The position numbers and the translations under genes were made by a program. The notes below the pieces were generated by a model. The model was not told where the DNA came from, searched no databases, and saw nothing but the letters and a program-made list of their open reading frames with translations. 64,000 bases of DNA, from contig JBMOQY010000038.1 of NCBI GenBank assembly GCA_049322455.1, positions 768 through 64,767 of the forward strand, written 5' to 3'. Shown here piece after piece: positions 1-64,000 of the stretch. Numbering within the stretch: position 1 is the stretch's first letter; each line of letters opens with the position of its first letter. The stretch is from Verrucomicrobiota bacterium (GTDB lineage: Bacteria; Verrucomicrobiota; Verrucomicrobiia; Opitutales; Opitutaceae).

Positions 1-756
1 CCGCCGGCCGGCCTCGGTCGTCCGCCAGCGCCAGAACGCGATGAGCGCGACCGCGATCAACGGCACCACCAGGACGCCGTAGCGCACCATGAACTGGGCG
101 CCGCCGACCACGAGCTGGGTGGTGAGCGGGAGCTTGCCCCCCAGCGAAGCCAGCAGGCCTTGCAGACGCGGCAGCAGGAAGAACACGAAGAACAGGATGA
201 CGCCGAAGGCCAGCACGCACACGAAAACCGGATAGACCATCGCGGTGGCGAGGCGCTGCCGCATCTCCTTCTGCTGCGTGAAATGATCGATGAGGCGCTG
301 GAGGACCTCGGTGAGGTTGCCGGTGGCCTCGGCGGCGCGGACGAGCGACACGGTCTGCCGGTCGAAGACGGCGGGGATCTGCTCCATCGCCTGCGAAAGG
401 GTGAGGCCGCCGCTCAGGCGTTCCCACAGGGCGGAGCTGAGCAGGCGGAGGTTCTTCTCCTTCAGGCGGGCGCTGAGCAGGCGCACGGCCTCGCCGGCCG
501 ACAGACCGCCGGCGGTGAGCTCGTGCAGCGCCTCCAGAAACGGCAGATGCTCGCGTCGGGAGAGGGTGGACAGATCCGTGCCGCCCGCAGCCGCCTCGGT
601 GCGACCGGGGCGTGCGCCGGCCGCATCCTCGATCTTCACCGGCTTGAGCCCGCGGGCGGCCAGCTGGCGCAGCGCGTCACGCCGGTTGGGTGCATCCAGA
701 CTGGCCTCGACCAACTGGCCGGCGGAGTCGCAGGCGGTGTAACGGAAGCTGGGCAT
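1..756 (-). CDS. gspF: Type II secretion system protein F (GspF/PilC family), N-terminal part; gene runs off the left window edge
   Basis: Own reverse translation from ATG at 754-756: MPSFRYTACDSAGQLVEASLDAPNRRDALRQLAARGLKPVKIEDAAGARPGR... followed by hydrophobic TM segments. Lies 5 nt downstream of the gspE stop. Absent from the ORF track because the ORF is open at the edge. Confidence 0.85.
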   Translation of the reverse strand, partial: MPSFRYTACDSAGQLVEASLDAPNRRDALRQLAARGLKPVKIEDAAGARPGRTEAAAGGTDLSTLSRREHLPFLEALHELTAGGLSAGEAVRLLSARLKEKNLRLLSSALWERLSGGLTLSQAMEQIPAVFDRQTVSLVRAAEATGNLTEVLQRLIDHFTQQKEMRQRLATAMVYPVFVCVLAFGVILFFVFFLLPRLQGLLASLGGKLPLTTQLVVGGAQFMVRYGVLVVPLIAVALIAFWRWRTTEAGRR

Positions 757-761
757 GCCGC

Positions 762-2459
762 TCAGTGGTCCGAGACCGTGATGACGCGGAGCACCTCGTC
801 CATGGTCGTGAGGCCGGAGCGGACCTTCTGCCAGCCGGATTGCTGGAGCGTGCGCATGCCGTGCTCGCGCGCGCACTTGGCGAGCGTGCGGGTGGATTCG
901 CGCCGGATGACGAGGTCGTGCAGCTCGGAGCCGGGCTCGAGGATCTCGAACAGGCCGATGCGTCCGCGGTAGCCGCTCTGACGGCAGCGGTCGCAGCCGA
1001 CCGGGGCCATGAGCTGGGTGACGCCATCGGCCTCGGCGTGGTCGAGGCCGAGAATGGAGAGGGAGTCGCGCAGCTTGACCGGATCGGCCGGCGCGGGCCG
1101 GGCGCAGTGTTCGCAGAGCCGGCGCACGAGGCGCTGGGCGATGACCAGCTCGACCGCCGAGGTGATGAGGAAGGGCTCGATGCCCATGTCGATCAGGCGG
1201 GTGATGGCGCCGGGTGCGTCGTTGGTGTGGAGGGTCGAGAAGACCAGGTGGCCGGTAAGCGAGGCGCGGATGGCGATGTCGGCCGTCTCGCGGTCGCGCA
1301 CCTCGCCGACCATGATGACATCGGGATCCTGGCGCAGGATGTGGCGCAGGGCGCTGGCGAAGGTGAGGTTGATCTCCGGGCGCACCTGGATCTGATTGGC
1401 GCCGGGCACCTCGTATTCGATGGGGTCCTCGACGGTGACGATGCGGAGGTCGGTGGAGTTGATTTCGCGGAGAAACGCGTTGAGCGAGGTGGACTTGCCG
1501 GAGCCGGTGGGACCGGTGACGAGGATGATGCCGTGGGGGAAACCGAGCACACGGCGGACGGCGGCCTGCTCGCCGGCGTCCATGCCGAGACGGTCCATGG
1601 TGTAGGCCTCGCGGCGGAGGTTGAGGAGGCGCAGGCTGACGCTCTCGGCGTAGATGGTGGGGATGGTGGAAACGCGGATGTCGAGGGTGTTGCCGTTGGC
1701 CTTGAAGTTGATGCGGCCGTCCTGCGGCAGGCGCTTCTCGGAGATGTTGAGGCGCGCCATGATCTTGAGGCGCGAGATAATGGCGTCCTGGTAGCGGATG
1801 AGGTTTTCGGGCAGCGGGACGGGCACGAGCAGACCGTCCACGCGGTAGCGGATGCGGAGCTGACCCTCCTGCGGTTCGAAATGGATGTCGGTCGCGCTGT
1901 CCTCGATGGCCTGGGAGATCACCTCGGTGACGAAGCGCACGACGGCGGCCTCGTCGTCGGCCTCGGTGTCGGCGGCCGCGGTGCTGGCGGCGAGTTCAGG
2001 CAGGTCGTCGTCGTTTTCCAGGCTGCCGGCGCCGACGCCGTAGCGCTCGACGATGAGCTGGGTGATGCGGTCGGCCGGAGCGAGCACCCAGCGCAGCGGG
2101 CGCGACGTGAAAGTGGCAAGCCAGTCGGTGACGACATCGTCGGGCGGCCAGGTCGTGGCGAGGGTCAGCGCGCCGGTGTTCCCCATGGACTCGACGGGCA
2201 CAACGAGGAAATCCCGCGCGAGGCGCGCCGGGAGCAGCGCCACGCCACCGGGATCGGCCTTCAGTTCTCGCACCACGGGCAGGCCGGTGGCGACGGCAAG
2301 CTCACGGAGTGCTGCCTGCTCGTCCACGCCGAGGGCGGTGGCGAGGGCGGCGAGGCGGCGGTCGCGGGCCGATTCCGCAAGCGTGCGGAGCTGGTCCTCC
2401 TTGAGCCGTGTCCGCAGCGCGGCGGGCAGCGTGTCCGATTCCGCGGTCATGAGGGTCAC
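762..2459 (-). CDS. gspE: Type II secretion ATPase GspE (GspE/PilB family)
   Basis: 565 aa. Walker A GPTGSGKST, EDPIEY and tetracysteine CxxC...CxxC (CEHC...CDRC) motifs. GTG start at 2459 overlaps the gspD stop (GTGA); an ATG at 2450 is an alternative start. Confidence 0.95.
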   Translation of the reverse strand: MTLMTAESDTLPAALRTRLKEDQLRTLAESARDRRLAALATALGVDEQAALRELAVATGLPVVRELKADPGGVALLPARLARDFLVVPVESMGNTGALTLATTWPPDDVVTDWLATFTSRPLRWVLAPADRITQLIVERYGVGAGSLENDDDLPELAASTAAADTEADDEAAVVRFVTEVISQAIEDSATDIHFEPQEGQLRIRYRVDGLLVPVPLPENLIRYQDAIISRLKIMARLNISEKRLPQDGRINFKANGNTLDIRVSTIPTIYAESVSLRLLNLRREAYTMDRLGMDAGEQAAVRRVLGFPHGIILVTGPTGSGKSTSLNAFLREINSTDLRIVTVEDPIEYEVPGANQIQVRPEINLTFASALRHILRQDPDVIMVGEVRDRETADIAIRASLTGHLVFSTLHTNDAPGAITRLIDMGIEPFLITSAVELVIAQRLVRRLCEHCARPAPADPVKLRDSLSILGLDHAEADGVTQLMAPVGCDRCRQSGYRGRIGLFEILEPGSELHDLVIRRESTRTLAKCAREHGMRTLQQSGWQKVRSGLTTMDEVLRVITVSDH

Positions 2460-4510
2460 TCTTTCGCCGGGGCGAGTCCAAGCGCCTCCTTGACCTTCTC
2501 CCGTTGCTTCTTCGGAAACTCCTCGACCTGCTTGAGGGCGGCAACGTTGTCCGCCGGGGTGTTGGTGAGCACCGTGGGGCGGAGGAAAAAGACGAGGTCG
2601 GTGCGGGTATCCTCGCGCGAGCGAGTGCCGAGCAGATCGCCGATGATGGGAATGGGGCCGAGGCGGCTGGTGCTGCGGGACTTTGAAGTGCGCTGCAGGC
2701 CGCCGAGCACGATGATCTCCCCGCTGCGGACGCTGACGAACGACTCGGTTTCGCGGTTGCCGATGCGGGGCTGCGGGTTGCCGTCGATGGTGATCTCCCC
2801 GAGGATATCATCCACCTTCTGCTTGATCTCCAGCTGGACGGAACCGTCGGTGCCGATGAGGGGTTTGACGGTCAGCTCGATGCCGATCTTCTGGGGTTGG
2901 ACGGTGCTGCGGTAGCCGCCAAGGCCGGCGGTGGTGCCGGTGCTGTCGTTGAGGTAGCTGCTGATGACGGGGCGCGACTCGCCGACGAAGATTTTGCCCT
3001 CCTTGTTGTGTGTCGTGATGATGTTGGGCTGGGAGAGGATGGTGGCGTTGGTCTTGCGCGGGGTGGTAGCAAGGTTGACCACGGCGGCCAGATCATACGG
3101 ACCGGTCCCGACAACACCGGGGGTGGTGACGACGACATCCTTAACTTCGGCTCCGGCGAGAAGAGCGGAGCCGCCCACGAGCTTGTCACCCGTGATGGTC
3201 AGCCCGAGTTCACTGATGCCCGAGGTGGCGTTGTTTCCCAGCGTGACCTCGGCGATGACGACCTCGATGCGCACCTGCGCGAGGAGCACGTCGAGCTTGG
3301 CGACGAGTTCGTTGATGAGACGCACGTCGTCCACCGTGCCCGAGATGACGATCGAGTTGCTGCGCTCTTCCGGCAGGATTGTGAGCATCTGGCTGAACTG
3401 GTTGGAGGATTCGGGGGCGAGACCGAGCGAGTTCAGCAAAGGAGCGACCGCCACGGCAGGGGGTGGCGGGGTTGGAGCAGGCTGGCCAGACGGCCCGGAA
3501 GCGGGGGCATTGGCGGGGGCGGTCTGGCCGTAGGGGCGGGCGCTCTCGGTGCCGAGTGTCTTGGCGGCGTTGTTCTGGCCGGAGACGAGCTGGCTGAGGA
3601 TGGTGGCGACGTCCTTGGCGGCGGCGTGTTTGAGGTAGATGACCTCGTTGCGGGTGTTGGGGTCGGATTTGACGTCGAGTTTGGCGATCAGTTCGTCGAA
3701 GAAGGCGTGCTGGCGGGGGTCGGAGACGAGGATGAGCTGGTTGGTGCGGTCGTCGGCGTTGTAGGTGGTGGCGGTGCCGATCTGATTTTGCAGGGGGCCG
3801 CTGAAAATGGTGCGGATCCTGTTCACCACCTCGCTGGCCTTGGCGAAGTGGAGGGGGTAGAACTTTGGCTGCAGGCCTGTAAGGACGGGGCGGTCGAGTT
3901 TGGCGATGAGGGTCTCGATGCGTTGGAGCGTGGTCAAAGAGTCGGTGACCAGCGCGGCGTTGGCTTTCTCGAAGATGACCGGCGGGCTGCCGGCGGCGGG
4001 ATTGAGCAGGGGCGCGATTTGCGGAATGAGTTCCGCCACGCGCAGGAAATCCAGTTGAAAGATCTTGCTGGCGATCCGTCCGCTGGGCGGGAGCGGGAGG
4101 GTGGAGCCGTCGATCAATTCGGGAGCCTCCGACTTGGCGGAGGCCAGCGGGGTGACCTTCAGGAATTTGTCGTCGAGGGGACTGACGGCCACGCCATTGA
4201 GGGCGAGCACGGTTTCCAGAGCGCGGATGGCCTCCTCGCGGGTGACGCCGCCCTTGAGGGTCAGGGTGACGGTGGCGGTGGGCAACGCCTGGGGGCGCAA
4301 GACGGTTTTGCCGGTCCAGCGTTCGATCAGGGCCAGCACCTGATCGATGCTTTCATCGCGCAACAGCAGCGGCCCGATCTGGTCGGTGGCTCCGGGCGGC
4401 CGGGCTTCGCTCCCGGCAGGGGTTTGTGCGGGCAGCCTTGGCGGGGTGGCGCTGGCGGCCGCCAGGACAATCGCCAGGCATGCCAGACGGAGAGGGGAGG
4501 CTTTGGTCAT
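2456..4510 (-). CDS. gspD: Secretin GspD (outer-membrane channel of the T2SS)
   Basis: C-terminal secretin domain (VISGTVDDV..., ...IPIIGDLLG...). Start moved to the internal ATG giving the signal peptide MTKASPLRLACLAIVLAAASA; the 808-aa track ORF has an Arg/Pro-rich non-coding-looking extension. Confidence 0.9.
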   Translation of the reverse strand: MTKASPLRLACLAIVLAAASATPPRLPAQTPAGSEARPPGATDQIGPLLLRDESIDQVLALIERWTGKTVLRPQALPTATVTLTLKGGVTREEAIRALETVLALNGVAVSPLDDKFLKVTPLASAKSEAPELIDGSTLPLPPSGRIASKIFQLDFLRVAELIPQIAPLLNPAAGSPPVIFEKANAALVTDSLTTLQRIETLIAKLDRPVLTGLQPKFYPLHFAKASEVVNRIRTIFSGPLQNQIGTATTYNADDRTNQLILVSDPRQHAFFDELIAKLDVKSDPNTRNEVIYLKHAAAKDVATILSQLVSGQNNAAKTLGTESARPYGQTAPANAPASGPSGQPAPTPPPPAVAVAPLLNSLGLAPESSNQFSQMLTILPEERSNSIVISGTVDDVRLINELVAKLDVLLAQVRIEVVIAEVTLGNNATSGISELGLTITGDKLVGGSALLAGAEVKDVVVTTPGVVGTGPYDLAAVVNLATTPRKTNATILSQPNIITTHNKEGKIFVGESRPVISSYLNDSTGTTAGLGGYRSTVQPQKIGIELTVKPLIGTDGSVQLEIKQKVDDILGEITIDGNPQPRIGNRETESFVSVRSGEIIVLGGLQRTSKSRSTSRLGPIPIIGDLLGTRSREDTRTDLVFFLRPTVLTNTPADNVAALKQVEEFPKKQREKVKEALGLAPAKE

Positions 4511-5046
4511 TAGAAAATGGTTCGAGAAACGCTTGGCGCGCGCGCTCATAATCTTTGAAGCCTTTTCCTCGGCCCTTGGCAAGCGGCGCATTGGGACAGA
4601 TTTTGCCGGCCGAAGCCGCGCCGGGATCGCGGCTATCCGCTTTGCCTCCCGCCCCGGTATGTCTGGGCGCATTCCGGCAAACCGGCACGGACGGGCAACA
4701 TCGGCGGACGATTGCGCGCGCCCTTTCGCCTGGCAACTCTCCAGGGGTTGCCCCGGGATTCTCCGCACGAGCTTCCACAGCCCCGCGGCCACGGGGCCGG
4801 CCGGGCGGCATCCGAATTCCATTTGCGAAACCCCGCGGCAAGCTGCGGGGAAGCTTTCGGCATTCAAAGACCTCGCGCCCATTTCTCCCTATCGCCCTCG
4901 AAACACTGCCGCATCATCGGCGCGGGTTTTTTCCGGACATGGGCGGCCTGTTTGCACCACGATGACACGGAGGGCATGGGGAAAATCCCGACCCCGGGAG
5001 GACTTTCGCCTTGGTCTGGGCCGGACTTCGTGTTCTTCGTGCCGTC

Positions 5047-5817
5047 GTGGCCAAACTTCATCATGTCGATCTGGGAGGCGCGGGTCATCCACCCATGATC
5101 CTGCTGCACGGCTTGCTCGGGTCGTCGCGCAACTGGCTGAGCACGGGGCGCGACCTTGCGAGGCATTTCCATGTCCACGCCCCGGATGCCCGCAACCATG
5201 GCAAGTCGCCGCATGCGGCCGCCATGAACTACGAGGTGATGATGCTCGACCTCATCCGCTGGATGGATGCGCACGGCCTGGCGCGGGCCACCGTCGTCGG
5301 ACACAGCATGGGCGGGAAGACCGCGATGCTGCTGGCCTGCCGGCACCCGGAACGGGTGGAACGGCTGGTGGTGGTGGACATCGCGCCCAAGGACTATTCG
5401 TGGGCGGCGCACCGGGCGGAATTCCTGGCCATGCTCGAGCTCGATCTCGCCAGCCTGCAGTCGCGCCAGGAGGCCGAGATGCGTTTCGAGGCGCGGGTGC
5501 CCGATCTCGGGATGAGAAAATTCCTGGCGACCAATCTTGAACGGACCGCCGCGGGTGGTTGGCGTTGGATCGTCAACCTCCCCGTGCTGGGGCAGGCACT
5601 GCCGGTGCTGGAGAAGAACAGCCTGGATCCGACGGACCGTTTTGCGGGACCGACGCTGTTCGTCCTCGGCGGGCGCTCGCGCTACGCCGAGAGCCGCGAC
5701 CACGACCTGATCCGCCGGCATTTCCCGTCTGCGCGCATCGAGGTCCTTGCCGGCTCCGGCCACAATCCGCACATGGACGCGCGCGAGAAGTTCGTGGAAC
5801 TGGTGGCCGGAACGTAG
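5047..5817 (+). CDS. Alpha/beta hydrolase (YbfF/esterase-like)
   Basis: HGLLGSSRNW oxyanion region and GHSMGG nucleophile elbow. The track ORF begins at a TTG (5011). The GTG at 5047 gives the family-typical short N-terminus (M)AKLHHVDLGGAGHPPMILLHG. Start is uncertain. Confidence 0.8.
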   Translation: MAKLHHVDLGGAGHPPMILLHGLLGSSRNWLSTGRDLARHFHVHAPDARNHGKSPHAAAMNYEVMMLDLIRWMDAHGLARATVVGHSMGGKTAMLLACRHPERVERLVVVDIAPKDYSWAAHRAEFLAMLELDLASLQSRQEAEMRFEARVPDLGMRKFLATNLERTAAGGWRWIVNLPVLGQALPVLEKNSLDPTDRFAGPTLFVLGGRSRYAESRDHDLIRRHFPSARIEVLAGSGHNPHMDAREKFVELVAGT

Positions 5818-5823
5818 GCGGCC

Positions 5824-7218
5824 TTACGTCTCGTTCACGATCGGCACGTGGTCGCGCATGACGGCGGCGCGGCTGCGTTCGGCGGCGGGCAGCCATTTCC
5901 GCTTCACCCAGCGGTGATACATGATGACGCCGCGCAACCACTCGTCGCAGGTCATGGCGATCCAGATGCCGACGAGGCCCCAGCCGAGGTGCAGGCCGAG
6001 AAACCAGGAGTTGGGCACCCAGAGCGTCCACATGCACACGGCGCCGATCTGGACGGGGAAACGCGCATCGCCGGTGGCGCGGAGCGAATTGATGACGACG
6101 ATGTTGAAGACGCGGCCGATCTCCAAAATGAAGGCGATGCGCAGCAGCAGCGTGCCGCCGGCGATGATTTCCGGGTCGTGGGAAAAGAGGGCGATGAGGT
6201 GCGGCGCGACGAGGGCGATGATCACCATGCCGCCGGCCGTCAGCATCAGGCAGAGTTTCAGGCTGCCCAGCAGCTGGCGGTAAGCACCCTCGAAGTCGCC
6301 CGCGCCGACGAGCCGGCCCACGACGATCTCGGTGCCGAGGCCGAGCGACAGGCTGAAGAGAATCACGAGCGACTGCACGGTCTGGGAGTAGGCCATGATG
6401 GAGAGGCTCCCGGCGCCCATCCGGCCGATGAAGCCCGTGACCAGCAGCAGCGCCAGCCAGTAAGACAGGTGCTCGCCGGCCGCCGGCAGCCCGATGTGGA
6501 GGATGCGGCGGAGCCGCGCCATCGGCAGGTCGAACGGCGTCCGCCAATGCATGCGGATGCCCAGGCGCCGGCTGAGCAGGATGAGCAGCGTGGTGGTCGC
6601 CACGAGCCGGCTGAAGACGCTGGCCGCGGCCACGCCCTCGACGCCGAGCTTCGGCAGGCCGAACCAGCCGAACAGGACCAGTGACACGCCGATGACGTTG
6701 AGGATGTTCTGCCCGACGGTGACAAACATCACGTCGCGCGTGTTGCCGTGGGCGCGCAGGATGGCGCCGACGGAGGTGTTGATCGCCTCAAGGAAGAGCG
6801 TGCCGCCCATCAGTCCCATGAAAGGCAGGGCATAGACCATCAAGCTGGCGGGAAGCTGCATCAGGCGGAGCAGCTCTTCGTTGAAGGCGAAGATGACCGC
6901 GCTGGCGAGAAGCCCCATCCAGAGGTTCACGCCAAGGGCGGTCGAGGCAATGTTCTCCGCGCCCTTGCGGTCGTCCGCGCCGAGGTGGTGGGTGATGACC
7001 ACGCTGGTGCCGATGCCGATGAAATTGAAGCAGATGATCGCCAGCATGATCAGCCGGTGGGAGACGCCGAGCGCCGCCACCGCGCCATCGGAGACGTGCG
7101 CCACCATGAAGGTGTCCACCGTGCCGATGAGGATGCGCAAGCTCTGCTCGACAAAGATCGGCCAGGCGATCGAGAGGAGGGTCGGCGTCTTGGTGGTCTG
7201 GTTGGGCTGGTGGCTCAT
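5824..7218 (-). CDS. MATE family efflux transporter
   Basis: 12-TM-like hydrophobic profile with MATE-typical N-terminus MSHQPNQTTKTPTLLSIAWPIFVEQSLRILIGTVDTFMV. Start set to the internal ATG (residue 70 of the track ORF). Confidence 0.9.
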   Translation of the reverse strand: MSHQPNQTTKTPTLLSIAWPIFVEQSLRILIGTVDTFMVAHVSDGAVAALGVSHRLIMLAIICFNFIGIGTSVVITHHLGADDRKGAENIASTALGVNLWMGLLASAVIFAFNEELLRLMQLPASLMVYALPFMGLMGGTLFLEAINTSVGAILRAHGNTRDVMFVTVGQNILNVIGVSLVLFGWFGLPKLGVEGVAAASVFSRLVATTTLLILLSRRLGIRMHWRTPFDLPMARLRRILHIGLPAAGEHLSYWLALLLVTGFIGRMGAGSLSIMAYSQTVQSLVILFSLSLGLGTEIVVGRLVGAGDFEGAYRQLLGSLKLCLMLTAGGMVIIALVAPHLIALFSHDPEIIAGGTLLLRIAFILEIGRVFNIVVINSLRATGDARFPVQIGAVCMWTLWVPNSWFLGLHLGWGLVGIWIAMTCDEWLRGVIMYHRWVKRKWLPAAERSRAAVMRDHVPIVNET

Positions 7219-7549
7219 TTCCCGCAACCGGACCAAACACAGCCTGCGCCCCGGCGAGTAAAGCCGATTTACGCCGGGCAGTGCAGGCACACGAAGCAGG
7301 GGCGGCGTGATTTGACGGAGGGAGGCGCGTTTCTCGCACGGCGACACAGGCGAGGGCTGCACACCGGGCCTTGGCGGACACCCCCTCGCAGAAGGGATTG
7401 CACGCCGTCCTCCCGCCGGCGCCACTCCCGGCCGTGCCGCGTCCCGATGCCGATTGCGGAAGCGACGGGAAACGTTTCAGCATTCAGGGAGCAAACTTCC
7501 GGGAGCGGCCCCCTGGCGAGCGGCGGGGCGAAGCGCCGGGGTGCGTTGC

Positions 7550-8539
7550 TTAACGTCGCGCCCAGATCCGCAGGGACGAGAGCAGGAAATTCTCTAGCGC
7601 GGCGGACTCGTTGAGGTTCAGGCGGAGCAGGCCGGTGTCATGCTCGAGCCGGGCGATGGCGGCGACGACAGCGCGGCGGGCGCTTTCGTCGCCCGCGACC
7701 AGGCGCTGCTGGGCGAAGGCGCGGGTGGCGTGCTCGATCTCGGCGAAGAGTTTGGAGCGGACGCCGTTGGCGATGCCGGTCTCGATGGCGGCCTGTTCGT
7801 CGTCGGGGATGTCCTCGGGCAGCTTCTCCTTCTGCTGTTTCCAGATCTGGCCGGTGGCGGCGGCGAGGACGGCATTGAAGCGCGTGACGAGGCCGTAGAT
7901 GGCCATGACCTGGTCGGCGACGGCGCGCTTGTCGGCCTGGCCGGCGGCGACCTGCCCGAGCCATGCGGTGTAGTCGGCGAGGGTCTCCTTCCAGGTTTTT
8001 CGCAGCGTCTCGTCGGCATCGGCGAGGGCCTCGTGGCCGGCGTCGGTGAACCGGAAATGCAGGCAGCGGCTGCGGATGGTGGGCAGGAGGGAGTAGGGGC
8101 GGGTGGTGAGCAGCAGGATGGTGGTGCTGGCGGTCGGTTCCTCGAGGGTCTTGAGAAAGACGTTGGCCGTGTTCGGGTTCATCCGGTCGGCCTCATAGAC
8201 CACGAGCACCTTGCGCATCGAGATTTGGGGCGAGACCTGCATGCGGCCGATGACCTCGCGCATGGGCTCGACTTTGATCTGGCGCGACTTGTCGGCGGGA
8301 CGCAGGGCGAGGAAGTCGGGGTGTTGCTTGGGCGGGAAATACTGGGTGGGCTGGCGCGGATCGTTGAGGAGGCGGTCGGCGATGGCGTGGGCGACGCTGG
8401 CCAGGGTGCTGAGGTTTTCACCGTGCAGCAGAAGGCTGTGGGCGAGGCGGCGGCGCTCGATGGCGCGTTCGAGCACGGCGACCGTGGGCGTGCCGGCAAG
8501 GGCAGGGGGCCAAGGCAGCGGTTCGGCGGCGGCGGACAT
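7550..8539 (-). CDS. holB: DNA polymerase III delta-prime subunit
   Basis: C-terminal 329 aa of the 805-aa track ORF: RLAHSLLLHG..., FLKTLEEP, SRC motif (TIRSRCLHFRF). Immediately downstream of tmk, the classic pairing. Confidence 0.85.
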   Translation of the reverse strand: MSAAAEPLPWPPALAGTPTVAVLERAIERRRLAHSLLLHGENLSTLASVAHAIADRLLNDPRQPTQYFPPKQHPDFLALRPADKSRQIKVEPMREVIGRMQVSPQISMRKVLVVYEADRMNPNTANVFLKTLEEPTASTTILLLTTRPYSLLPTIRSRCLHFRFTDAGHEALADADETLRKTWKETLADYTAWLGQVAAGQADKRAVADQVMAIYGLVTRFNAVLAAATGQIWKQQKEKLPEDIPDDEQAAIETGIANGVRSKLFAEIEHATRAFAQQRLVAGDESARRAVVAAIARLEHDTGLLRLNLNESAALENFLLSSLRIWARR

Positions 8540-8564
8540 GGGGCAGAGGACGGAGGGCGGAAAC

Positions 8565-9215
8565 TCAACCCAGCCGCTTCCGCACGACGGACCAGACCTT
8601 TTTCTCCAGGGCCGCGGGGGCGAGGGTGCCGTCGAAGACGACGACGCGGTCGGGCCATTCCTTGGCGAGCAGCAGATAGCCCTCGCGGACCTTTTTGTAG
8701 AAGGAGATGTTCTCGCGCTCCATGCGGTCGGGCAGGTCGGAGGCGCGCTGGCGCACGCGCTGGAGGCTGATCTCGGTGGGCACGTCGATGACGATGGTGA
8801 GATCGGGCATGACGTTGCCGACGGCGAAACGGTTGATCGCGCTGACCGGACCTGGGGCGAGGTTGCGGGCGATGCCCTGATAGACGGTCGAAGAGTCGAG
8901 GAAACGGTCGCTGAGGACGACGGCACCGCGCTCGAGGGCGGGAGCGATGACCTCGCGCACGACCTGGGCGCGGGCGGCGGTGAAGAGCAGCAGCTCGGTC
9001 TCGGGGCACATCTCGTCGCCGCGGGAGTTGTGGACGATGATGTTGCGGATCTGCTCACCGATCTCGGTGCCGCCGGGTTCGCGGGTGGCGACGACCTCGC
9101 GGCCGGCCTTTTGCAGGCGCTCCGCCAGGCGGATGATCTGGGTGGACTTGCCGCTGCCTTCGGAGCCCTCGAAGGAGATGAGCCTGCCGGCAGGTGTGGA
9201 CTTCTTGGGGGGCAT
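8565..9215 (-). CDS. tmk: Thymidylate kinase
   Basis: P-loop ISFEGSEGSGKSTQ, TREPGGT, DRF motifs. Start at the internal ATG (MPPKKSTPAGRLISFEG). Confidence 0.9.
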   Translation of the reverse strand: MPPKKSTPAGRLISFEGSEGSGKSTQIIRLAERLQKAGREVVATREPGGTEIGEQIRNIIVHNSRGDEMCPETELLLFTAARAQVVREVIAPALERGAVVLSDRFLDSSTVYQGIARNLAPGPVSAINRFAVGNVMPDLTIVIDVPTEISLQRVRQRASDLPDRMERENISFYKKVREGYLLLAKEWPDRVVVFDGTLAPAALEKKVWSVVRKRLG

Positions 9216-9337
9216 GGGAACGGGTGGCCGACAGCGAACCAACGGGCCCGGTTTCGCGCAACCAGATTCAGCGGCGCGGCCCATCGAAAATGCCGTTGAT
9301 TGCGCCGCGCAAACGGGCCAACACTGCCGCCACTTAC

Positions 9338-10048
9338 ATGCCCAGCCTCCTCGCGCCTCCCGCCCTCGTTTCCGTCGTCAACGTCTGGCAGGTCTTCCTC
9401 ACCACCGACCGGGTGGGCCAGGTTGTCATCGCACTCCTCGCGGTGTTCAGCATCTTCGCATGGGCGGTGATGCTCGGCAAACACTCGGAGCTGAAAAAAC
9501 TGCGAGAGCTCAACTTCCGCTTCGAGCGCCTCCTCGGCCAGGAAAAACACATCCTCAGCCTGCCGGAGAACATGCGCCACCGGCGCGACATTCCCTATGC
9601 CGACCTGTTGGCCGACGCGCTCGAAGCCTACTGGCGCGCCGCCGCCATCGGCAAGGAAAAGGGCGACGATTCCGTGCGCTCCCGCATCGAGCATGCGGAG
9701 AACGCCATCCAGCGCGCGCTCGCCCGCCAGTCGCTCCGTTACGAGGCGAGCATGATCATCCTCGCTTCGCTCGTTTCGGGTGCGCCGTTCATGGGCCTGT
9801 TCGGCACGGTGTGGGGCGTGATGGAGGCGTTCGTCTCGGTGTCGGTCATGCAGACGGCGAGCATCCAAACGCTCGCCCCCGGCGTCTCGGCCGCGCTGCT
9901 CACCACCATCGCCGGTCTCGTGGTGGCGATTCCGTCGGTCTTCGGCTACAATATCCTCATCGGCCACGTGAAGACGATGATCACCGAACTGGAAAACTAC
10001 GCCAGCAGCCTCGCCGACCGCATCGAACTCGAGGCCAAACTAGACTGA
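9338..10048 (+). CDS. MotA/TolQ/ExbB proton-channel protein
   Basis: Three-TM pattern with the conserved C-terminal GAPFMGLFGTVWGVM...TTIAGLVVAIP region. Start at internal ATG MPSLLAPPALV. Confidence 0.85.
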   Translation: MPSLLAPPALVSVVNVWQVFLTTDRVGQVVIALLAVFSIFAWAVMLGKHSELKKLRELNFRFERLLGQEKHILSLPENMRHRRDIPYADLLADALEAYWRAAAIGKEKGDDSVRSRIEHAENAIQRALARQSLRYEASMIILASLVSGAPFMGLFGTVWGVMEAFVSVSVMQTASIQTLAPGVSAALLTTIAGLVVAIPSVFGYNILIGHVKTMITELENYASSLADRIELEAKLD

Positions 10049-10054
10049 CGCGCC

Positions 10055-10480
10055 ATGGCCCGCATCTACCGCCGCCCCCGCCACCTGCATCCCGTCGCGG
10101 AGCTGAACATCACCAACCTCGTGGACCTCGGGTTCACGCTGCTGATCATCTTCATGATCGCGACCCCGCTGATCCAGCAGGAGCAGACCATCCCGGTCAA
10201 CTTGCCCGGCGAGTCCCGGCGCGACCAGCAGAAAGCGCCGCCCGACACGGAGTTTGTCGCCGTCTCGGTGGACCGCGCGGGCAACTACTACTTCGGCAGC
10301 CAGCGCGTTTCGCTGCCCGAACTGTCCCGCCTTCTGATGGGCGAGGCCGCGAAGTCGCGGCAGCCCGTCATCCGCATCCGCGCCGACCTCACGCTCCAGT
10401 GGCAGCAGGTCGTGCGTGTGATGGACGAGATCCGGCGGCACAACCTCACAAAGATCACCTTCGACACCGAGGCCCGATGA
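10055..10480 (+). CDS. ExbD/TolR biopolymer transport protein
   Basis: 141 aa. N-terminal AELNITNLVDLGFTLLIIFM TM helix typical of ExbD/TolR. 6 nt after the preceding gene. Confidence 0.85.
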   Translation: MARIYRRPRHLHPVAELNITNLVDLGFTLLIIFMIATPLIQQEQTIPVNLPGESRRDQQKAPPDTEFVAVSVDRAGNYYFGSQRVSLPELSRLLMGEAAKSRQPVIRIRADLTLQWQQVVRVMDEIRRHNLTKITFDTEAR

Positions 10481-10487
10481 GCCCGCC

Positions 10488-11333
10488 ATGCGCGCGACGT
10501 CGTCCAGTTCGCTGCTCCTCTCGCTGACCCTGCACGGGTTCGTGGTGGGGCTGATCCTCGTGGCGACCTGGTTCACCGCGCTGCGCCCCCGGGAGGCGCC
10601 GGTGATCTTCGAGCTTGTGGCCGGGCCGCCCACCGCGCCCGACGAGCTGGTTGCTCCGGCGCTGGGCAACACCACGAAGCCCATCAAGCTGGAGGTGCCC
10701 AAGGTCGAACTCGTCCCGACGGTTGAGGAGCCCGAACCGGAGCCGGTGGTGCAGACACAGCCCGAGCCGGCAGCGGTCAAGCCGGCACCCGTGGAAAAAG
10801 CCAGACCGAAGGAACCCGAAAAACCCAAGGCCGACACCTCGATGGCCAAGGAGGTGAAGAAGGCCCAGCGGATGTCCTACCAGGAGTATCTCAAGAAACA
10901 CCCCACGCCAAAGCAGACCGCCTCCAAGCAGACGGGCAAATCCGCCGCCAAGGTGCCGCGGATCGACGCCACAGGCATCGCCCAAGGCGTGAAAGGCGGT
11001 TCCACTGCCAACACCCGGGGCGGAGGGGGCGGGCGTGCCCTGGCCCGCGAACAGCAGGACCTGTTGAACACCTATATTTCACTGCTCCTGCAGGAACTCA
11101 AAAAGGCCCATGAGCCGCCTCCGGGTGTGAGCGACCGCTTGCAGACCGAGGTGACCTTCGACATCACCGCCAGCGGGGCGATCCTGAATCCGCGCATCAC
11201 CAAATCTTCGGGCGACAACGCCTTCGACGAATCCGTCATCGAAGCGTTTCTGCGGATGCGCTCCATCGGGCCGACTCCGAACCGCCGGTCCGACACCTGG
11301 AAGGTCACGTTCAAGATGCGGGAAGAGGACTAG
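10488..11333 (+). CDS. TonB/TolA-like energy-transducer protein
   Basis: N-terminal TM anchor, Pro/Glu/Lys-rich spacer (EEPEPEPVVQTQPEPAAVKPAPVEKARPKEPEKPK), C-terminal TonB_C-like domain. Third gene of the tolQ/tolR-type trio. Confidence 0.7.
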   Translation: MRATSSSSLLLSLTLHGFVVGLILVATWFTALRPREAPVIFELVAGPPTAPDELVAPALGNTTKPIKLEVPKVELVPTVEEPEPEPVVQTQPEPAAVKPAPVEKARPKEPEKPKADTSMAKEVKKAQRMSYQEYLKKHPTPKQTASKQTGKSAAKVPRIDATGIAQGVKGGSTANTRGGGGGRALAREQQDLLNTYISLLLQELKKAHEPPPGVSDRLQTEVTFDITASGAILNPRITKSSGDNAFDESVIEAFLRMRSIGPTPNRRSDTWKVTFKMREED

Positions 11334-11409
11334 TTTTTCGCGGCCGGCAAGCGGTCGCGAAAAAGTCCTTGCGTTCATTACCCAAAAGCTACTTTTAGGC
11401 CCTTCGCAC

Positions 11410-11485
11410 GGGCTCTTAGCTCAGTTGGTAGAGCGCCTCAATGGCATTGAGGAGGTCAGCGGTTCGAACCCGCTAGGGTCCACCA
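11410..11485 (+). tRNA. tRNA-Ala (anticodon GGC), CCA encoded
   Basis: Hand-folded cloverleaf of 76 nt. Acceptor GGGCTCT/AGGGTCC with the G3:U70 Ala identity pair, anticodon arm CCTCA-ATGGCAT-TGAGG, T-loop TTCGAAC. Confidence 0.9.
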
Positions 11486-11492
11486 ATTTAAG

Positions 11493-11524
11493 AGGCCACC
11501 CGCGAAGGGTGGCTTTCTGTTTTC
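11493..11524. terminator. Rho-independent terminator after tRNA-Ala
   Basis: GGCCACCC-GCGAA-GGGTGGCT hairpin followed by TTCTGTTTT. Lies between the tRNA (+) and the convergent M50 gene (-). Confidence 0.6.
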
Positions 11525-11563
11525 CAAGGCGGCCAGCGCTCCCTGCATGACCCTCGAGCTTGG

Positions 11564-12361
11564 TCAATTAGGTCCGTGAAAGAGCAGCGGCGGCTGCGGG
11601 CCGTCGCCGGAACGGTCGTCTCCCCCCGGCACGCGCCGTGCGACCTCGGCCCAATAGGCCGCCTCCTGCTCGCGGCGGAGCAGCATCCGGTATTCGGTAT
11701 CGCCGGCGAAGTAGATGAAGGCAAACAGCACGGCCAGCATCAGATGCTGGAAATAAAACACTGCCAGGGCCCCGAGGACGAGGGCCAGCACTTTGCCGAC
11801 CGTCGCCGCCCAATAGGTTGCGCGCAGGTAGGGCAGCTTGCGCGCCAGCAGGGCCCGCAGGATGCGTCCCCCGTCCATCGGAAAGACCGGCAGGAGATTG
11901 AAGCAGCCCATGAGGGCATTCCAATAGAGCAGCAGTTGCCCCAAGCCCGTGAACGAATCCTCGAATTCCGCGTCCCAGGGGAATCCCGGCGGCAGGCCGA
12001 GGCCAGCGGCCAGTACGCCGAAGATGACGAAGTTGACGGCGGGTCCTGCGATGGTGATCAGCAGCTCCGCAGAGGGCCGGCGAGGTATCCGGTCAAATTC
12101 CGCCATGCCGCCGATGGGCATCAACAGAATGCGCGGCACCTGCACGCCATAACGCCGCGCCATGAGCGAGTGCCCGAGCTCGTGCAGCACGACGCAGATG
12201 AAGAACGCGATCGTGAGCAAGACACTCACCAGCACGCCCATCCATCCGCCGCCGCCGCTCCAGCCCCGGACGGCGGCGTAAACGAGCAGCAGCAGAAAGC
12301 TGGCGTGAACCGCGAGTTGGATGCCGAAGAGGCGAAACAAGTTAATTGACCAGCCAGACAT
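11564..12361 (-). CDS. Site-2 protease family (M50) zinc metalloprotease
   Basis: HELGH zinc motif inside a TM helix (VVLHELGHSLMARRYG). Multi-TM, with an LPVFPMDGGRIL second motif. Confidence 0.85.
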   Translation of the reverse strand: MSGWSINLFRLFGIQLAVHASFLLLLVYAAVRGWSGGGGWMGVLVSVLLTIAFFICVVLHELGHSLMARRYGVQVPRILLMPIGGMAEFDRIPRRPSAELLITIAGPAVNFVIFGVLAAGLGLPPGFPWDAEFEDSFTGLGQLLLYWNALMGCFNLLPVFPMDGGRILRALLARKLPYLRATYWAATVGKVLALVLGALAVFYFQHLMLAVLFAFIYFAGDTEYRMLLRREQEAAYWAEVARRVPGGDDRSGDGPQPPLLFHGPN

Positions 12362-12418
12362 GGGCGGTAAGTAGAACCGACTTTCGCCAAAGCACTAATC
12401 ATTTCCGCGCCCTCCATC

Positions 12419-13789
<1,371 letters not shown>

Positions 13790-13854
13790 GACCGGTTTGT
13801 GACCGAGCCCGGCTTCGCGGCGCAACGACGCCATCGACCGGCCGCAGACCCGGC

Positions 13855-14850
13855 CTACCTCCGATCTCCGTATCCCTTGGGTTTCGCGCGGTGCCAGCGC
13901 CAGGCGGTTTCGACGATGGGTTCGATGGTCGTGAACTTGGGCGTCCAGCCGAGTTCGCGGCGGGCCTTGGAGGCGTCGGCGTAGAGCGCGGGCGGGTCGC
14001 CGGCGCGGCGCGGCGCGAAGTTGCGCGGGACCCCGAGACCCGACACCTTCTCGACGGCGCGAACCACCTCCAGCACCGAGGTCGGCGTGCCCGTGCCGAG
14101 GTTGAAGAAATTCTGCGAGCCCGGCTTTTCGAGCAGTTTGAAGGCGGCGATGTGCGCGCGACTCAGGTCGTCCACGTGCACGTAGTCCCGCAGGCAGGTG
14201 CCGTCCGGGGTGGGGTAGTCGTTGCCGAAGATCTGGAGCGGCTTGCCCGTGCCCATGGCGGCCCAGATGGCGAGCGGGATGAGGTGCGTCTCGGGATCGT
14301 GATCCTCGCCGATGGTCCCGTCCTCGGCGGCGCCGGCGGCATTGAAGTAGCGGAAGGCGGCGAAGCTCAGGCCGGTGGCGGGGGCGAGCGCCTTGAGCAT
14401 GTTCTCCACGTCGAGTTTGGTCTGACCGTAAGGGTTGATGGGGCGCTGGGGCAGATCCTCGGTGATCGGCATCCTCTCGGGAATGCCGTAGGTCGCGCAG
14501 GTCGAGGAGAAGACGAACTTCCTCACACCGTGGCGCAGCATGGCCTCGAGCAGCGTCAGCGTGGCGGCGACGTTGTTCTGATAGTATTTGAGTGGGCTGC
14601 CGACCGACTCGCCCACGTAGGCGAAGGCGGCGAAGTGCATCACCACGTCGGGCTTTTCGGCGGCGAGCACCCGGTCGATCGCGGTCGGATCGCCGAGGCT
14701 CGCGTCGTGAAACCGGACCGAGGGGGCCACGGCCGCCCGGTGGCCATAGACAAGGTTGTCCACCACCACGGGTTCGTGCCCCGCCGCGACCAGTTGCCGC
14801 ACGCAGTGACTGCCGATGTAGCCGGCGCCGCCGGCGACGAGAACTTTCAT
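13855..14850 (-). CDS. galE: UDP-glucose 4-epimerase
   Basis: MKVLVAGGAGYIGSHCV Rossmann start, YGQTK catalytic motif, 331 aa. It is the C-terminal part of the spurious 828-aa track ORF. Confidence 0.9.
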   Translation of the reverse strand: MKVLVAGGAGYIGSHCVRQLVAAGHEPVVVDNLVYGHRAAVAPSVRFHDASLGDPTAIDRVLAAEKPDVVMHFAAFAYVGESVGSPLKYYQNNVAATLTLLEAMLRHGVRKFVFSSTCATYGIPERMPITEDLPQRPINPYGQTKLDVENMLKALAPATGLSFAAFRYFNAAGAAEDGTIGEDHDPETHLIPLAIWAAMGTGKPLQIFGNDYPTPDGTCLRDYVHVDDLSRAHIAAFKLLEKPGSQNFFNLGTGTPTSVLEVVRAVEKVSGLGVPRNFAPRRAGDPPALYADASKARRELGWTPKFTTIEPIVETAWRWHRAKPKGYGDRR

Positions 14851-14922
14851 AAGCGCGGGAGTTTTTGATTTTAACCTTCCGATGGCTAGGCAAATCTGCT
14901 CCCACTGTCCCAAACTTGCGAC

Positions 14923-16161
14923 ATGAAGCACCCCCGCATCGTCATCACCGGCATCGGCCTCACCGCCCCGAACGGCAACAACCTGGCCGAGTTCCGCGCC
15001 AACCTCCTGCAGGGCGTCTCGGGCATCGGCTGGATGGACGTGCGCTACATGGGCCGGTGGCCGGCCGGCCTCTGCAAGTTCGACCCGCTGAGATACCAGA
15101 AGAAGAAGGATGTGCGCATCGGCACGCGTGCCGGCAGCATCAGCATCTACTGCGCCCGCGAGGCCGTGGCCGATGCCGGCATCAACCCGGACGCCTGCGA
15201 CAAGAGCCGCATCGGGGTCTTTCTCGGCATCACCGAGCACGGGAATGTCGAGACCGAGAACGAGGTCTATAACATCTCGCAGTTCAAATACGACACGAAG
15301 TTCTGGACGCACCACCACAACCCCCGAACCGTGGCCAACAGCCCCGCGGGCGAGGTGTCGCTCAACCTCGGCACGACCGGCCCCGCCTACACGATCGGCG
15401 CCGCCTGCGCCGCGGGCAACATGGGCCTCATCCACGCCACCCAGATGCTGCGTCTGGGCGAGGTGGATCTCGCCATCTGCGGCGGCGTGAGCGAGAGTCC
15501 GCAGACCTTCGGCATCTTCGCCGGTTTCAAGAGCCAGAACGCCCTCGCCACGCACGCCGATCCCACCAAGGCCAGCCGCCCTTTCGACAAGGCCCGCAAC
15601 GGCATCGTCATCTCCGAGGGCGGCGCCATCTACACGCTGGAGCGCCTGGAAGACGCCCGGGCCCGCAGCGCAAGGATCTACGCCGAGATCGCCGGCTATT
15701 GCGTGAACTCCGACGCCACCGATTACGTGCTGCCCAACCCCGAGCGCCAGGCCGAGTGCGTCGAAAAGGCGCTCGGCAACGCCGGCCTGACCGTGGACGA
15801 CATCGATATCGTCAACACCCACGCCACCTCGACCCCACAGGGCGACATCCAGGAGTGTCAGGCGCTGGCCAAGGTTTTCGGCCGGCGCAAGGAACCGGCC
15901 GCCATCAACAACACCAAGAGCTTCATCGGCCACGCCATGGGCGCCGCGGGCGCTCTGGAGCTGGCGGGCAACATCCCGAGTTTCGACGACCTTGTGGTGC
16001 ATCCGACGATCAACGTGGATGAGCTTGATCCCCAGTGCGATATCCCGGGCCTCGTTATCAACCGGCCGCGGGCCGTTAAACGGGTTGACGCAATCCTGAA
16101 TAATTCCTTTGGTATGCTTGGAATCAATTCCACCCTCATCATCAAGCGTTTCCGCACCTGA
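14923..16161 (+). CDS. Beta-ketoacyl-ACP synthase I/II family (FabF-like), cluster-specific
   Basis: Cys-His-His triad contexts: IGAACAAGN, NTHATSTPQGD, KSFIGHAMGAAGALE. Confidence 0.9.
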   Translation: MKHPRIVITGIGLTAPNGNNLAEFRANLLQGVSGIGWMDVRYMGRWPAGLCKFDPLRYQKKKDVRIGTRAGSISIYCAREAVADAGINPDACDKSRIGVFLGITEHGNVETENEVYNISQFKYDTKFWTHHHNPRTVANSPAGEVSLNLGTTGPAYTIGAACAAGNMGLIHATQMLRLGEVDLAICGGVSESPQTFGIFAGFKSQNALATHADPTKASRPFDKARNGIVISEGGAIYTLERLEDARARSARIYAEIAGYCVNSDATDYVLPNPERQAECVEKALGNAGLTVDDIDIVNTHATSTPQGDIQECQALAKVFGRRKEPAAINNTKSFIGHAMGAAGALELAGNIPSFDDLVVHPTINVDELDPQCDIPGLVINRPRAVKRVDAILNNSFGMLGINSTLIIKRFRT

Positions 16162-16174
16162 CACCTCCGCAATC

Positions 16175-16429
16175 ATGACGAAAGAAGAATGCCGCAAGCT
16201 GGTCATCGACATCATCTCCGACATCGCGCCCGATGAGGACCTGAGCAGCGTGAAGCCGGACGTCCGGCTCCGCGACCAGCTCCAGCTCGATTCGATGGAC
16301 TTCCTCGACATCGTCATGGAACTGCGCAAGCGCCACGGCATCGAGGTGCCCGAGGCCGATTACATGCAGCTCGCCTCGCTCGACAGCTGCGCGGAATACC
16401 TGACGCCCAAGTTCCAGGCCAAGGCCTGA
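16175..16429 (+). CDS. Acyl carrier protein (divergent, cluster-specific)
   Basis: 84 aa from the internal ATG. Phosphopantetheine site LQLDSMDFLDIVMEL (DS-motif), diverged from the AcpP consensus GADSLDTVELVMAL. Confidence 0.85.
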   Translation: MTKEECRKLVIDIISDIAPDEDLSSVKPDVRLRDQLQLDSMDFLDIVMELRKRHGIEVPEADYMQLASLDSCAEYLTPKFQAKA

Positions 16430-16457
16430 AGTTGATTTCAGCCAGCACGATGGTGTA

Positions 16458-16488
16458 GGGCGGGGTCTCGGAACCCCGCCTTTTTGTT
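16458..16488 (+). terminator. Terminator/attenuator-like hairpin inside the lipid operon
   Basis: GGCGGGGT-CTCGG-AACCCCGCC followed by TTTTTGTT. The next gene's ATG (16490) follows directly. Confidence 0.45.
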
Positions 16489-16489
16489 G

Positions 16490-17914
16490 ATGAAAGACTC
16501 CCATTACGACGTGGCCATCATCGGCGCCGGCATGTCCGGACTCGCCGCCGGCATCCGGCTGGCCCATTTCGGCAAGAAGGTCTGCATTTTCGAGCGCCAC
16601 AACGCGCCGGGCGGCCTCAACAGCTTCTACAGCATCGCCGGCCGCAAGTTCGACGTCGGCCTGCATGCGATGACCAATTACGTGCCGCCGGGCGTGAAAG
16701 GCACGCCGCTGGGCAAGCTCCTGCGGCAGCTCCGCATCGAGCGCGAGGATTTCGCCCTCTGCCCGCAAAAACGCTCGCGCATCGCCTTCCGCGACCGCGA
16801 GCTGAAGTTCACCAACGACTTCGCCGTGCTCGACGCCGAAGTGCGGGAAAAATTCCCGGCGCAGGCCGACGGCTGGCGGTCGCTCGTGCAACTCGTGAAG
16901 TCCTACGACGACGTGGCGCTCGACGCGAAGCCGCTGTCGGCCCGCGAGGTCGTGGCCCGCCACATCACCGATCCGCTGCTGACCGACATGATCTTCTGCC
17001 CGGTCATGTATTACGGCAGCGCGCAGGAGCGCGACATGGAGTTCGGGCAGTTCGTCATCATGTTCAAGGCGCTCTTTCTCGAAGGATTCGCCCGGCCGCT
17101 GGAGGGCGTGCGCGTGATCATCCGCGTGCTGCTGGAGAAATACCGTCAGGCCGGCGGCGAGCGCCGCATGAAGTGTGGCGTGGCGAGGATCATCGAGCGC
17201 GCGGGCAGGGCGGCGGCGCTCCGGCTCGATGACGGCTCCGAGGTCACGGCCGACCACGTCATCTCGTCCATCGGTTACCCCGAAACGATGCGCGCCTGCG
17301 AGCCGGCACATGCCGCCGAGGCCGAGGCGAACACCGGCGCACTCTCATTCGTCGAGACGATCTCGGTGTTCAGGCAACCGCCCGCGACGTGGGGCTGGGG
17401 TGACGACACGATCGTCTTCTTCAACGACTCCGACCGCTTCGACTATTCGCGGGCGAAGGACCTGGTGGATCCGCGCAGCGGCGTCGTCTGTTTTCCCAAC
17501 AATTTCGACTACGCCGACGGGGAGCTGCCCGAGGGCTTGTTCCGCGTGACCTGCCTGGCCGATTACGGGAAATGGACGGCGTTGGCGGAGCCCGATTACC
17601 AGGCGGCCAAGACGCACTGGCTGGGTGCGATGCAACGCAGCGCGCGGCGGTTCCTGCCGCCGGTGTCCGACGCCGTGCTCATGGAAAACCTGGTCGCCAC
17701 CGACATGTTCACGCCGCGCACGGTGCGGAAGTTCACCGGCCACCTCAACGGAGCGATCTATGGCGCTCCCCGCAAGGTGAAGGACGGCCGCACCCACCTG
17801 AGCAACCTTTACCTCTGCGGCACGGATCAAGGGTTCCTGGGCATCATCGGCGCGATGCTCAGCGGCATCTCGATGGCCAATTATCACATCTTGCAAAAGG
17901 GCGGCCCCGGCTAA
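16490..17914 (+). CDS. FAD-dependent oxidoreductase, phytoene-desaturase (CrtI/amine-oxidase) family, copy 1
   Basis: Dinucleotide fold YDVAIIGAGMSGLAAGIRLAHFGKKVCIFERHNAPGG. Track start is a TTG at 16484; the ATG at 16490 is preferred. Confidence 0.8.
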   Translation: MKDSHYDVAIIGAGMSGLAAGIRLAHFGKKVCIFERHNAPGGLNSFYSIAGRKFDVGLHAMTNYVPPGVKGTPLGKLLRQLRIEREDFALCPQKRSRIAFRDRELKFTNDFAVLDAEVREKFPAQADGWRSLVQLVKSYDDVALDAKPLSAREVVARHITDPLLTDMIFCPVMYYGSAQERDMEFGQFVIMFKALFLEGFARPLEGVRVIIRVLLEKYRQAGGERRMKCGVARIIERAGRAAALRLDDGSEVTADHVISSIGYPETMRACEPAHAAEAEANTGALSFVETISVFRQPPATWGWGDDTIVFFNDSDRFDYSRAKDLVDPRSGVVCFPNNFDYADGELPEGLFRVTCLADYGKWTALAEPDYQAAKTHWLGAMQRSARRFLPPVSDAVLMENLVATDMFTPRTVRKFTGHLNGAIYGAPRKVKDGRTHLSNLYLCGTDQGFLGIIGAMLSGISMANYHILQKGGPG

Positions 17915-17932
17915 GATTCCCGCTTACCCCCT

Positions 17933-18793
17933 ATGAAAACATCCCGCCTGTTCCCCGTTCTTGCCATGAGCGTTGCCCTCGCGACCGGCGTCTTCGCCGG
18001 CGAGGCCTACAAGCAGCACCTCGGTCTGCAGCTTTGGAGCCTGCGCGACCAGGTCAAAGCCGACGTGCCCGCCGCCCTCGACTGGGTCAAGGCTCAGGGT
18101 TTCACCGAGGTCGAGACCGCCGGCACCGGCGAGCGCTCAGCCGGGGAGTTTCGGAAACTTCTCGATGAACGCGGACTGAAGGCCGTCAGCGCCCACATCA
18201 GCTACGACGCCCTCGCCAAGGACCTGCCCGGAGCGATCGCGGCCGCCAAGGCGCTCGGGGCGAAATACGTGATGACCGCGTGGATTCCCCACAAGGGCCC
18301 CTTCACCGCCGAGATGGCCCGGGCCGCTGCGGCCGATTTCAACAAATGGGGCGAGGCTTTCCGCAAGGAGGGCATCACCTACGGTTACCACCCGCACGGC
18401 TACGAGTTTGTCCCCCTGCCCGAAGAGGGTGGCAAGACGCCCTTCGACATCATCGTGGCCGGCACGAAACCGGAATTCGTCAGCTTCGAGATGGACGTGT
18501 TCTGGGTCTTCCATGCGGGCGTGGATCCGGCGGCCCTGCTCAAACGCCATGCCGACCGCTGGTCGCTGCTGCACGTGAAGGACATCCGCAAGGGCGCGGT
18601 CACGGGCCTGTCCACGGGTGGCGCCCCGCCGATCGACAACGTCGCCGTCGGCACCGGCCAGATCGACTGGCCCGCCGTCCTCGGGGCCGCCCAGGAGATC
18701 GGCGTGCAGCACTATTTCATCGAGGACGAGACGCCCACGCCACTCGTGTGCATTCCCGACAGCCTGAAGTATTTGCGGGCGCTCAAACTCTGA
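17933..18793 (+). CDS. Xylose-isomerase-like TIM-barrel protein (sugar phosphate isomerase/epimerase family) with signal peptide
   Basis: [25 protein letters not shown] signal. [10 protein letters not shown]..., [21 protein letters not shown] motifs typical of PF01261-type proteins. Confidence 0.8.
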
Positions 18794-18836
18794 GTTGCGC
18801 TTTTCCCGGGGCCCCACTCACATGGGGCCCTTTTTC

Positions 18837-20288
18837 ATGGCTTACGACTGGCTCAAAGGCACCGACGACCACTACGACGTGGTGGTCATCGGCAGCGGAC
18901 TCGGCGGCCTGACCGCCGCCAATGTGCTCGCGAAGTGCGGCCACAGGGTGCTGCTGCTCGAGCACCATTACCAGCTCGGCGGCCTCGCCACGTGGTTCAC
19001 CCGCAAGGGCGGGCATATCTTCGACATCTCCCTGCACGGTTTTCCGATCGGCATGATCAAATCCTGCCGCAAATACTGGGGGCAGGACATTGCCGACTCG
19101 ATCGTGCAACTCAAGGGGGTGCGGTTCATCAACCCGCAGTTCGAGGTCAACACGACCTTCGACCGCGAGGATTTCACCCGCCAGCTCGTCGAAAAGTTCC
19201 GGGTGCCGGCCGAGACCGTGGAGCGGTTCTTCACCGACCTGCGGGCGATGAACTTCTATGACAACAACGCCGAGACCACGGGACAGATGTTCGAGCGCTA
19301 CTTTCCGGGCCGCGACGACGTGAAACGCCTGCTGATGGAGCCCATCGCCTATGCCAACGGCTCCACCATGGACGACCCGGCCATCACTTTCGGCATCGTG
19401 TTCTCCAACTTCATGAGCAAGGGGGTCTATACCTTCCGGGGCGGCACCGATGTGCTCGTGAAGAAGATGGCCGCCGAGCTGAAGAGGAACGGCGCCGAGC
19501 TGCGCAAGCACGTGCTCGTCGAAAAAATCCTGACCGAGGAGCGCGACGGACGCAAAGTTGTCACGGGCATCGTGGCCAACGGCCGCACCATCCGCTGCGA
19601 TGCGGTGGTCTCGAATTCCAACATCAAGAACACGGTTCTGCGCCTGGCCGGCGAGGAGAACTTTTCGCCTGATTTTGTCGCCCAGACCAAGGCCGTGCGC
19701 GTCAACAGCAGTTCCTGCCAGGTCTATCTCGGCATCCGCAAGGGCGAGACGCTCCCCCACATCGGCGACCTCGTCTTCACCTCCGAGGAGCCGAAATTTT
19801 CCAGCGAAAAGCTCGTGGATCTCTACACGACCAGCCGGACCTTCTCGATGTATTACCCGGACACCCGGCCGGGCAGCGACCGCTACACCGTCGTCGTCTC
19901 CATCAACGCCCGCTATGATGACTGGAAGCGCATGGGGGAGGAGGAATACGCGAAGCAGAAGCAGCGTCTCATCGACGAGTCCATCGCCGCGTTGGAGAGG
20001 TTCATCCCGGATGTGCGTGCCAAGATCGACTGGATGGAGGCCGCCACACCGAGGACCATCGAATACTACACCCGCCACTGGAGCGGCACGTCGTTCGGCA
20101 CCAAGTTCGAGGGTCTCAAGGTCTCGATGGATCTGCCCAACCAAGTGCCCGGCCTCTACCACGCCGGCTCCGTCGGCATCATCATGTCGGGCTGGCTCGG
20201 CACCATCAATTACGGCGTGATCGTCGCCAACCAGGTGGACAAGTTCATCGCCGCAAAGAAACGCGCCGCCGAGCCGGCCCACGCCTGA
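18837..20288 (+). CDS. FAD-dependent oxidoreductase, phytoene-desaturase (CrtI) family, copy 2
   Basis: [37 protein letters not shown]. Track start is a TTG at 18795; ATGs at 18822 and 18837 are alternatives. Confidence 0.8.
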
Positions 20289-20295
20289 TTATCCC

Positions 20296-20745
20296 GTGAC
20301 TGAAGTCGAAAAACTCATCCCGCACCGTCCGCCGTTCCTGTTCGTGGACGAAATCATCTCCCACGATGGCGAGACCCTCGTGGCCAGACGCACCTGGCGC
20401 GCCGACGAGGAATTCTACAAGGGCCACTATCCCGGCGCCCCGATCACCCCGGGTGTGCTGCTGAGCGAATCCGTGTTTCAGACCGGCGCCTGCCTGATGG
20501 CCCGGCTCATGGCCGGCGCCGCCGGGCAGGGCGGGGGCGTGCCGCTGCTGAGCAAGGTGTCCGACATCCGCTTCCGCCTGCCGGTTTATCCGGGCGACAC
20601 CGTCACCATCGAGGTCAAACGCAAGGAGACCGCCGGAGAGTTTCATTTTCTCACCGGCGTGATGAAGAACGCCGAGGGCAGGAAGGTCATGAACGTGGAG
20701 TTCGCCGTCGCCTGGAAGAAACCCGAGGGACAGGTCACCGCCTGA
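20296..20745 (+). CDS. FabA/FabZ-family 3-hydroxyacyl-ACP dehydratase (hotdog fold)
   Basis: LIPHRPPFLFVDEI...YKGHYPGAPITPGVLLSES (catalytic His/Glu contexts). GTG start. Confidence 0.85.
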   Translation: MTEVEKLIPHRPPFLFVDEIISHDGETLVARRTWRADEEFYKGHYPGAPITPGVLLSESVFQTGACLMARLMAGAAGQGGGVPLLSKVSDIRFRLPVYPGDTVTIEVKRKETAGEFHFLTGVMKNAEGRKVMNVEFAVAWKKPEGQVTA

Positions 20746-20746
20746 G

Positions 20747-21562
20747 ATGAGCGATTTTCTCCAGCTTTCCGGGAAAGCCTTCCTGGTGCAGGGCGTTGCG
20801 AACAAAAAAAGCGTCGCGTGGTTCATCGCGAAGACGCTGGAGGAACAGGGCGCGCGCGTCGTCTATGCCGTGCGCTCCGAAGCGCGGAAGAAGTCGCTCG
20901 AAGCCCTGCTGGCCGGCCGGCCCGTGTTCATCTGCGATGTCGAGCAAGAGGGCGCAGCGGAGCAGCTCGCCGCCGCGGTCGCGGCAGCCGGCCTGACCCC
21001 GCTGCATGGCCTGGTGCATTCCATCGCCTTCGCCAACTATCGCGAGGGCTTCAAGACCTTCGCCGAGACCAAGCGGCAGGACTTCCTGCAGGCCACGGCC
21101 ATCTCGGCGTTCTCGTTGGTGGAGCTGGCGCAGGCCTTCAGGCCGCATCTCGCCAAGAACGCCTCCGTCATCTCCATCGGCATCTCTTCGCTGCTGGTAA
21201 CCCCCGACAACTACGGTTACATGGGCCCGATCAAAGCCGCCTTGGAGTCGTGCTCGCGGTTCCTGGCCAAGTCCTTCGGCGCATCGGGCAGCGGGGTGCG
21301 CTTCAACGTCGTGGGGTCCGGCCCCCTCAAGACCAGCGCCTCGGCCGGCATTCCCGGCTACCTGGAGAGCTACCTCTACGCCGAGAAGCTGACCTTCCGG
21401 AAGCGGAATCTCGAGACCCAGGAGGTGGCGAACGTCGCGGCCTTTCTTCTGAGCGAGCGCAGCAGCGGCCTGAACGGCACGACGGTCGTCGTGGACGCCG
21501 GGCTCGGGAGCAATTATTTCGACAAGGAGATCATCCGGCTGGCGATGCGGCCGGAGAAATAA
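20747..21562 (+). CDS. FabI-like enoyl-ACP reductase (SDR family)
   Basis: N-terminus LSGKAFLVQGVANKKSVAWFIAKTLEEQGARV resembles the FabI GVASKLSIAYGIA signature. 271 aa. Confidence 0.75.
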   Translation: MSDFLQLSGKAFLVQGVANKKSVAWFIAKTLEEQGARVVYAVRSEARKKSLEALLAGRPVFICDVEQEGAAEQLAAAVAAAGLTPLHGLVHSIAFANYREGFKTFAETKRQDFLQATAISAFSLVELAQAFRPHLAKNASVISIGISSLLVTPDNYGYMGPIKAALESCSRFLAKSFGASGSGVRFNVVGSGPLKTSASAGIPGYLESYLYAEKLTFRKRNLETQEVANVAAFLLSERSSGLNGTTVVVDAGLGSNYFDKEIIRLAMRPEK

Positions 21563-21565
21563 GCC

Positions 21566-22603
21566 ATGCGCTTCAAACACGCCTGCATCGAATCGCTGGC
21601 CGTGGCGCTGCCGGACGAGGTCTGGACCTCCGCCGCCATTGAGGAGCGGCTGAAACCGCTCTACGACCGCCTGCGACTACCCGTCGGACGGCTGGAGCTG
21701 ATGACCGGCATCAAGGAGCGGCGCATGTGGCCTGCGGGGACCAAACCGTCCGACGCCAGCGCCGCCGCAGGCCGCAACGCGCTCAAGGCATCGGCGCTGC
21801 GCGCGGAGCAGATGGAGGTTTTCATCCATTCGGCGGTCTGCCGCGACATGCTGGAGCCGGCCACGGCGTCGTTCGCGCACCGCAAGATCGGCCTTGGAAC
21901 CGGCTGCCAGGTCTTCGACATCTCCAACGCCTGCCTCGGGTTTCTCAACGGGCTGGTGACGCTCGCCGCCATGATTGACGCCGGGCAGATCCGGTGCGGC
22001 ATGGTGGCCTCGGGGGAGAACGGGCGCCCGTTGGTGGCGCGCACGATCAAGCACCTGTTGGAGACGCCCCTGGACCGCAACGCCATCAAGCCCTTCTTCG
22101 CCAATCTCACCATCGGATCGGCCGCGGTGGCGGCGGTCGTCTGCCACGAAGACCTTGTCCCGGCCGGCCGGCCGAAGCATCGGCTGGTTTGCGGCAGCGT
22201 CCATGCCGAGACGAAGCACAGCGAGCTCTGCCAGGGCGACAGCGCGGGTGACGCGTTGGTGATGGAAACCGACTCGGAGCAGTTGCTCCACGCCGGCATG
22301 GAGGTGGCCAAGACGACCTGGGCCAAATTCGCCGCCGAGTCCGGCTGGGCCGTTGGCACGCCCGAGCGCGTCATCACACATCAGGTCGGCTCCGCGCATC
22401 GTCGGAAACTCTACGAAACGCTCCAGATGGACCCGGCCAGGGATTACGCCTCGGTGGAGTTTCTCGGCAACACCGGGTCGGCCGCCTTGCCGGCGACTCT
22501 GGCGCTGGCCGCGGAACAGGGTGCGCTGCGCGCCGGACAGAAGGTGGCGTTGCTGGGCATAGGCAGCGGATTGAACAGCCTGATGCTGGCGGTCGAATGG
22601 TGA
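21566..22603 (+). CDS. Thiolase-superfamily KAS-III-type condensing enzyme (FabH/OleA-like)
   Basis: Cys-His-Asn contexts FDISNACLGFLNG, ITHQVGSAH, LGNTGSAALP. C-terminal LLGIGSGLNSLMLAVEW. Confidence 0.85.
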   Translation: MRFKHACIESLAVALPDEVWTSAAIEERLKPLYDRLRLPVGRLELMTGIKERRMWPAGTKPSDASAAAGRNALKASALRAEQMEVFIHSAVCRDMLEPATASFAHRKIGLGTGCQVFDISNACLGFLNGLVTLAAMIDAGQIRCGMVASGENGRPLVARTIKHLLETPLDRNAIKPFFANLTIGSAAVAAVVCHEDLVPAGRPKHRLVCGSVHAETKHSELCQGDSAGDALVMETDSEQLLHAGMEVAKTTWAKFAAESGWAVGTPERVITHQVGSAHRRKLYETLQMDPARDYASVEFLGNTGSAALPATLALAAEQGALRAGQKVALLGIGSGLNSLMLAVEW

Positions 22604-23478
22604 GAAACGCACAGCTTCCCGGCTGGCTCAAGGAGCTGTATCCGTTCGAACCGAAGCGCTTCGAGACAGGTTCCGGCGCGATGAGCTATCTGGACGAAGG
22701 CTCGGGCGATGAAGCCGTGCTGATGGTCCATGGCAATCCGACCTGGTCGTTTTTCTACCGCAACGTGATGCTGGCCCTGCGAGGACGCATCCGGTGCATC
22801 GCGCCGGACCACCTCGGCTGTGGTCTCTCGGACAAGCCGCAGGATTACGACTACACGCTGGCCAACCATGTGGCGAATCTGGGGCGACTGCTGGATTCCC
22901 TGAACCTGCGCAAGATCCACCTGATCGTGCACGACTGGGGCGGCCCCATTGGACTGGGAGCATGTCTGCCACGGCACGAAAAACTCGGGCGCGCGGTCAT
23001 TCTGAACACAGCCGCCTTCGCCGACACCGTGGTCCCTTGGCGCATCCGGTTTTGCCGCATTCCGGTGGTCGGGGAGGTCGCCGTGCGCGGTTTCAACGCC
23101 TTTGCCTGGCCGGCCACCTGGATGGCAGTGACCAAACCCCTGCCGAACTCCGTCAAACGCGGATTCCTGTTTCCCTACGATTCCTGGGCCAACCGCATCG
23201 CCACGCACCGCTTTGTCCGCGATATTCCACGAGGGGTGGGAGCCTCAAATGATCGCGCCCTGGCGAAAATCGAGGAGACGCTGCCCAGACTGCGCTCAAA
23301 CCCCGTCCGTCTCATTTGGGGCGGGCAGGATTTCTGTTTCAACCGGCACTATTTCGACCGCTGGAAGCTGATTCTTCCCAACGCCGCCGGCGATTACCTG
23401 ACCGAAGCAGGGCACTACCTGATCGAGGACGCCCCTGAAACCGTAGTCAGCCTGATAGAGCAGCACATTCTGCCGTAA
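22597..23478 (+). CDS. Haloalkane-dehalogenase-family alpha/beta hydrolase (OleB/HLD-like)
   Basis: HGNPTWSFFYR and Asp-nucleophile elbow HDWGGPIG. Overlaps the preceding gene by 7 nt. Confidence 0.85.
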   Translation: MVRNAQLPGWLKELYPFEPKRFETGSGAMSYLDEGSGDEAVLMVHGNPTWSFFYRNVMLALRGRIRCIAPDHLGCGLSDKPQDYDYTLANHVANLGRLLDSLNLRKIHLIVHDWGGPIGLGACLPRHEKLGRAVILNTAAFADTVVPWRIRFCRIPVVGEVAVRGFNAFAWPATWMAVTKPLPNSVKRGFLFPYDSWANRIATHRFVRDIPRGVGASNDRALAKIEETLPRLRSNPVRLIWGGQDFCFNRHYFDRWKLILPNAAGDYLTEAGHYLIEDAPETVVSLIEQHILP

Positions 23479-23564
23479 CTCATCAATATCTCGTTAATAG
23501 TATTATAGACATAATCTATATTGTGCCATGAGCTGGGCGCGGTGCCCTTAAGAATAGGCAAACC

Positions 23565-24890
23565 TTACTGTGCCAGGCCCCAACGCTTGGTCAGCGGGTA
23601 ATAGATGAACAGCGGGCGTCCGACGACGTCCTTCTCGGGCACGAAGCCCCACATGCGGCTGTCCTTGCTGCGCGGCGAATTGTCGCCCATCGCGAAATAT
23701 GAGTGATCGGGCACGGTCAGAGTTTGTCCGATGGGCAGATAGCTGCCGGCGTTCGTGTAACCCGGATACAGCCCATCGCGCCGGGCGTTCCGGCTGAAAG
23801 CATCGGCGCCGTCGATCGGCCGGCCGTTGCGATACAAGGCCGGCGCCCGGACCTCCAGTGTGTCTCCTGGCGAACCGACCAGCCGCTTTACGTAATACTG
23901 CCGGATCTGCCGGCCCGCGTAATCCTGCATCTCCGGGCTGTTGATGTTCTCGGTTTTGAACACGAAACCCGAACCGACCTTGGGCCGGACGAAATTGTAG
24001 CTCAGCCGGTCCACGAACAGCAGGTCGCCGGTCAGAATGTCGAAGGAGAGTATCTCCTCGCCCTTGCGGACCATCTTGCCGGTCGGCACCCAATAGACCC
24101 GGGCATCGATGTGCCGCCCCCCGCTCACCACTTCCATCATCGAGGACTCCAGTTGACTGGCGCCGTTGGCGGTCTGGGCCGCCCGCAAGAGACCGTTTTT
24201 TGCGCCTTTGAAGAGCGTCTGCTCGAGCACCTCGTCGTAGCCGAACTGGTCGGACTGCGCCCAGTCGGCTGGCACGGTGAGCTTCACCGGCTGCCCGGCC
24301 ACCATGACCGTGTATTCGCGCATCAGCGTCGGGAAAACGAACATGCTGCGGCCCGGTTTTTCCGTGTAGGCGGGCGCGCCATGGCGGAAGACCGGCACCA
24401 GCACCTCGCCGTCCGCCGGTGCTTGCAGCGCGTAATTGACCGCGCCCAGGCCGACCAGGCGCGCCGCCCGGCGCAGGAGCCCGGGCTTCTCGCCTTCGGG
24501 AAAGACCTCGGAGGTCATTCCGTAATAGGTCGGCCACATCGAATTCGTGGGAATCTTGAACGGCTGGACGAAATACGCGCGCAACCCGAGGATCACGATC
24601 GCCGCGACCAGGAAAAACTCGACGTTTTCGACCAGCGACGTGGTCGGATACTGGCGGCCGCCGCAAGCCCGCATCACGCCTTCCAGGCGCTCAATGGCGG
24701 GTTTCAGGGCCGTGGCATCCGCCTTCTCGCGGAGCAGTCCCTTCAGCTCCGCCATGGCCGTGAGCAGTCCCCCGCTCTGCTCGGCCGTGAGCTGGTCGCG
24801 CCGGTAGTCGTGGATCCGTTGCGCCAGTTCGAGCCAGTGGGCGGCACTGTGGCGGAGTTTGGAGGACTCGGAGCGCAGGAAGTCGAACAC
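23565..24890 (-). CDS. lepB: Signal peptidase I (long N-terminal form)
   Basis: Box B PTNSMWPT, box D YVKRLVGSPGD, box E GDNSPRSKDSRMWG. GTG start. Downstream of lepA. Confidence 0.9.
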   Translation of the reverse strand: MFDFLRSESSKLRHSAAHWLELAQRIHDYRRDQLTAEQSGGLLTAMAELKGLLREKADATALKPAIERLEGVMRACGGRQYPTTSLVENVEFFLVAAIVILGLRAYFVQPFKIPTNSMWPTYYGMTSEVFPEGEKPGLLRRAARLVGLGAVNYALQAPADGEVLVPVFRHGAPAYTEKPGRSMFVFPTLMREYTVMVAGQPVKLTVPADWAQSDQFGYDEVLEQTLFKGAKNGLLRAAQTANGASQLESSMMEVVSGGRHIDARVYWVPTGKMVRKGEEILSFDILTGDLLFVDRLSYNFVRPKVGSGFVFKTENINSPEMQDYAGRQIRQYYVKRLVGSPGDTLEVRAPALYRNGRPIDGADAFSRNARRDGLYPGYTNAGSYLPIGQTLTVPDHSYFAMGDNSPRSKDSRMWGFVPEKDVVGRPLFIYYPLTKRWGLAQ

Positions 24891-24903
24891 GGCGTCGGTG
24901 GAT

Positions 24904-26706
24904 TTAGCTGTTGGTCTTCAGCACCTGGATGAAGGCATCGGGAGGGATCGAGACCCGGCCGATCTGCTTCATCTTCTTTTTGCCCTCTTTCTGCTTTTCG
25001 AGAAGCTTCCGTTTGCGGGTGATGTCGCCGCCGTAGCATTTCGCGGTCACATCCTTGCGCATCTCGCGGACGTTGTCCCGGGCGATGATCTTGCCGCCGA
25101 TGGCGGCCTGCACGGCGATCTTGAACATCTGCGGCGGGATGATGTCGGCCAGCTTTTCGCAGAGGGCCCGGCCCTGGGTCTCGGCCTTGGTCCGGTGCAC
25201 GATGCTGGCAAACGCGTCCACCGGGTCGCTGTTGACGAGGATTTCCATCTTCACGAGGTCCGAGGCGCGGTATTCGCCGAGTTCGTAGTCCATGGAGCCA
25301 TAGCCGCGGGTGATGCTCTTCAACCGGTCGTTGAAGTCCACCAGGATTTCGTTGAGCGGCAGCGTGCAGGTGAGCATCACGCGGCTGGCGTCGAGGGTGT
25401 CGGTGTGGTCGCAGGTGCCGCGTTTTTCCATCACAAGCGCAAGGATGTCGCCGAGGAATTCGTTGGGCAGGTGAATCGAGGCCTTGATGGTGGGCTCGAG
25501 GATCTCCTCGATCGAAGCAGGATCCGGCAGGTTGATCGGGTTGTCCACTTCGATGATCCCGCCGCCGTGCTTTTTGACCTTATAGACGACGCTCGGATAC
25601 GTGGAGATGATCTCGACGTCGTATTCGCGACGGATGCGCTCCTGAATGACCTCCATGTGCAGAAGCCCGAGGAAGCCGCAACGGAAACCGAAGCCCAGCG
25701 CCACCGAGGTCTCCGAGGAATAGACCAGCGCTGAGTCGTTGAGCCGCAGTTTGCCGAGCGCGACCTTGAGCTTCTCATAGTCGCTGGACTCGAGCGGATA
25801 CAGGCCGCAATACACCATCGGCCGCACTTCCTTGTAGCCGGGCAGCATCTCGGTGGCCGCCTTGTTGGCGTGCGTGATGGTGTCGCCGATCTTGATCTCG
25901 TCGGTGCTCTTGATGTTGCAGACAATGTAGCCGACGTCACCGGGCCCGAGATGGCCGATTTTCTCCATGCCGGGCCGGAACACCCCGACCTCCTTCACCT
26001 CGGAACGCTGGCCGTTGCTCATGAGCAGCATCATCTCGCCGGCCTTGACGGTGCCGGAGAAGACGCGGACGTAGGAGATCACGCCGCGATAGGCGTCGTA
26101 TTTGGAATCGAAGACCAGCGCGCGGAGCGCGGGATTATCGGTCCAGCGCGGCGGCGGCACGCGCTTCACCACTGCCTCCAGGATGTCCTCGATGCCGATG
26201 CCGGCCTTGCCGCTGGCAAGGATGGCCTCCTCGGCGGGGATGGTGAGGATGTCCTCGAGCTGCCTGAGGCAGAGTTCGAGGTTGGCGCTGGGCAGGTCGA
26301 TCTTGTTGATGACCGGAATGATCTTGAGCCCCTGGGCGAACGCCAGGTGGGCGTTGGCCACGGTCTGGGCCTCGACGCCCTGCGCGGCATCAATCAGGAG
26401 CAGCGCGCCCTCGCAGGCCGCGAGCGAACGCGACACCTCGTAGGAGAAATCCACGTGGCCGGGTGTGTCGGTCAGGTGCAGCTTGTAGGTCTGCCCGTCC
26501 TTGGCCGGATAGTGCATGACCACCGGGTGCATCTTGATGGTGATGCCCCGCTCCTTCTCGAGATCCATCGAATCGAGGTGCTGGTCGGTCATCACCCGCT
26601 GCGCGACGGTGCTGGTGTATTCGAGCAGCCGGTCGGACAGCGTCGTCTTGCCGTGATCGACGTGGGCGATGATGCAGAAATTACGCGTGAGTGGCGCCGA
26701 CGACAT
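24904..26706 (-). CDS. lepA: Translation elongation factor 4
   Basis: [22 protein letters not shown]-type G domain and the full-length (600 aa) EF4 pattern, including the C-terminal LepA domain. Confidence 0.97.
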
Positions 26707-26712
26707 GATGGT

Positions 26713-27618
26713 TCAGGCGGGGGTGTCCGCGTATTCGGCGAAGGATTTGACCACCCAGTTCCTGTCCGTGCGCTTGGCCAGACCGGCAAGCACGGCGCCG
26801 GGGCCGCATTCCCAGAACTCGGTGGCGCCGGCGGCGACCGCGCTGCGCATGCAGTCCTCCCAGAGGACAGACGAGACAATCTGCCGCACGAGTGCCTCGC
26901 GAATGGCGGCAGGTTCGCGGACAGCCTGCCCGGTGGTGTTGGTGAAGACCGTGAAGCGCGGGGCCTTGAACGCCACACCGGCCAGATAGCGGGCGAACTC
27001 CTCGCGGGCCGGCTCCATCAGGCGGCTGTGATAGGCGCCGGCGACATTGAGCGCGATGACGCGTTTCAGGCCCTTGTGCTTGGCGGCGGCGACGAGCGCG
27101 TCCACCCTGGATTTCTCCCCCGAAACGATGATCTGGCCGGGGGCGTTGAAGTTGGCGGCTTGAATGTCGAATTCACGGCACAGCGCCTCGATCGTCGCGC
27201 GCTCCTCGCCGATGATGGCGGCCATGCCGCCTGTGGATTTTTCGCAGGCTGCTTGCATGAGCCGGCCGCGCTCGGCCACGACCGCCAGTCCGGTGGCGAA
27301 GTCGAACACTCCGGCGGCCGCCAGTGCGGTGACTTCCCCGAGGCTGAGCCCGAAAGCCATCGTGACCGCGGGCACCACGCCTTTCTCCCGGAGCGTCGCC
27401 AGCATTGCCAGACCGTGCACATAGAGCGCCGGCTGGCAGACTTTGGTCTGGGTGAGTTCGGCATCGGGGCCCTCAAAGCTGACCTTGGTCAGGCTCCAGC
27501 CGAGCACGCGATCGGCCTCGTCGTAAAGCGACCGCGCGGCGGGGGAGCCTTCGTAGAGCGACTTGCCCATGCCGACCTTCTGGGCGCCCTGACCTGCAAA
27601 AAGGAGTGCCAATGACAT
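26713..27618 (-). CDS. fabD: Malonyl-CoA:ACP transacylase
   Basis: LLFAGQGAQKVGMG and GLSLGEVTAL active-site serine motif. Start at internal ATG MSLALLF. Confidence 0.92.
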   Translation of the reverse strand: MSLALLFAGQGAQKVGMGKSLYEGSPAARSLYDEADRVLGWSLTKVSFEGPDAELTQTKVCQPALYVHGLAMLATLREKGVVPAVTMAFGLSLGEVTALAAAGVFDFATGLAVVAERGRLMQAACEKSTGGMAAIIGEERATIEALCREFDIQAANFNAPGQIIVSGEKSRVDALVAAAKHKGLKRVIALNVAGAYHSRLMEPAREEFARYLAGVAFKAPRFTVFTNTTGQAVREPAAIREALVRQIVSSVLWEDCMRSAVAAGATEFWECGPGAVLAGLAKRTDRNWVVKSFAEYADTPA

Positions 27619-27731
27619 AGATGAAGGGCCGGTTAAACCCACCCCCCGGCCAAAAACCAAGTCCTAAAAATCACCGCCGCCGGGGCGGCAATCCGCCGGC
27701 CGGGGCGCCGTTCCGGGCAGCACGGGAAGCA

Positions 27732-28826
27732 TCAGGTCTTGAAGAAGATGCCCTTGAGGTTCATCTCCAGCGCCGCGGGGTTCGGCGAGAAGCGGAGCCC
27801 GTCGGCCTTGCTGATCTTGCCTTCCTTGATGAGACGGTAGAGGTCCTTGTTGAAGGATTTGGACATGCCATCCGCGCCCGAATCGAGGAGCTGCTGGATC
27901 TTGTCGTTCTGACCGTCGAGGATCAGGTTGCGGACGGTGGCGTCGGCCACGAGGATCTCGTGTGCGGCGAAACGGCCGCCGCCTTCGAGCGCGGGGATGA
28001 GCTTCTGGCAGATGAAACCGCGCAGGGAGCCGGCGATCTGGCGGCGGGCCTGGGCGATTTGCTCCGGGGGGAAGAATTCAAATAGGCGCGTGAGCGACTG
28101 GGCCACGGTGGCGGCGTGCATGGTCGAGAAGACCAGGTGGCCCGTTTCGGCGGCGGAGATGGCGGTCTCGAACGTCTCCTTGTCGCGCATTTCTCCGATC
28201 AGGATGATGTCGGGATTCTGGCGCAGCACCGATTTGATCGCCAGCTCGAAGCTCGGCACATCGAGCCCGATCTCGCGCTGCTGAAACAGGGACTTGTCGT
28301 CGCTGAACGTGTATTCGATCGGGTCCTCGATGCTCACGATGTGCTTGTCCATGTTCTGGTTCACCCAGTTCAGCATGGCGGCCATGGTGGAGCTCTTGCC
28401 CGAGCCCGTGGCGCCGCAGACCAGGAGGATGCCATCCTTGGACTGGGCCAGCTTGATCAGGGTCTCGGCTTCGATCTTCAGTTCCTCAAAGGTGGGCGGG
28501 CGGCTCTTGATGTGGCGGAATACGATGCTCACCAGCCCGCGCTGATGGAAGGCGTTCACACGGAAGCGGCCGATGTCGTCGGCGGCGTAGGCGAAGTCCA
28601 CCTGGCCGTCCTTGTCCCACTTGTCCTTGAAAATGCGGGGCACCTTCTCGTCCACGAAGGCCTGCGCTTGCTCGCAGCTGATCGGGTCCATCTCCACCGG
28701 GCGGAGCCGGCCGCCAAGGCGCAGGTAGCCGGGTTTTTCGGACTTGATCACGATGTCGCTGGCACCGCTTTCCACGGCGAGCTTAAGCAGATCGTTAACA
28801 ATTTCGGTATGAAGTGTGGTGCTCAT
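27732..28826 (-). CDS. pilT: Type IV pilus retraction ATPase PilT/PilU family
   Basis: 364 aa. Walker A GATGSGKSST, IEDPIEY, GEMRD, AHEILV-type motifs. Confidence 0.9.
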   Translation of the reverse strand: MSTTLHTEIVNDLLKLAVESGASDIVIKSEKPGYLRLGGRLRPVEMDPISCEQAQAFVDEKVPRIFKDKWDKDGQVDFAYAADDIGRFRVNAFHQRGLVSIVFRHIKSRPPTFEELKIEAETLIKLAQSKDGILLVCGATGSGKSSTMAAMLNWVNQNMDKHIVSIEDPIEYTFSDDKSLFQQREIGLDVPSFELAIKSVLRQNPDIILIGEMRDKETFETAISAAETGHLVFSTMHAATVAQSLTRLFEFFPPEQIAQARRQIAGSLRGFICQKLIPALEGGGRFAAHEILVADATVRNLILDGQNDKIQQLLDSGADGMSKSFNKDLYRLIKEGKISKADGLRFSPNPAALEMNLKGIFFKT

Positions 28827-28904
28827 GGAATTTTATGCGTGAACCGCCCTTGAACCTGTGCTTTGCCTACAGCCTAACTTTGCTCCGTTCAAGGTAACTT
28901 TCCC

Positions 28905-29795
28905 ATGAATCGTTCCCGCACCTTCACCGGCACCTACACCGCCATCGTCACGCCCTTCCGGGACGGGGCCGTCGCCTTCGATGAGCTGAGGAAACTGGTG
29001 AGCTTCCAGATCAAGGCCGGCATCAGCGGCCTCGTGCCCGTCGGCACCACCGGCGAATCGCCGACCGTGTCGCCCGAGGAGCACCTCGAGGTCATCCGCT
29101 GCACCATCGAGACCGCCCGCGGTCGCGTGCCGGTCATCGCCGGCACCGGCTCGAACTCCACCCGCGAGGCGATCGACATGACCAAGGCCGCCGACGCGGC
29201 CGGGGCCGACGCCTTTCTGCTCGTCGCCCCCTACTACAACCGGCCGACCCAGGAGGGCTTGTTCCGGCATTTCGCCGCCATCGCCGAGGTCACCGCCAAG
29301 CCCATCGTGCTCTACTCCATCCCCGGCCGCTGCGGCATCGAGATCGGGGTGCCGGTCATCGAGCGCCTCCGCGCAAGGTATCCCCACGTCGCGCACATCA
29401 AGGAGGCCGGCGGCAGCGTGGACCGCGTGGATCAGATCATCTCCGCCCTCGGCAACGACATCACAGTGCTCAGCGGTGACGATTCCCTCACCCTGCCCTT
29501 CATGGCCGTCGGCGCCAAGGGCGTGGTCAGCGTCGCCAGCAACCTCTATCCGCGCGAGGTCGGCAAACTCGTCGCCCTCGCCCTGGCCGGCGATTACGCC
29601 AGGGCCCGCACCCTGCATCGCCGCCTCTACCCGGTCTTCAAGGCCGTTTTCGTCGAATCCAACCCTGCGCCGATCAAACTCGCCCTGACCCGCGCCGGCA
29701 TCATCGGTTCCGAGGAAGTCCGCCCGCCGCTCTGCCCCCTGAGCGACGCCAGCCGCCAAATCCTGCTCGCCGCCCTCAAGACTTTCGACCGCTGA
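28905..29795 (+). CDS. dapA: 4-hydroxy-tetrahydrodipicolinate synthase
   Basis: GTYTAIVTPF..., VPVGTTGES, YNRPTQEG, IKEAGG (Schiff-base Lys context). Confidence 0.95.
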   Translation: MNRSRTFTGTYTAIVTPFRDGAVAFDELRKLVSFQIKAGISGLVPVGTTGESPTVSPEEHLEVIRCTIETARGRVPVIAGTGSNSTREAIDMTKAADAAGADAFLLVAPYYNRPTQEGLFRHFAAIAEVTAKPIVLYSIPGRCGIEIGVPVIERLRARYPHVAHIKEAGGSVDRVDQIISALGNDITVLSGDDSLTLPFMAVGAKGVVSVASNLYPREVGKLVALALAGDYARARTLHRRLYPVFKAVFVESNPAPIKLALTRAGIIGSEEVRPPLCPLSDASRQILLAALKTFDR

Positions 29796-29798
29796 CCC

Positions 29799-30530
29799 AT
29801 GAGCCTCAGAATTCTTCTCAATGGCGCCAAGGGCCGCATGGGACAGGCCGTCGTCGCCGCCGCCGGCGAAATGGACGCCTCCATCGCCGCTGCCGTGGAT
29901 GCGGGCGACGATCCCGCCCCGCACCTGACCGCCTGCGATGTGGTCATCGATTTCAGTTCGCCTCACGCCACGGGCAAGCTGCTGGAACTCGCCGTCGCGC
30001 ACCGCAAGCCCATCGTCATCGGCACGACCGGACACTCCGCCGACGAGAAGCACCGCCTGCTCGCCCTCGCGGGGAAGGCACCCTGTGTCTGGGCCGGCAA
30101 TTTTTCCGTGGGCGTCAACCTGCTCTTCGCGCTCACCCGCCGCGCCGCCGCGGTCCTCGGCGCCGACTACGACGCTGAGGTGATCGAGATGCACCACCGC
30201 TTCAAGAAGGATGCGCCGAGCGGCACCGCCGCACGCCTGCTCGAGATCATCCTGGAGCAGCGCAAGCTCACCACCGATGCGGTGCGCCATGGCCGCTCCG
30301 GCATCACCGGCGAACGCACGTCCGCCGAGGTCGGCGTGCACGCCTTGCGCGGCGGAGACGTCGTGGGCGACCACACGGTACTCTTCGCCGCCCTCGGCGA
30401 GCGCCTCGAGCTCACGCACAAGGCCTCCGACCGGGGCATCTTCGCCCGTGGAGCCGTCCGGGCCGCGCATTGGGTCGTCGGCCGTCCCGCCGGCGTTTAC
30501 GACATGCAGGACGTGCTCGGCCTCAGATGA
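29799..30530 (+). CDS. dapB: 4-hydroxy-tetrahydrodipicolinate reductase
   Basis: NGAKGRMG N-terminus and EMHHRFKKDAPSGTA signature. Confidence 0.93.
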   Translation: MSLRILLNGAKGRMGQAVVAAAGEMDASIAAAVDAGDDPAPHLTACDVVIDFSSPHATGKLLELAVAHRKPIVIGTTGHSADEKHRLLALAGKAPCVWAGNFSVGVNLLFALTRRAAAVLGADYDAEVIEMHHRFKKDAPSGTAARLLEIILEQRKLTTDAVRHGRSGITGERTSAEVGVHALRGGDVVGDHTVLFAALGERLELTHKASDRGIFARGAVRAAHWVVGRPAGVYDMQDVLGLR

Positions 30531-31135
30531 TCACGAGCGTCTCCGGCACCCTCGTCTCCGCCACGCCCCTCTCCGCAGTCATCGAGACCGGCGGCCTGGG
30601 CTACGAGATCCATGTCCCGGTCACGACCGCCGAACGGCTCCCGGCGCCCGGCCATGCCGCCAGGCTGCACACCCTTGCGGTCTATCGCGAGGATTCCGCC
30701 ACCCTCTACGGCTTCGCCACGATCGAGGAGCGCGACTTTTTCCGTCTGCTCGTTGAAAAGGTCACCGGCGTCGGCCCCAAGATGGCGCTGAGCCTCATGA
30801 GCAAGCTATCGCTCGCCACGCTGAAAGCGGCCATTGCCGCGGGCGATGTCGGCCTGCTGGCCAAGTGTCCGGGCATCGGCAAGAAGACCGCCGAGCGCCT
30901 GGTGATCGAATTGCGCGATAAACTGAGTCCCGCCGAACTCGGCCGCGTTTCGTCCGACCCGGCGGAGGGCGTCCACGCGACGGCGCCCGGCGACAGCCGC
31001 GTCAACGATGCCGTGCTGGCTTTGACCGCGCTCGGCTACAAGGCCGCCGACGCCGACAGGGCCGTGCGCCAGGCGCGGATCGCTCTCGGCCCCTTGGCGA
31101 CGACGGAGGCGCTCATCAAGAAGGCGCTGGGCTGA
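30527..31135 (+). CDS. ruvA: Holliday junction helicase subunit RuvA
   Basis: MITSVSGTLV...GLGYEIHVP OB-fold start, tandem HhH motifs (VTGVGPKMAL, CPGIGKKTAERL). ATGA overlap with dapB. Confidence 0.9.
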   Translation: MITSVSGTLVSATPLSAVIETGGLGYEIHVPVTTAERLPAPGHAARLHTLAVYREDSATLYGFATIEERDFFRLLVEKVTGVGPKMALSLMSKLSLATLKAAIAAGDVGLLAKCPGIGKKTAERLVIELRDKLSPAELGRVSSDPAEGVHATAPGDSRVNDAVLALTALGYKAADADRAVRQARIALGPLATTEALIKKALG

Positions 31136-31160
31136 GAAAGGCCGGCGCCAGACGGCCGCA

Positions 31161-31191
31161 AAAAAGCCGCCCATAAAGGCGGGCGGCTTTT
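31161..31191. terminator. Bidirectional rho-independent terminator
   Basis: AAAAGCCGCCC-loop-GGGCGGCTTTT between convergent ruvA (+) and the anti-sigma gene (-). Confidence 0.6.
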
Positions 31192-31199
31192 GGCGTAGA

Positions 31200-31910
31200 T
31201 CAGCGTTGGAATTGGAACGCTGAGAATTCGGACTGTTGCGCGGAGGCCGGCGTGGCCTGCGGGCTGCGGAAGACCCGCTGCTCCTGGGTGGTAATCAGGC
31301 GGACCGGCTCGAACAGGTTGTCGTCGAACAGGGGTTGGACGCGGCCGATCCGCAGGCTCTCGTTGAGGGAGGCGCGCTCCTCATCCTGTTCGCGCAGCGC
31401 GGCCAGCATGGCGGCGTAGTCGGACGGCACGGTGACCATGGCGTTTTGCAGGGTCGCCAGGCTGGGCGCGGCTTCTTCGGCGGGCTCCGCGATGACGGAA
31501 GCACCCGGGGTCACGGCCGCGATTGCGGCCGGCTTCGCGGGCAGAGGCCGGACGGCCACCTCGGCGGGAGCCGCCGGCGGTGCGGCGATCCGGTTCATCA
31601 CGAAAACCATCGCAAGACAGGCGGCGGCGAAACCGGCGGCGTAGTAGGCCCATTGCATGCGCCGGCGGCGCGTTTCAAAAAGCTCGATGACACCGCTGCG
31701 GTTCGCCTGGGGCAAAGGCTGGTCGGCGGCGACGGCGCGGAAGCTTTCATACACCTGCTTCGTCGCCGTGTGAATCCGGCAATACTGGCGATAGACGGCC
31801 TGGCGCTTCGGGTTTCCCTGCAACTCGGCCTCCAGCTCGGCGGTTTCCGCGGCCGTGATCTGCCGGTCAATGTAGAGATTCAACAGTTCGATGAATCGGT
31901 TTTCTTTCAT
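31200..31910 (-). CDS. Putative anti-sigma factor (single-pass membrane protein)
   Basis: ATGA overlap with the upstream ECF sigma gene. N-terminal helical anti-sigma-like region, central TM WAYYAAGFAAACLAMVFVM. No strong family motif. Confidence 0.6.
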   Translation of the reverse strand: MKENRFIELLNLYIDRQITAAETAELEAELQGNPKRQAVYRQYCRIHTATKQVYESFRAVAADQPLPQANRSGVIELFETRRRRMQWAYYAAGFAAACLAMVFVMNRIAAPPAAPAEVAVRPLPAKPAAIAAVTPGASVIAEPAEEAAPSLATLQNAMVTVPSDYAAMLAALREQDEERASLNESLRIGRVQPLFDDNLFEPVRLITTQEQRVFRSPQATPASAQQSEFSAFQFQR

Positions 31911-32512
31911 GGCTGGAATTCCTCCCCAAGTTTTTCGCGCAGGCTTTCGCGGGCCCGGGCGATGCGGCTTTTGACCGTGCCCACGCTGATGCCGAGGATC
32001 TCGGCGATCTCCTCGTAGGCGAGGTTCTGGACGTTGCGCAGAATCAGGATTTCGCGGTGCTTCTCATTCAGGCTTTCCATGCACTCGGCCACCCGGCCGA
32101 CAAACTCCTGTGTGACCGTCGCGTTCTCGGGGGTCTCCTGTTCGGCAGGGATGAGTTCGGCGAGCGTCGTTTCGTTTTCATCACCCAACGGAGCGTCGAA
32201 GGACACGGACTTGTCGCGCTTGCGACGCCACCAATACCAGTAGCGGTTGCGCGCCAAGTTGGTGGCGATCTGGTAGAGCCAGGTCGAGAAAGCGGAATCG
32301 CCCCGGAAATTGGCCAGACCGCGGTGGGCACGGATGAAGGCGTCCTGGGTGACCTCCTCGGCGTCCTGCTGGTTGCGCAGGAGCTGGTTGGTCATCGCGT
32401 AGATGCGGTCCCAATAACGGCTTACCAACTGATCAAATGCCGTGCTGTCGCCGCCTTTGAAGCGGTCAACCAGCATGCGATCGAGGGCGACTTCCTGGGC
32501 CTTTGCAGTCAT
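31907..32512 (-). CDS. ECF-type RNA polymerase sigma-70 factor
   Basis: Region 2 (FDQLVSRYWDRIYAM...DAEEVTQDAFIRA) and region 4 HTH (LAYEEIAEILGISVGTVKSRIARAR). Start at internal ATG MTAKAQEV. Confidence 0.9.
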   Translation of the reverse strand: MTAKAQEVALDRMLVDRFKGGDSTAFDQLVSRYWDRIYAMTNQLLRNQQDAEEVTQDAFIRAHRGLANFRGDSAFSTWLYQIATNLARNRYWYWWRRKRDKSVSFDAPLGDENETTLAELIPAEQETPENATVTQEFVGRVAECMESLNEKHREILILRNVQNLAYEEIAEILGISVGTVKSRIARARESLREKLGEEFQP

Positions 32513-32698
32513 ATGCTCAGGCTCGTTCTGATCCGGAAATTTGAGGATTGTTCCCACGAAAGTCTTTGAGAAAACCGCAGCTTGCACCCGGATTGACGCC
32601 GTGGTCAATGCCGTGGTTGCGTGGCTTCGACCCGAGCTGCAATTAATTCTTGCCATGCCGCATCGGCGAAAAAATATCCTCCCTCCCTTGGCCGGAAC

Positions 32699-32773
32699 GG
32701 GTCGATAGCTCAATGGTAGAGCAGCGTCCTTTTAAGTCGTTGGTTCTGGGTTCGAGTCCCAGTCGACCCACCA
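32699..32773 (+). tRNA. tRNA-Lys (anticodon UUU), CCA encoded
   Basis: Hand-folded, 75 nt. Perfect acceptor stem GGGTCGA/TCGACCC, anticodon loop CTTTTAA, T-arm CTGGG-TTCGAGT-CCCAG. One U-U mismatch in the anticodon stem. Confidence 0.85.
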
Positions 32774-32828
32774 CCCCAGGCTTGACCGGGAGCCATCCCA
32801 ATCTGGGGTTGTAATTCGCCCCAGCCTG

Positions 32829-33548
32829 ATGGAGAGTCCGGGCACCAGTTTGCTTAGGGCAAAACACCCATTCCAGCGCTCCGTGTCCTCCGTCCAATCA
32901 CCCAAACGCATCGTCATCGTCGAAGACCACACCGCCATCCGCGAGATGCTCGCGGAGATACTGCGGGTGGATCCCGCCTACAAAATCGTGGGCGAAAGCG
33001 GCGAAGGCCAGCAGGCCTGTCAGCTCTGTCTCGACCTCAAGCCCGATCTGATCGTGCTTGATGCCCGTCTGCCCGGTCTCAGCGGCGTGGACATTCTCCG
33101 CCGGATCAGCAAGCAGCTTAAGTCCACGCGGGTCATGGTTTTCTCCGCCTACGAGAGCCCCGCCCTTGTCCGCGAGATGCTCGAAGCCGGGGCCCATGGT
33201 TTCGTTGAAAAGACAGCCGGCCTCGGTGAATTCAAAAAGGGCCTGGAAACCATCGCCAAAGGAGGCACCTATTTCGGCCCGGGCGTCGCCGCCCTCCTCC
33301 GCACCGTCGTAGCCAACAAGAATCCGAGTTCCGGCATCGAAACTCTCACGGATCGTGAACGCGAAATCCTCAAGCTGGTGGCCGAGAGTTACAGCACCAA
33401 GGAGATCGCCCAGAAACTGGGCATCAGCGTCAAGACCGTGGACAACCATCGCACCAATCTGATGCGCAAGCTCGACCTGCACGACGTCGCCAGCCTCACC
33501 CGTTATTCCCTGGAGATCGGCTTGATCGACCACCGGGCGCAGGCCTGA
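32829..33548 (+). CDS. NarL/FixJ (LuxR-type) two-component response regulator
   Basis: REC domain (RIVIVEDH..., LIVLDARLPGLSG) plus LuxR HTH (LTDREREILKLVAESYSTKEIAQKLGISVKTVDNHR). The N-terminal ~25 aa may not be translated. Confidence 0.9.
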   Translation: MESPGTSLLRAKHPFQRSVSSVQSPKRIVIVEDHTAIREMLAEILRVDPAYKIVGESGEGQQACQLCLDLKPDLIVLDARLPGLSGVDILRRISKQLKSTRVMVFSAYESPALVREMLEAGAHGFVEKTAGLGEFKKGLETIAKGGTYFGPGVAALLRTVVANKNPSSGIETLTDREREILKLVAESYSTKEIAQKLGISVKTVDNHRTNLMRKLDLHDVASLTRYSLEIGLIDHRAQA

Positions 33549-33631
33549 CCCGGCCCGTTGCCCCGCAACTGTTTAGTTCTTGCGCGTCAATGGGGTTTAC
33601 CCAATAACCACGGCACTCTTTCGACTTACAA

Positions 33632-34174
33632 ATGAAGCCTGTTTCCAAACTCCTCGGCCTCACGCTCGCCGTCGCTGCCCTGCTCCTCAGCGCCTGCGCA
33701 AAGAAACCCATCCGCGCTCCGCAGGATACCCAGCAGCTGGGTGGCCCGACGGTCAATCCCGAGGATCTGGCTGTCCCCGGCGAGAACATCAACCTCGAAT
33801 CCCGCGATCTTTCCCTCACGCCCGACGCCGCCAACCAGAGTGTCGTCGAGCCCATCTACTTCGCCTTCGACCGTTTCGCGGTCGCCCCCGCCGAGCGGCC
33901 GAAACTGCAGAACGCACTGAAATGGCTCCAGGACAACCCCGGCAAGAATCTCGTGCTCGTCGGCCATTGCGACTGGCGCGGCACGGCCGAATACAACCTC
34001 GGTCTTGGCGAGAACCGCGCCAATTCCGTGAAGCGCTACCTCGTCTCCCTCGGCGCCGATGCAACCCGACTCGAAACCCTTTCGAAGGGCTCGACCGAGG
34101 CCAAGCAGACCGGCGGCGAAGCCGAGTGGGCCAAGGACCGTCGCGTGGACTTCATCGAGCTGAAGAAGCAGTAA
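33632..34174 (+). CDS. pal: Peptidoglycan-associated lipoprotein (OmpA-family, Pal-like)
   Basis: Lipobox LLLSAC. OmpA_C motifs YFAFDRFAV..., GHCDWRGTAEYNLGLGENRANSV. Confidence 0.88.
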   Translation: MKPVSKLLGLTLAVAALLLSACAKKPIRAPQDTQQLGGPTVNPEDLAVPGENINLESRDLSLTPDAANQSVVEPIYFAFDRFAVAPAERPKLQNALKWLQDNPGKNLVLVGHCDWRGTAEYNLGLGENRANSVKRYLVSLGADATRLETLSKGSTEAKQTGGEAEWAKDRRVDFIELKKQ

Positions 34175-34198
34175 TCGCTCGCTCCCGTTTCAAGACTT

Positions 34199-34230
34199 GG
34201 GCCGCGGTTTTTCCCGCGGCCTTTTGTTTG
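34199..34230 (+). terminator. Rho-independent terminator after pal
   Basis: GGGCCGCGG-TTTTTC-CCGCGGCC followed by TTTTGTTTGG. Confidence 0.65.
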
Positions 34231-34353
34231 GCGAGATGGCAACAATACTTCCCGACTGCCCTGCCAGGCGCAGCGCGGAGGCCAGCATCCCGCCTCCGCA
34301 ATTGCGCCGCGGGATTCTGCGCTGCGCCCGGCATGGCGCTTCGCAAAAGCGCC

Positions 34354-35751
34354 CTACCCTTGCGCCAGAAGCTCGAGCGTGCGCTCGGACATCGCGATGC
34401 CCTTCTTCATCACGCCGAGATGAAAGCTCTCGTTGGGCGCGTGCAGGTTGTCCTCGGGCAGGAAGAGTCCGGGCATCACGGCGTCGATACCGAGCACTTC
34501 CTTGAGGTCGGCGATCAAGCCCACGCTCCCCCCTTCGCGCAGGAAAAGCGGCGGCCGGCCCCAGGTCTCGCTGACAGCCCTTTCCAAGGCGCGAAAGCCG
34601 CGCGCCAGCACGGGCGACTGGTCCTTGGGCGTGTTCGAGCGGTCCGGCGGGATCGCCACGTAGGGCGCGGCGTGATGCTGCTCGGTGATCGTCATTGTCA
34701 CGCCCTTGGGGCAGCGCGCACGGATGGCGTCGAAGATGACCCTCCTCATGCTCTCCGGAGTCTGGTGCGGCACGAGCCGGCAGGTGACCTTCGCCTTGGC
34801 CTTGCTCGGGATGACCGTCTTGGTCCCCTCCCCCTGGTAGCCGCCGCTGAATCCGTTGAACTCGAGCGTCGGCAGGAAACGGATCGCCTCGAACGGCGAG
34901 TAGCCGGGCGGGGTGTGGAATTCCCGGATGCCGAGGAACGCCGCGTAGTCCTTCTCCTTCAGGCCGAGCTTGGCGAGCTGCTCGCGCTCCCACGGTTCCG
35001 GCCCGGCGACCACGTCGTAGAAGCCGGGGATGTTCACGCGACCGTCCGGCGTGTGCAGCGAGGCGCACAGCTCGGCCAGTGCCTGCAGCGGATTCATCAG
35101 CACGCCGCCATGCAGGCCTGAGTGCAGATCGCAGCTCGGACCGGTCAGTTCCACCTCGAAGGCGAGCAGACCGCGCAGGCCGACCGTCACCACCATCTGA
35201 TCGGGATTGGGGATCGCCGTGTCGGAGAGGAACACGAAGTCGCCGCGCAGCTTCTCCTTGTTCGCCAGGAGGAAGGTCTTGAAGTTCTTGCTGCCAATCT
35301 CCTCCTCGCCCTCGACGACGAAGGTGAGCTGCAGCGGCAGGTTCGGGTTCTTCTCCAACAACCGGGCCACGGCCGCGAAATGCGCCATGAGCGGCCCCTT
35401 GTTGTCGGCCGTGCCGCGACCATACATGCGCTCGCCCTTGACCACGGGTTCGAACGGCGGCGTTTGCCATTTGTCGAGAGGGTCCGGCGGTTGCACGTCG
35501 TAGTGACCGTAGATGATGACATGCGGCCAGGCCGGGTTCGTGCCGCGCTTGGCGACGATCACCGGATGCAGTGCGGTCGGCACCGCCTCCACGGCGAAGC
35601 CCATGTCCTTGAGCAAACCGGACACGAACTGCTGCGCGCCGGCCATGCCGGCCTTGAACTGCGGGTCCGCCGAGACGCTGGCGTGCCGCACGTATTCCTT
35701 CAGTTTTTCGACGGGGTCAAACATGCCGCACGTTGAGGCAGCTTGTGTCAT
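34354..35751 (-). CDS. M20-family dipeptidase/metallopeptidase
   Basis: GHYDVQPPDP...W..PPFEP...GRGTADNKGP and the EGEEEIGS metal-site pattern. An ATG at 35724 is an alternative start. Confidence 0.88.
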   Translation of the reverse strand: MTQAASTCGMFDPVEKLKEYVRHASVSADPQFKAGMAGAQQFVSGLLKDMGFAVEAVPTALHPVIVAKRGTNPAWPHVIIYGHYDVQPPDPLDKWQTPPFEPVVKGERMYGRGTADNKGPLMAHFAAVARLLEKNPNLPLQLTFVVEGEEEIGSKNFKTFLLANKEKLRGDFVFLSDTAIPNPDQMVVTVGLRGLLAFEVELTGPSCDLHSGLHGGVLMNPLQALAELCASLHTPDGRVNIPGFYDVVAGPEPWEREQLAKLGLKEKDYAAFLGIREFHTPPGYSPFEAIRFLPTLEFNGFSGGYQGEGTKTVIPSKAKAKVTCRLVPHQTPESMRRVIFDAIRARCPKGVTMTITEQHHAAPYVAIPPDRSNTPKDQSPVLARGFRALERAVSETWGRPPLFLREGGSVGLIADLKEVLGIDAVMPGLFLPEDNLHAPNESFHLGVMKKGIAMSERTLELLAQG

Positions 35752-35817
35752 AGGGCTAGCCCGAAGTGCGGATGCCTGGCGCGGCGGTCTGCGGTCGCCG
35801 CGCCAGCCTTCGCCAGC

Positions 35818-36600
35818 TCAATACCGCTCCTTCGCCTTCTCGTAGAGCGGCAGCACCTCGGGCATCCAACGGCGCAGCTCGGCGATCCGCTCGGCGTGTG
35901 GCGGGTGCGTGGACAGCCACTTGATCGGCTGCTTCCCCTCCTTCTCCTTCGCCATCTTCAGCCAGAAAGACACCGCCGCCCTGGGGTCGTAGCCCGCCTT
36001 GGCCGCGTAACGGAGGCCGATGTAGTCGGCCTCGCTTTCGTTTCCACGCGAAAAGGCCAGGGTCGCGCCTGTGGCCCCGATGCCATAGGCTGCGCGCATC
36101 AGTTCGCCATGCCGGCTGTCTTGCGACGCCGCCTCGACGCCTGCACCGATCAGTCCGGCGACGAAACCTTGCGACATGCGTTCGGCGCCGTGCCGGGCGG
36201 TGACATGGGCGATCTCATGCCCCATCACGATCGCGACCTCGTCGTCGGATTCGGCCAGGTTCAGCAGACCCGTATAGACGCCGACCTTGCCTCCCGGCAG
36301 GGCGAAGGCGTTCACCGTCTTGGGATCGTCGAAGACGACGAACTCCCACTTGGCCCCCGGCAGAGCGTTCCCCACTGCCTCGGCAATGCGCTGGCCGATC
36401 CGCTTCACCCGGCCAGTGGCCACGACGTCAGTGGAGACCTTTTCCCTGGCCTTGATGTCGGTGAAGGCCGCCGCGCCCATCTGCAGCTCCTCATTGGGCG
36501 GGACGAGGATCAGCGACGAACGCCCGGTCTCCGGCACCGTGTAGCAGCCGGCCAGCGCGAGCAGCGCGAGGGCCGGCATCCAGATAAAAGGCCTCTTCAT
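35818..36600 (-). CDS. M48-family zinc metallopeptidase lipoprotein
   Basis: Signal/lipobox MKRPFIWMPALALLALAGCY and HEIAH zinc motif (VMGHEIAHVTARH). Start at internal ATG. Confidence 0.88.
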   Translation of the reverse strand: MKRPFIWMPALALLALAGCYTVPETGRSSLILVPPNEELQMGAAAFTDIKAREKVSTDVVATGRVKRIGQRIAEAVGNALPGAKWEFVVFDDPKTVNAFALPGGKVGVYTGLLNLAESDDEVAIVMGHEIAHVTARHGAERMSQGFVAGLIGAGVEAASQDSRHGELMRAAYGIGATGATLAFSRGNESEADYIGLRYAAKAGYDPRAAVSFWLKMAKEKEGKQPIKWLSTHPPHAERIAELRRWMPEVLPLYEKAKERY

Positions 36601-36717
36601 GGTCGGAAAATTAGCCAGCCGAGCCCTCCCCGCCAAGCGGAAGTTTCGGCGCGGCGGTCGGCGGCCGCCGCCGACCCCAGCGGCGCGCTGAGAGCGCCGC
36701 GCCAACGGACAACCTCC

Positions 36718-38265
<1,548 letters not shown>

Positions 38266-38484
38266 AAAGGCAGCCTTTGTGCGCGCCGCGCAAACCCCCG
38301 GCAAGCCGAAAGCCCGGCACCGCCCCTTCCCGGTGCGCCATTCTGTGCCCGGCGAAGAATCGGCGCGCATGAGCATGGCGTCCACAAGCGCTCGATTCGC
38401 TTTGTTGAGTATGACAGGTTGGGAGGGCTGCCGGTCTTGGGATTCTTTCGTGCCTTTCCTGCGTTTCGTGGTTACCAGCTGTCC

Positions 38485-38868
38485 ATGCCTGATTCCCTCG
38501 AACTTCCCGGTCTGACGGTCCAGCTGGACAACCTCGTGTATCGCCACGGCGGGGAGCAGTTGCCGGCCGACAAGCCGCACGCATTCATCTACTTTCTGAC
38601 CATCCGCAACGGCTCCGATCGCACGGTCACCCTGCTGGGCCGCAAATGGGTGATCGAACACGCCGACGGCACGCGACTGGTCGTCGAGGGCGACAAGATC
38701 GTCGGCAAGACCCCCACCCTCGCCCCCGGCGCGCACTTTTCCTACAACAGCTATCACGTCGGCCATTGCGACGCGCGGGCGCACGGCAGCTTCCACGGCC
38801 TCGACGAAGACGGCCGCCGAATTTTCGTCCGCATCCCGGTCTTCGACATGATCATTCCGCGCGATTAG
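38485..38868 (+). CDS. apaG: ApaG (DUF525) protein
   Basis: 127 aa from the internal [32 protein letters not shown]...GKTPTLAPG...Y.S matches the ApaG beta-sandwich pattern. Confidence 0.85.
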
Positions 38869-38913
38869 CAGTCTTCTTGCGCGAGACCAAATGACTCGAC
38901 CAGGCTTTGACAC

Positions 38914-39102
38914 TCAGTGATCGCGTGCCGTCGTGTCGATGTGGAAGAGCGCGTAGAGGGGGCAGAAGCCGGCAAGCGCCGTGAGGAAGGGCAATAGGCC
39001 GACGAGCCCCCACCAGGTCTCGCGGTGAATGCCCCACAGTCCGATCAGGCATCCGCTGACGAACCGCACCCCGCTGTCGAGCGATCCGATGTTGGTTTTC
39101 AT
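38914..39102 (-). CDS. DUF2892/YgaP-like small membrane protein
   Basis: 62 aa. R.V.G..IG two-TM pattern ending in the GFCPLYALF motif typical of DUF2892. Confidence 0.7.
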   Translation of the reverse strand: MKTNIGSLDSGVRFVSGCLIGLWGIHRETWWGLVGLLPFLTALAGFCPLYALFHIDTTARDH

Positions 39103-39190
39103 GGCGATTCCTTTGTTGTCGCCCAGAGCTTATGCGGCGGGAACCGGGCCGGCTCCGCATATTTTGGCGAAGAGGGGCCGGTTCCGGCTC

Positions 39191-39715
39191 CTATTTCCGG
39201 GCGGCGTGCGCCTTGGCGACCTCGACGTATTTCTCGGCCCAGGCGCGGAGCCCCAACAGCTCGGGCTCCCTGAGCGGACGCACCACCTTGGCGGGCGCGC
39301 CGAGGACCATCGAGCCGGGTGGAGCGACAAAACGCTGCGTGACGAGCGCGTTGGCACCCACGATGCAATGGTCGCCGATGACGGCGCCGTCGAGGATGGT
39401 GGCCCCCATGCCGATCAGGCACTCGTCCCCGATGGTGCAGGCGTGGATGATGGCACTGTGGCCGATGGTCGTGTAACGGCCGATCTTCACGCCGTAGTCG
39501 TCGGCCAGGTGCACCATGCTCAGATCCTGGATGTTCGTGCCCTCGCCAATTTCGATGGAGTTGATGTCGCCCCGCAGCACGCAGCCATACCACACGCTGC
39601 TCAGCAGTCCCAGCTTCACGTCGCCAAGCACGGTGGCGTTGGGGGCCACGAACGCCGCCGGCCGGATATCCGGGGTTTTCGTCAGGTGTTGGGCGAGCCT
39701 TTGCTTGATGTCCAT
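39191..39715 (-). CDS. Gamma-carbonic-anhydrase-family hexapeptide-repeat protein (YrdA/PaaY-like)
   Basis: Left-handed beta-helix repeats. VWYGCVLRGD...IGEGTNIQD..VH, IGHSAIIHAC.IGD..LIGMGA. Confidence 0.88.
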   Translation of the reverse strand: MDIKQRLAQHLTKTPDIRPAAFVAPNATVLGDVKLGLLSSVWYGCVLRGDINSIEIGEGTNIQDLSMVHLADDYGVKIGRYTTIGHSAIIHACTIGDECLIGMGATILDGAVIGDHCIVGANALVTQRFVAPPGSMVLGAPAKVVRPLREPELLGLRAWAEKYVEVAKAHAARK

Positions 39716-39724
39716 GCCCGGAGG

Positions 39725-39874
39725 CTAGGACTTGTCCGCTGGAGGGCAACTCCCGCCTGCGCGTCCCGGACTGCCGCCGGCCAGCCAGACGACAAGGACG
39801 ACGGCGCAACCGGCGGCCACCGCCATCGCGGCGAGCAACCCTGCGAGCAGAAGGATCAGGTCGAGTTTGCCCAT
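39725..39874 (-). CDS. Hypothetical 49-aa hydrophobic peptide (weak call)
   Basis: Own translation: MGKLDLILLLAGLLAAMAVAAGCAVVLVVWLAGGSPGRAGGSCPPADKS. Ends 9 nt upstream of the gamma-CA-like gene. Below the track size cut-off. No family recognised. Confidence 0.25.
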   Translation of the reverse strand: MGKLDLILLLAGLLAAMAVAAGCAVVLVVWLAGGSPGRAGGSCPPADKS

Positions 39875-39983
39875 GAAGAATCTGCCCGCTGAGACGCCGC
39901 AGCCCGAATAAGGTTTCCTGCCGGGAAAAGAATCTCGCGCCCGGTCCAGGGACTGTTAGCAATTCCGGCAACTCGCCCCTCGC

Positions 39984-41315
39984 ATGGAGCAACTCACCCA
40001 CGTTTTACGCGGCGTTGTCGGATATGCCGCCCTGCTCGGTCTCGCCGTCGCCCTCAGTTACAACCGCAAGGCCATCCCGTGGCGCATCGTCGCCGCCGGG
40101 ATCCTGCTCCAGCTTGTTTTCGCCACCTGCGTGCTGTTCGTCGGCCCGATCCGCGACGCCGTGGAATGGGTCGGCGGCATCTTCGTGAGCCTTATGGGCT
40201 TCACCGGCGAGGGCGTGCGCTTCGTCTTCGGCTCGCTGGCCGACCAGGACAAGCACGGGGTGGTCTTCGCCATCGGCATCCTCCCTTCCATCATTTTCTT
40301 TTCCGCCTTCACCTCGTTGCTCTACTATCTCGGCATCCTGCAGAAGGTGGTCTATGCCTACGCCTGGGTCATCTCGAAGGTCATGCCGCTGTCCGGCGCC
40401 GAGACCCTGAGCGCCTCCGCCAACATCTTCCTGGGCCAGACCGAGGCGCCCTTCCTCATCAAGCCTTATCTGCCGGCGATGACCCGCTCGGAGATCTTCA
40501 CGGTCATGGTGGGTGGCATGGCCACGATCGCCGGCGCCGTGATGATCGCCTACATCAGCTTCCTCGGCGGCAGCAGCGTGGAGCAGCAGGTCCTCTTCGC
40601 CACGCACCTCATCACCGCCTCGGTGATCAACGCCCCGGCCGGCCTCATGGTCTCCAAAATCATCCTGCCCCAGACCGAGGCCGTGAACACCAACCTGGAG
40701 GTCTCGAAGGAGAAGATCGGCTCCAACCTCGTGGACGCCGTCTGCCTCGGCACCACCGACGGCCTCAAGCTCGCCGCCAACGTCGGCGCCATGCTCATCG
40801 CCTTCACCGCGCTCGTGGCGCTTTTCAACGCCCTCTTCGGCTGGGTCGGCGCCCCGCACACCCTGACGATCGCCGGCCACGAACTGTTCGCCTACCCCGG
40901 TTTCAACGGCTGGATCGAGCAGGTCACGGGCGGCACCTTCAAGTCGTTCTCCCTGGAGTTCGTGCTCGGCCTGCTCTACGCCCCGGTCGCCTGGCTCATC
41001 GGCATCGACTACGGCCACCTCCTGCAATCCGGCCAGCTTCTCGGCACCCGCACCGTGCTCAACGAATTCGTGTCCTTTCTCCAGCTCGGCACCATGAAGG
41101 CCGGCGGCGCGTTCACCGACCAGCGCACGATCATCATCCTCACCTACGCGATGTGCGGTTTCGCCAACATCGTCTCCATCGGCATCCAGATCGGCGGCAT
41201 CGGCACGCTCGCCCCCAACCAGCGTGAAAACCTCGCCGCGCTCGGCGTGAAGGCCGTCTTCGGCGGCACCATCGCCTGCTACCTCTCTGCCTGTGTCGCG
41301 GGCATGATGATCTGA
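39984..41315 (+). CDS. nupC: Concentrative nucleoside transporter (NupC/CNT family)
   Basis: 443 aa, polytopic. CNT-typical segments GEGVRFVFG, SANIFLGQTEAP, MVGGMATIAG, ILTYAMCGFANI. Confidence 0.9.
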   Translation: MEQLTHVLRGVVGYAALLGLAVALSYNRKAIPWRIVAAGILLQLVFATCVLFVGPIRDAVEWVGGIFVSLMGFTGEGVRFVFGSLADQDKHGVVFAIGILPSIIFFSAFTSLLYYLGILQKVVYAYAWVISKVMPLSGAETLSASANIFLGQTEAPFLIKPYLPAMTRSEIFTVMVGGMATIAGAVMIAYISFLGGSSVEQQVLFATHLITASVINAPAGLMVSKIILPQTEAVNTNLEVSKEKIGSNLVDAVCLGTTDGLKLAANVGAMLIAFTALVALFNALFGWVGAPHTLTIAGHELFAYPGFNGWIEQVTGGTFKSFSLEFVLGLLYAPVAWLIGIDYGHLLQSGQLLGTRTVLNEFVSFLQLGTMKAGGAFTDQRTIIILTYAMCGFANIVSIGIQIGGIGTLAPNQRENLAALGVKAVFGGTIACYLSACVAGMMI

Positions 41316-41359
41316 CCTCGGCGCCCCGCCACCCGGTTTGCTGAAGGCAGCCTGCCTGT

Positions 41360-42151
41360 TCAGCGCTGCGCCCGTTCCTCCAGCCGGTCCAGCAGTCGCA
41401 ACAGGCCGTCGAGGATCGTGAGCGGGTGCGGCGGGCAACCCGGGATGAAGAGGTCCACCGGCACGACCGCAGCCGCGCCGGCAAGGTGCTCAGGATTGCC
41501 CACGAAGGGGCCGCCCGCAATCGCGCAGGCGCCGACCGCGACGACGATCTTCGGCTCCGGCACCGCCTCCCAGGTCTTGCGCAGCGCCAGCTCCATGTTG
41601 CGGCTGACGGGACCGGTGATGAGCAGGCCGTCGGCATGGCGCGGCGACGCCACGAACTGGATGCCGAAGCGTCCGAGGTCCCAGCCGATGGTGCCGAGCA
41701 CGTTGGTGTCGGCTTCACAGGCGTTGCAGCCGCCGGCGCTGACCTGCCGCAGGCGGAGCGACCGGCCGAACATCCGCCGCAATTTTTCATCCAGCGCCGC
41801 GGCAAGGCGGACCTCCCCTCCTGCCCCGCCCAACATAAGGTCCTCGCGCCGGCGCACCGCCATGCGGTGGTCGCCTGTCTGGGTGATAGCCTTCGTCGGA
41901 CAGGCCGCCACGCATTCCGCGCAGAAGATGCAACGCCCGAGATCGAGCGCCACCGGTGCCCCACCAGAACGCGTTATCGCCTGCGTCGGGCACACCGGCA
42001 CGCAGGCGTTGCAACCGTCGGCGCACTTCGCCGCCTCCACCCGCAACGCGCCCCCGTGCCGGTCGGGCAGCGCCGGCGCCGGACCCTGCGGATAGGCCAT
42101 CGTTTCGCAGCCGCGCTTGAGCCGGTTTGTGAGGATGTCAGGGACGAGCAT
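41360..42151 (-). CDS. Fused HycF-like 2x[4Fe-4S] ferredoxin domain + HycG/NuoB-like small subunit
   Basis: N-terminal part: CADGCNACVPVCP and CIFCAECVAACP. C-terminal part: NuoB/HycG cluster ligands GGCNACE, VGACAIAGG, IPGCPP. Confidence 0.85.
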   Translation of the reverse strand: MLVPDILTNRLKRGCETMAYPQGPAPALPDRHGGALRVEAAKCADGCNACVPVCPTQAITRSGGAPVALDLGRCIFCAECVAACPTKAITQTGDHRMAVRRREDLMLGGAGGEVRLAAALDEKLRRMFGRSLRLRQVSAGGCNACEADTNVLGTIGWDLGRFGIQFVASPRHADGLLITGPVSRNMELALRKTWEAVPEPKIVVAVGACAIAGGPFVGNPEHLAGAAAVVPVDLFIPGCPPHPLTILDGLLRLLDRLEERAQR

Positions 42152-42167
42152 GGCGGTTGGGGCGGCG

Positions 42168-43685
42168 TCAGAGATCGAAACCGCAGTAGGAAAGGTTGAA
42201 GCTCTTGTTGCAGAGCGGAAAATCCGAGATCGCCTGCCCGCGCAGGGCCAGCGCCAGGCCGGTCCAGTTGTGGAACGACGGATCGGTGATCTTGTAGCGG
42301 CGGAAGCGTCCTGCGCCGTCCGTCAGCGCCACATGGCAGACCTCGCCGCGCCAGCCCTCGGTCAGCGCGACCGCCAGGGTGTCGGGCGCCGGCGCAGGCA
42401 ACTCTTCAAAAATCCCGCCTTCGGGCGCGGCCGCGAGCTGTTCGCGCAGGAACTGGCCGGAGCGCTGCACCTCGAGCCAGCGCACCCGCGCCCGGGCGAG
42501 CACATCTCCGCCCGACCACACCGCCACGGGCGCCTGGGCGAACCGGTGCCATCCCGCCGGGTGATCGTAGCGCACGTCGCGCACAAGTCCGCTGGCCCGC
42601 GCCGCCGGGCCGACGAGGCCGATCTCCGCCGCCTGTTGCGGAAAGACCGGGCCGGTGTTCTCGAAGCGCGCACGCACGCTGGCGGACTCCCACAGCCAGC
42701 CCGCCGCCTGTTCGACCTCGGCCAGGGCGGGACCGAGCCGCTCCAGCATCTGCGCGGCGCGCGCCGGCTCCAGGTCGTGACGGCAGCCGCCGGGCCGCAC
42801 CAGGCCGCGTCCGAAGCGGTTTCCGCACAACAGCGCCGTGAGGTTGAGAAAATCGCCGCGCGTCTTGCCGCAGGCCGCCGCGGTGGGCAGAAACGCCACG
42901 TCGTTGGCCAGCGCGCCCAGGTCGCCCGTGTGATTGGCCAGCCTCTCCAGCTCCAGGGCGATGGCGCGCAGCCACTGCGCCCGCAAGGGCGCCTCAGTGC
43001 CGGCCAGAGCCTCCAGCAACGAGGCATAGGCCGTGGCGTGTGCAATGGTCGTGTCGCCCGCGACCGTCTCGATCTGGCTGAGCGTCGAACGGTGCGGCCC
43101 GCCGCACAGCGCCGTCTCCACGCCGCGATGCTGGTAGCCGAGGGCGATTTCCAGGTGCAGCACCTCCTCGCCGGCGCATTGAAACCGGAAATGCCCGGGT
43201 TCGATGATGCCGGCGTGCACCGGTCCGACCGCGACCTCGTGCACCTCGCGCCCGTCCACGCGGAAAAACTCGCCGTTGGCCGGCGCCGCGAGGTCGCCGG
43301 TCCGGCGCACGGGTTTGAGCCAGGGGTGGCCCTGCGGCACCAGCCCGTGCTGCTCCCACACTTCGCGCTCGAACAGGTGGGCCTGGACCTGCCGCACGGT
43401 CAGCGAGGGATAGCAGTTGGCCACCGCAAAGGGCATGCTGCTCTCCGGTTCGACCACTGCGCTGCGTCCGACCGCAAGCGTGTTGTCGGCATCGTAAGCC
43501 AGCACGGCGACCAGGCGGACGCCCGCCCGCCCCTCCGGCACGCCAAACCAGGCGCACAGGCGCGCGCCGCCCTCCAGCTCGGTCGCGGTGGCCTCGACGA
43601 AGTCCGCCACCGGCCACACCGGCACCTTCGCCCAAGGCACCGCGGTGGCGTTGGCCAGCAGCAGGAAGGAGGCCGGCGTGCTCAT
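42168..43685 (-). CDS. HycE/HyfG-like (NuoC+NuoD fusion) large subunit lacking Ni-Fe cysteine ligands (Ehr-type)
   Basis: 505 aa from internal ATG MSTPASF. NuoC-like YPSLTVRQVQAHLFEREVWEQHG. Group-4 signature GPVHAGIIEPGHFRF. Cysteine motifs are replaced (see findings). Confidence 0.85.
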   Translation of the reverse strand: MSTPASFLLLANATAVPWAKVPVWPVADFVEATATELEGGARLCAWFGVPEGRAGVRLVAVLAYDADNTLAVGRSAVVEPESSMPFAVANCYPSLTVRQVQAHLFEREVWEQHGLVPQGHPWLKPVRRTGDLAAPANGEFFRVDGREVHEVAVGPVHAGIIEPGHFRFQCAGEEVLHLEIALGYQHRGVETALCGGPHRSTLSQIETVAGDTTIAHATAYASLLEALAGTEAPLRAQWLRAIALELERLANHTGDLGALANDVAFLPTAAACGKTRGDFLNLTALLCGNRFGRGLVRPGGCRHDLEPARAAQMLERLGPALAEVEQAAGWLWESASVRARFENTGPVFPQQAAEIGLVGPAARASGLVRDVRYDHPAGWHRFAQAPVAVWSGGDVLARARVRWLEVQRSGQFLREQLAAAPEGGIFEELPAPAPDTLAVALTEGWRGEVCHVALTDGAGRFRRYKITDPSFHNWTGLALALRGQAISDFPLCNKSFNLSYCGFDL

Positions 43686-45124
43686 GGGTGGGGATAAAGT
43701 TGCTGGACGGCCGCCGTCCAGGCCTCGCGCAGCACCTCCGGGGTGCTCACGCCCAGCCACAGCGAAAAGCCGAGCAGAACGAGCGGCGGCATGATCAGGC
43801 CAACCGTCTCCGGAAACCGTCGCGCCTCCACCCGGGCTGCCGCCCGCGGGCGTCCGTCCACGACGCCGAACACCACGCGGGTCAGGCCGAAGAAGGCGAA
43901 GACGAGGCAGCCGAGAAACACCGCGGCCGCGCCCCCGCGGCCGGTCGCAAAGGCCGCGCGCACAATGCCGAGCTCGCTGAAGAAGGGGCCGAACGGCGGC
44001 AGCGCCGTGACGACGAACATGCCGGTCACGAAGATCCCCGCCGACCAGGGCATGAGCGCGGACATGCCCCGAACCTCGTCGAGCGTGCGCGCCCCCGCGG
44101 CGCGGCGGATGTTGCCGGCGCTCAGGAAAAGCGCGCCCTTGGTCAGGCTGTTGCCCCAGACGTGGAACAGGGCCGCCCACGCGCCGGCGCCGCCCAACGC
44201 CGCCCCGAGCGCCAGGATGCCCATGTGCTCGACGCTGGAATACGCCAGCATCCGCTTGAAATCGCGCGTGCCGAGAAGGAACAGCGCCGCCACCAGCACC
44301 GAGAACAAACCGATCGCCAGCAGCGTGCGGTCGGCCGCGGCCGCCTCCCCGGCGGCATCGAGCACGGCACGCACGCGCAGGATGGCGGTGAACGCCACGG
44401 TGGTGACCCCGCCCGCCAGCACCGCGCCCACGATCCCCGGGGCCTCGCCGTAGGCGTCGGGCTTCCACGTGTGCATCGGCGCCAGGCCCATTTTGGTGCC
44501 GTAACCCGCCAGCAGCAGCACCCAGGCCGCCAGCACCCAGGGACGGGAGAGGTCCGGACCCTGCGCCATCAGCGCCACGAACGTCAGGTCCCCGGCGCCG
44601 CCACCCTGCAGCGACGCGTAACCGAGGCAGAACGAGCCCAGCAGCGACAGCGCGATGCCGGTGCCGCCGACGAGCAGGTATTTCCAGGTCGCCTCGTAGG
44701 CGCGCGCCGTGGCGTTGAAGTGCAGCAGCGGCACGGCCGCGAGCGTGACCGCCTCGGTGGCGATCCACAGCAGGCCGAGATGCCGCGCCTGGTGCCCGGC
44801 GCTCAACAGTCCCGGCACCACCAGCATCAGGGCCACGAACACGCGGTTGGGCCGCTCGGTCCGCAGCGTCAGGTAGGGCACCGCATAGGCGGCGCAGAGC
44901 AGGAACAGGAGCGACACCGCCGGCAGCAACGCCCGGGCCAGCGGATCAAAGGCCAGCCACGCGCCCGGATCCAGGGCCGGAGGAGCGAACAGCATCCACA
45001 GGCAAAGACCGGTGTGCAGCAGCCCCACGACCGGCAGCAACCAGGGCCGTGTCCGGTTGGACGGCCAGACGGCGGCGAGCAGCGCGCCCGCCAGGGGCAG
45101 GATGACGAGAAGCAGCTCTTTCAT
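43682..45124 (-). CDS. HyfF/NuoN-like antiporter-type membrane subunit
   Basis: 480 aa from internal ATG MKELLLVIL. GYGTKMGLAPMHTWKPDAYGEAP signature of NuoL/M/N-family proteins. Confidence 0.85.
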   Translation of the reverse strand: MKELLLVILPLAGALLAAVWPSNRTRPWLLPVVGLLHTGLCLWMLFAPPALDPGAWLAFDPLARALLPAVSLLFLLCAAYAVPYLTLRTERPNRVFVALMLVVPGLLSAGHQARHLGLLWIATEAVTLAAVPLLHFNATARAYEATWKYLLVGGTGIALSLLGSFCLGYASLQGGGAGDLTFVALMAQGPDLSRPWVLAAWVLLLAGYGTKMGLAPMHTWKPDAYGEAPGIVGAVLAGGVTTVAFTAILRVRAVLDAAGEAAAADRTLLAIGLFSVLVAALFLLGTRDFKRMLAYSSVEHMGILALGAALGGAGAWAALFHVWGNSLTKGALFLSAGNIRRAAGARTLDEVRGMSALMPWSAGIFVTGMFVVTALPPFGPFFSELGIVRAAFATGRGGAAAVFLGCLVFAFFGLTRVVFGVVDGRPRAAARVEARRFPETVGLIMPPLVLLGFSLWLGVSTPEVLREAWTAAVQQLYPHP

Positions 45125-45774
45125 TCGCGCAGCACGGTCAGTTTGCGGGTGTCCAGCGAGTCGAAGGCACGCTGGATGCGATCCACGATGATGCCGATGA
45201 CGAACACGCCCACGGTCAGGTCCAGCAGGATGCCGGCCTCGACCAGCAGCGGCGTGGATCCGATGAGCAGCAGGCCGAAGAGGTAGATGCCGTTTTCCAG
45301 GATCAGGTAACCGCAGACCTGCGAAATGGCCTTGGCGCGCCCGATCAGCAGGATGAACCCGGTCAGCACCGACGCGCCCGCGCCCGGCACCAGCAGCGAG
45401 CCGGTGTGCGCCGGCAGCAGCGGCAGGTTGCGCGCCAGGGCCACGGCGGCGATCGTCCCGCCCGCACCGAGCAGCAGCGACGGCACGAAGCCGATGAACG
45501 GCTCGACCTCGCGGTCGATGTGCGCGGTGCGCATCGCGCGACGCAGCAGAAGCGGGATGAGGAACCCCTTGCCTGCGACCGTGACCAGCGCCACCAGCCC
45601 GGCCAGCCATTCGAAATGCGATTCCAGCACGAGTGGCATGATGCCGAGCACCATGCCCTGCACCGACACGGTCTGGATCAGCGCGGGCAGCCGGCTGCTG
45701 CCCAGCGCGAGCAGGTTCAGGCCCATCGCGAGGCCGATCAGCAGGTTCAGCGTGCCGTAGTCGGCGTGATTCAT
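45121..45774 (-). CDS. HyfE-like small membrane subunit
   Basis: 217 aa polytopic (E. coli HyfE is of similar size, from memory). Position between the HycD-like and HyfF-like genes matches hyf order. Confidence 0.7.
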   Translation of the reverse strand: MNHADYGTLNLLIGLAMGLNLLALGSSRLPALIQTVSVQGMVLGIMPLVLESHFEWLAGLVALVTVAGKGFLIPLLLRRAMRTAHIDREVEPFIGFVPSLLLGAGGTIAAVALARNLPLLPAHTGSLLVPGAGASVLTGFILLIGRAKAISQVCGYLILENGIYLFGLLLIGSTPLLVEAGILLDLTVGVFVIGIIVDRIQRAFDSLDTRKLTVLRE

Positions 45775-46682
45775 GCCCCGCCTCCTTTCCACGCCACGAG
45801 CAGCGCGAACAGGCAGAGCAGGAACGCCGTCGTCAGCAGCAGCGGCACCTTCCGGAACGCCAGGCGGGCCATGAGCGACTCGACCAACCCCACCCCCACC
45901 GCGACCGCCAGCACCCCGCCCGCCAGCGCCCCCGCGCCCGCATACGGACCGAGGTCGCCCAGCGGCAGCACCGCCTCGGTGAGCAGCACGGCGAACAGCA
46001 GCAGCTTCATCGCCGCCCCGTGCAGGACGACCGCCAGCGGCGGCCCGCTGTGGTCGAGGACCATGACCTCGTGGATCATGGTCAGCTCGAGGTGGGTGTT
46101 CGGATCGTCGAAGGGCACGCGGCAGTTCTCCGCCAGCAGCACGGTGAAGAGCCCGGCCGCCAGCAGCACGCCGCCCGCGCCCACCGCCGGCGCGAGCATG
46201 GAGGACAGCGCGAGGCCGCCGCTCTGGACGGCCAGGGCCAGCACCGCGGCGATCAGCGCCGCCTCGGCCAGCACGGCATAGCTCACCTCGCGGGCCGCGC
46301 CCATGCCCTCGAAGGCCGAGCCGGTCTCCATCGCCGCCCAGGTCGTGGCGAATCGCGCGAGCGCGAGCAGATAAACCAGCAGGATCACATCGCCGCGAAA
46401 ACTGAACATTGCCCCGGCGGGCCCCAGCGGCAGCAGCATTGCCGCGCCCGTCACTGCCACCCAGGCCACCGCCGGCCCGGCCACAAAGCCCGGCGAAACC
46501 AGCGTGCTCAGCACCACGCCCTTCTGCCACAGCCGCGCCAGGTCGTAGTAGAGCTGCAGCACCGGCGGACCCCGCCGCCCCGCCACCCAGGCCTTCACGC
46601 GGTTGATCACACCGGGCAGCAGCGGCGCCAGGCACAGCCACAAGGCCAGCCGGCACAGAAAATCGAGGAACGTCAGGATCAT
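45771..46682 (-). CDS. HycD/HyfC/NuoH-like membrane subunit
   Basis: 303 aa. AENCRVPFDDPNTHLELTMIHEVMVLDHSG matches the NuoH/HycD E..R.PFD...E.EL conserved loop. Confidence 0.85.
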   Translation of the reverse strand: MILTFLDFLCRLALWLCLAPLLPGVINRVKAWVAGRRGPPVLQLYYDLARLWQKGVVLSTLVSPGFVAGPAVAWVAVTGAAMLLPLGPAGAMFSFRGDVILLVYLLALARFATTWAAMETGSAFEGMGAAREVSYAVLAEAALIAAVLALAVQSGGLALSSMLAPAVGAGGVLLAAGLFTVLLAENCRVPFDDPNTHLELTMIHEVMVLDHSGPPLAVVLHGAAMKLLLFAVLLTEAVLPLGDLGPYAGAGALAGGVLAVAVGVGLVESLMARLAFRKVPLLLTTAFLLCLFALLVAWKGGGA

Positions 46683-48634
46683 GACCGCCCTCCCATCAAC
46701 ACCAGTGCGCCGATCGCCGCAAGCCCGGCCACGATGTAGAGCACGTAGGCTTGCAGCCGGCCGTGCTGCAAGCGGCGCGCCGCCAGCGAAGCCTGCAGCA
46801 CGACGGCGCCCACGGGCCCGAGCACGCGCTCCAGCACCGTCTCGGGCACGCGCTCCACCCGCAGCGCGCTCTCCGGCAGCGGACCGCGCGGCCGGCGCAG
46901 CTTCAACTCAGGCCGCAAGATCCAGCCGAACCAGCCCGCGGCGATGCCGCCGAACGAACCTGCGGTGTATTGCATGCTCGCCGCCGGCGCCGCGTAACCG
47001 CAATCCCAGGTCGGGCCGCGACGCGCCCCGGCCCCGCGCACCCGGCGCCACAGCCAGCTCGCCGCGGCCACCGCCAGCAGGGCGAGCACGGGTTGGGCCA
47101 CGCTCAGTGCGCGCAACGATGCCGGCATGGACCGGCCCGCCCACGCGGGGTTCCATGCTTCCGCCGCCCGGGCCAACGCCGGCCAGAACAGCACCGGCGC
47201 AAGCCCCAGCACGATGCAGAGACCCGCCAGCACCAGCATCGGCGCGCGCATCCACGGACCGCATTCGTGCGCATGCTTCGCCGCCTTCGTTCGCGCCGCG
47301 CCCAGGAAAACCACCGTCCCGGCCTTGACGAATCCGGCCAGCGCCAGCGCCCCGGCCGAGACCAGCAACAGCACCGCGGGCAGTGCCGCCCACGCGGCCG
47401 GCCCGCGGCCGGCCACGGCTTCGAACAGCCCGAGATACACCAGCCACTCGCTGACAAAACCGTTCAAGGGCGGCAACCCGGCCACGGCGAGCGCGCCCAG
47501 CGTGAACAGCCCGGCCGTCCACGGCATCGGGCGCCACAATCCGCCGAGGCGGCTCATCTCCCGCGTGCCCGTGGCATGCAGCACCGAGCCGGCGCCCAGG
47601 AACAGCAGCGATTTGAACACCCCGTGGTTCCACACGTGCAGCAGCGCGCCAGTCAGCACCAACGGCCCCCAACCCGTCGCCGGACCGCCGGTGCGGGCGG
47701 CGAGCAACGCGCCGCCGAAGCCGGTGAGAATGATGCCGACGTTCTCCACCGTGCAGTAGGCCAGCAGCCGCTTGAGATCGTTCTGCGCCACGGCGAAGGC
47801 GATGCCCAGCAGCGCACCGGTCGCGCCCAGCCCCAGCACGACCCAGCCCGCCGCCTCCGGCACGGGCAGCCAGCCGCTGAAACGCAGCAGACCGTAGAGA
47901 CCCATTTTGACCGACACGCCCGACATGATCGCCGACACGTGGCTCGGGGCGTTGGCATGCGCCGAGGGCAGCCAGACATGCAGGGGAAACAGGCCGGCCT
48001 TCACGCCAAAGCCCGCCAGCACCACCCAGAACAACGGCTCCAGCTCGGTCCGCTCCCGCATCGGACCGAGATCCCAGCCGCCGGTGCGGGCCGCCAGCGC
48101 GGCGAAGAAGGCGAACAGGCAGGCCGTCCCCGCGTGCGACGCCGCGAGGTAGAGCCAGCCGGCCGCCCGCGCCTCGCGCTTGGCGTGGTCCAGCGTGACC
48201 AGAAAATACGCGCACACGGCGAACAGTTCCCATGCGATGAGAAAGTGCAGGCCGTTGGCGGACACCAGCACGCTGCCGAGGCTCAGTGCAAGGGCGCTCC
48301 ACCAGATCCGGTTGCGCGGCGCGGCATCCGGGTGGTGCCGGTCCGGCCAGTATTCGTGTGCATAGGCCGCACCCGCGGCGACCACGACGCCAAGCAGGGC
48401 GAGAAACCACGCGCTCAATCCGTCCAGCCGCAGATGCAGCGGCTCACCGTCAACCGCGAAGGCGCTCCGCCATTCCCAATCGGGCGCGCCACCCAGCACC
48501 TGCGCCGCCGCCGCCAGCGCCGCGACCGCGCTCCCCACGGCGCATCCCAGCCAGACCCGCGGCCAGCGCGGGCCGGCCATGACGCCCGCCGCCTGGCCCA
48601 GGGCTGCCACCAGCAGCAGCACGCCCGGGCTCAT
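46679..48634 (-). CDS. HyfB/HycC/NuoL-like antiporter-type membrane subunit (intact paralog)
   Basis: 651 aa from internal ATG MSPGVLL. GLFPLHVWLPSAHANAPSHVSAIMSGV signature and the C-terminal TWDCGYAAP...MQYTAGSF extension. Confidence 0.88.
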   Translation of the reverse strand: MSPGVLLLVAALGQAAGVMAGPRWPRVWLGCAVGSAVAALAAAAQVLGGAPDWEWRSAFAVDGEPLHLRLDGLSAWFLALLGVVVAAGAAYAHEYWPDRHHPDAAPRNRIWWSALALSLGSVLVSANGLHFLIAWELFAVCAYFLVTLDHAKREARAAGWLYLAASHAGTACLFAFFAALAARTGGWDLGPMRERTELEPLFWVVLAGFGVKAGLFPLHVWLPSAHANAPSHVSAIMSGVSVKMGLYGLLRFSGWLPVPEAAGWVVLGLGATGALLGIAFAVAQNDLKRLLAYCTVENVGIILTGFGGALLAARTGGPATGWGPLVLTGALLHVWNHGVFKSLLFLGAGSVLHATGTREMSRLGGLWRPMPWTAGLFTLGALAVAGLPPLNGFVSEWLVYLGLFEAVAGRGPAAWAALPAVLLLVSAGALALAGFVKAGTVVFLGAARTKAAKHAHECGPWMRAPMLVLAGLCIVLGLAPVLFWPALARAAEAWNPAWAGRSMPASLRALSVAQPVLALLAVAAASWLWRRVRGAGARRGPTWDCGYAAPAASMQYTAGSFGGIAAGWFGWILRPELKLRRPRGPLPESALRVERVPETVLERVLGPVGAVVLQASLAARRLQHGRLQAYVLYIVAGLAAIGALVLMGGRS

Positions 48635-49326
48635 GACCTGCCGCCTCCCGCCGCGGCCTCGTCGCAAGCCGCGGCCGCCAGGTAGATGTCGGCGTCCCCT
48701 GCCCCGGCGGAGATGGTTGCGCGCCAGTCTTCGCGCTTGAGCGCGCGGCTGAGACGCCCGAGCAGGTCGAGGTGCGCGCGGGGCGACGGCGCGATGAAGA
48801 ACAGCAGGCGCGTGACCGGCACACCGTCGAGCGGTTCGGCCTCGGGCAGCGCTTCGCGCAGCAGCAACAGCGCCAGTGTGCCGGAATCCCGCCCCAGCGC
48901 GATGCGCGTGCTCGGATGCGGCAGGGCAAAGCCATGCCCCACGGGCGCGAGCGTCACCCCGCCCTTGGCCGTGAGCCGCCGCGCCAGCATCTGCCGCACG
49001 GCGGGGGATGCGCCCGGCATCGCCGCGGCGATCTTGCCGAACACCGCGGGGATGTCCGCGGCGGGCACGTCGCGCCAGATGCCACCGGTGCGCAGCAGTT
49101 GCTCGAGGCGGATGTCCGTCGCGAAGGGCGCCCGCGTTTCGGGCGCCAGAAAGCCCGCCTGAGCGGCGAGCCCGCGCGCCGCCGCCCATTCCGCCACCTG
49201 CGCCCGGTCGAACAACGGCCGGCCGCGATCGAGGGTGTGCGGCAGGGCCTCGGTCCGCATCCAATCCTCGACGACTCTCTCCGAGACGCCGAAGGACTCC
49301 GCAATCTGCACCAGGTTCAGATACAT
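48631..49326 (-). CDS. Excisionase/MerR-type HTH domain fused to a PTS EIIA-2 (PtsN/EIIA-Ntr-like) domain
   Basis: N-terminal LNLVQIAESFGVSERVVEDWMRTEALP...FDRAQVAEW (HTH_17-like). C-terminal EIIA-2-like domain with phosphorylatable-His context LAPVGHGFALPHP. ATGA overlap with the downstream HyfB-like gene. Confidence 0.75.
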   Translation of the reverse strand: MYLNLVQIAESFGVSERVVEDWMRTEALPHTLDRGRPLFDRAQVAEWAAARGLAAQAGFLAPETRAPFATDIRLEQLLRTGGIWRDVPAADIPAVFGKIAAAMPGASPAVRQMLARRLTAKGGVTLAPVGHGFALPHPSTRIALGRDSGTLALLLLREALPEAEPLDGVPVTRLLFFIAPSPRAHLDLLGRLSRALKREDWRATISAGAGDADIYLAAAACDEAAAGGGRS

Positions 49327-49399
49327 GGCTGAAGTTTTTTTAGGCCGATGGAGCGGACACGTCACCTCAATTTTGTTGCCGGCTAGTCTTCATGGCTTG

Positions 49400-51342
49400 T
49401 CATGAGGCATCTCCGCCCAGGACCAGCAAGGCGAGGGCGGCGATGCCCAGCAGCAGATACAGCAGGTAGGATTGCAGCCGGCCGTGCTGCAGGTGGCGCG
49501 CCATCGCCGCCGCGCGCAGGACCGCCCCGGCCGCCGGTTCGACCACGTGCTCGAGCACGGTCTCCGGCGTGTGCTCCGTGAAGCTCGCCTGCGCGGGCAA
49601 CACCGCCGCCGGCCGCTGTTCATGGCGCACGGGCCGCAAAATCCAGGCGAACCACCCGGTGATGATGCTGGCAAAGGAGGCCGCGGTATATTGCATCCGC
49701 GGCGTGGGCGCCGCGTAGCCGCAGTCCCAGGTCACGGCACGGACCGGGCCGCCGCGGCGCACGCGGGACCACAGCCCCCACGCAGCCCCGCCCGCGCCGA
49801 GTGCCAGCGCGACGTGCAGCAGGCTGAGCGCGAACAGGGCGCGGCCGTGCCCGCCCAGGCCGGGCTCCACACGCCCACGGCGCGCGCCACGGCGGGCCAG
49901 AACAGCACCGGGGCGAGACCGATCGCCACGCAGAACGCCGCGAGCAGCACCATGGCTCCGCGCATGGCGGGCCCGCTCTCGTGCGCGTGCGCCGCCTCCG
50001 CGGAACGCGGGGCGCCCAGGAAGACCACGCCGCACACTTTCGCGAAGCAGGCCAGGGCCAAGGCCCCCGTCAGGGCCAGCAGGATCGCGGCCGCAATCGC
50101 CGCCCACGCCGCCGCGCCGGACGCAAGCACGGCGTCGAAAAGACCGAGATACACCAGCCATTCGCTGACGAAACCGTTCAGCGGCGGAAGGCCGGCAATC
50201 GCCGACGCGCCGAGCGCGAACAGGGCGGCCGTCCACGGCATCAGGCGCCACAGGCCGCCGAGCCGGCTCATCTCGCGCGTGCCGGTGGCATGGAGCACCG
50301 AACCGGCGCCGAGGAACAGCAGCGCCTTGAACAGGCCGTGATTCCACACGTGCAGGAGTCCGCCGGCCAGCGCCAGCGCGCCCCACTCCGGCCGGCCTTG
50401 CTCCGCCGCCACGATGGCGAACCCGAGCCCGATGAGAATGATGCCGATGTTCTCGACGCTGTGGTAGGCCAGCAGCCGCTTCAGGTCGTGCTGCCCCAGC
50501 GCGAACGCCACGCCGAGCACGGCGCTCGCCACGCCCAGCGCCGCAATCATCCAGCCCGCGCCGCCGGGCAGCGGCATCCAGCCGCTGAAACGCACGAGCC
50601 CGTAGATGCCGAGCTTGATGGTCACGCCCGAAAGGATTGCGGAGACGTGGCTCGGGGCGTTGGCATGGGCGGAGGGCAGCCAGATGTGCAGGGGGAACAG
50701 GCCGGCCTTCAAACCGAAACCGAACAGCGCCAGCCAGAACAGGGGCGCGAGTTCAGGACGGCCGGGTAACGGGCCGAGTTCCCAGCCCCCGGTCTCCACC
50801 GCCAGCACGGTGAAGAAGGCAAACAGCGCGAGCACCGCCACATGCGACGCTCCGAGATAGAGCCAGCCCGCGGCCCGGATCTCGGCGCGCGTCCGGTCGA
50901 GTGTCACCAGAAAATAGGCGGCCAGCGTAAAAACCTCCCACGCGATGAGAAAGTGCAGTCCGTTGACCGTCACCAGCACGAGCCCGATGCTGGCGAGCAT
51001 CAGGCTCCACCACAGGCGCCCCACCCCGGCCGACCTCGGGTGCGCCGCATCGGTCCGGTATTCGCAGGCATACACGGTGGCGGCCCCGCCGACCACGCAC
51101 GTGAGGGCGAGAAACAACGCGCTGATCGCATCGAAGCGCAGGTGCACGGGTTCGCCGCCCACCCGGAAACCGGCAGACCAGTCCCACTCGCCCCCTCCCG
51201 TCAGCGTGCCGGCCGCCGCCACCAAAGCGGCCACGCAACCGAGCAGGGTTCCCGCCAGCCAGACCCGCGGCGCAGTCCGCCAGGAGAGGGCGCCCGAAAG
51301 CGTCCCGACCAAGGCGACCAGCAGCAGCGGACCCGGATTCAT
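49400..51342 (-). pseudogene. Second HyfB/NuoL-like antiporter-type subunit interrupted by one frameshift (pseudogene, sequencing error or recoding)
   Basis: Two track ORFs in different frames (49732..51342 and 49400..50386) together reproduce the full paralog architecture. The frame switches between ...VGVWSPAWAG and GRALFALSLLHVALAL... near 49846-49857. Total length is 1943 nt, one short of a multiple of 3. Confidence 0.75.
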
Positions 51343-53198
51343 GAGGCTCTCGTCGCGGGCGGTTCGCGCGCGGACCGGTCGAGGCGGTTGAGGATCTTCT
51401 CGGCCCGCGCGAGCGACTCGGCGAGCTCCTTGCGCGCGGCCTCCACCGCCTGCCGCTCGGTGTGGAGGGTTTCATGCGGCTCGGGCGGCTCGTCCACCGG
51501 CGGCAACCCGAGGATCTCGCGCGCCCGCGCCAGCGCGGCCGTGATGTGCGGGCAAACGTTCTCGCGGCCGAGCCGGTCGATGAAGCCGGCGTTTTCCATG
51601 ACGGCCAGCGGCTGGGTGTGGGGCGCGCTCAGGATGAGGTGCTTGCCCTTGGCGCGGAGCTTCAGGTGCAGGTCCTCCAGCGCGCGCAGGCCGGTGGCGT
51701 CCATCGCGAGCACCTTGCGCACGCGCAGGATGAGGACCTCGGGCTCCTGCTTCACCCGCTTCAGCTCGTCGTCGAGCTTGTCCACGACGCCGAAAAAGAA
51801 CGCGCCGAACACCCGGAACACGAGCACGCCCTCCGGTATTTCCTTGCCGACAAGCGAATGGTGCGAGCCCTCGGTCTCGGTGGACTCGTCCACCGCCGTG
51901 ATCTGGGAGGTCTCGGAGATGCGTTTGACCAGCAGCAACGCGGCGAGCACCACGCCGACCTCGACGGCCAGCGTGAGGTTCGTCAGCACGGTCAGCGCGA
52001 AGGTGGCAACAAACACCGAGGAGTCGCTGAGCGGCCAGTTGCGCAGCCGCGCGAACTGCTTCCACGAGACCATGCGGAACGCCGCCACGACCAGGATGGC
52101 GCTCAGCGCCGAAAGCGGAATGCAGCCGACAAGCGGGGCCGCGGCGAGCAGCAGCACGAGCAGCAGTCCGGCATGGACGAGGCCGGCGACCGGCGTGCGG
52201 GCGCCGGCCCGGACGTTCATCACGGAGCGCGCCACGGCGCCGGTGACGGGGATGCAGCCGAAGAGGGGGCCGGCCATGTTCGCCACGCCCTGGCCGATCA
52301 GTTCCTGGTTCGAGTCGTGCCGCTCGTCCAGCAGGCCGTCGGTCACCACGGCGCACAGCAGCGCCTGCATGGCGACGAGCAGCGCGATCGTGAACGCCGG
52401 CTGGAGCAGGTTGCTGGCCGTGTCCCAGTCGGCGCGCGGCCATTGCAGCGCCGGCAGGCTCCGGGAGAATTCGCCGAACTCCGACGCGATGGTCGGGATC
52501 TGCCAGCGGTCATGCAAACCGAAGGCGGCCACGGCCACCGTGGCGGCGACCAGGCCGACCATCGGTCCCGGCAGCAGGCGCGAGAACCTCGCCGGCCACA
52601 GCGCGATCAGCACCACCACGGCCACCCCCAGTCCGGCGGTGGGCCAGTGGATGGCGTCGAGATGCGAGGCGAACACCTTGAGTTTGCCCGGGAAATCCAC
52701 CGGCATCCGTTCCACGGCCAGTCCGAGGAAGTTCTTGATCTGCGAGCCGAGGATGAGGATCGCGATGCCCTTGGTGAAGGCCCGGGAGACCGGATAAGGA
52801 ATGTAGCGGATGATCGAGCCCATCCGGGCAAATCCCATCACGCAGAGCATCGCCCCGGCCATGATGGTGCAAAGCATCAGGCCGTTGGTCCCGTAACCCT
52901 GCAGCACGCTGTAGGTGATGATGACGAAGGCTCCGGTCGGACCGCCGATCTGCACCCGCGAGCCGCCGAGCGCCGCGATGATGCCGCCGCCGATGATGGC
53001 GGTGAACAGCCCCTGCTCCGGCCGGACACCCGACGCGATTGCGAAGGCGATGGACAGCGGGAACGCCAAGATCATCACGTTCAGCCCGGCCAGGAAATCG
53101 CGCCGGAAGTCCGCCCGCGTATAGCCCTGCAGCGCATCGAGCAGGCACGGGCGGAACTGGAATCCTGGCAAGGCCAGGGAGACTTCCGGCTGATTCAT
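51339..53198 (-). CDS. SulP-family inorganic anion transporter with C-terminal STAS domain
   Basis: 619 aa. DFLAGLNVMILAFPLSIAFAIASG, GGSRVQIGGPTGAF, STAS region VLVFRVFGAFFFG...LILRVRKVLAMDATGLRALEDL, then a ~60-aa charged tail. Stop overlaps the next gene's start (ATGA). Confidence 0.92.
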   Translation of the reverse strand: MNQPEVSLALPGFQFRPCLLDALQGYTRADFRRDFLAGLNVMILAFPLSIAFAIASGVRPEQGLFTAIIGGGIIAALGGSRVQIGGPTGAFVIITYSVLQGYGTNGLMLCTIMAGAMLCVMGFARMGSIIRYIPYPVSRAFTKGIAILILGSQIKNFLGLAVERMPVDFPGKLKVFASHLDAIHWPTAGLGVAVVVLIALWPARFSRLLPGPMVGLVAATVAVAAFGLHDRWQIPTIASEFGEFSRSLPALQWPRADWDTASNLLQPAFTIALLVAMQALLCAVVTDGLLDERHDSNQELIGQGVANMAGPLFGCIPVTGAVARSVMNVRAGARTPVAGLVHAGLLLVLLLAAAPLVGCIPLSALSAILVVAAFRMVSWKQFARLRNWPLSDSSVFVATFALTVLTNLTLAVEVGVVLAALLLVKRISETSQITAVDESTETEGSHHSLVGKEIPEGVLVFRVFGAFFFGVVDKLDDELKRVKQEPEVLILRVRKVLAMDATGLRALEDLHLKLRAKGKHLILSAPHTQPLAVMENAGFIDRLGRENVCPHITAALARAREILGLPPVDEPPEPHETLHTERQAVEAARKELAESLARAEKILNRLDRSAREPPATRAS

Positions 53199-53278
53199 GG
53201 CGCGAGCATGCCCGGTTGAGCCCGCGGTTCAAGCTGCCTGCGGGCTCCGGGCCGGATTAGCAGCGCGGGCCGGGCCGG

Positions 53279-53761
53279 TCATAAGCGTGCTTCCAACCCC
53301 GCCCACGTCAGGGCGTGGCAGAGGGCCACGCCGGCGGCGTCGGCCTCGTCGAAGGCCAGTGTGCGGCCGTGCCCGAGCATGGACATGACGGTTCGCGCCA
53401 TCTGCACCTTGCTGGCCCGCCCGGCGCCAACCACCGCCTGTTTCACGCGCAGCGGGGCGTATTCGAATACCGCGGTGTCGCGCAGCGCCGCCGCGGCGAT
53501 CGCCGCGCCGCGGGCCGCGCCGAGGATCTGCGCCGTCTGGAAATTCTGCACGTAGATCGTCTGCTCCAGCGCCACGTGCCGCGGCGCGAAATCCGCCATG
53601 AAGGCCGTTACCGCGCGGTGGATCTCCGCCAGGCAGTGTGCCATCGGCTGCCGGGCCGCGATCTTCACCGTCTGGCAGCGCAGCAGCACCGGTTGGCGGC
53701 CGGGCGCGAACTCGATCAGGGCCAGACCGGTTCCGCGCAGGCTGGGATCGATGCCCAGCAC
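53279..53761 (-). CDS. ruvC: Crossover junction endodeoxyribonuclease RuvC
   Basis: (V)LGIDPSLRGTGLALIE..., LEQTIYVQNFQTAQILGAARGAA, DEADAAGVALCH. The GTG start at 53761 gives 160 aa; the ATG at 53872 would add a 37-aa extension. Confidence 0.85.
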   Translation of the reverse strand: MLGIDPSLRGTGLALIEFAPGRQPVLLRCQTVKIAARQPMAHCLAEIHRAVTAFMADFAPRHVALEQTIYVQNFQTAQILGAARGAAIAAAALRDTAVFEYAPLRVKQAVVGAGRASKVQMARTVMSMLGHGRTLAFDEADAAGVALCHALTWAGLEARL

Positions 53762-54014
53762 GCGCCCGTGATACGCGCCGCGGCGCGGCGCGGGGGCGTC
53801 CGACCATTGCTTGGGCGCAAGCCGCCCCTCGAATTTCGCCTTCCAGAGTTGTCGGACGGATGCGCGCGCCATGGGGGAAGCCACGAAATACAGGAAAGGC
53901 ACAAAAAGGCGCAAGCGGCATCGCGCTCCGGTTGCAACGGCCGCCCCAGCCTGACCCGGGGCCGTTGCGCCCTTGGCGTCCAATGCGCGCGAGGCAGGCA
54001 CCTCGGCGGTGGCA

Positions 54015-54755
54015 TCAGGAGAGCAACAGCTTCCCCGCGGCCAGGGCCGCGAAGCACAGCGCCAGGCTCTCGAACAGGCGCTGGTTCACCCGTTCGACGA
54101 CCGGCCGGCCGAGCAGCGCGCCCAGCGCGACGGCGGGCAGCAGCCACAGGTTGAGGGTGAGGCTGGATCCGTTGATGATGCCGAGCTGGGCCGCGAAAGG
54201 CACCTTGATCCAGTTGATGAGCAGGAAAAACGCCGCACCCGTGCCCAGGAGCTCCAGCTTGCCCAGGCGCATCGCGAGCAGATAGAGCGTCATCACCGGG
54301 CCCGCGGCGTTGGCGATCATCGTCGTCACGCCCGCGAACAGCCCCATCACCGGACCGAACCAGGCCGGCGCGCGGGCGGCGGCCTCGTCGGGATTCCTCC
54401 AGCGCCGCCACACCTGCAACGCCAGCATCAGGGCGATGATGGCTCCCACCAGCCGCGCCGTCTGCCGGTCGTCGATGCGCCCCAGGGCCAGCCAGCCCAG
54501 CGCCACGCCGCCCACCGCCCACGGCAGCAGCCCGCCGACCCGGCGCCATTCGAGGTTCTTGCGGTAGGTGTAGAAGGCGAAGATGTCGGCGAAGATAAGC
54601 AGCGGCAGCACGACGCCGGTGGCGAGCTTCGCCGGCATCAGGTTGGCAAGGATGCCGACCGACAGGATCGATATCCCGGGAATGCCCGTCTTGGAGAAAC
54701 CGAAGAGCACCGCCGCCAGCGCCAGCAACGCCCATTGCCCGGGTTCAAAGGTCAT
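54015..54755 (-). CDS. TauE/SafE (DUF81) family anion exporter-like membrane protein
   Basis: 246 aa from internal ATG MTFEPGQWALL. Repeated G-rich TM pattern (GFSKTGIPG..., GVTTMIANAAGPVM). ATGA overlap with recF. Confidence 0.85.
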   Translation of the reverse strand: MTFEPGQWALLALAAVLFGFSKTGIPGISILSVGILANLMPAKLATGVVLPLLIFADIFAFYTYRKNLEWRRVGGLLPWAVGGVALGWLALGRIDDRQTARLVGAIIALMLALQVWRRWRNPDEAAARAPAWFGPVMGLFAGVTTMIANAAGPVMTLYLLAMRLGKLELLGTGAAFFLLINWIKVPFAAQLGIINGSSLTLNLWLLPAVALGALLGRPVVERVNQRLFESLALCFAALAAGKLLLS

Positions 54756-55837
54756 GAGCGCGGCCCCTCCTCCCGCACCGCTCCGCTTTCCACTCTCAGC
54801 ACCTGCCAGCCAGCGGCATCGGCCGGCAGGCTCGTGCCGGTCGCGATCACCTGCGGATCGTGGTCCAGCGAGGCCCAGAAGCGTTCGCGACGCACCGGAT
54901 CGAGTTCCCCCAGCACGTCGTCGCACAGGAGCACGGGCGTCACACCTCCCTGCTCCTTGAAATAGGCCGCTTGGGCGAGGCGCAGCGCGAGGACGAGACA
55001 GCGCTGCTGCCCCTCGGAGGCATACTGCTTCGCCGGGCGCCCGTTGAGAAGCACCTCCAGGTCGTCGCGGTGCGGGCCGCGCTCGGTGGACTTCAAAAGC
55101 ATGTCGCGCGGACGGTTCTTCGCCTGCAACGCGGCGAATTCCGCCGGCGTGGCTGCCGCAGCATCGGGGGCATAGGCCAGTCCGGCCGTTTCGCCCTCGG
55201 GCACGAGCCGCGCATGGGCCGTGCGGAACCGCCCGCTGAGCTTCTGCACGCCGGCCGCACGGGCCGCCACGAGCAAGGCCGCGTGCACGCCGAGTTCATG
55301 CTCGAAGGCCCCGATGGCGCCGGCGTCGCGCGCGCCGCGCTTGAGGAGGAGGTTCCGCTCGGCCACGGCCCTGGTGTAGGACTGGAGCGCGAGCAGATAC
55401 GCGGGGTCCATCGCCGCCAGCGTGAGGTCGAGCCAGCGCCGGCGCAGCGCGGGTGCGCCGCGGAGGAACTGGCTGTCCTGCGACCAGAACGCCACGGTCG
55501 GGAAACGGCCGATAAAATCCGCCAGCCGTGCGACCCGGCCCTGCTCCCACAGCACCTCACGGCCGTCGGGCATGAGCCTGACCGTCACGCGGCTCGCGCC
55601 GAATTTTTCGTGCTCCAGTCCGAACGCCAGCCCCGCCTGCGGCTGGCCGAGCCCGATGAGCGCGCGCGCCTCGGCTCCGCGGAACGAGCGCAGCGCCGTG
55701 ACGTAGCCCAGCGCCTCGAGGAAATTGGTCTTACCCTGGGCGTTGGCGCCGGACAGGAAGGTGCGTCGCCCGGCGAGGCGGACCTCGACGAGCGCCAGGT
55801 TGCGGAAGCCCTGCAGGGTGACCGAGGCGAAACGCAT
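54752..55837 (-). CDS. recF: DNA replication and repair protein RecF
   Basis: MRFASVTLQGFRNL...LSGANAQGKTNFLEAL Walker A, signature ASEGQQRCLVLALRLA, Walker B VLLCDDV. An alternative ATG lies 15 nt upstream (55852). Confidence 0.88.
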   Translation of the reverse strand: MRFASVTLQGFRNLALVEVRLAGRRTFLSGANAQGKTNFLEALGYVTALRSFRGAEARALIGLGQPQAGLAFGLEHEKFGASRVTVRLMPDGREVLWEQGRVARLADFIGRFPTVAFWSQDSQFLRGAPALRRRWLDLTLAAMDPAYLLALQSYTRAVAERNLLLKRGARDAGAIGAFEHELGVHAALLVAARAAGVQKLSGRFRTAHARLVPEGETAGLAYAPDAAAATPAEFAALQAKNRPRDMLLKSTERGPHRDDLEVLLNGRPAKQYASEGQQRCLVLALRLAQAAYFKEQGGVTPVLLCDDVLGELDPVRRERFWASLDHDPQVIATGTSLPADAAGWQVLRVESGAVREEGPRS

Positions 55838-56523
55838 GGGACCGGCAAACACAGAGGTGCCGGAACGCCGCCGACAAACAAAATCCGGCGCCCGCGGAAC
55901 CGACCTTCTGCGAAGTTACGAATACCATCCTTTCGCCAGAGGCTCGCCAGCCGCGGCTGCGCAGTCGCCAGCATCGCTCACCCGGGCAAAGCCGGCTGCA
56001 CTCCCCGAAACTCGCGCTCGGCGCATTGATGCGCCGACAGGCGGAACCTCCCGACTTCGCGCAGCCACTCCTCCGTCAACCGGCTGCCTTGCACGCCGAG
56101 TGCCCGGAGGGATTTCGCACCTGGTCGGCCAGTTGCCGGGGACCCCTGCGCCCCGATGTTGAAGGCACGGCCGTGCTCGCCTGCGCGGGCGGCCTGTGCC
56201 GCCATACGGATACGGGTCGCCAGGTGCACCGCGGAGCGCGCCATCGTCGCTATCCGCCGTCCGTCCGGGTCCGCCGGGGCAGACGGTGGCGGTGCCGCGA
56301 GCACAGAGTCCGTCCCGCATCGGAAGGCGACGCGGGGGATTGACGACGGCGGTGGCGGCGGTGAGGGCCTTCCGCCACATGGCGAGCCCACGTAAGCACG
56401 TCGCATGCAAACGCTTCACCGGTCGCGAAATGTTTCCCCACCAAATTCCTCAAGCACCCGAGCGCGCGCCGATGAGAATTTGCTCTTGCCGCGGCGTGCC
56501 GCGTCGGGCTTGTTGGCGGATTC

Positions 56524-57045
56524 ATGAGCACAACTCCTCCTCAAGCCGAAGTCGCCGTGCTGCACACGAACTATGGCGACATGACCGTTTCCTTCTGGCC
56601 CGACGTGGCCCCCAAGACCGTCGAAAACTTCAAGAAACTCGCCCGCGACGGGTTCTACGACGGCACGGCCTTCCACCGCATCATCAAGGATTTCATGATC
56701 CAGGGCGGCTGCCCCAACACCAAGGCCGGCGAGACGGGCATCCCGGGCACCGGTGGCCCCGGCTACAAGATCAAGGCCGAGTTCAACGCCAAATCACACC
56801 TGCGCGGCGTCATCTCGATGGCCCGCTCGGCGCATCCCGACTCGGCCGGATCGCAGTTCTTCATCTGCCACGGCGATGCGAAGTTCCTCGACCGCCAATA
56901 CACGGCCTTCGGCCAGCTCAGCGACGGCTACGACGTGCTGGAGCGCATCGCCAACGTGCCGACCAAAAACGGCGGCGGGGGCGAAAAGAGCACTCCGCTC
57001 GACCGTGTCGAACTGATCAGCGTGAAGATTGCGCTGCGGGCCTGA
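56524..57045 (+). CDS. ppiB: Cyclophilin-type peptidyl-prolyl cis-trans isomerase
   Basis: FHRIIKDFMIQGG...G.GGPGY...E......H..G.ISMA......SAGSQFFI pattern. 173 aa. Confidence 0.95.
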   Translation: MSTTPPQAEVAVLHTNYGDMTVSFWPDVAPKTVENFKKLARDGFYDGTAFHRIIKDFMIQGGCPNTKAGETGIPGTGGPGYKIKAEFNAKSHLRGVISMARSAHPDSAGSQFFICHGDAKFLDRQYTAFGQLSDGYDVLERIANVPTKNGGGGEKSTPLDRVELISVKIALRA

Positions 57046-57072
57046 GACGCACCCGCCCGCGACACCGCTTTC

Positions 57073-57104
57073 AGCCCGCGACCGACCGGCGCGGGCTTTT
57101 TGTT
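57073..57104 (+). terminator. Rho-independent terminator after the PPIase gene
   Basis: AGCCCGCG-ACCGACCGG-CGCGGGCT followed by TTTTTGTT. Confidence 0.65.
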
Positions 57105-57326
57105 GGGCGCCGGGGTGTCCTCCAGAGCGGATCAGGCAAAAGCACGACCGCGGCCGAAAGTCCCCGCTGGATTCTTCGCGCGCCCGGAATGGCTCGCTTC
57201 GAGAAGGCATCTGCATTCCCGTCATGCTCAGCGTGGTGAAGAATCCAGGGCCGGTCGGCGAGAGCGGCCCCCGTTCAACCTGCGCGCCGCGCCCCCTTGC
57301 GCAAGCCGGTCGCAGCCCCGCCGGCC

Positions 57327-58256
57327 TCACGCCACGGCCACGGACTTGCCCGCGAGCTCGGCGGTCACGCTCTGACAGAGACCGACGAAGGTCTCCTCGC
57401 CGAGCGAGAGCCGGCGGCCGCGCAGGTGGCCCACGCCCCACTTGCGGCGCAGCCTGCGGCGCCCGAGCGGGAGCGACACGAGCGCGCCCGACACGAGTTC
57501 GTTGCGCGCCACCCACGGCGCGAGCACGCCGACGCCGAGACCGATCTTCACGAGTTCCTTGATCGCCTCCATGCTGCCGAGTTCGAGGATGTTGGTGAGC
57601 GGCAGCTCCTCGGCGCGGAAATACTCCTGCACCAGCCGGAACGTGTAGCTCGTGTGGTTGTAAACGATGAGCGTCTCGTTCTCGAACCCGCCGGGCTGCA
57701 CCCTGCCCTCGCGCGCCCAGGCGTGGCCGGGCGCGACGAGGAAACGCATCTCGTCCTCGAAGAGCGGCACGAACGCCAGCTCCTTCATGCCCTCAGGCTC
57801 CAGCATGATGGCCAGGTCGATGCGGTTGTTCAGCAACTGCTCCACCTGCCGCGCGTGGTCGCCCGGATCGATCGAGATGACGCATTTCGGGAAGCTCTGC
57901 TTGAATTCACGCAGCACGGTCGGCAGGATGTACTGGCAGGCGGTGGTGCTCGCGCCGAGCCGCAGCCGTCCGTGACCCCAGCGGGTGAGTTCGTCGAGAC
58001 CGCGGCGCGCGGTCTTCATTTCCGCCAGAATCTTGTCCACGTGTCGCAGAAATTGCTCGCCAGACTGCGTGAGCGCGACGCGCCGGCCGGCGCGCTCGAA
58101 GAGCCGGCAGCCGGCCTGCTCCTCCAGCGCCTTGATGGCATGGCTGATGGCGCCTTGGGTGAGATAAAGTTCCTGCGCGGCACGCGTAAAGCTGCCCAGC
58201 CTCGCGAGGGTGGCAAAGGCCAGAAGCTGTCGTGTGTCGAATACGTTGTGCTTCAT
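57327..58256 (-). CDS. LysR-family transcriptional regulator
   Basis: HTH LLAFATLARLGSFTRAAQELYLTQGAISHAIKALE plus a LysR substrate domain. Divergent from the ABC-transporter operon. Start at internal ATG MKHNVF. Confidence 0.9.
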   Translation of the reverse strand: MKHNVFDTRQLLAFATLARLGSFTRAAQELYLTQGAISHAIKALEEQAGCRLFERAGRRVALTQSGEQFLRHVDKILAEMKTARRGLDELTRWGHGRLRLGASTTACQYILPTVLREFKQSFPKCVISIDPGDHARQVEQLLNNRIDLAIMLEPEGMKELAFVPLFEDEMRFLVAPGHAWAREGRVQPGGFENETLIVYNHTSYTFRLVQEYFRAEELPLTNILELGSMEAIKELVKIGLGVGVLAPWVARNELVSGALVSLPLGRRRLRRKWGVGHLRGRRLSLGEETFVGLCQSVTAELAGKSVAVA

Positions 58257-58374
58257 GTCGTGGGCTTTAGCGGCAGGCATGAGCCGGGCTCATGTCGGCC
58301 ATGAATTCTTTGCTGAGCAGTAATCGGGCCAATTCCGCCGGCTGGCATGTCACGCGCTGAGAGGCAGGCATTCC

Positions 58375-59463
58375 ATGGCCACGCATCTCCCATCTTCCGG
58401 TCGCTTGCTCCGCCTGGGCTTTTTGGCCCTGACGGACGCCGCGCCGCTCGTCGCCGCGCACGAACTGGGCTGCTTCGCGCGCCGCGGCCTGAGCGTCGAG
58501 CTCTGCCGCGAGGTCGGCTGGGCCACCATCCGCGACAAGATCGCCTACGGGGAACTCGACGCCGCACATGCGCCCGCACCGATGCTGTGGTCCACCATGC
58601 TCGGACTGGGATGCGCACCCGCCGACGTTTGCACCGGCTTCATCTTCAACCTGCACGGCAATGCCCTCACCCTCTCCGTGCGCTTGTGGGAAGCGGGCGT
58701 GCGCGACGCCGCCACGCTCCGTGAGGACGCGCTGCGGCGCCGCGGCGAGACCAAGCTCATGTTCGGCATCGTGTTTCCGCACTCGATGCACCACGTGCTG
58801 CTCCGCCAGTGGCTGCGCGACGCCCGCCTCGACCCCGAGCGCGACGTGCGCATCGCGGTCGTGCCTCCCGCCCAGATGTTCCGCAATCTCGTCGCCGGCA
58901 CGCTCGACGGTTACTGCGCGGGCGAGCCCTGGAACACCCTTGCCGTGCAGCAAAACCAGGGCTGGTGCCCCGCGTGGAGCGCCGCCCTGGCCCCGGGTCA
59001 TGTCGAAAAGGTCCTGATGGTGCGCAACGCCTTCGCCGAACGCCGCGCCGCCGAGCACGCCGCGCTCATCGCCGCGCTCACCGAGGCCGCAGCCTGGTGC
59101 GACCAGCCGGCCAACCGCGCCGCCCTCGCCCGGATGCTCGCCGCCCCGGCCTACCTCAATCTCGACGCCGCGACCATCGAGCCGACCCTGCTCGGCCGTT
59201 TCGCCACCCGTCCCGGCGTCGTCGAGTCCGTGCCGGATTTCCATGTCTTCAGCCAGGGCCACGCCAACGTCCCCACCGCCGATCGCGCCGCCACGCTCCA
59301 GAACGAGCTGGTCGCCTCCGGCCTCCTGCCGCGCTCGCTGCCCGGCCCCAGCCTGCCCCGCCGACTTTTTCGCGAGGACCTCCATCGCGAAGCCACCGCC
59401 AACCTCGACCCTCATGCACACCAGCAACTCAAGCTCCATAGCGGGACAGTCGTCACCGCTTGA
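58375..59463 (+). CDS. NrtA/CmpA/SsuA-family binding-protein homolog without signal peptide (cytoplasmic, NasS-like sensor candidate)
   Basis: LRLGFLALTDAAPLVAAHELGCFARRGL and DGYCAGEPWN parallel the downstream periplasmic paralog (LNFGIIALTDCSPIVIAHEKGFFRKYGI, DGFCVGEPWN). There is no signal or Tat leader. Confidence 0.75.
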   Translation: MATHLPSSGRLLRLGFLALTDAAPLVAAHELGCFARRGLSVELCREVGWATIRDKIAYGELDAAHAPAPMLWSTMLGLGCAPADVCTGFIFNLHGNALTLSVRLWEAGVRDAATLREDALRRRGETKLMFGIVFPHSMHHVLLRQWLRDARLDPERDVRIAVVPPAQMFRNLVAGTLDGYCAGEPWNTLAVQQNQGWCPAWSAALAPGHVEKVLMVRNAFAERRAAEHAALIAALTEAAAWCDQPANRAALARMLAAPAYLNLDAATIEPTLLGRFATRPGVVESVPDFHVFSQGHANVPTADRAATLQNELVASGLLPRSLPGPSLPRRLFREDLHREATANLDPHAHQQLKLHSGTVVTA

Positions 59464-60712
59464 CCGCCGCAAATTCATCGCCGACAGCGCCAAACTGACC
59501 GGCGCGGCCGCCCTCTGGGCCGCCCTCGGCTCCAAGAGCTGGGCCGCCACGGCCGGCTCCGCCTCCGACTCGCCGGAGACACCCGACCTCAACTTCGGCA
59601 TCATTGCGCTGACCGACTGCTCGCCCATCGTCATCGCGCACGAGAAGGGCTTCTTCAGGAAATACGGCATCAATTCCAAGATCACGAAGGGCGCCAACTG
59701 GGCCGCCATCCGCGACAACCTCTCCACCGGTTCCATCCAGGCCACGCACATGCTCATCGGCATGCCGCTCGCTTCCACCATGGGCCTCGCCGGTTCGCCC
59801 AAGAAGCCGATGGTCATTCCGTGGCTGCTCAACCGCAACGGCCAGGCCGTCACCCTCAAGGCCGAGTGGAAAGGCAAGGTCGGCGCCGACCCCAAGGCCC
59901 TCAAGCCCTTCGTGGACCAGGCCAACAAGCTCGGCGAGCCGCTCACCTTCGCGATGACCTTCCCTCCCGGCACCCACGCCATGTGGATGCGCTACTATCT
60001 CGCCGCCGGCGGCATCAATCCCGACAAGGACATCTCCCTCATCACCATCCCGCCGCCGCAGATGGTCGCCAACATGAAGATCGGCAAGATGGACGGCTTC
60101 TGTGTCGGCGAGCCTTGGAACGCCCGCGCCATCGCCGACAACATCGGTTTCACCTCCGTCACCACGCAGGACATGTGGAAGGACCACCCCGAGAAGGTCT
60201 GCGCCTTCACCGAGGAATTCGCCGAAAAGAACCCCAAGACCGTCAAGGCCGTCCTCAAGGCCCTCCACGAGGCCAGCGTGTGGCTCGACGACATGGCCAA
60301 TCGCTCCGAACAGTGCGACATCGTCTCCAAACCCACCTACATCAACTGCCAGAAAGAAGTCATCCTCGGCCGCCTCCTGGGCAGGCTCGACTACGGCGAC
60401 GGCCGCACGACGCAGGACGAGTTCTGCATGCACTTCAGCAAGCGCAACTGCAACTACCCGCAGCCGAAGTATGCCAAGTGGTTCATGTCCCAATACCGCC
60501 GCTGGGGCATGGTCACCGGCACGCCCGACTACGAGGGCGTCGCCCAGCGCGTCATGCGCACCGACCTCTACGAGGAGGCCATGAAGGAGATCGGCTACGC
60601 CCACGGCGGCCTCGACAACTCGCCCGAGACGCTCTTCGACGGCATCGCCTTCGACCCGAGCAACCCCGAGGCCTACGCCACCGGCGCCGCCGTCAAGAAC
60701 CTCAAGGGCTGA
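59414..60712 (+). CDS. Periplasmic nitrate/bicarbonate-type ABC transporter substrate-binding protein (NrtA/CmpA family), Tat signal
   Basis: Twin-arginine leader SPLDRRKFIADSAKLTGAAALWAA. NrtA-family core. Start at the only in-frame ATG (overlaps the upstream gene by 50 nt; start uncertain). Confidence 0.85.
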   Translation: MHTSNSSSIAGQSSPLDRRKFIADSAKLTGAAALWAALGSKSWAATAGSASDSPETPDLNFGIIALTDCSPIVIAHEKGFFRKYGINSKITKGANWAAIRDNLSTGSIQATHMLIGMPLASTMGLAGSPKKPMVIPWLLNRNGQAVTLKAEWKGKVGADPKALKPFVDQANKLGEPLTFAMTFPPGTHAMWMRYYLAAGGINPDKDISLITIPPPQMVANMKIGKMDGFCVGEPWNARAIADNIGFTSVTTQDMWKDHPEKVCAFTEEFAEKNPKTVKAVLKALHEASVWLDDMANRSEQCDIVSKPTYINCQKEVILGRLLGRLDYGDGRTTQDEFCMHFSKRNCNYPQPKYAKWFMSQYRRWGMVTGTPDYEGVAQRVMRTDLYEEAMKEIGYAHGGLDNSPETLFDGIAFDPSNPEAYATGAAVKNLKG

Positions 60713-60726
60713 ACCCGCTTCGTGTC

Positions 60727-60990
60727 ATGAGCAGCACCCCCACGGGCCCGCGCCCCGACGCCTACTGGCAGGCCTGCCGTCACCCGGCGGTCTGGCAGCG
60801 CGCCGCGCGGCTCGGGCTCGTGGTCGGGCTCATCCAGGTCTCCCTCAATCAGGGCGACCACTGGCTCACGGGCCACGTCACGACCGGCGTCATCGTCAAA
60901 TCCATCCTCTCCCCGCTCCTCTCCTTCGGCATCGCCTTCGCCTCCGCCGCGGCGACGCAGGCGGAAAACCTCCCCCGCTCCGCACCATGA
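60727..60990 (+). CDS. Small two-TM protein, NrtS-like (putative nitrate/nitrite transporter component)
   Basis: 87 aa. LGLVVGLIQVSLNQGDHWLTG...ILSPLLSFGIAFASA resembles my recollection of the NrtS family (VG..L..INQGD). ATGA overlap with the permease gene. Confidence 0.55.
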   Translation: MSSTPTGPRPDAYWQACRHPAVWQRAARLGLVVGLIQVSLNQGDHWLTGHVTTGVIVKSILSPLLSFGIAFASAAATQAENLPRSAP

Positions 60991-61772
60991 AATCCTTCAA
61001 ACTCGACTGGCTCGTGCTCCCGCTCGTCGGCTTCGCCGCCGTGCTCGCGCTCTGGTCCTTCTCCAGCCGCACCTGGGCCACCAACCTGCCCTCGCCGACC
61101 CAGACCTGGATCGCCAGCCGCGACTACGTGCTCGAGCCCTTCGCCAAGCGCGGCGAGATGGACCAGGGCATCCTGCGCTTCACCTGGTATTCGCTGATCC
61201 TCGTCGCCCAGGGCTACGGCATCGCGCTCCTCGTCGGCACGCCGCTCGGCTTCTGCCTCGGCCTCTCCAAGACCTTTGCCAAGATCATGGATCCGATCAT
61301 CCAGATCCTGCGCCCGGTGTCGCCGCTCGCGTGGCTGCCGCTCGGCCTTGTGCTCTTCATGAACGCCGGCAAGGAGGCCGGCACCTACGGCGCGCTCTTC
61401 ACCATCGCCGTCTGCGCGATGTGGCCGACCGTGCTCAACACCGCCGTCGGCGTGCGCGCCGTGCCGCAGGATTTCCTCAACGTCGGCAGGGTCCTGAAGC
61501 TCTCCCGCTGGAAGACGCTCACGAAGATCCTCATCCCGGCGACCCTGCCCTACATGTTCACGGGCTTCCGCCTCTCGCTCGGCATCGCCTGGCTGGCCAT
61601 CGTCGCCGCCGAGATGCTCACCGGCCGCCCCGGCGCCGGCGGCTTCCTCTGGCAGGAATACAACGCGCTCATCTACGAGCACATCATCCTCTCGATCATC
61701 ACCATCGGCCTCGTCGGCTTCGTCCTCGACCGCCTCATGAGCCTGCTGGAAAGGCGCTTCAAGAGTGCTTGA
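60987..61772 (+). CDS. ABC transporter permease (NrtB/CmpB/SsuC family)
   Basis: 261 aa, six-TM binding-protein-dependent permease. EAA-like loop VPQDFLNVGRVLKLSRWKTLTKILIPATLP. Confidence 0.9.
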   Translation: MKSFKLDWLVLPLVGFAAVLALWSFSSRTWATNLPSPTQTWIASRDYVLEPFAKRGEMDQGILRFTWYSLILVAQGYGIALLVGTPLGFCLGLSKTFAKIMDPIIQILRPVSPLAWLPLGLVLFMNAGKEAGTYGALFTIAVCAMWPTVLNTAVGVRAVPQDFLNVGRVLKLSRWKTLTKILIPATLPYMFTGFRLSLGIAWLAIVAAEMLTGRPGAGGFLWQEYNALIYEHIILSIITIGLVGFVLDRLMSLLERRFKSA

Positions 61773-61872
61773 TGCGCATCAAGGCGCGGACAGCCGAAAA
61801 ACCTTAAACTGAATACGGATCAATTTATGATTTATAATCTGCGATTTATGATTTCGGGAAAGAGCTCGAAAT

Positions 61873-61890
61873 GCCTCGCGCAAAGGACGC
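61873..61890. repeat. Left arm of 18-bp perfect inverted repeat
   Basis: GCCTCGCGCAAAGGACGC; its reverse complement occurs at 62348-62365. Confidence 0.8.
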
Positions 61891-61904
61891 AGAGGTCGCC
61901 AAGG

Positions 61905-62291
61905 TCAGCTTTCCAGGCCGTTGACGAGTCGCTTGATTCCGTCCTTCAGGTGAATTTCGCCGAAGTTGATCAGCAAACCAAGGCGGAGCCCACTGAGCCG
62001 AAGCTGCGTGATAACCTGCTTGGCATGGATCGGTGCCAGCGCCTCAACCGACTTCAGTTCAATGATCTCCTTTTCTTCCACCAGCAGATCGGCGCGAAAG
62101 CCTTCTTCAAAACTCAATCCTTCATAGCAGATGGGAATCGGCACCTGCCGGCGTGTCGGGAGCCCATGCTTGGTCAATTCGTAGGCGAGCACCGCTTCGT
62201 AAACCGATTCGAGCAAACCCGGCCCCAGGTTCGTGTGAACCTTGAAGGCTGTGTCCAGAATAATTTTGGTGATTTCGTTCTCTGTTTTCAT
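61905..62291 (-). CDS. GxxExxY protein (PD-(D/E)XK-like nuclease superfamily, PDDEXK_3)
   Basis: 128 aa from internal [42 protein letters not shown]. Contains the eponymous G-LL-E-SV-Y motif and D/E...ELK ([13 protein letters not shown]) core. Confidence 0.88.
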
Positions 62292-62347
62292 GCCCCGGCA
62301 TTTTCGTCCGACGGCATGGGCCGCTCCAACCAACCTTTGCGCCCTTC

Positions 62348-62365
62348 GCGTCCTTTGCGCGAGGC
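62348..62365. repeat. Right arm of 18-bp perfect inverted repeat
   Basis: GCGTCCTTTGCGCGAGGC, reverse complement of 61873-61890. Ends 8 nt before the ATPase start codon. Confidence 0.8.
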
Positions 62366-62373
62366 TTGAATTT

Positions 62374-63273
62374 ATGGCTTTTCTTGAATTGACCAACGTC
62401 ACCAAGGCCTTCGGCGGGCCGCCGGTGCTGCGCAACGTCAACCTCAGCATCAACAAGGGCGAGTTCGTCGCCGTCGTCGGCTACTCCGGTTCCGGCAAGA
62501 CCACGCTCATCTCGCTCATCGCGGGCCTCACGCGTCCCGACGCCGGCACGGTCAAGCTCAACGACCTCGAGATCACCGCGCCCGGTCCCGACCGCGGCAT
62601 CGTTTTCCAGAACTACTCGCTGCTCCCCTGGCTCACGGTCACCGACAACATCGCCCTCGCCGTGGACCAGGTCTTCCCGAACCACTCGGCCGAGAAACGC
62701 GCGCAGCTCGCCGCCGCCGCCATCGCCACTGTCAATCTCACGCCACACGCCCACAAGCTCCCGCGCGAGCTCTCCGGCGGCCAGCGCCAGCGTGTGTCCG
62801 TGGCCCGTGCGCTCGCGATGGACCCGCAGATCCTCCTCCTCGACGAGCCGCTCTCCGCCCTCGACGCGCTCACCCGCGCCACGCTGCAGGACGAGTTCGA
62901 GCGCATCTGGGAAAAGGACAGGAAGACCGTCGTCCTCATCACCAACGACGTGGACGAGGCCCTGCTCCTCGCCGACCGCATCATTCCGCTCACGATCGGC
63001 CCGGGCGCGACCCTCGGCCCCTCCTTTCCGGTCAAGCTCGCCCGCCCCCGCGACCGCAAGACCCTGAACCACGATCCCGAGTTCAAGCGCCTCCGCGCCC
63101 TCGTCACCAACGAGCTCCTCGGCTACGGCGAGCGCCGCAAGGCCACCGTGAAGCAGAAGCTCATCCTCCCCGACATCCTCCCGGAAAACCTGGACCTCCC
63201 GCGCGTCAGCCGCCGCCCTCTCCGCCCGAGCGAGATGAAAGAGGAGAAAATCGAGGTAGCGGGCATCGAGTAG
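62374..63273 (+). CDS. ABC transporter ATP-binding protein (NrtC/NrtD/CmpD/SsuB family)
   Basis: Walker [10 protein letters not shown], signature LSGGQRQRV, Walker B LLLDEP. Start at internal [12 protein letters not shown]. Confidence 0.9.
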
Positions 63274-63336
63274 CGAGTAGCGAGCATACCATCCACCAAG
63301 CCTACTCACTACCCGCTACTCACTACTCGCTACTAT
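63252..63336. repeat. Two inverted arrays of the heptad CGAGTAG / CTACTCG
   Basis: Left: CGAGGTAG CGGGCAT CGAGTAG CGAGTAG CGAGCAT (63252-63287, includes the ATPase stop TAG). 14-nt spacer. Right: CTACTCA CTACCCG CTACTCA CTACTCG CTACTAT (63302-63336), ending 3 nt before the next ATG. Confidence 0.6.
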
Positions 63337-63339
63337 CCC

Positions 63340-64000
63340 ATGCCCTCCTTCCTCGAAATCTCCCAGCTCGGCAAAGTTTACGACACGCCCAGGGGTCCGG
63401 CCGTCATCGTCGAGAACTTCGACCTGCGGATCCGCCAAGGCGAGTTCATCACCCTCATCGGCCACTCCGGCTGCGGCAAATCCACCGTGCTCTCCATGCT
63501 CGCCGGCCTCACCGACGTCACCAGCGGCGGCATCGTGCTCGCCGGCAAGGAGGTCACCGGTGCCGGCCCCGACCGCGGTGTCGTCTTCCAGGCGCCCTGC
63601 CTGCTCCCGTGGCTGACCGCCTTCGAAAACGTGATGCTCGGCGTGGACCAGGTCTATTACACCGCCTCGGCCGAGGAACGCCGCCAGATCGTCGAATATT
63701 ACCTCACCGTCGTCGGCCTGGGCGACGCCCTGCACAAGAAGCCCGCCGAGCTCTCCCAGGGCATGCGCCAGCGCTGCGGCATCGCCCGCGCCTTCGCGCT
63801 CTCGCCCAAGATGCTTCTCCTCGACGAGCCCTTCGGCATGCTCGACTCCCTCACCCGCGCCGAGCTGCAGCAGGTGCTCATCGACCTCTGGCAGAAGGAC
63901 CGCAAGACCGCACTGATGGTCACGCACGACGTGGACGAGGCGCTCTTCCTCTCCGACCGCGTGGTCATGATGACCAGCGGCCCCGCGGCCACCGTCGGCG
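63340..64000 (+). CDS. Second ABC transporter ATP-binding protein (NrtD/CmpD-like), 3' end beyond the window
   Basis: Own translation: [57 protein letters not shown]... with LSQGMRQR and LLLDEPFG motifs. Open at the right edge. Confidence 0.88.

Follow-up and report, generated by a model that had tools for sequence, protein, structure and literature searches.

A fatty acid synthase-like gene cluster with two flavoproteins, OleA and OleB in Opitutaceae that may supply head-to-head olefin synthesis

Genes at the locus and their conservation

The window, by which we mean the whole stretch of 64,000 nt that was analysed, has 65% GC and derives from an Opitutaceae (Verrucomicrobiota) bacterium. 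An ORF check recovered the nine plus-strand ORFs predicted at 14923-23478. Their third-position GC of 0.76-0.89 is typical of real genes in a window with 65% GC. With the likely starts (ACP, 16175; FAD1, ATG at 16490; TIM, 17933; FAD2, ATG at 18837) the gaps are 13, 60, 18, 43, 7, 1, 3 and -7 nt, in agreement with those reported. The FAD2 start is supported by the consensus of its orthologues, which opens with MAYDWLKG. The features of the locus are:

14923..16161, plus strand: KS, FabF-like elongating beta-ketoacyl-ACP synthase (Pfam ketoacyl-synt N and C domains)
16175..16429, plus strand: putative dedicated ACP of 84 aa (PP-binding; attachment Ser in LDSMDF)
16457..16482, plus strand: terminator- or attenuator-like hairpin in the ACP-FAD1 spacer, 10 bp stem with 7 G-C pairs, then TTTTGTTG
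16490..17914, plus strand: FAD1, flavoprotein of the amine-oxidase / CrtI-CrtISO superfamily (Amino_oxidase, NAD_binding_8)
17933..18793, plus strand: TIM, predicted secreted xylose-isomerase-like TIM-barrel protein (AP_endonuc_2; signal-peptide-like N-terminus)
18837..20288, plus strand: FAD2, flavoprotein of the same superfamily as FAD1, heading the FAD2-(KR)-DH-ER module (Amino_oxidase, NAD_binding_8)
20296..20745, plus strand: DH, FabZ-like 3-hydroxyacyl-ACP dehydratase (FabA domain; catalytic His and Glu)
20747..21562, plus strand: ER, FabI-type enoyl-ACP reductase (adh_short_C2, 196 bits; Tyr-x6-Lys)
21566..22603, plus strand: OleA, head-to-head (non-decarboxylative Claisen) condensing thiolase (NF006720, 432.5 bits against 285)
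22597..23478, plus strand: OleB, haloalkane-dehalogenase-like alpha/beta hydrolase, predicted beta-lactone decarboxylase (Abhydrolase_1)
26713..27660, minus strand: fabD, malonyl-CoA:ACP transacylase (TIGR00128, 303.5 bits against a cut-off of 260.9)

The hairpin is a pattern match only, the number of hairpin-type sites in the region not exceeding the shuffle expectation.

Locus comparison showed that the gene order is maintained across dozens of species-level genomes, which is more than expected by chance. Eight of the genes, KS, ACP, FAD1, FAD2, DH, ER, OleA and OleB, are conserved in Opitutaceae. The ninth, TIM, has the domain match and N-terminus that fit its prediction as a secreted TIM-barrel protein, but a homologue at the FAD1-FAD2 junction occurs in few loci (L023, L027, L034, L037) and in 3 of the 41 loci that hold both flavoprotein genes. 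FAD1 and FAD2 are directly adjacent in 20 of these 41, and other junctions carry other cargo: Band_7 plus a small ORF in Oleiharenicola and DUF4357 in the Nitrospirota locus L079. TIM is probably a lineage-specific insert outside the pathway, and the unit is one of eight genes rather than nine.

The cluster had also been called accessory. In the sense of variable this does not hold: the cluster is located in a housekeeping region, the conservation of its proteins across Opitutaceae is roughly that of lepA and fabD, and the lepB-lepA-fabD synteny beside it is retained in 16 loci. Such conservation would also fit a general role in membrane lipids. The fabD recognised in the window is a true FabD by its TIGR00128 score and is found 3.2 kb downstream of the cluster, outside the operon. 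Profile searches of 14923-23478 identified no ketoreductase (KR), acyltransferase, AMP-ligase or thioesterase. This bears out the predicted absence of the last three. The absence of a KR holds for the window and not for the system, since most relatives outside Opitutaceae have a FabG-like KR between FAD2 and DH.

KS, ACP, DH and ER differ from housekeeping enzymes

KS has both ketoacyl-synt domains and the predicted intact triad, Cys (GAACAAG), His (NTHATST) and His (FIGHAMG), conserved in 34-35 orthologues. Its best PDB matches are FabF enzymes (E = 7e-70) and its median identity across Opitutales loci is 77%. It scores 319 bits with the fabF model TIGR03150 (cut-off 494) and 99 bits with the PfaA model (1010). 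By its sequence, KS is a divergent paralogue and not the housekeeping FabF. The ACP has a basic stretch, RKRH, after helix II; LDSMDF does not vary among 38 orthologues and median identity across Opitutales loci is 87%. It carries a PP-binding domain but scores 31-37 bits with equivalog models that have cut-offs of 66-84, as befits the divergent ACP that had been predicted. The FabA domain of DH, the adh_short_C2 domain of ER and their conserved catalytic motifs support the assignments as FabZ-like and FabI-like. DH scores 92-93 bits with FabZ models (cut-offs 113 and 155), its motifs are conserved in 68-69 orthologues and its PDB matches, the anammox amxFabZ entries among them, are FabZ enzymes. 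ER scores up to 167 bits with FabI models (cut-offs 299-477), its PDB matches are FabI enzymes (E = 4e-38) and YGYMGPIK is conserved among orthologues.

KS, ACP, DH and ER thus reach 35-80% of the NCBIfam equivalog cut-offs, whereas fabD and galE from the same window pass theirs. Being far below their cut-offs, the four are considered not to be housekeeping copies, in line with the original prediction of a type II FAS-like set that is specialised and has an ACP of its own. That the organism has no other type II fatty acid synthase and uses this one for housekeeping is very improbable on the indirect evidence, even though the 64 kb window contains no second fabF, acpP, fabZ or fabI, fabD is only 3 kb distant and the cluster is conserved throughout Opitutaceae. 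Neither a KR nor a FabH is among its genes, and the KAS-III-like one is OleA. Synthesis of anteiso- and iso-C15:0 requires a branched-primer FabH. Anteiso-C15:0 and iso-C15:0 dominate Opitutia membranes (PMC12193912). In addition, KS-ACP does not adjoin FAD2 in several Opitutales loci, and Nitrospirota, Planctomycetota-type and other lineages have the same set added to ole operons.

Two flavoproteins of the amine-oxidase superfamily

FAD1 and FAD2 share 24% identity. The best NCBIfam match of FAD1 is carot_isom (72 bits against 587), with crtI_fam at 57 against 238, and its PDB sequence matches are CrtI 4dgk and 4rep only (E = 8e-8 and 1.6e-6). FAD2 scores 103 bits with carot_isom, 103 with desat_CrtD and 89 with crtI_fam (cut-off 238), all below cut-off; the top Foldseek matches of its AF2 model (pLDDT 65) are 4REP and CrtI 4DGK. 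The label CrtI-family holds at the level of superfamily and fold and fails beyond that, given the crtI_fam scores and a carotenoid isomerase as best weak match.

KS-ACP-FAD1 are kept together in Opitutaceae and in L079, L111, L152, L166 and L162. FAD2 is the signature gene of the system: the best 120 homologues are 82-92% identical, the named ones being Opitutaceae, and homologues at E <= 1e-30 form only 205 clusters (50% identity clustering). A natural fusion of FAD2 to a FabZ-like DH (P0122, 625 aa), both halves of which are named by JGI, suggests that FAD2 works with DH on thioester-bound intermediates.

OleA and OleB

The best full-length PDB match of OleA is Xanthomonas campestris OleA (3row and others, E = 8e-56), with FabH at just 1e-19. 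Cys143, His285, Asn315 and the OleA-specific Glu117 all align and are conserved in orthologues. OleA is 51% identical to its counterpart in the canonical oleABCD operon L084. OleB, the gene of which overlaps oleA by 7 nt, best matches the subfamily-III-type HLD entries 8ckp and 8ooh (E = 9e-38), is 47% identical to OleB of canonical oleABCD operons (L079, L084) and shares with its orthologues the Asp of HDWGG and the catalytic His. The predicted KAS-III/OleA-like and HLD/OleB-like proteins are, on these sequence criteria, true OleA and OleB orthologues.

Physical association with ole genes in several lineages

At least one ole gene occurs in 48 of the 60 loci that have at least 5 kb on either side of FAD2; the other 12 have none. 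FAD2-DH-ER-OleA-OleB is contiguous in more than 50 Opitutales loci. In the Nitrospirota locus L079 the order is oleABCD-KS-ACP-FAD1-FAD2-KR-DH-ER, with a 4 bp overlap between oleD and KS; identity to the window is 70% for KS and 66% for FAD2. Since OleABCD of L079 are 81-85% identical to those of the related plain oleABCD operon L084, the FAS-like set looks like an add-on directly behind oleD. Two metagenome contigs (L111 and L152) carry a single 11-gene array, KS-ACP-FAD1-OleA-OleB-OleC-OleD-FAD2-KR-DH-ER, flanked in L111 by unrelated FKBP/RNase T and MobB genes. L166 and L090 have KS-ACP-FAD1-OleABCD on one strand, convergent with FAD2-KR-DH-ER (the L090 contig ends within FAD1), and in L086 FAD2-KR-DH-ER is found about 4 kb from oleDCBA. 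Planctomycetota-type loci (L108, L110, L158, L162) show OleC-OleD-KS-ACP-FAD1-FAD2-DH-ER. The best specific NCBIfam matches of OleC and OleD in related loci are olefin beta-lactone synthetase and 2-alkyl-3-oxoalkanoate reductase.

These arrangements bear on a second explanation, in which DH and a flavin isomerase/dehydrogenase (FAD2, FAD1) would form a cis-3-enoyl-ACP that the private KS elongates and the private ER finishes, with phospholipids as destination and OleA and OleB as neighbours merely drawing on the same pool. It is consistent with the housekeeping surroundings and conservation, with the presence of 16:1 and 18:1 acids in Opitutia (PMC12193912), and with precedents: KS, DH and ER mirror the unsaturated fatty acid (UFA) cluster of E. 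faecalis, which also needs its own enoyl reductase (PMC9671860), and the flavoenzyme FabX is an established UFA dehydrogenase/isomerase (PMC8626469). In some Opitutales genomes (L050, L057) FAD2 is alone at its locus, without nearby ole genes, so that the flavoprotein can be placed, and perhaps function, apart from Ole. We nevertheless consider a phospholipid destination unlikely. A branch of the main FAS needs no separate divergent ACP, and a single cis double bond needs fewer than two different flavoproteins. Ole genes accompany the set in 80% of well-flanked loci; moreover, its position behind oleD in a Nitrospirota lineage with a plain-oleABCD relative (L079) and the ole genes embedded inside the set in L111 and L152 are hard to explain unless its function is tied to Ole.

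The window has no oleC, oleD or KR, and none of the 80 Opitutales loci has one within 10 kb of FAD2, which leaves the pathway incomplete in these data. That Opitutaceae complete it rests on genome annotations by other authors, who reported oleABCD in Opitutae MAGs (PMC5673642) and oleC in Opitutaceae MAGs (PMC10176705). The lack of OleC and OleD in all Opitutales loci would suit another specialised lipid made with OleA chemistry but without the full olefin route, which is rather unlikely on the whole. OleA followed by KR-DH-ER processing might give long-chain ketones or 2-alkyl-branched (mycolic-like) acids, these three enzymes being in principle able to act on the 2-alkyl-3-keto product of OleA. 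This leaves OleB, a beta-lactone decarboxylase, purposeless without OleC, and elsewhere the set adjoins complete oleABCD with separate OleD and KR. Alternatively, skipping of ER and desaturation by the flavoproteins might yield a conjugated polyene or ladderane-type precursor. DH also matches two families known from aryl-polyene clusters, ApeI-like and ApeP-like. For FAD1 and FAD2, anammox Kuste3336 and Kuste3607 are slightly better matches (E = 4e-19 and 4e-23) than Pantoea CrtI (8e-11 and 4e-8), and the fusion locus L089 has a radical SAM gene, as do anammox and Desulfotalea clusters. However, identity to the anammox flavoproteins is only about 25%, profile searches of the window found no radical SAM gene, CLF, ammonia-lyase or glycosyltransferase, and in a PDB search the ACP was closest to no specialised ACP.

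Proposed route

The explanation that we favour, at a probability of roughly 60%, is that the cluster is a dedicated ACP-based line for acyl-chain assembly and double-bond editing that feeds the head-to-head olefin (Ole) pathway, probably providing special unsaturated chains for membrane hydrocarbons. Among the products originally considered, a head-to-head condensed hydrocarbon is the best supported class, by OleA/OleB orthology and repeated ole linkage. Of the original interpretation, the specialised FAS set and OleA/OleB stand; the nine-gene unit and accessory status do not, and the CrtI-family label stands for superfamily and fold only.

In the chemistry that we infer, the private KS would lengthen chains on the private ACP with malonyl units from the neighbouring housekeeping FabD, the likely malonyl-ACP supplier. 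Beta-keto reduction would be provided by a FabG encoded elsewhere in Opitutaceae and by the in-cluster KR in most other lineages, and DH and ER would complete the reductive cycle. FAD1 and FAD2 may act on ACP-bound intermediates, FAD2 directly with DH, and keep, move or add C=C bonds, so that the finished chain would be unsaturated, unlike the usual saturated or branched acyl chains of the membrane. OleA would then join two such chains head to head, OleD reduce the product and OleC close the beta-lactone, the latter two presumably encoded by unlinked genes in Opitutaceae, and OleB would decarboxylate the lactone to a long-chain, probably polyunsaturated, membrane olefin. The characterised substrate of OleA is acyl-CoA. 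Transfer of the chain from ACP to OleA is assumed here, and the cluster has neither thioesterase nor ligase.

Comparison with known systems

OleABCD of Xanthomonas campestris and Shewanella oneidensis are represented in the window by the orthologues OleA and OleB and in related loci by OleC and OleD alongside the same gene set. The Opitutaceae arrangement differs in that oleA-oleB is split from oleC-oleD and joined into an operon with FAD2-DH-ER. To our knowledge, the acyl chains of described ole clusters come from the general FAS or a Pfa synthase, and we know of no described ole cluster with its own type II KS, ACP, DH and ER and two flavoproteins.

CrtI, CrtISO and CrtD share the FAD-binding amine-oxidase fold with FAD1 and FAD2, with weak carot_isom, desat_CrtD and crtI_fam matches. 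These amount to 12-37% of curated cut-offs, no carotenoid genes are found nearby, and FAD1 and FAD2 are accompanied by ACP-dependent enzymes, one relative even being fused to a FabZ domain. The UFA modules (E. coli FabA/FabB, E. faecalis fabI-fabN-fabO, H. pylori FabX) also combine a DH with a KS that extends an unsaturated intermediate; in Enterococcus a specific ER belongs to the group too, and FabX shows that a flavoenzyme is able to create and shift a double bond on acyl-ACP. They differ by the housekeeping ACP, the phospholipid destination and the lack of ole linkage, and FabX is an FMN/[4Fe-4S] enzyme with a fold unrelated to FAD1 and FAD2.

Desulfotalea psychrophila, which is without Pfa synthase, makes C31:8 and C31:9 hydrocarbons and contains FASII clusters with pfam01593 'phytoene dehydrogenase-like' genes, for which a novel anaerobic FASII-based polyunsaturation route was proposed by the authors (Rattray et al. 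2009, PMC2649909). As in the window, the Desulfotalea and anammox clusters (kuste3603-3608, kuste3335-3352) have divergent FabF, ACP and FabZ beside pfam01593 flavoproteins, and amxFabZ, active on its own amxACP only (PMC10139942), is a precedent for a private ACP line. CrtI activity is absent from Kuste3336 and Kuste3607 (PMC4790861), and heterologous expression of anammox relatives of the flavoproteins yielded no polyunsaturated fatty acids (PMC10139942), a point against the route proposed here. Features that set these clusters apart from the window are radical SAM enzymes, methylases, non-canonical FabF copies, an acyl-CoA ligase and a glycosyltransferase, together with an unlinked FabI; ole linkage is not described for them.

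In Geobacter, pfa genes in tandem with oleABCD supply the 16:4 precursor of C31:9 (PMC4882568, PMC3098273). The order in Geobacter bemidjiensis is pfaDABC-oleABCD-pfaE, and Shewanella Pfa supplies 16:4 for hentriacontanonaene (PMC4882568, PMC3098273, PMC6463001). The Pfa synthase is a multidomain megasynthase of type I, in which the DH domains are FabA-like and isomerising and the ER is FabK-like, whereas the window has a discrete non-isomerising FabZ-type DH, a FabI-type ER and two flavoproteins. Both have a dedicated carrier-protein chain builder physically linked to ole, with a special unsaturated olefin precursor in the pfa case and, as we propose, here. In L122 a PPTase gene follows ER, a likeness to other carrier-protein systems and in particular to pfa clusters, which are accompanied by PfaE. 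The pfa-ole linkage and the 2009 Desulfotalea proposal of FASII with phytoene-dehydrogenase-like enzymes form the closest precedents.

Conservation of the cluster in Opitutaceae

The cluster at 14923-23478 represents, in Opitutaceae, a widespread but uncharacterised type II system for chain building that is associated with ole genes and includes two flavoproteins. All nine plus-strand ORFs of the original prediction are present, its intergenic gaps (13, 60, 18, 43, 7, 1, 3 and -7 nt) match exactly with the likeliest start codons, and Pfam and NCBIfam assignments concur with the domain families proposed for all nine proteins. The observation itself is confirmed; its interpretation as an accessory FAS-like cluster is partly supported and can be sharpened. 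Third-position GC of the nine ORFs (0.76-0.89) is as expected for real genes, the window having about 65% GC, and all catalytic motifs of the cluster are intact and retained in orthologues.

14923-23478 (+), the cluster, with its genes in this order:
KS, FabF-like
ACP, 84 aa
FAD1, flavoprotein
TIM, xylose-isomerase-like TIM barrel bearing a signal peptide
FAD2, flavoprotein
DH, FabZ-like
ER, FabI-like
OleA, KAS-III-like, predicted condensing enzyme
OleB, haloalkane-dehalogenase-like hydrolase, predicted decarboxylating enzyme

Minus-strand genes border the cluster on either side: upstream a true galE, downstream lepB, lepA, fabD and pilT. This fabD encodes a true FabD. The remainder of the window consists of housekeeping genes. 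The following features of the window were also noted.

762-4882 (-) and 27732-28826 (-), type II secretion / type IV pilus genes flanking the region (T2SSE ATPase with MshEN domain, secretin, PilT-like ATPase)
9194-11333, ExbB-ExbD-TonB set
41360-51342 (-), block that stands out by its GC content (0.70-0.73, unusually high) and a strongly positive skew of AT, encoding a complex-I/Mrp-like membrane module (Oxidored_q6 protein with 4Fe-4S domains, NuoH-like NADHdh subunit, three Proton_antipo_M subunits) that resembles an energy-converting hydrogenase-related complex, then a SulP/STAS transporter

The best 120 FAD2 homologues are 82-92% identical, the named ones belonging to Lacunisphaera, Oleiharenicola, Didemnitutus and other Opitutaceae. 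In a scan of one genome per GTDB species, a relative is encoded by at least 597 genomes, and the best 80 are almost all from Opitutales. Among the best 80 loci, the order KS-ACP-FAD1-FAD2-DH-ER-OleA-OleB is retained throughout Opitutaceae, in a conserved neighbourhood that reads M50-sigma54 regulator-galE ... lepB-lepA-fabD-pilT. Median identities across loci (KS 77%, ACP 87%, FAD2 75%, ER 77%) are similar to those of lepA (83%) and fabD (74%), that of lepB being lower (51%). The cluster is a core gene set and no island; a genomic island was considered and dropped, since GC content does not differ between cluster and flanks and the synteny is kept.

Other Opitutales have FAD2-DH-ER-OleA-OleB without KS-ACP-FAD1 nearby, and a few genomes have FAD2 alone. 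The FAD1-FAD2 junction splits the cluster into two modules. Both genes occur in 41 loci; they lie at most 130 bp apart with nothing inserted in 20 of these, and a TIM homologue is found at the junction in only three. Thus, eight of the nine predicted genes form a conserved set, of which the TIM-barrel gene, a variable insert, is no member; a role of its product as pathway enzyme was rejected on the same ground.

The junction (window 17915-18836; also L003, L079 and others, L-numbers denoting loci around FAD2 relatives in other genomes or metagenome contigs) is a hot spot for unrelated cargo. The secreted TIM-barrel gene is found in the window, L027, L034 and L037; elsewhere the cargo is Band_7 together with a small ORF in Oleiharenicola (L003) and DUF4357 in L079, and L030 has inserts that reach 5.4 kb. 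A strong hairpin with a 10 bp stem including 7 G-C pairs, followed by a T-run, lies between the ACP gene and FAD1 (16457-16482, +) and could be a partial terminator that yields surplus KS/ACP transcript. A second hairpin with T-run is located at 18808-18831, 3' of the TIM-barrel insert; the overall number of such sites is not above shuffle expectation. The Verrucomicrobiota MAG locus L039 gives two separate tblastn matches for FAD1 (65% and 68% identity), which suggests a frameshifted or duplicated gene, and in L113 and L121 an OleA-KS segment is repeated, through duplication or as an artefact of assembly.

Probable distinction from the housekeeping fatty acid synthase

KS, ACP, DH and ER reach about 35-80% of the NCBIfam equivalog cut-offs. 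KS obtains 319 bits on the fabF model (cut-off 494), ACP 31 bits on acyl_carrier (70), DH 92-93 bits on the fabZ models (113 and 155) and ER at most 167 bits on the FabI models (299 or more). As a control, fabD from the same window obtains 303.5 bits against a cut-off of 260.9, and galE passes as well. Since both pass their own cut-offs, the low scores do not reflect general divergence of the phylum.

The cluster lacks KR and FabH. Membranes dominated by anteiso- and iso-C15:0 need a branched-primer FabH. In Opitutia, anteiso-C15:0 and iso-C15:0 do dominate the membranes (PMC12193912). A second copy is absent from the 64-kb window, and a search of all loci (covering at most 10 kb on either side in related genomes) for a second acpP, fabZ or fabG, using approximate E. 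coli queries, identified only the cluster's own DH and the KR of L079. Within the 64-kb window and these related loci, the reading of the cluster as the housekeeping FAS was set aside on the model scores, the lack of KR and FabH, and the occurrence of the set as an add-on in other phyla.

OleA and OleB

The last two genes of the cluster, described in the original prediction as KAS-III/OleA-like and HLD/OleB-like, are assigned as OleA and OleB orthologues by model, PDB, active-site and operon comparison. The residues Cys143, His285 and Asn315 of Xanthomonas campestris OleA (3row), the KAS-III/thiolase-fold catalytic set, all align, and Cys-His-Asn is conserved in 56-57 orthologues. The second base Glu117, a partner-subunit residue specific for OleA, corresponds to the Glu of MLEPAT, which aligns with YLEPST of 3row; LEP is retained in 55 of the 56 itemised orthologue sequences. 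OleA obtains 432.5 bits on NF006720 (cut-off 285) and at most 95 bits on the fabH models (249-292). NF006720 can be considered an OleA-type family because the OleA proteins of full oleABCD arrays score 392-414 bits. The PDB match with X. campestris OleA covers the full length (E = 8e-56, as compared to 1e-19 for the best FabH), and identity with OleA of the canonical oleABCD operon L084 is 51%.

The oleB gene overlaps oleA by 7 nt. Its product has the alpha/beta-hydrolase fold with conserved HDWGG (Asp nucleophile) and GH motifs, is 47% identical to OleB of the oleABCD operons of L079 and L084, and has HLD-type hydrolases as nearest PDB relatives; the NCBIfam search matched no OleB-specific curated model.

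A complete oleABCD is absent at the window locus and present in L079, L086, L111, L152 and L166. Neither an AMP-binding motif search for OleC nor tblastn with two divergent OleC/OleD pairs identified a candidate in the window or in the 80 Opitutales loci, and homologue searches with OleC of L079 and L162 returned proteins from Nitrospirota and Planctomycetota and none from Opitutaceae. The only nearby extended-SDR gene was rejected as a hidden OleD, since it is a true GalE (427.6 bits against 262.3). According to the literature, oleABCD occurs in Opitutae MAGs, among them our locus L035 (PMC5673642), and oleC in Opitutaceae MAGs (PMC10176705). In the Rhodopirellula sp. MAG locus L170 an OleC homologue (10001-11686) stands alone among unrelated genes; therefore, ole genes can be fully dispersed, as we presume for oleC and oleD of Opitutaceae.

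Linkage to ole genes in other lineages

The decisive evidence is comparative linkage, in which the physical coupling of the set to Ole enzymes is apparent from gene order. A metagenome scan seeded with distant relatives yielded many further gene arrangements.

Gene arrangements around FAD2 relatives
L079 (Nitrospirota), one strand: oleA-oleB-oleC-oleD-KS-ACP-FAD1-(DUF4357)-FAD2-KR-DH-ER
L086, 2.5-Mb low-GC contig: FAD2-KR-DH-ER about 4 kb from convergent oleDCBA
L111, L152, uninterrupted 11-gene array: KS-ACP-FAD1-OleA-OleB-OleC-OleD-FAD2-KR-DH-ER
L166, L090: two halves convergent
L108, L110, L158, L162: OleC-OleD-KS-ACP-FAD1-FAD2-DH-ER
L122 type: OleA-KS-ACP-FAD1-FAD2-KR-DH-ER, then PPTase

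In L079 oleD and KS overlap by 4 bp. A related contig with a plain oleABCD encodes Ole proteins that share 81-85% identity with those of L079, and KS and FAD2 of L079 share 70% and 66% with their counterparts in the window, for which reason the set looks like an addition directly behind a native ole operon. The FAD2 relative of L086 shows 38% identity, the array of L111 is flanked by unrelated FKBP/RNase T and MobB genes, and OleC of L162 groups with Planctomycetota. In clusters of the L122 type (L122 840-5087, 13398-15450) a protein of 1415 aa, its domains being acyl-CoA dehydratase activase / benzoyl-CoA reductase-like, comes before the array, and a 4'-phosphopantetheinyl transferase comes after it, as does a DUF362 protein.

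Sixty loci have 5 kb or more of sequence to either side of FAD2; an ole gene is found in 48 of them, DH in 55 and ER in 48. Among curated models, olefin beta-lactone synthetase is the best specific match for the linked OleC and 2-alkyl-3-oxoalkanoate reductase that for the linked OleD, and the linked KR is FabG-like. The set accompanies oleABCD in no fewer than four highly diverse lineages, and three of these can be assigned (Verrucomicrobiota, Nitrospirota and Planctomycetota-type).

The flavoproteins

FAD1 and FAD2 share 24% identity and are both Amino_oxidase-type, the Pfam model scoring above its cut-off. On crtI_fam (TIGR02734, cut-off 238) they obtain 57 and 89 bits, on carot_isom (TIGR02730, cut-off 587) 72 and 103 bits; all are below, carotenoid isomerase being the best weak curated match. 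A structural model of FAD2 (shallow alignment, pLDDT 65) has 4REP and 4DGK (CrtI) as top Foldseek matches with a TM of about 0.5, closely followed by nicotine and monoamine oxidases, which suggests a CrtI-like amine-oxidase fold and nothing finer. The designation as CrtI-family enzymes probably holds only for the CrtI/CrtISO superfamily at fold level, and fails at the curated crtI_fam cut-off.

Sequence evidence indicates that one of the two flavoproteins works with DH. A natural FAD2::FabZ-like DH fusion of 625 aa (P0122) is encoded in L089 (2209-5792), with a FabI-like ER next in order and then a radical SAM gene; this last neighbour recalls the FASII clusters of anammox bacteria and Desulfotalea.

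Predicted pathway and its significance

The set encodes what are predicted to be complete elongation activities on a private ACP; most lineages provide KR in cis, Opitutaceae presumably in trans. The private line would build an acyl chain of which the flavoproteins retain, shift or add the double bonds. OleA would then condense two such chains head to head, without decarboxylation, upon which OleD, OleC and OleB would complete a long-chain olefin. The system is probably an Ole pathway with a dedicated precursor synthase, and there is a realistic chance that it involves new double-bond chemistry.

DH is FabZ-type and FabZ does not isomerise, which makes it an attractive idea that FAD1 and FAD2 supply FabA-type isomerisations; that they perform those carried out by FabA-type domains in the Pfa (PUFA) synthase is speculation. 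We give about one chance in four to the possibility that KS, ACP, (KR), DH, ER, FAD1 and FAD2 constitute a discrete-enzyme ("type II"), oxygen-independent synthase of polyunsaturated chains. One flavoprotein would then shift trans-2 to cis-3, and the other would flip trans-2 to cis-2 or desaturate beside an existing double bond. A 16:4-like acyl-ACP would result, to be converted by OleABCD into hentriacontanonaene-type polyenes. Such a line would correspond to the route without Pfa that was put forward in 2009 for Desulfotalea. If true, it would explain polyolefin production in ole-bearing Verrucomicrobia. Opitutaceae TAV2 reportedly makes C31:9, as Sukovich and collaborators are said to have found in 2010. 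A survey of pfa-like clusters does not mention Verrucomicrobiota (PMC3098273).

How polyunsaturated C31 polyolefin precursors are made without Pfa synthase, in Desulfotalea and probably in Opitutae and some Planctomycetes, has been a question since 2009, which becomes testable now that a compact, ole-travelling gene set is defined. The 11-gene array, bounded by unrelated genes, could be transferred to a heterologous host in a single piece. Should the flavoproteins edit acyl-ACP double bonds, the CrtI/CrtISO superfamily would gain a new type of reaction, and unsaturated lipids a new, probably anaerobic, route. The system also has a bearing on engineered hydrocarbon production and on what phytoene-dehydrogenase-like genes do in the lipid clusters of anammox bacteria. 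Even with an ordinary product, the cluster would be a clear case of a private ACP line that serves a membrane hydrocarbon.

Comparison with known systems

A full-text literature search found no paper that describes the cluster or its link to ole genes. An aryl-polyene cluster was dropped as candidate, since CLF, a second ACP/DH pair, lyase and export genes are lacking. The Pfa synthase supplies 16:4 for C31:9, and Geobacter has pfa and ole genes in tandem (PMC4882568, PMC3098273). Pfa synthase is a type I multidomain system with a PfaA-like KS-AT-ACPn-KR, FabA-type DH domains and PfaD ER, whereas the proteins of the cluster are all single-domain; the omega_3_PfaA model gives 99 bits against a cut-off of 1010.

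Rattray and collaborators (2009) described that Desulfotalea psychrophila, which lacks Pfa, makes C31:8 and C31:9 hydrocarbons, that its FASII clusters with phytoene-dehydrogenase-like genes are syntenic with anammox clusters, and put forward a novel anaerobic polyunsaturation route as a proposal (PMC2649909). The anammox proteins Kuste3336 and Kuste3607 lack CrtI activity (PMC4790861), and heterologous expression yielded no polyunsaturated acids (PMC10139942). The "ladderane" candidate cluster of the kuste3603-3608 type reads amxACP-amxFabZ-FabF-noncanonical FabF-PD-like-B12 radical SAM; the window has neither a radical SAM gene nor a second, non-canonical KS. FAD1 and FAD2 share about 25% identity with Kuste3336 and Kuste3607, and DH resembles amxFabZ no more closely than it does ordinary FabZ; orthology to the anammox ACP, FabZ and PD-like proteins was rejected, the similarity being distant only. 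Unlike the Desulfotalea and anammox clusters, the present system is physically joined to ole genes.

What the first reader, a model, noticed from the sequence alone, without database searches (positions are those of the whole stretch)
41360..53198. SulP/STAS anion transporter translationally chained to a Hyf-type hydrogenase-like membrane complex: candidate energy-coupled anion / inorganic-carbon system
Seen: nine same-strand genes in this order. SulP-STAS (51339-53198), HyfB-like (49400-51342), HTH-EIIA (48631-49326), HyfB-like (46679-48634), HycD/NuoH-like, HyfE-like, HyfF-like, HycE-like large subunit, and a HycF::HycG-like FeS subunit (41360-42151). Six of the eight junctions are 4-nt ATGA stop/start overlaps: 51339-42, 48631-34, 46679-82, 45771-74, 45121-24, 43682-85. 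The SulP/HyfB junction is one of them, so the transporter belongs to the chain rather than being a chance neighbour. The window contains no formate dehydrogenase, no HyfA/HycB, no Hyp/HycI maturation genes and no NuoEFG-type input module. The large subunit has no Ni-Fe ligands (separate finding). The only visible redox input is the 2x[4Fe-4S] domain fused to the NuoB-like subunit. Established: hydrogenase-like complexes lacking the Ni-binding cysteines were defined by comparative genomics as Ehr complexes (Marreiros et al. 2013) and, as far as I know, have no experimentally assigned function. SulP members include the Na+-dependent bicarbonate carrier BicA as well as sulfate and dicarboxylate carriers. 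NuoL-type subunits energise CO2 uptake in DAB and cyanobacterial NDH-1/Cup systems. Inference: a ferredoxin-driven (or otherwise driven) ion pump that locally energises, or is gated together with, a SulP symporter. I am not aware of such an Ehr-SulP coupling having been described.
Basis: partly seen in the sequence, partly recalled or inferred. Interest (0 to 1): 0.85.

Follow-up and report, generated by a model that had tools for sequence, protein, structure and literature searches.

The report
SulP anion carrier chained to Ehr complex
A soil/freshwater Verrucomicrobium carries an operon for an "Ehr" complex (a nickel-free relative of membrane hydrogenases and respiratory complex I, function still unknown) with a dedicated SulP anion transporter at its front, and related genomes show that this linkage is inherited rather than accidental, which gives a testable lead to what Ehr does.

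Summary
The gene chain is real. On the minus strand of an Opitutaceae-like (Verrucomicrobiota) MAG lie SulP/STAS, HyfB-like, HTH-EIIA, HyfB-like, NuoH-like, HyfE-like, HyfF-like, a Cys-less large subunit and a NuoI::NuoB fusion, with six ATGA overlaps.

This is an Ehr (Ech-hydrogenase-related) operon. The family is known, but papers up to 2025 still call its function unknown.

One correction: HyfB-like #1 (49400-51342) is not an intact ORF. It has a frameshift at about 49837/8, while relatives have intact genes.

Comparative genomics:
- SulP orthologues (74-92% identity) sit directly upstream of an Ehr cluster in 9 of 10 look-ups, so the linkage is conserved.
- It is lineage-restricted. Of 53 informative species-level Ehr loci from many phyla, 4 have an adjacent SulP, plus one truncated locus.
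- These SulPs are of at least 3 different types and positions, suggesting independent recruitment. One locus also has DabAB and a SulP::P-II fusion.
- The general operon partner is the HTH-EIIA(Ntr-like) protein, present in 35 of 53 loci.

SulP fails the curated BicA and DauA cut-offs and lacks three of BicA's four Na+ ligands, so its substrate is unresolved. Energetic coupling remains inference.

Verdict: new variant of a known kind, moderately high interest.

The parts
51339..53198 (-). SulP/SLC26-family anion transporter with a C-terminal STAS domain and a conserved helical tail of about 55 aa (619 aa). It is the first gene of the chain.
   Evidence: Pfam Sulfate_transp 2e-81 and STAS 3.9e-14. 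NCBIfam DauA 452 bits (cut-off 614), sulP 368 (cut-off 380), BicA 246 (cut-off 880). Best solved relatives are SLC26Dg 2e-46, BicA 1.3e-43 and AtSULTR4;1 1.1e-40. Orthologues at 74-92% identity sit upstream of Ehr in 9 of 10 look-ups.
49400..51342 (-). HyfB/NuoL-like antiporter-type subunit #1 (EhrA-1). It is interrupted by a frameshift at about 49837/49838 (frames 49732-51342 and 49400-50386). Its start overlaps the SulP stop (ATGA).
   Evidence: Pfam Proton_antipo_M 7.7e-46. NCBIfam hydrogenase-4 subunit B matches positions 20-502 in one frame and 536-666 in the other. There is a 7-nt gap relative to the intact L084 gene. Only a truncated 536-aa identical protein is in the database.
49327..49399 (-). 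73-nt AT-richer intergenic gap. It is the only sizeable break in the chain and a possible internal regulatory or re-initiation site.
   Evidence: Direct reading. No promoter, terminator, sigma-54 or Rfam signal above chance.
48631..49326 (-). HTH_17 (MerR/excisionase-like) domain fused to a PTS EIIA-2 (EIIA-Ntr/PtsN-like) domain, 231 aa. It is a family-wide accessory gene of Ehr operons.
   Evidence: The window protein is just below the Pfam cut-offs (26.1 and 21.9 bits, cut-off 27). Of 46 homologues from Ehr loci, 43 match PTS_EIIA_2 and 42 match HTH_17. Best solved match is PtsN, aligning GHGFALPH with GEGVAIPH. H137 and H185 are invariant. The gene is present in 35 of 53 informative Ehr loci.
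46679..48634 (-). HyfB/NuoL-like antiporter-type subunit #2 (EhrA-2), 651 aa, intact.
   Evidence: NCBIfam hydrogenase-4 subunit B 500 bits. It aligns to NuoL TIGR01974 positions 76-628 of 630. Best solved match is HycC 2.2e-53. The TM5 Glu and the TM7, TM8 and TM12 Lys motifs are present.
45771..46682 (-). NuoH/HycD-like membrane subunit (EhrB), 303 aa.
   Evidence: Pfam NADHdh 3e-24.
45121..45774 (-). HyfE-like small membrane subunit (EhrC), 217 aa.
   Evidence: NCBIfam hydrogenase-4 membrane subunit 4.9e-21, aligned over positions 7-215 of 216. Weak Pfam Oxidored_q2 match.
43682..45124 (-). HyfF/NuoN-M-like antiporter-type subunit (EhrD), 480 aa.
   Evidence: Pfam Proton_antipo_M 4.1e-42. 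NCBIfam hydrogenase-4 subunit F 232 bits.
42168..43685 (-). Large subunit (EhrL). It has a NuoC-like N-terminus joined to a HycE/NuoD-like domain, has no Ni-Fe ligands, and ends in the family motif DFPLCNKSFNLSYCGFDL.
   Evidence: Pfam Complex1_49kDa 7.6e-30. Best solved match is HycE 4.7e-43. HycE 'CGIC' aligns to 'AGDT' and 'DPCY(SC)' to 'NLSY(CG)'. The position of Nqo4 Tyr87 is Gly.
41360..42151 (-). FeS subunit (EhrS). A HycF/NuoI-like 2x[4Fe-4S] domain is fused to a HycG/NuoB-like domain carrying the four Cys of the proximal cluster. It is the last gene, and the downstream nucleoside transporter is convergent.
   Evidence: Pfam Fer4 families plus Oxidored_q6 2.6e-26. Solved matches are MbhJ 4e-32, HycG 8e-29 and HycF 6.8e-12, with CxxC, GAC and GCPP aligned. 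The convergent gene at 39984-41315(+) is shown.

Best explanation
This is an Ehr (Ech-hydrogenase-related) operon, ehrA1-[HTH-EIIA]-ehrA2-B-C-D-L-S, in an Opitutaceae-like verrucomicrobium. A sub-lineage has placed a dedicated SulP/STAS anion carrier at its 5' end.

Shown here:
- The gene identities and the loss of all Ni-Fe ligands.
- An intact chain of three [4Fe-4S] cluster motifs.
- Three antiporter-like subunits that keep the canonical Glu/Lys residues.
- An EIIA domain with the phospho-acceptor His.
- Inherited SulP-Ehr linkage, with overlapping stop/start codons in most of the relatives.

Inferred mechanism:
- EhrS takes electrons from a soluble low-potential donor, probably ferredoxin.
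- It passes them to the remodelled pocket at the EhrL/EhrS/EhrB interface. The acceptor is unknown.
- This drives H+ or Na+ export through EhrA1, EhrA2 and EhrD.
- SulP is an optional add-on carrier made in step with the pump. Its anion uptake uses the ion gradient or membrane potential that the pump maintains locally.
- Bicarbonate is the leading candidate substrate and sulfate the second.
- The HTH-EIIA protein ties expression or activity to the phosphorylation state of a PTS-Ntr-type relay.
For: Identity of the complex:
- Domain content and order.
- Cys-less large subunit and FeS ligands.
- Antiporter residues.
- The same gene order at 50-60% large-subunit identity in Geobacteraceae, where Ehr was defined (PMC7894505).

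Linkage:
- 9 of 10 SulP orthologues lie directly upstream of Ehr, in two architectures, SulP-hyfB-EIIA-... and SulP-EIIA-hyfB-.... Junctions range from overlaps of 4-10 nt to gaps of about 100 nt.
- SulP and EhrL divergence run roughly in parallel: 73-76% against 77-80% in L008, L089, L091 and L092.

Independent recruitment of other SulP types next to Ehr:
- L013 has a 43%-identical STAS-SulP after ehrS.
- L077 has a SulP::P-II fusion after ehrS.
- L043 has EIIA-ehrL-ehrS-DabA-DabB-SulP::P-II.
- In all, 5 of 80 loci of about 20 kb hold a SulP. My rough expectation is about 0.6, assuming about 2 SulP genes per 5 Mb genome.

Precedent for the logic:
[quoted passage not shown] It is proposed to export Na+ in support of uptake (PMC4390856; PMC13249358).

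EIIA:
- Present in 35 of 53 loci across phyla, with both His residues invariant.
Against: - No expression, transport or interaction data exist.
- Most Ehr clusters work without any SulP (49 of 53 informative loci). The closest long-contig relative has lost it or never had it (L001). One SulP orthologue stands without Ehr (L094). So neither partner strictly needs the other.
- The window-type SulP has Gln where BicA has the Na+-binding Asp258 and where SLC26Dg and AtSULTR4;1 have Glu. It also lacks two further BicA Na+ ligands. A canonical cation-coupled mechanism is therefore not evident.
- The substrate cannot be read from sequence. DauA, sulP and BicA models all score below their cut-offs.
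- The electron donor and acceptor of Ehr are unknown.
- The gene directly overlapping SulP (hyfB#1) is frameshifted in this assembly.
- ATGA overlaps also join unrelated genes here (recF/tauE).
- The DabAB association rests on one MAG contig.
Confidence: 0.5

Rival explanations
1. Co-regulation only. SulP sits in the Ehr operon because both are wanted under the same condition, for example a nutrient or energy state sensed through sigma-54/PTS-Ntr-type regulators. There is no physical or energetic coupling, and SulP simply runs on the bulk membrane gradient.
For: - Ehr occurs without SulP in most genomes, and SulP once without Ehr.
- Junctions in some relatives are gaps of 36-100 nt rather than overlaps.
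- Relatives have a divergent sigma-54 response regulator and a Zn-ribbon gene upstream, with the EIIA gene inside the cluster. This points to a shared regulatory circuit.
- Overlaps also join unrelated genes in this genome.
Against: - This SulP orthologue group is almost exclusively Ehr-linked (9 of 10).
- It carries a conserved C-terminal helical extension beyond STAS.
- Three different SulP types were recruited to Ehr independently. Mere co-regulation is a weaker explanation for that.
Confidence: 0.28
2. Ehr itself is part of an inorganic-carbon pump. As in cyanobacterial NDH-1MS/CupA or DabAB, ion flow through its antiporter-like subunits drives vectorial CO2 hydration or bicarbonate accumulation. 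SulP, SulP::P-II and DabAB would be interchangeable carrier or hydration modules of one system.
For: - L043 has EIIA-ehrL-ehrS immediately followed by DabA (E 1.9e-241), a NuoL-like DabB, a second antiporter-like gene and SulP::P-II.
- L077 has an orthologous SulP::P-II directly after a complete Ehr cluster.
- P-II-like sensors are typical regulators of bicarbonate carriers (PMC13249358).
- SulP-family HCO3- carriers are known outside cyanobacteria (PMC10880623).
Against: - The window cluster has no carbonic-anhydrase-like domain.
- The only nearby gamma-CA-like LbH gene (39191-39715) lies beyond a convergent gene and has no homologue in any of the fetched related loci.
- Only one locus has DabAB.
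- The conserved Cys/Asp/His residues in the former Ni-Fe pocket are not invariant across the family.
- Most Ehr loci have no DIC-related neighbour.
Confidence: 0.12
3. Substrate delivery. SulP imports the anion that Ehr reduces or otherwise acts on. This would be a sulfur oxyanion or polysulfide-type substrate, as in Pyrococcus MBS, or a C4-dicarboxylate.
For: - The best curated hit of SulP is DauA, and the best solved relative is the fumarate carrier SLC26Dg.
- TM10 carries an Arg that aligns with an Arg of the sulfate carrier AtSULTR4;1.
- tauE and a NitT/TauT-type ABC system lie a few kb upstream.
- MBS is a precedent for a hydrogenase-like complex with a non-H2 substrate (6u8y matched at 1.1e-18).
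Against: - All hits are below family cut-offs.
- The sulfur-flavoured neighbours are absent from other SulP-Ehr loci.
- Most Ehr clusters lack any transporter, so the catalytic substrate is presumably cytoplasmic or membrane-borne.
- No flavin or molybdopterin module is present.
Confidence: 0.07
4. Chance or selfish insertion. SulP landed between ruvC and the Ehr operon by accident, and the overlap is a by-product of compact high-GC gene packing.
For: ATGA overlaps occur between unrelated genes in this window. L001 has the same ruvC-ehr synteny without SulP.
Against: The arrangement persists at 74-92% protein identity across Opitutales-type MAGs and a MAG labelled Luteolibacter, in different upstream contexts (ruvC, or Zn-ribbon with a sigma-54 regulator). 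No mobile-element genes flank it.
Confidence: 0.03

Closest known systems
Ehr (Ech-hydrogenase-related) complex, e.g. Geobacter sulfurreducens GSU0739-45 (EhrA-1, EhrC, EhrL and EhrS named in PMC7894505; remaining names extrapolated). Defined by Coppi and co-workers and by Marreiros et al. 2013 (my own knowledge).
   Same: Same subunit set and order, a Cys-less large subunit and a NuoB-like small subunit. Geobacteraceae loci share 53-57% large-subunit identity and also carry the HTH-EIIA gene. Function is unknown in the literature (PMC12342949, PMC10284858, PMC7894505).
   Different: Here a SulP/STAS carrier is the first gene, and one hyfB-like gene lies upstream of the EIIA gene. No SulP was seen in any of the Geobacter-type loci surveyed.
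E. coli formate hydrogenlyase (Hyc, structure 7Z0S) and Hyf/FHL-2
   Same: These are the closest solved relatives of EhrL (HycE 4.7e-43), EhrA (HycC 2.2e-53) and EhrS (HycG 8e-29, HycF 6.8e-12). Nomenclature and architecture are shared.
   Different: There are no Ni-Fe ligands, and the window has no formate dehydrogenase, HycB/HyfA or Hyp/HycI genes. HycF and HycG are fused. It therefore cannot be a hydrogenase.
Respiratory complex I and Pyrococcus MBH/MBS
   Same: Modular build: a peripheral NuoB/C/D/I-like arm on a NuoH-like subunit, plus antiporter-like subunits with conserved Glu/Lys.
   Different: There is no NuoEFG input module. The residue aligned to the quinone-binding Tyr87 of Nqo4 is Gly. 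Sequence similarity to the MBS large subunit is much lower (1.1e-18) than to HycE.
Cyanobacterial Na+ circuit: SbtA/BicA bicarbonate symporters supported by Mrp/Mnh-type NDH-like antiporter complexes
   Same: A bicarbonate carrier is genetically or regulatorily tied to a multisubunit complex built from NuoL/M/N-like subunits, which is proposed to export the coupling ion (PMC4390856; PMC13249358).
   Different: In cyanobacteria the tie is a shared regulon, and the complex has no FeS/hydrogenase-like arm. Here the carrier is in the same operon as a redox-type complex, and its substrate and coupling ion are unknown.
DAB (DabA/DabB) and MpsAB inorganic-carbon pumps
   Same: A NuoL-like membrane subunit is used to energise DIC accumulation. 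One Ehr locus (L043) has DabA/DabB and SulP::P-II adjacent.
   Different: The window has no DabA. Ehr has a full peripheral FeS arm and three antiporter-like subunits.
BicA, DauA and SLC26Dg (characterised bacterial SulP carriers)
   Same: 14-TM Sulfate_transp core plus STAS. The residue aligned to BicA Thr69 and the Gly300/Ala301 positions are conserved.
   Different: - Scores are below the curated cut-offs of BicA and DauA.
- BicA Asp258, Thr262 and Thr302 are replaced by Gln278, Cys282 and Val322.
- There is an extra conserved C-terminal helix of about 55 aa.
EIIA-Ntr (PtsN)
   Same: It is the best solved match. The GxGxAxPH phospho-His motif and the second His are invariant.
   Different: The protein carries an N-terminal HTH_17 DNA-binding domain and is encoded inside a membrane-complex operon rather than next to rpoN.

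Membership tests
Ehr (Ech-hydrogenase-related) complex | Group-4-hydrogenase-like large subunit that lacks the two CxxC Ni-Fe binding motifs | tested here: met
   HycE C241/C244 align to Ala/Thr. The C-terminal DPCxxC aligns to NLSYCG, with Ser and Gly at the Cys positions. The same holds in 70 aligned sequences (window plus 69 family members): position 499 is Ser in 68 of 70 and position 502 is Gly in 70 of 70.
Ehr (Ech-hydrogenase-related) complex | NuoB/HycG-like small subunit with the four Cys of the proximal [4Fe-4S] cluster | tested here: met
   GGCNACE, GACAIAGG and GCPP align to the MbhJ and HycG cluster motifs.
Ehr (Ech-hydrogenase-related) complex | Operon with NuoH-like, HyfE-like and NuoL/M/N-like membrane subunits, collinear with the Geobacter ehr cluster | tested here: met
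   Pfam and NCBIfam assignments. The order B2-D-E-F-L-FG is found in Geomonas and Geobacteraceae loci L036, L048, L050 and L051. Subunit names are from PMC7894505.
[NiFe] group 4 hydrogenase (Hyf/FHL-2, Ech, MBH) | Four cysteine ligands of the Ni-Fe centre in the large subunit | tested here: not met
[NiFe] group 4 hydrogenase (Hyf/FHL-2, Ech, MBH) | Hyp/HycI maturation genes or a formate dehydrogenase/HycB partner in the neighbourhood | tested here: not met
   None among about 40 ORFs of the 64-kb window. None recurs in the flanks of 80 related loci. The rest of the genome was not seen.
Respiratory complex I (Nuo/Nqo) | Quinone-binding Tyr (Nqo4 Tyr87) in the NuoD-like subunit, and a NuoEFG NADH module | tested here: not met
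   The residue aligned to Tyr87 is Gly210 (the role of this residue is from my own knowledge). No NuoEFG is in the window.
BicA (Na+-dependent bicarbonate transporter) | Score above the NCBIfam equivalog cut-off | tested here: not met
   246 bits against a cut-off of 880.
BicA (Na+-dependent bicarbonate transporter) | Substrate and Na+ ligands Thr69, Asp258, Thr262, Gly300, Ala301 and Thr302 (listed in PMC13249358) | tested here: not met
   Thr88, Gly320 and Ala321 are conserved. Asp258 is replaced by Gln278, Thr262 by Cys282 and Thr302 by Val322. This assumes a one-residue offset between chain index and published numbering.
DauA (C4-dicarboxylate SulP carrier) | Score above the NCBIfam equivalog cut-off | tested here: not met
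   452 bits against a cut-off of 614. DauA is the best-scoring model but is below threshold.
SulP/SLC26 superfamily | Sulfate_transp membrane core followed by a STAS domain | tested here: met
   Pfam 274 and 52.7 bits, both above the gathering scores. TIGR00815 scores 368 against 380, just below.
DAB (DabAB) inorganic-carbon pump | DabA (PF10070) subunit paired with a NuoL-like DabB | tested here: not met
   tblastn found no DabA in the window. Among all fetched loci it is present only in L043.
PTS EIIA-2 / EIIA-Ntr | EIIA-2 fold with the phospho-acceptor His in the G-x-A-x-P-H motif | tested here: met
   The window protein scores 26.1 bits (cut-off 27), but 43 of 46 operon homologues match, the best at 1.9e-28. 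H137 is invariant. PtsN is the best solved match. Phosphorylation itself was not tested.
Functional redox-driven ion pump (works-like claim) | Conserved charged residues of antiporter-like subunits (TM5 Glu; TM7, TM8 and TM12 Lys) | tested here: met
   The motifs AWE, GVKAG, VKMG and FKSLLF in EhrA-2 align to HycC. Equivalent motifs were read directly in EhrA-1 and EhrD. Actual pumping is not testable with these tools.

The most novel reading that the evidence does not exclude
Ehr complexes are the motor of a previously unrecognised class of complex-I-derived anion or inorganic-carbon uptake systems, a third type after cyanobacterial NDH-1MS/Cup and DabAB. A ferredoxin-fed, PTS-Ntr/EIIA-controlled ion pump would be combined with interchangeable carrier modules: STAS-SulP in Verrucomicrobiota, and SulP::P-II and DabAB in Planctomycetota. 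That would at last assign a physiological role to Ehr.
Probability: 0.15. Interest if true: 0.9.

Novelty: new variant of a known kind. Interest (0 to 1): 0.6.

Why it matters
- Ehr complexes are widespread. The survey found them in Verrucomicrobiota, Planctomycetota, Geobacterales, Acidobacteriota, Spirochaetota and Elusimicrobiota, and the literature reports them in about half of Nitrospirales genomes.
- They have had no assigned function since their definition about 20 years ago.
- A conserved, repeatedly evolved genetic link to SulP-type anion carriers gives concrete, cheap experiments. In one lineage the link extends to a DAB carbon pump and a P-II sensor domain. In two thirds of clusters there is also a PTS-Ntr-like EIIA regulator.
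- Those experiments are DIC, sulfate and dicarboxylate uptake, CO2-dependent growth, and tests of EIIA phosphorylation.
- If coupling is real, it would be a new way of wiring a secondary carrier to a dedicated redox-driven ion pump.

Tried and rejected
I replaced it with ten exact-protein contig look-ups.
2. Sigma-70 promoter and terminator scans across the cluster gave counts at shuffle level. The sigma-54 pattern scan gave 25 hits against 29 expected and none in the ruvC-sulP gap. An Rfam scan found only two tRNAs and no riboswitch.
3. I tried to settle the hyfB#1 frameshift by looking for an identical intact copy. Only the truncated 536-aa product exists at 100% identity, so this is unresolved.
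4. I tried to assign the SulP substrate through NCBIfam equivalogs and solved structures. SLC26Dg, BicA and SULTR4;1 score within a few orders of magnitude of each other, so there is no discrimination.
5. I looked for a recurrent redox partner or transporter in the two ORFs on each side of 80 Ehr loci. Nothing recurred beyond the cluster's own families and two-component regulators. An FDH-Ehr pairing, as proposed for Margulisbacteria (PMC6349859), is not seen here.
6. The gamma-carbonic-anhydrase-like gene at 39191-39715 is rejected as part of the system, because it has no homologue in any of the fetched related loci.
7. 'Translational chaining proves membership' is rejected as an argument on its own, because recF and tauE overlap in the same way.
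8. Structure prediction was not run. It would only have re-found HycE/NuoD-like folds, and no multimer mode is available.

Full report
**1. Observation**

The window is high-GC DNA (63-73% G+C). Its proteins are 87-92% identical to proteins of Lacunisphaera/Opitutaceae MAGs. The SulP protein is 100% identical to one from a 77-kb contig of a 'Verrucomicrobiota bacterium' MAG.

Their domains are as follows:

| Gene | Domain evidence |
|---|---|
| SulP | Sulfate_transp + STAS |
| HyfB-like (two genes) | Proton_antipo_M |
| HTH-EIIA | HTH_17 + PTS_EIIA_2 |
| NuoH/HycD-like | NADHdh |
| HyfE-like | hydrogenase-4 membrane subunit |
| HyfF-like | Proton_antipo_M |
| Large subunit | Complex1_49kDa, with a NuoC-like N-terminus |
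| FeS subunit | 2x[4Fe-4S] domain fused to Oxidored_q6 |

- The six ATGA overlaps are exactly where stated.
- Upstream on the same strand are recF, tauE and ruvC, with an 80-nt gap to sulP. Downstream is a convergent nucleoside transporter.
- Pfam scans of about 40 further ORFs found no formate dehydrogenase, HycB/HyfA, Hyp/HycI or NuoEFG.
- One correction is needed. 'HyfB-like 49400-51342' is 1943 nt and consists of two frames. Against the intact 650-aa gene of relative L084 (SulP 92% identical), the window has a 7-nt gap at about 49837/8. Only the truncated 536-aa product exists at 100% identity in the protein collection, while all other homologues are about 650 aa. Whether this is an assembly error or a recent pseudogene is open.
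- The overlaps by themselves are not strong evidence, because recF and tauE overlap in the same way in this window.

**2. What the complex is**

- Large subunit: its closest solved relative is E. coli HycE (4.7e-43), followed by MbhL and Nqo4.
  - The first Ni-Fe motif, RVCGICGFAH, aligns to TVAGDTTIAH. The C-terminal DPCYSC aligns to NLSYCG. All four ligand positions are therefore lost.
  - In 69 diverse full-length family members aligned with the window protein, the four positions are Ala/Ser (Cys in 7 of 70 sequences), Ser/Thr, Ser (68 of 70) and Gly (70 of 70).
  - The family has a very distinctive tail, DFPLCNKSFNLSYCGxDL.
  - The residue aligned to the quinone-binding Tyr87 of Nqo4 is Gly, so the pocket is neither hydrogenase-like nor complex-I-like.
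- Small subunit: it keeps the four Cys of the proximal cluster, aligned with MbhJ and HycG. It carries a HycF-like 8-Cys domain at its N-terminus.
- EhrA-2: it is closest to HycC (2.2e-53) and aligns end to end with NuoL. It keeps the TM5 Glu and the TM7, TM8 and TM12 Lys. The same motifs can be read in EhrA-1 and EhrD.

This is the definition of an Ehr (Ech-hydrogenase-related) complex. Geobacteraceae loci, where the name was coined (subunit names in PMC7894505), share the gene order and 53-57% large-subunit identity.

The literature still calls the function unknown:
- PMC10284858 (2023).
- PMC12342949 (2025).
- PMC6349859 proposes a hypothetical FDH-Ehr complex.
- In G. sulfurreducens the subunits are more abundant on formate.

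**3. Is SulP part of it?**

I approached this from two sides.

*From the Ehr side.* A scan of one genome per GTDB species, using an alignment of diverse large subunits, returned 80 loci from many phyla. I mapped them with tblastn.
- The conserved core is [HTH-EIIA]-hyfB(x1-2)-nuoH-hyfE-hyfF-L-S.
- Of 53 loci with enough upstream sequence, 35 have the HTH-EIIA gene and 17 have two hyfB-like genes.
- SulP is adjacent in four of these loci:
  - L008, with the same architecture as the window.
  - L014, where SulP lies directly upstream of EIIA.
  - L013, where a 43%-identical STAS-SulP lies directly after ehrS.
  - L077, an Isosphaeraceae locus with a SulP::P-II fusion directly after ehrS.
- The truncated locus L043 (Planctomycetaceae) adds a fifth case. 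It reads EIIA-ehrL-ehrS-DabA-DabB-(second antiporter-like gene)-SulP::P-II.
- L005 retains only a STAS remnant.
- The closest long-contig relative, L001 (EhrL 87% identical), goes from ruvC straight to hyfB without SulP.

*From the SulP side.* The 120 best SulP homologues are 74-100% identical.
- Ten were looked up on their contigs. Nine are immediately upstream of an Ehr cluster on the same strand.
- The architecture SulP-hyfB-EIIA-hyfB is seen in L084, L086, L088, L089, L093, L095 and L096. The architecture SulP-EIIA-hyfB is seen in L091 and in L092, a MAG labelled Luteolibacter.
- The junctions range from overlaps of 4-10 nt to gaps of up to about 100 nt.
- One orthologue (L094) has the usual upstream context but no Ehr.

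*Conclusion.* This SulP clade is an almost exclusive, vertically inherited but dispensable accessory of the verrucomicrobial Ehr operon. Other SulP types were recruited to Ehr at least twice more.

As a rough check, five SulP genes in 80 loci of about 20 kb compare with about 0.6 expected. That figure is my own estimate and assumes about 2 SulP genes per 5 Mb.

No other family recurs in the two ORFs on either side of the 80 loci, apart from two-component regulators. In several verrucomicrobial relatives a divergent sigma-54 response regulator and a small Zn_ribbon_9 gene precede the operon.

**4. What kind of SulP?**

- Curated models do not assign it: DauA 452 (cut-off 614), sulP 368 (cut-off 380), BicA 246 (cut-off 880).
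- Solved relatives do not discriminate either: SLC26Dg 2e-46, BicA 1.3e-43, AtSULTR4;1 1.1e-40.
- I mapped the BicA ligands listed in PMC13249358 onto the alignment:

| BicA residue | Window SulP |
|---|---|
| Thr69 | conserved |
| Gly300 | conserved |
| Ala301 | conserved |
| Asp258 (Na+ ligand) | Gln278 |
| Thr262 (Na+ ligand) | Cys282 |
| Thr302 (Na+ ligand) | Val322 |

- Gln278 replaces the acidic TM8 residue that is also present (as Glu) in SLC26Dg and AtSULTR4;1. It is invariant in the 24 aligned window-type orthologues. The L014, L043 and L077 SulPs keep Glu at this position.
- TM10 has an Arg (R324) that aligns with an Arg of AtSULTR4;1.
- A helical tail of about 55 residues beyond STAS is conserved in the Ehr-linked clade.
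- The protein is therefore not a BicA. Its coupling ion and substrate are open.

**5. The EIIA protein**

- The window copy is just under the Pfam thresholds.
- Of 46 operon-encoded homologues, 43 match PTS_EIIA_2 and 42 match HTH_17.
- The two His residues that I equate, from memory of PtsN, with its phospho-acceptor His and its second conserved His are invariant. PtsN is the best solved match.
- It is the most general accessory gene of Ehr operons in this survey. None of the Ehr papers I read mentions it.

**6. Most likely mechanism**

Steps 3-5 are inference.

1. EhrS accepts electrons from a soluble low-potential donor through its three [4Fe-4S] clusters.
2. The electrons go to an unknown acceptor at the remodelled EhrL/EhrS/EhrB pocket.
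3. The resulting conformational drive exports H+ or Na+ through three antiporter-like subunits.
4. Where present, SulP is made in step with the pump and uses the local gradient or potential for anion uptake.
5. The HTH-EIIA protein couples the system to a PTS-Ntr-type signal.

The inorganic-carbon reading is favoured over sulfate or dicarboxylate for two reasons. First, there is the DabAB and SulP::P-II association in Planctomycetota. Second, there is the cyanobacterial precedent of Mrp/Mnh-type NDH-like complexes supporting Na+/HCO3- symport (PMC4390856). The evidence is thin: one DabAB locus, and a missing Na+ site in the window SulP.

Rivals:
- Pure co-regulation.
- Ehr as a CO2-hydrating pump in its own right.
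- SulP as supplier of the redox substrate.
- Chance insertion, which is largely excluded by the synteny.

**7. Novelty and score**

- The Ehr family is known. Its fusion into one operon with a dedicated SulP carrier is not described in any paper I could find. The same holds for the repeated SulP recruitment and the DabAB/P-II link.
- I rate it a new variant of a known kind.
- It would not astonish a specialist, but it offers one of the few concrete handles on a 20-year-old orphan complex. Interest is 0.6.
- Confidence is about 0.9 for the identity and the inherited linkage. It is about 0.5 for functional coupling as stated, and about 0.15 for the boldest reading.

Noticed in passing
window 49837-49838 (within 49400-51342): hyfB-like #1 is split into two frames by a net -1 frameshift (a 7-nt gap against relative L084). 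All roughly 120 listed homologues but this one are about 650 aa. It may be an assembly error or a fresh pseudogene of the very gene that overlaps sulP.
   Followed up: partly
window 48631-49326; loci L001-L096: The HTH_17+EIIA-2 (PtsN-like) gene is a conserved member of Ehr operons in 35 of 53 informative loci across at least eight phylum-level labels, with both EIIA His residues invariant. None of the Ehr papers I read mentions this.
   Followed up: yes
L043:177-12371 (Planctomycetaceae MAG JAJDEI010000299.1): EIIA-ehrL-ehrS are followed by DabA (PF10070, 1.9e-241), a NuoL-like DabB, a second antiporter-like gene and a SulP::P-II fusion. No NuoH, HyfE or HyfF genes lie between them, and the contig ends 176 nt upstream. 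This may be a hybrid Ehr/DAB system or a rearrangement.
   Followed up: partly
L077:10033-11949 and L043:10383-12371: These are SulP carriers whose C-terminus is a P-II-like domain (PF00543) instead of STAS. They are 56% identical to each other, and both are next to Ehr genes in Planctomycetota.
   Followed up: partly
L009:254-12250 (Verrucomicrobia MAG JACRJZ010000060.1): A complete second, divergent hyfB-nuoH-hyfE-hyfF-L-S set (36-39% identity to the window proteins) is inserted between ehrD and ehrL of a window-type Ehr cluster.
   Followed up: no
window 51339-53198 (residues Q278, C282, V322, R324): The window-type SulP clade has an invariant Gln at the TM8 position that is Asp in BicA (an Na+ ligand) and Glu in SLC26Dg and AtSULTR4;1. 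The more distant Ehr-linked SulPs (L014, L043, L077) keep Glu.
   Followed up: partly
L089, L091-L095, L003 (upstream of sulP or the Ehr cluster): In most of these verrucomicrobial relatives a divergent sigma-54-dependent response regulator precedes the operon, together with a small Zn_ribbon_9 (PF02591) gene that is often overlapped with sulP and sometimes a methyltransferase. The window lineage has ruvC there instead.
   Followed up: partly
window 54752-54755: recF and tauE, which are functionally unrelated, share an ATGA stop/start overlap. This shows that such overlaps are common packing in this genome.
   Followed up: yes
window 39191-39715 (-): A hexapeptide-repeat (gamma-carbonic-anhydrase-like LbH) protein lies 1.6 kb beyond the end of the cluster, past a convergent nucleoside transporter. 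It has no homologue in any of the fetched related loci.
   Followed up: yes
window 54015-54755 and 57327-63273: A TauE/SafE-family anion exporter lies upstream of the cluster, together with a LysR regulator and at least one NMT1_2 binding protein of a NitT/TauT-type (nitrate/sulfonate/bicarbonate) ABC system. The synteny is shared with L086 and L088 (two NMT1_2 genes plus a permease there) but not with other SulP-Ehr loci.
   Followed up: partly
window 14890-22603 (+): This is a fatty-acid-synthase-like cluster with KAS, two amine-oxidase-type flavoproteins, a xylose-isomerase-like TIM barrel, FabA-like, enoyl-ACP-reductase-like and KAS-III-like genes. It may be a lipid or polyene pathway.
   Followed up: no
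L005:1684-2244 and L094:4501-6381: These show decay or uncoupling of the linkage. L005 keeps only a STAS-domain remnant (84% identical over 87 aa) upstream of a fragmentary hyfB#1. L094 keeps the SulP orthologue and its upstream context but has no Ehr cluster downstream.
   Followed up: partly

Follow-up and report, generated by a model that had tools for sequence, protein, structure and literature searches.

A compact operon on the minus strand of the 64-kb window, by which we mean the whole stretch of DNA analysed here, runs in the order ehrA-1, HTH-EIIA, ehrA-2, ehrB, ehrC, ehrD, ehrL and ehrS. The gene of main interest is ehrL (42168..43685), whose translation gives 505 aa followed by a stop, and which encodes a large subunit made of fused NuoC-like and NuoD/HycE-like parts but carrying no Ni-Fe ligands. 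It is followed by ehrS (41360..42151), encoding a 263-aa fused small subunit with a NuoI/HycF-like N-terminal and a NuoB/HycG-like domain, and is preceded by the genes of the membrane subunits: ehrD (43682..45124; 480 aa, HyfF/NuoN-like and antiporter-like), whose stop codon shares the 4 nt ATGA with the ehrL start, ehrC (45121..45774; 217 aa, HyfE-like), ehrB (45771..46682; 303 aa, HyfC/HycD/NuoH-like) and ehrA-2 (46679..48634; 651 aa, HyfB/NuoL-like and antiporter-like). A gene for an HTH_17 + PtsN-like EIIA protein with the histidine motif GxGFALPH (48631..49326; 231 aa from ATG) separates ehrA-2 from the second HyfB/NuoL-like paralogue ehrA-1 (49400..51342), which in this sequence is broken by a -1 frameshift near 49834-49839; the six genes 3′ of it are intact. 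Close relatives hold an undisrupted ehrA-1, encoding 657 aa in one of them. The operon junctions are 4-nt ATGA overlaps with two exceptions, and since the stop of a SulP-family anion transporter gene (51339..53198; 619 aa, with a STAS domain) also shares 4 nt with the start of ehrA-1, SulP opens the operon here. Rfam and promoter/terminator scans over the operon gave nothing useful.

The ten cysteines of EhrL lie at positions 44, 91, 170, 194, 272, 287, 301, 450, 492 and 501, so that no CxxC, nor any two cysteines five or fewer residues apart, occurs in the entire 505 aa, as an earlier note on this DNA had reported for a HycE/HyfG-like protein of this length. In Pfam the protein matches Complex1_49kDa (7.6e-30) and, below threshold, Complex1_30kDa (0.0015) and nothing else, NiFeSe_Hases (PF00374) included; no NCBIfam model reached its cut-off for either EhrL or the HTH-EIIA protein. 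The nearest relative with a solved structure is E. coli HycE (7z0s_E, 4.7e-43), and the AlphaFold2 model of EhrL (pLDDT 94.5) superposes on it in Foldseek with a TM-score of 0.89 at 27% identity, including the NuoC-like N-domain that the note had also described. We found no solved structure closer to EhrL than HycE, and E. coli NuoCD follows with a TM-score of 0.85. The NuoC-like domain has a 10-residue insertion that is missing from some relatives in the MAFFT alignment, and pLDDT drops below 50 at residues 83-88.

The former Ni-Fe site was compared residue by residue in a MAFFT alignment of EhrL with E. coli HycE, HyfG and NuoCD, for which the HycE numbering was verified. At the first motif, I205-H216 (IETVAGDTTIAH; 43038..43073), HycE RVCGICGFAH corresponds to EhrL ETVAGDTTIAH, replacing C241/C244 with A209/T212; at the second, F496-L505 (FNLSYCGFDL; 42171..42200), HycE DPCYSCTDR corresponds to NLSYCGFDL, replacing C531/C534 with S499/G502, and the stop codon follows directly (42168-42170). 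Neither the group 4 L1 motif R-x-C-G-x-C-x-x-x-H nor the L2 motif D-P-C-x-x-C-x-x-H/R is therefore present in EhrL, where E-T-V-A-G-D-T-T-I-A-H and N-L-S-Y-C-G-F-D-L-stop stand instead, and none of the four ligand positions holds a cysteine. This reproduces the substitutions proposed in the earlier note, whose motif coordinates were right to within 3 nt. L505 pairs with R537, the final residue of mature HycE, and the protein thus ends at the HycI cleavage point as claimed; the absence of a C-terminal extension or maturation peptide is nevertheless not diagnostic, because the CxxC-bearing sister proteins P0238, P0252 and P0255 end at the same point. EhrL further shares with group-4 hydrogenases the beta1-beta2 loop block G154-F168 (GPVHAGIIEPGHFRF; 43182..43226), in which E162 pairs with the Glu found in DEPGHFR of HycE. 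The ligands that bind quinone in complex I (T. thermophilus Nqo4 H38 and Y87) are absent from EhrL: phmmer against 2fug_4 and the MAFFT alignment with NuoCD place I161 at the His and G210 at the Tyr position. The suggestion that the site might serve for coupling "as in complex I" should thus not be read literally.

In EhrS, the cysteines C142, C145, C209 and C239 of the NuoB/HycG-like domain align with the HycG/HyfI ligands, so the retention of these four cluster cysteines, noted before, holds. The N-terminal NuoI/HycF-like 2x[4Fe-4S] domain, with Cys 43, 47, 50, 54, 74, 77, 80 and 84, had gone unmentioned and brings the count to 12 of 12 Fe-S cysteines present, which are conserved from Verrucomicrobia to Geobacterales and Acidobacteriota. 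The proximal cluster motif GGCNAC is a hydrogenase-type CxxC, the tandem CC of NuoB being absent from EhrS, and no NuoEFG genes were found within or near the cluster. On the membrane side, EhrB retains R36, Q43, D47, E140, PFD 190-192, E199 and R273, which are common to NuoH, HycD and HyfC. EhrA-1 and EhrA-2 both retain the TM5 Glu, TM7 Lys, TM8 Lys, TM11 His/Lys and TM12 Glu, the key Glu/Lys/His set being complete in EhrA-2; EhrD retains the TM5 Glu, TM7 Lys, TM11 Lys and TM12 Glu and resembles HyfF in having Thr at TM8 and Asn in place of one TM11 His.

Complexes of this kind have been known since 2005-2013. They are termed “energy-converting hydrogenase related” or Ech-hydrogenase-related (Ehr), a family of unknown function with missing Ni-Fe ligands (PMC6349859, PMC10284858, PMC6728331) that includes the Mycobacterium tuberculosis Rv0082-87 locus (PMC6728331). 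Large-subunit homology, the lack of ligand cysteines, the EhrS cluster ligands, gene order and grouping with Geobacterales-type EhrL together identify the gene as ehrL, which in this Opitutaceae-like verrucomicrobium codes for the large subunit of an Ehr complex; it belongs to an already described family and does not record a new loss event. Operon layout and gene content match the 7-gene Ehr cluster GSU0739-45 of Geobacter (PMC7894505), and EhrL is 53-57% identical to its Geobacterales orthologues, the orthology resting on Geobacterales other than G. sulfurreducens. In a rough NJ tree, drawn without bootstrap, EhrL falls inside a monophyletic Cys-less clade that is sister to CxxC-bearing proteins. 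The same gene order was found in 80 loci that span at least 10 phyla, with Geobacterales included. Ehr is widespread: a single scan across species-representative genomes gave at least 597 loci, and its protein clusters number in the thousands. Clustering the ORFs of the 80 related loci showed no formate dehydrogenase, NuoEF, HycB or ferredoxin partner recurring beside Ehr; besides the operon genes, only a sensor-like gene (11 loci), a response regulator (7) and SulP (6-7) recur. Literature searches for functional or structural characterisation of Ehr gave genomic and proteomic mentions only.

The NiFe(CN)2CO cofactor requires four thiolates (PMC12134894), and since the corresponding cysteines are replaced, EhrL could not hold it and should not act as a hydrogenase. 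The non-Cys ligand positions, the NJ clade and the gene order shared with Geobacter Ehr support this conclusion, as well as the placement in the Ehr clade, both of which the earlier note had anticipated. The 64-kb window contains neither hyp nor hycI genes. One could still argue that EhrL is a hydrogenase or another metalloenzyme using non-canonical ligands, for example D211, H216, C492 and C501, given that among 90 relatives Cys is found at position 209 in 10, at 492 in 63 and at 501 in 44, and H216 in 66. Geobacter Ehr also rises during growth on formate, for which H2 formation was speculated (PMC7894505). No candidate ligand is universal in the family, however, C501 is off register relative to the L2 cysteines, the cofactor's demand for four thiolates stays unanswered, and Pfam NiFeSe_Hases matches the CxxC sisters and not EhrL, leaving this reading very unlikely.

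Conservation was assessed over 90 divergent Cys-less EhrL representatives from many phyla, clustered at 50% identity. The four ligand positions are occupied by A/S/C, S/T, S and G, and the residues around them are strongly conserved: E162 in 82 of the 90, G210 in 86, D211 in 84, S/T212 in 77, S495 in 85, S499 in 81, G502 in 88 and D504 in 84, with G210 and D211 near-invariant. Across the sample the replacement motifs read [ASC]-G-D-[ST] and N-K-S-F-N-L-S-Y-x-G-x-D-L-stop, the former Ni-Fe site having been rebuilt into a specific conserved motif rather than merely degraded. The dN/dS of ehrL against 11 relatives is 0.11-0.25, and together with these motifs it indicates that ehrL is not a decaying gene. 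A functionless relic of a hydrogenase might be suspected from the lost catalytic ligands and from the frameshifted ehrA-1 of the window, but this is hardly credible given the low dN/dS, the near-invariance of the replacement residues across phyla, the six intact downstream genes with ATGA overlaps at all but two junctions, the undisrupted ehrA-1 of close relatives and the detection of all Ehr subunits as proteins in G. sulfurreducens (PMC7894505). The pseudogene reading of ehrL was accordingly ruled out on dN/dS and conservation.

The ancestor of Ehr would have been a minimal group-4 [NiFe]-hydrogenase, Ech/Hyf-like and built of six subunits (A-B-C-D-L-S), in which one ancestral event probably exchanged the four Ni-Fe cysteines for residues that are small or polar, together with a conserved Asp, so that the site now reads [ASC]-G-D-[ST] ... 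S-Y-x-G-x-D-L-COOH. Kept under purifying selection are the three EhrS [4Fe-4S] clusters, the Glu-bearing beta1-beta2 loop, the coupling subunit related to NuoH, and two or three antiporter-like subunits whose Glu/Lys relays are intact. Ehr is most likely a ferredoxin-fed, ion-translocating module. Electrons from a soluble donor of low potential, probably reduced ferredoxin, would enter at the NuoI-like domain and follow the chain of clusters as far as the proximal one, from which they could leave to an acceptor at the remodelled polar pocket of the L/S/B interface. Changes in protonation and conformation at E162/D211 would then pass by way of EhrB and EhrC to EhrD and EhrA, driving translocation of H+ or Na+. 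Proteomics of G. sulfurreducens speaks against the ferredoxin-fed part, as the abundance of Ehr there is tied to growth on formate, not to ferredoxin (PMC7894505). Taken together, the identity of ehrL, the ancestral loss and this mechanism form an explanation that we consider quite probable.

Menaquinone is the leading candidate for the acceptor. A narrower version of the same explanation would make Ehr a ferredoxin:menaquinone oxidoreductase with different head-group ligands, a “missing link”, for which one may count the NuoD-like fold and C-terminal end of EhrL (TM 0.85 to NuoCD), the conserved loop residues kept in the NuoH-like subunit, the loss of the Ni-Fe site beside an intact Fe-S chain, and the fact that most of the host phyla found here make menaquinone. 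The idea is weakened by the missing quinone ligands (I161, G210) and by the report of Ehr in MAGs without a detected quinone biosynthesis pathway (PMC6349859), while the proximal cluster has the CxxC of hydrogenases and not the tandem CC of NuoB; we therefore hold it as possible but doubtful.

Ehr might alternatively work without electron turnover, as a Mrp-like cation/proton antiporter or ion channel in which the Fe-S arm is structural or a gate controlled by redox state or PTS. Such a role would fit the lack of a conserved donor or acceptor module, a polar pocket free of metal-type ligands, the intact antiporter-like subunits, the conserved PtsN-like regulator and the SulP transporter co-transcribed in the window. 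It would leave the conservation of 12 cluster cysteines across phyla hard to account for, and genuine Mrp antiporters are not known to have a peripheral arm, so that we regard it as improbable.

The earlier note had offered a site for a different substrate or a conformational coupling element, and either would be compatible with the strong conservation of the remodelled site. The pocket, formed by E162, G210-D211-S/T212, N493-K494-S495, S499, D504 and the free C-terminal carboxylate, is conserved like a catalytic site and carries neither Ni-Fe nor quinone ligands. As an unlikely further possibility, it could have turned into a novel site for ion binding or for catalysis other than by NiFe, which would make Ehr a separate class of ferredoxin-driven ion pump. 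If so, the HTH + PtsN-like protein would link the expression or activity of Ehr to the nitrogen-PTS, and the ion gradient would directly serve the co-transcribed SulP anion transporter in some lineages, that of the window included.

Two neighbours of the complex deserve mention in their own right. The HTH + PtsN-like EIIA regulator belongs to the conserved gene set of Ehr clusters in different phyla, and expression of Ehr is probably under its control; in other bacteria, PtsN proteins control K+ transport. SulP is recurrently linked to Ehr and is translationally coupled to it in the window, which also contains a gamma-carbonic-anhydrase-like gene and an NrtA/CmpA-like ABC transporter. A role in carbon uptake based on these three was considered and dropped, because in relatives neither the ABC transporter nor the carbonic-anhydrase-like gene is conserved beside Ehr, and no CupA/DabA-like subunit is present.

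Ehr complexes stand between energy-converting hydrogenases and complex I, and are widespread with no assigned reaction; the window leaves this general picture unchanged. Public records label EhrL-type proteins “hydrogenase” or “NuoC” (a search with Geomonas EhrL returned generic names only), and such labels inflate metagenome-based predictions of H2 metabolism. The rebuilt-site motif offers a target for mutagenesis, and the PtsN-like HTH protein that travels with the complex one for regulatory experiments.

Among known systems, Mbs/Mbx of Pyrococcus furiosus (6u8y) resembles Ehr in combining a modular membrane arm with a NuoB/D-like core, and is likewise a relative of group-4 hydrogenases that has lost hydrogenase chemistry; it is far more distant from EhrL (E ~1e-18 against 5e-43 for HycE), with a different operon and antiporter module. 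Complex I (NuoCD, NuoB, NuoI, NuoH, NuoL/M/N) has in common with Ehr the fold, the lack of a Ni-Fe site, the C-terminal end point, and the conserved antiporter and NuoH residues, and differs in its quinone Tyr/His, its proximal CC in place of CxxC and its NuoEFG NADH module. E. coli HycE/HyfG give the best structural match (TM 0.89, 27-30% identity) and share the fused NuoC-like N-domain, and hydrogenases 3 and 4 share Hyf-like membrane subunits; EhrL in turn lacks their Ni-Fe ligands and 32-residue extension, and compared with formate hydrogenlyase Ehr has no HycB/HyfA, FdhF, HycH or HycI genes and has HycF and HycG fused.

Closer still are the CxxC sisters, predicted group-4 [NiFe]-hydrogenases with ~38-42% identity to EhrL. 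Their beta1-beta2 loop (VGPVHAGIIEPGHFRF) is identical to that of EhrL, and both share the context DFPL-x-NKSF-x-L...D-[LR]-stop without a C-terminal extension, but the sisters, unlike EhrL, have all four Cys and match Pfam NiFeSe_Hases. The sister locus L092 has the same A-B-C-D-L-S operon and fused small subunit, again with no donor module, and, as the only one reaching upstream of the operon, shows no HTH-EIIA gene, which the window has. The window is also set apart from most phyla by an HTH-EIIA gene lying between the two ehrA paralogues instead of upstream of both. The nearest counterpart is Geobacter sulfurreducens Ehr (EhrA-1/A-2/B/C/D/L/S, GSU0739-45), with a likewise Cys-less large subunit and retained small-subunit cluster ligands; compared with it, the window adds a translationally coupled SulP ahead of the operon, a frameshift in ehrA-1 and the insertion in the NuoC-like domain, and in four other Geobacterales loci gene content and order are identical to those of the window.

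The large subunit EhrL, encoded at 42168-43685 (-), is a 505-aa protein in which ten cysteines are found, none of them forming a CxxC and no two lying five or fewer residues apart. Alignment with E. coli HycE (the hydrogenase 3 large subunit), HyfG and NuoCD placed the segment ETVAGDTTIAH under RVCGICGFAH of HycE, and NLSYCGFDL, followed directly by the stop codon, under DPCYSCTDR. A209, T212, S499 and G502 thereby occupy the positions of the HycE ligands C241, C244, C531 and C534 (HycE numbering verified), and L505 that of R537, the end of mature HycE. The earlier note, whose coordinates for EhrL were correct to within 3 nt, had proposed the missing CxxC, the four substituted ligand positions and a terminus at the HycE cleavage point, all of which are borne out here. 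We show that a Ni-Fe site cannot exist in EhrL.

The fold is that of the hydrogenase and complex I family. In Pfam, EhrL matched Complex1_49kDa (7.6e-30) and, weakly, Complex1_30kDa, with no match to NiFeSe_Hases, and a sequence search of solved structures returned E. coli HycE on top (7z0s_E, 4.7e-43), followed by MbhL, Thermus thermophilus Nqo4, NdhH and MbsL. Residues 154-168 form the block GPVHAGIIEPGHFRF. An AlphaFold2 model with 71 family sequences as input (pLDDT 94.5, pTM 0.94) superposed best on HycE (TM 0.89, 27% identity) and second best on E. coli NuoCD (TM 0.85), both superpositions including the NuoC-like N-domain. The sole low-confidence stretch of the model is an insertion of about ten residues in this domain (residues 77-90, 43416-43457 (-), within VVEPESSMPFAVAN; pLDDT below 50 at residues 83-88), which is shared only by the closest relatives, such as P0004, and is absent from the relatives P0057 and P0108.

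EhrL has at least 8000 relatives in a word-indexed protein search, and the best among the matches listed belong by name to Lacunisphaera, Opitutaceae and Verrucomicrobia and are labeled “hydrogenase”, “Ni,Fe-hydrogenase III large subunit” or “NuoC”. Searching 50%-identity representatives exhaustively returned 5731 proteins with E<=1e-3, of which 835 had E<=1e-30. Nearly all full-length representatives share both replacement motifs and the identical end residue; in the same alignment three sisters, P0238, P0252 and P0255, hold all four cysteines yet also lack a C-terminal extension. Among 90 cysteine-less representatives, position 209 is A in 44, S in 30 and C in 10, and position 212 is S/T in 77. 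The matching counts are G210 (86/90), D211 (84), H216 (66) and E162 (82), and toward the C-terminus N493 and K494 (76 each), S495 (85), S499 (81), G502 (88), D504 (84) and L505 (79), with C501 found in 44, so the former Ni-Fe site is a conserved polar motif rather than debris. The dN/dS of ehrL against 11 relatives is 0.11-0.25. In a rough neighbor-joining tree without bootstrap support, EhrL is nested in a monophyletic cysteine-less clade, sister to P0238/P0252/P0255, with HycE and HyfG outside. Cysteine-less relatives (P0001-P0120, P0271-P0390) are named “hydrogenase”, “hydrogenase large subunit”, “Ni,Fe-hydrogenase III large subunit” or “NADH-quinone oxidoreductase subunit C”, and none reaches the cut-off of any NCBIfam model; this systematic mis-annotation can inflate calls of H2 metabolism.

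The surrounding operon, named from Pfam and NCBIfam and lying entirely on the minus strand, runs from a SulP transporter with a STAS domain (51339-53198) through ehrA-1 (HyfB/NuoL-like, 49400-51342), a gene termed HTH-EIIA (HTH_17 plus PtsN-like EIIA, 48631-49326), the second HyfB-like paralogue ehrA-2 (46679-48634), ehrB (HyfC/NuoH-like, 45771-46682), ehrC (HyfE-like, 45121-45774), ehrD (HyfF/NuoN-like, 43682-45124) and ehrL to the small subunit gene ehrS (41360-42151). Every junction is a 4-nt ATGA overlap except ehrA-1/HTH-EIIA and ehrL/ehrS. EhrS is a fusion of an N-terminal NuoI/HycF-like domain, with eight cysteines for two [4Fe-4S] clusters, and a NuoB/HycG-like domain whose GGCNAC, GACA and PGCPP align with the HycG/HyfI ligands, confirming the cluster cysteines that the earlier note had reported. 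EhrA-1 and EhrA-2 hold the TM5 Glu, TM7 Lys, TM8 Lys, TM11 His/Lys and TM12 Glu of NuoL/M/N and HyfB. EhrD holds the TM5 Glu, TM7 Lys, TM11 Lys and TM12 Glu, has Thr in TM8 and one TM11 His replaced by Asn, and in this resembles HyfF; EhrB holds the residues invariant among NuoH, HycD and HyfC. We show that selection acts on the ligands of the Fe-S chain, on the coupling subunit and on the antiporter relays, and that each of these is intact. A -1 frameshift in ehrA-1 at about 49834-49839, after ...AWAGTAAP, leaves some 140 C-terminal residues in another frame; the orthologue in the related locus L005 is an unbroken 657-aa gene, and the frameshift is either a sequencing or assembly error or a real, recent lesion.

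These subunit features, together with synteny, match the definition of Ehr, “energy-converting (Ech-) hydrogenase related”, and ehrL therefore belongs to this known family, which supports the inference of the earlier note that it is not a hydrogenase. We consider this identity, taken jointly with the mode of action in outline, likely. Neither hyp, hycI, formate dehydrogenase nor ferredoxin genes occur within the 64-kb window, the remainder of which carries housekeeping genes, and no recurrent electron-donor partner was found near the cysteine-less clusters of the best 80 related loci. The sister locus L092, which has the CxxC motifs, is built of the same six genes, its small subunit being fused and a donor module absent, and L090, another such locus, has ferredoxin and NuoB as separate genes. 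Since the hydrogenase sister was already without a donor module, as in Ech, the NuoI-like domain most likely takes electrons from a soluble low-potential donor, for example ferredoxin. The electrons would leave near the proximal cluster, to some acceptor at the remodeled pocket, and ion translocation via EhrB, EhrC, EhrD and EhrA would be driven by changes in charge and protonation at E162/D211. The foremost candidate for this acceptor is menaquinone, and a quinone in that specific role is a tentative, rather doubtful assignment: the quinone-binding His of Nqo4 (H38, beta1-beta2 loop) aligns with I161 and its quinone Tyr (Y87) with G210, so that the pocket lacks the ligands of hydrogenase and complex I alike, and Ehr has been reported from MAGs without recognizable quinone biosynthesis (PMC6349859).

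The HTH-EIIA protein is small, with an N-terminal excisionase/MerR-like HTH_17 domain, and matches PtsN structures (4gqx, 2.4e-5). Homologues occur in 43 of the 80 loci (L009-L088), in 36 of the 49 with enough upstream sequence, and also at L089:1764-2453; they range over Verrucomicrobia, Geobacterales, Gemmatimonadota, Actinomycetota and Omnitrophota, and most carry the phosphorylatable-His motif G-x-G-[IF]-A-[IL]-P-H. HTH-EIIA is a conserved constituent of these clusters, which suggests that they may be under nitrogen-PTS control; no mention of this link was found in the searchable literature. SulP, whose stop overlaps the ehrA-1 start, is translationally coupled to ehrA-1 in the window. In NCBIfam it scores best against DauA and next against BicA, in both cases below cut-off. 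SulP genes adjoin Ehr in 7 of the 80 loci (L010, L013, L018, L019, L039, L065, L080), which belong to three phyla; this is a higher frequency than would be expected of chance adjacency.

Elsewhere in the window, a gamma-carbonic-anhydrase-like hexapeptide-repeat protein (39191-39724 (-); NCBIfam CarbAnhydGPos, 165 bits against a cut-off of 250) is encoded 1.6 kb downstream of ehrS, on the far side of a NupC-type nucleoside transporter in opposite orientation; such a gene was detected beside Ehr in none of the 80 loci, nor in L005 or L007. At 57327-63999 a LysR regulator is divergent from an ABC transporter with two NMT1_2 (NrtA/CmpA-like, nitrate/bicarbonate-type) binding proteins, a permease and two ATPases. 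A fatty-acid-synthase-like cluster (14890-22603 (+); KAS, FabA-like, enoyl reductase, KAS III), interspersed with two amine-oxidase-type flavoproteins and a xylose-isomerase-like TIM-barrel protein, is possibly a specialized lipid or polyene pathway.

With each species represented by one genome, at least 597 related loci were found, and the best 80 of these were compared. They include Verrucomicrobiota, Planctomycetota, Geobacterales, Acidobacteriota, Gemmatimonadota, Spirochaetota, Lentisphaerota, Desulfovibrionaceae, Cloacimonadota, Omnitrophota, Actinomycetota and others, and tblastn with the window proteins recovered the same gene order throughout, EhrA (one or two copies)-B-C-D-L-S. In two of them a second, divergent Ehr cluster directly adjoins the first (L014:2583-9983, L049:13464-20560), and in L014 it interrupts the first between ehrD and ehrL; the EhrL of this second cluster shares 36-38% identity, is cysteine-less and ends in ...SYSGTDR or ...SYSGHDL, indicating that at least two Ehr subfamilies coexist. 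In Geobacterales other than G. sulfurreducens, EhrL shares 53-57% identity with the window protein. Geomonas sp. RF6 has the order HTH_17+PTS_EIIA_2, EhrA, EhrA, EhrB, EhrC, EhrD, EhrL, EhrS, which adds the regulator to the seven genes of the Ehr cluster GSU0739-45 in the arrangement published for G. sulfurreducens (PMC7894505).
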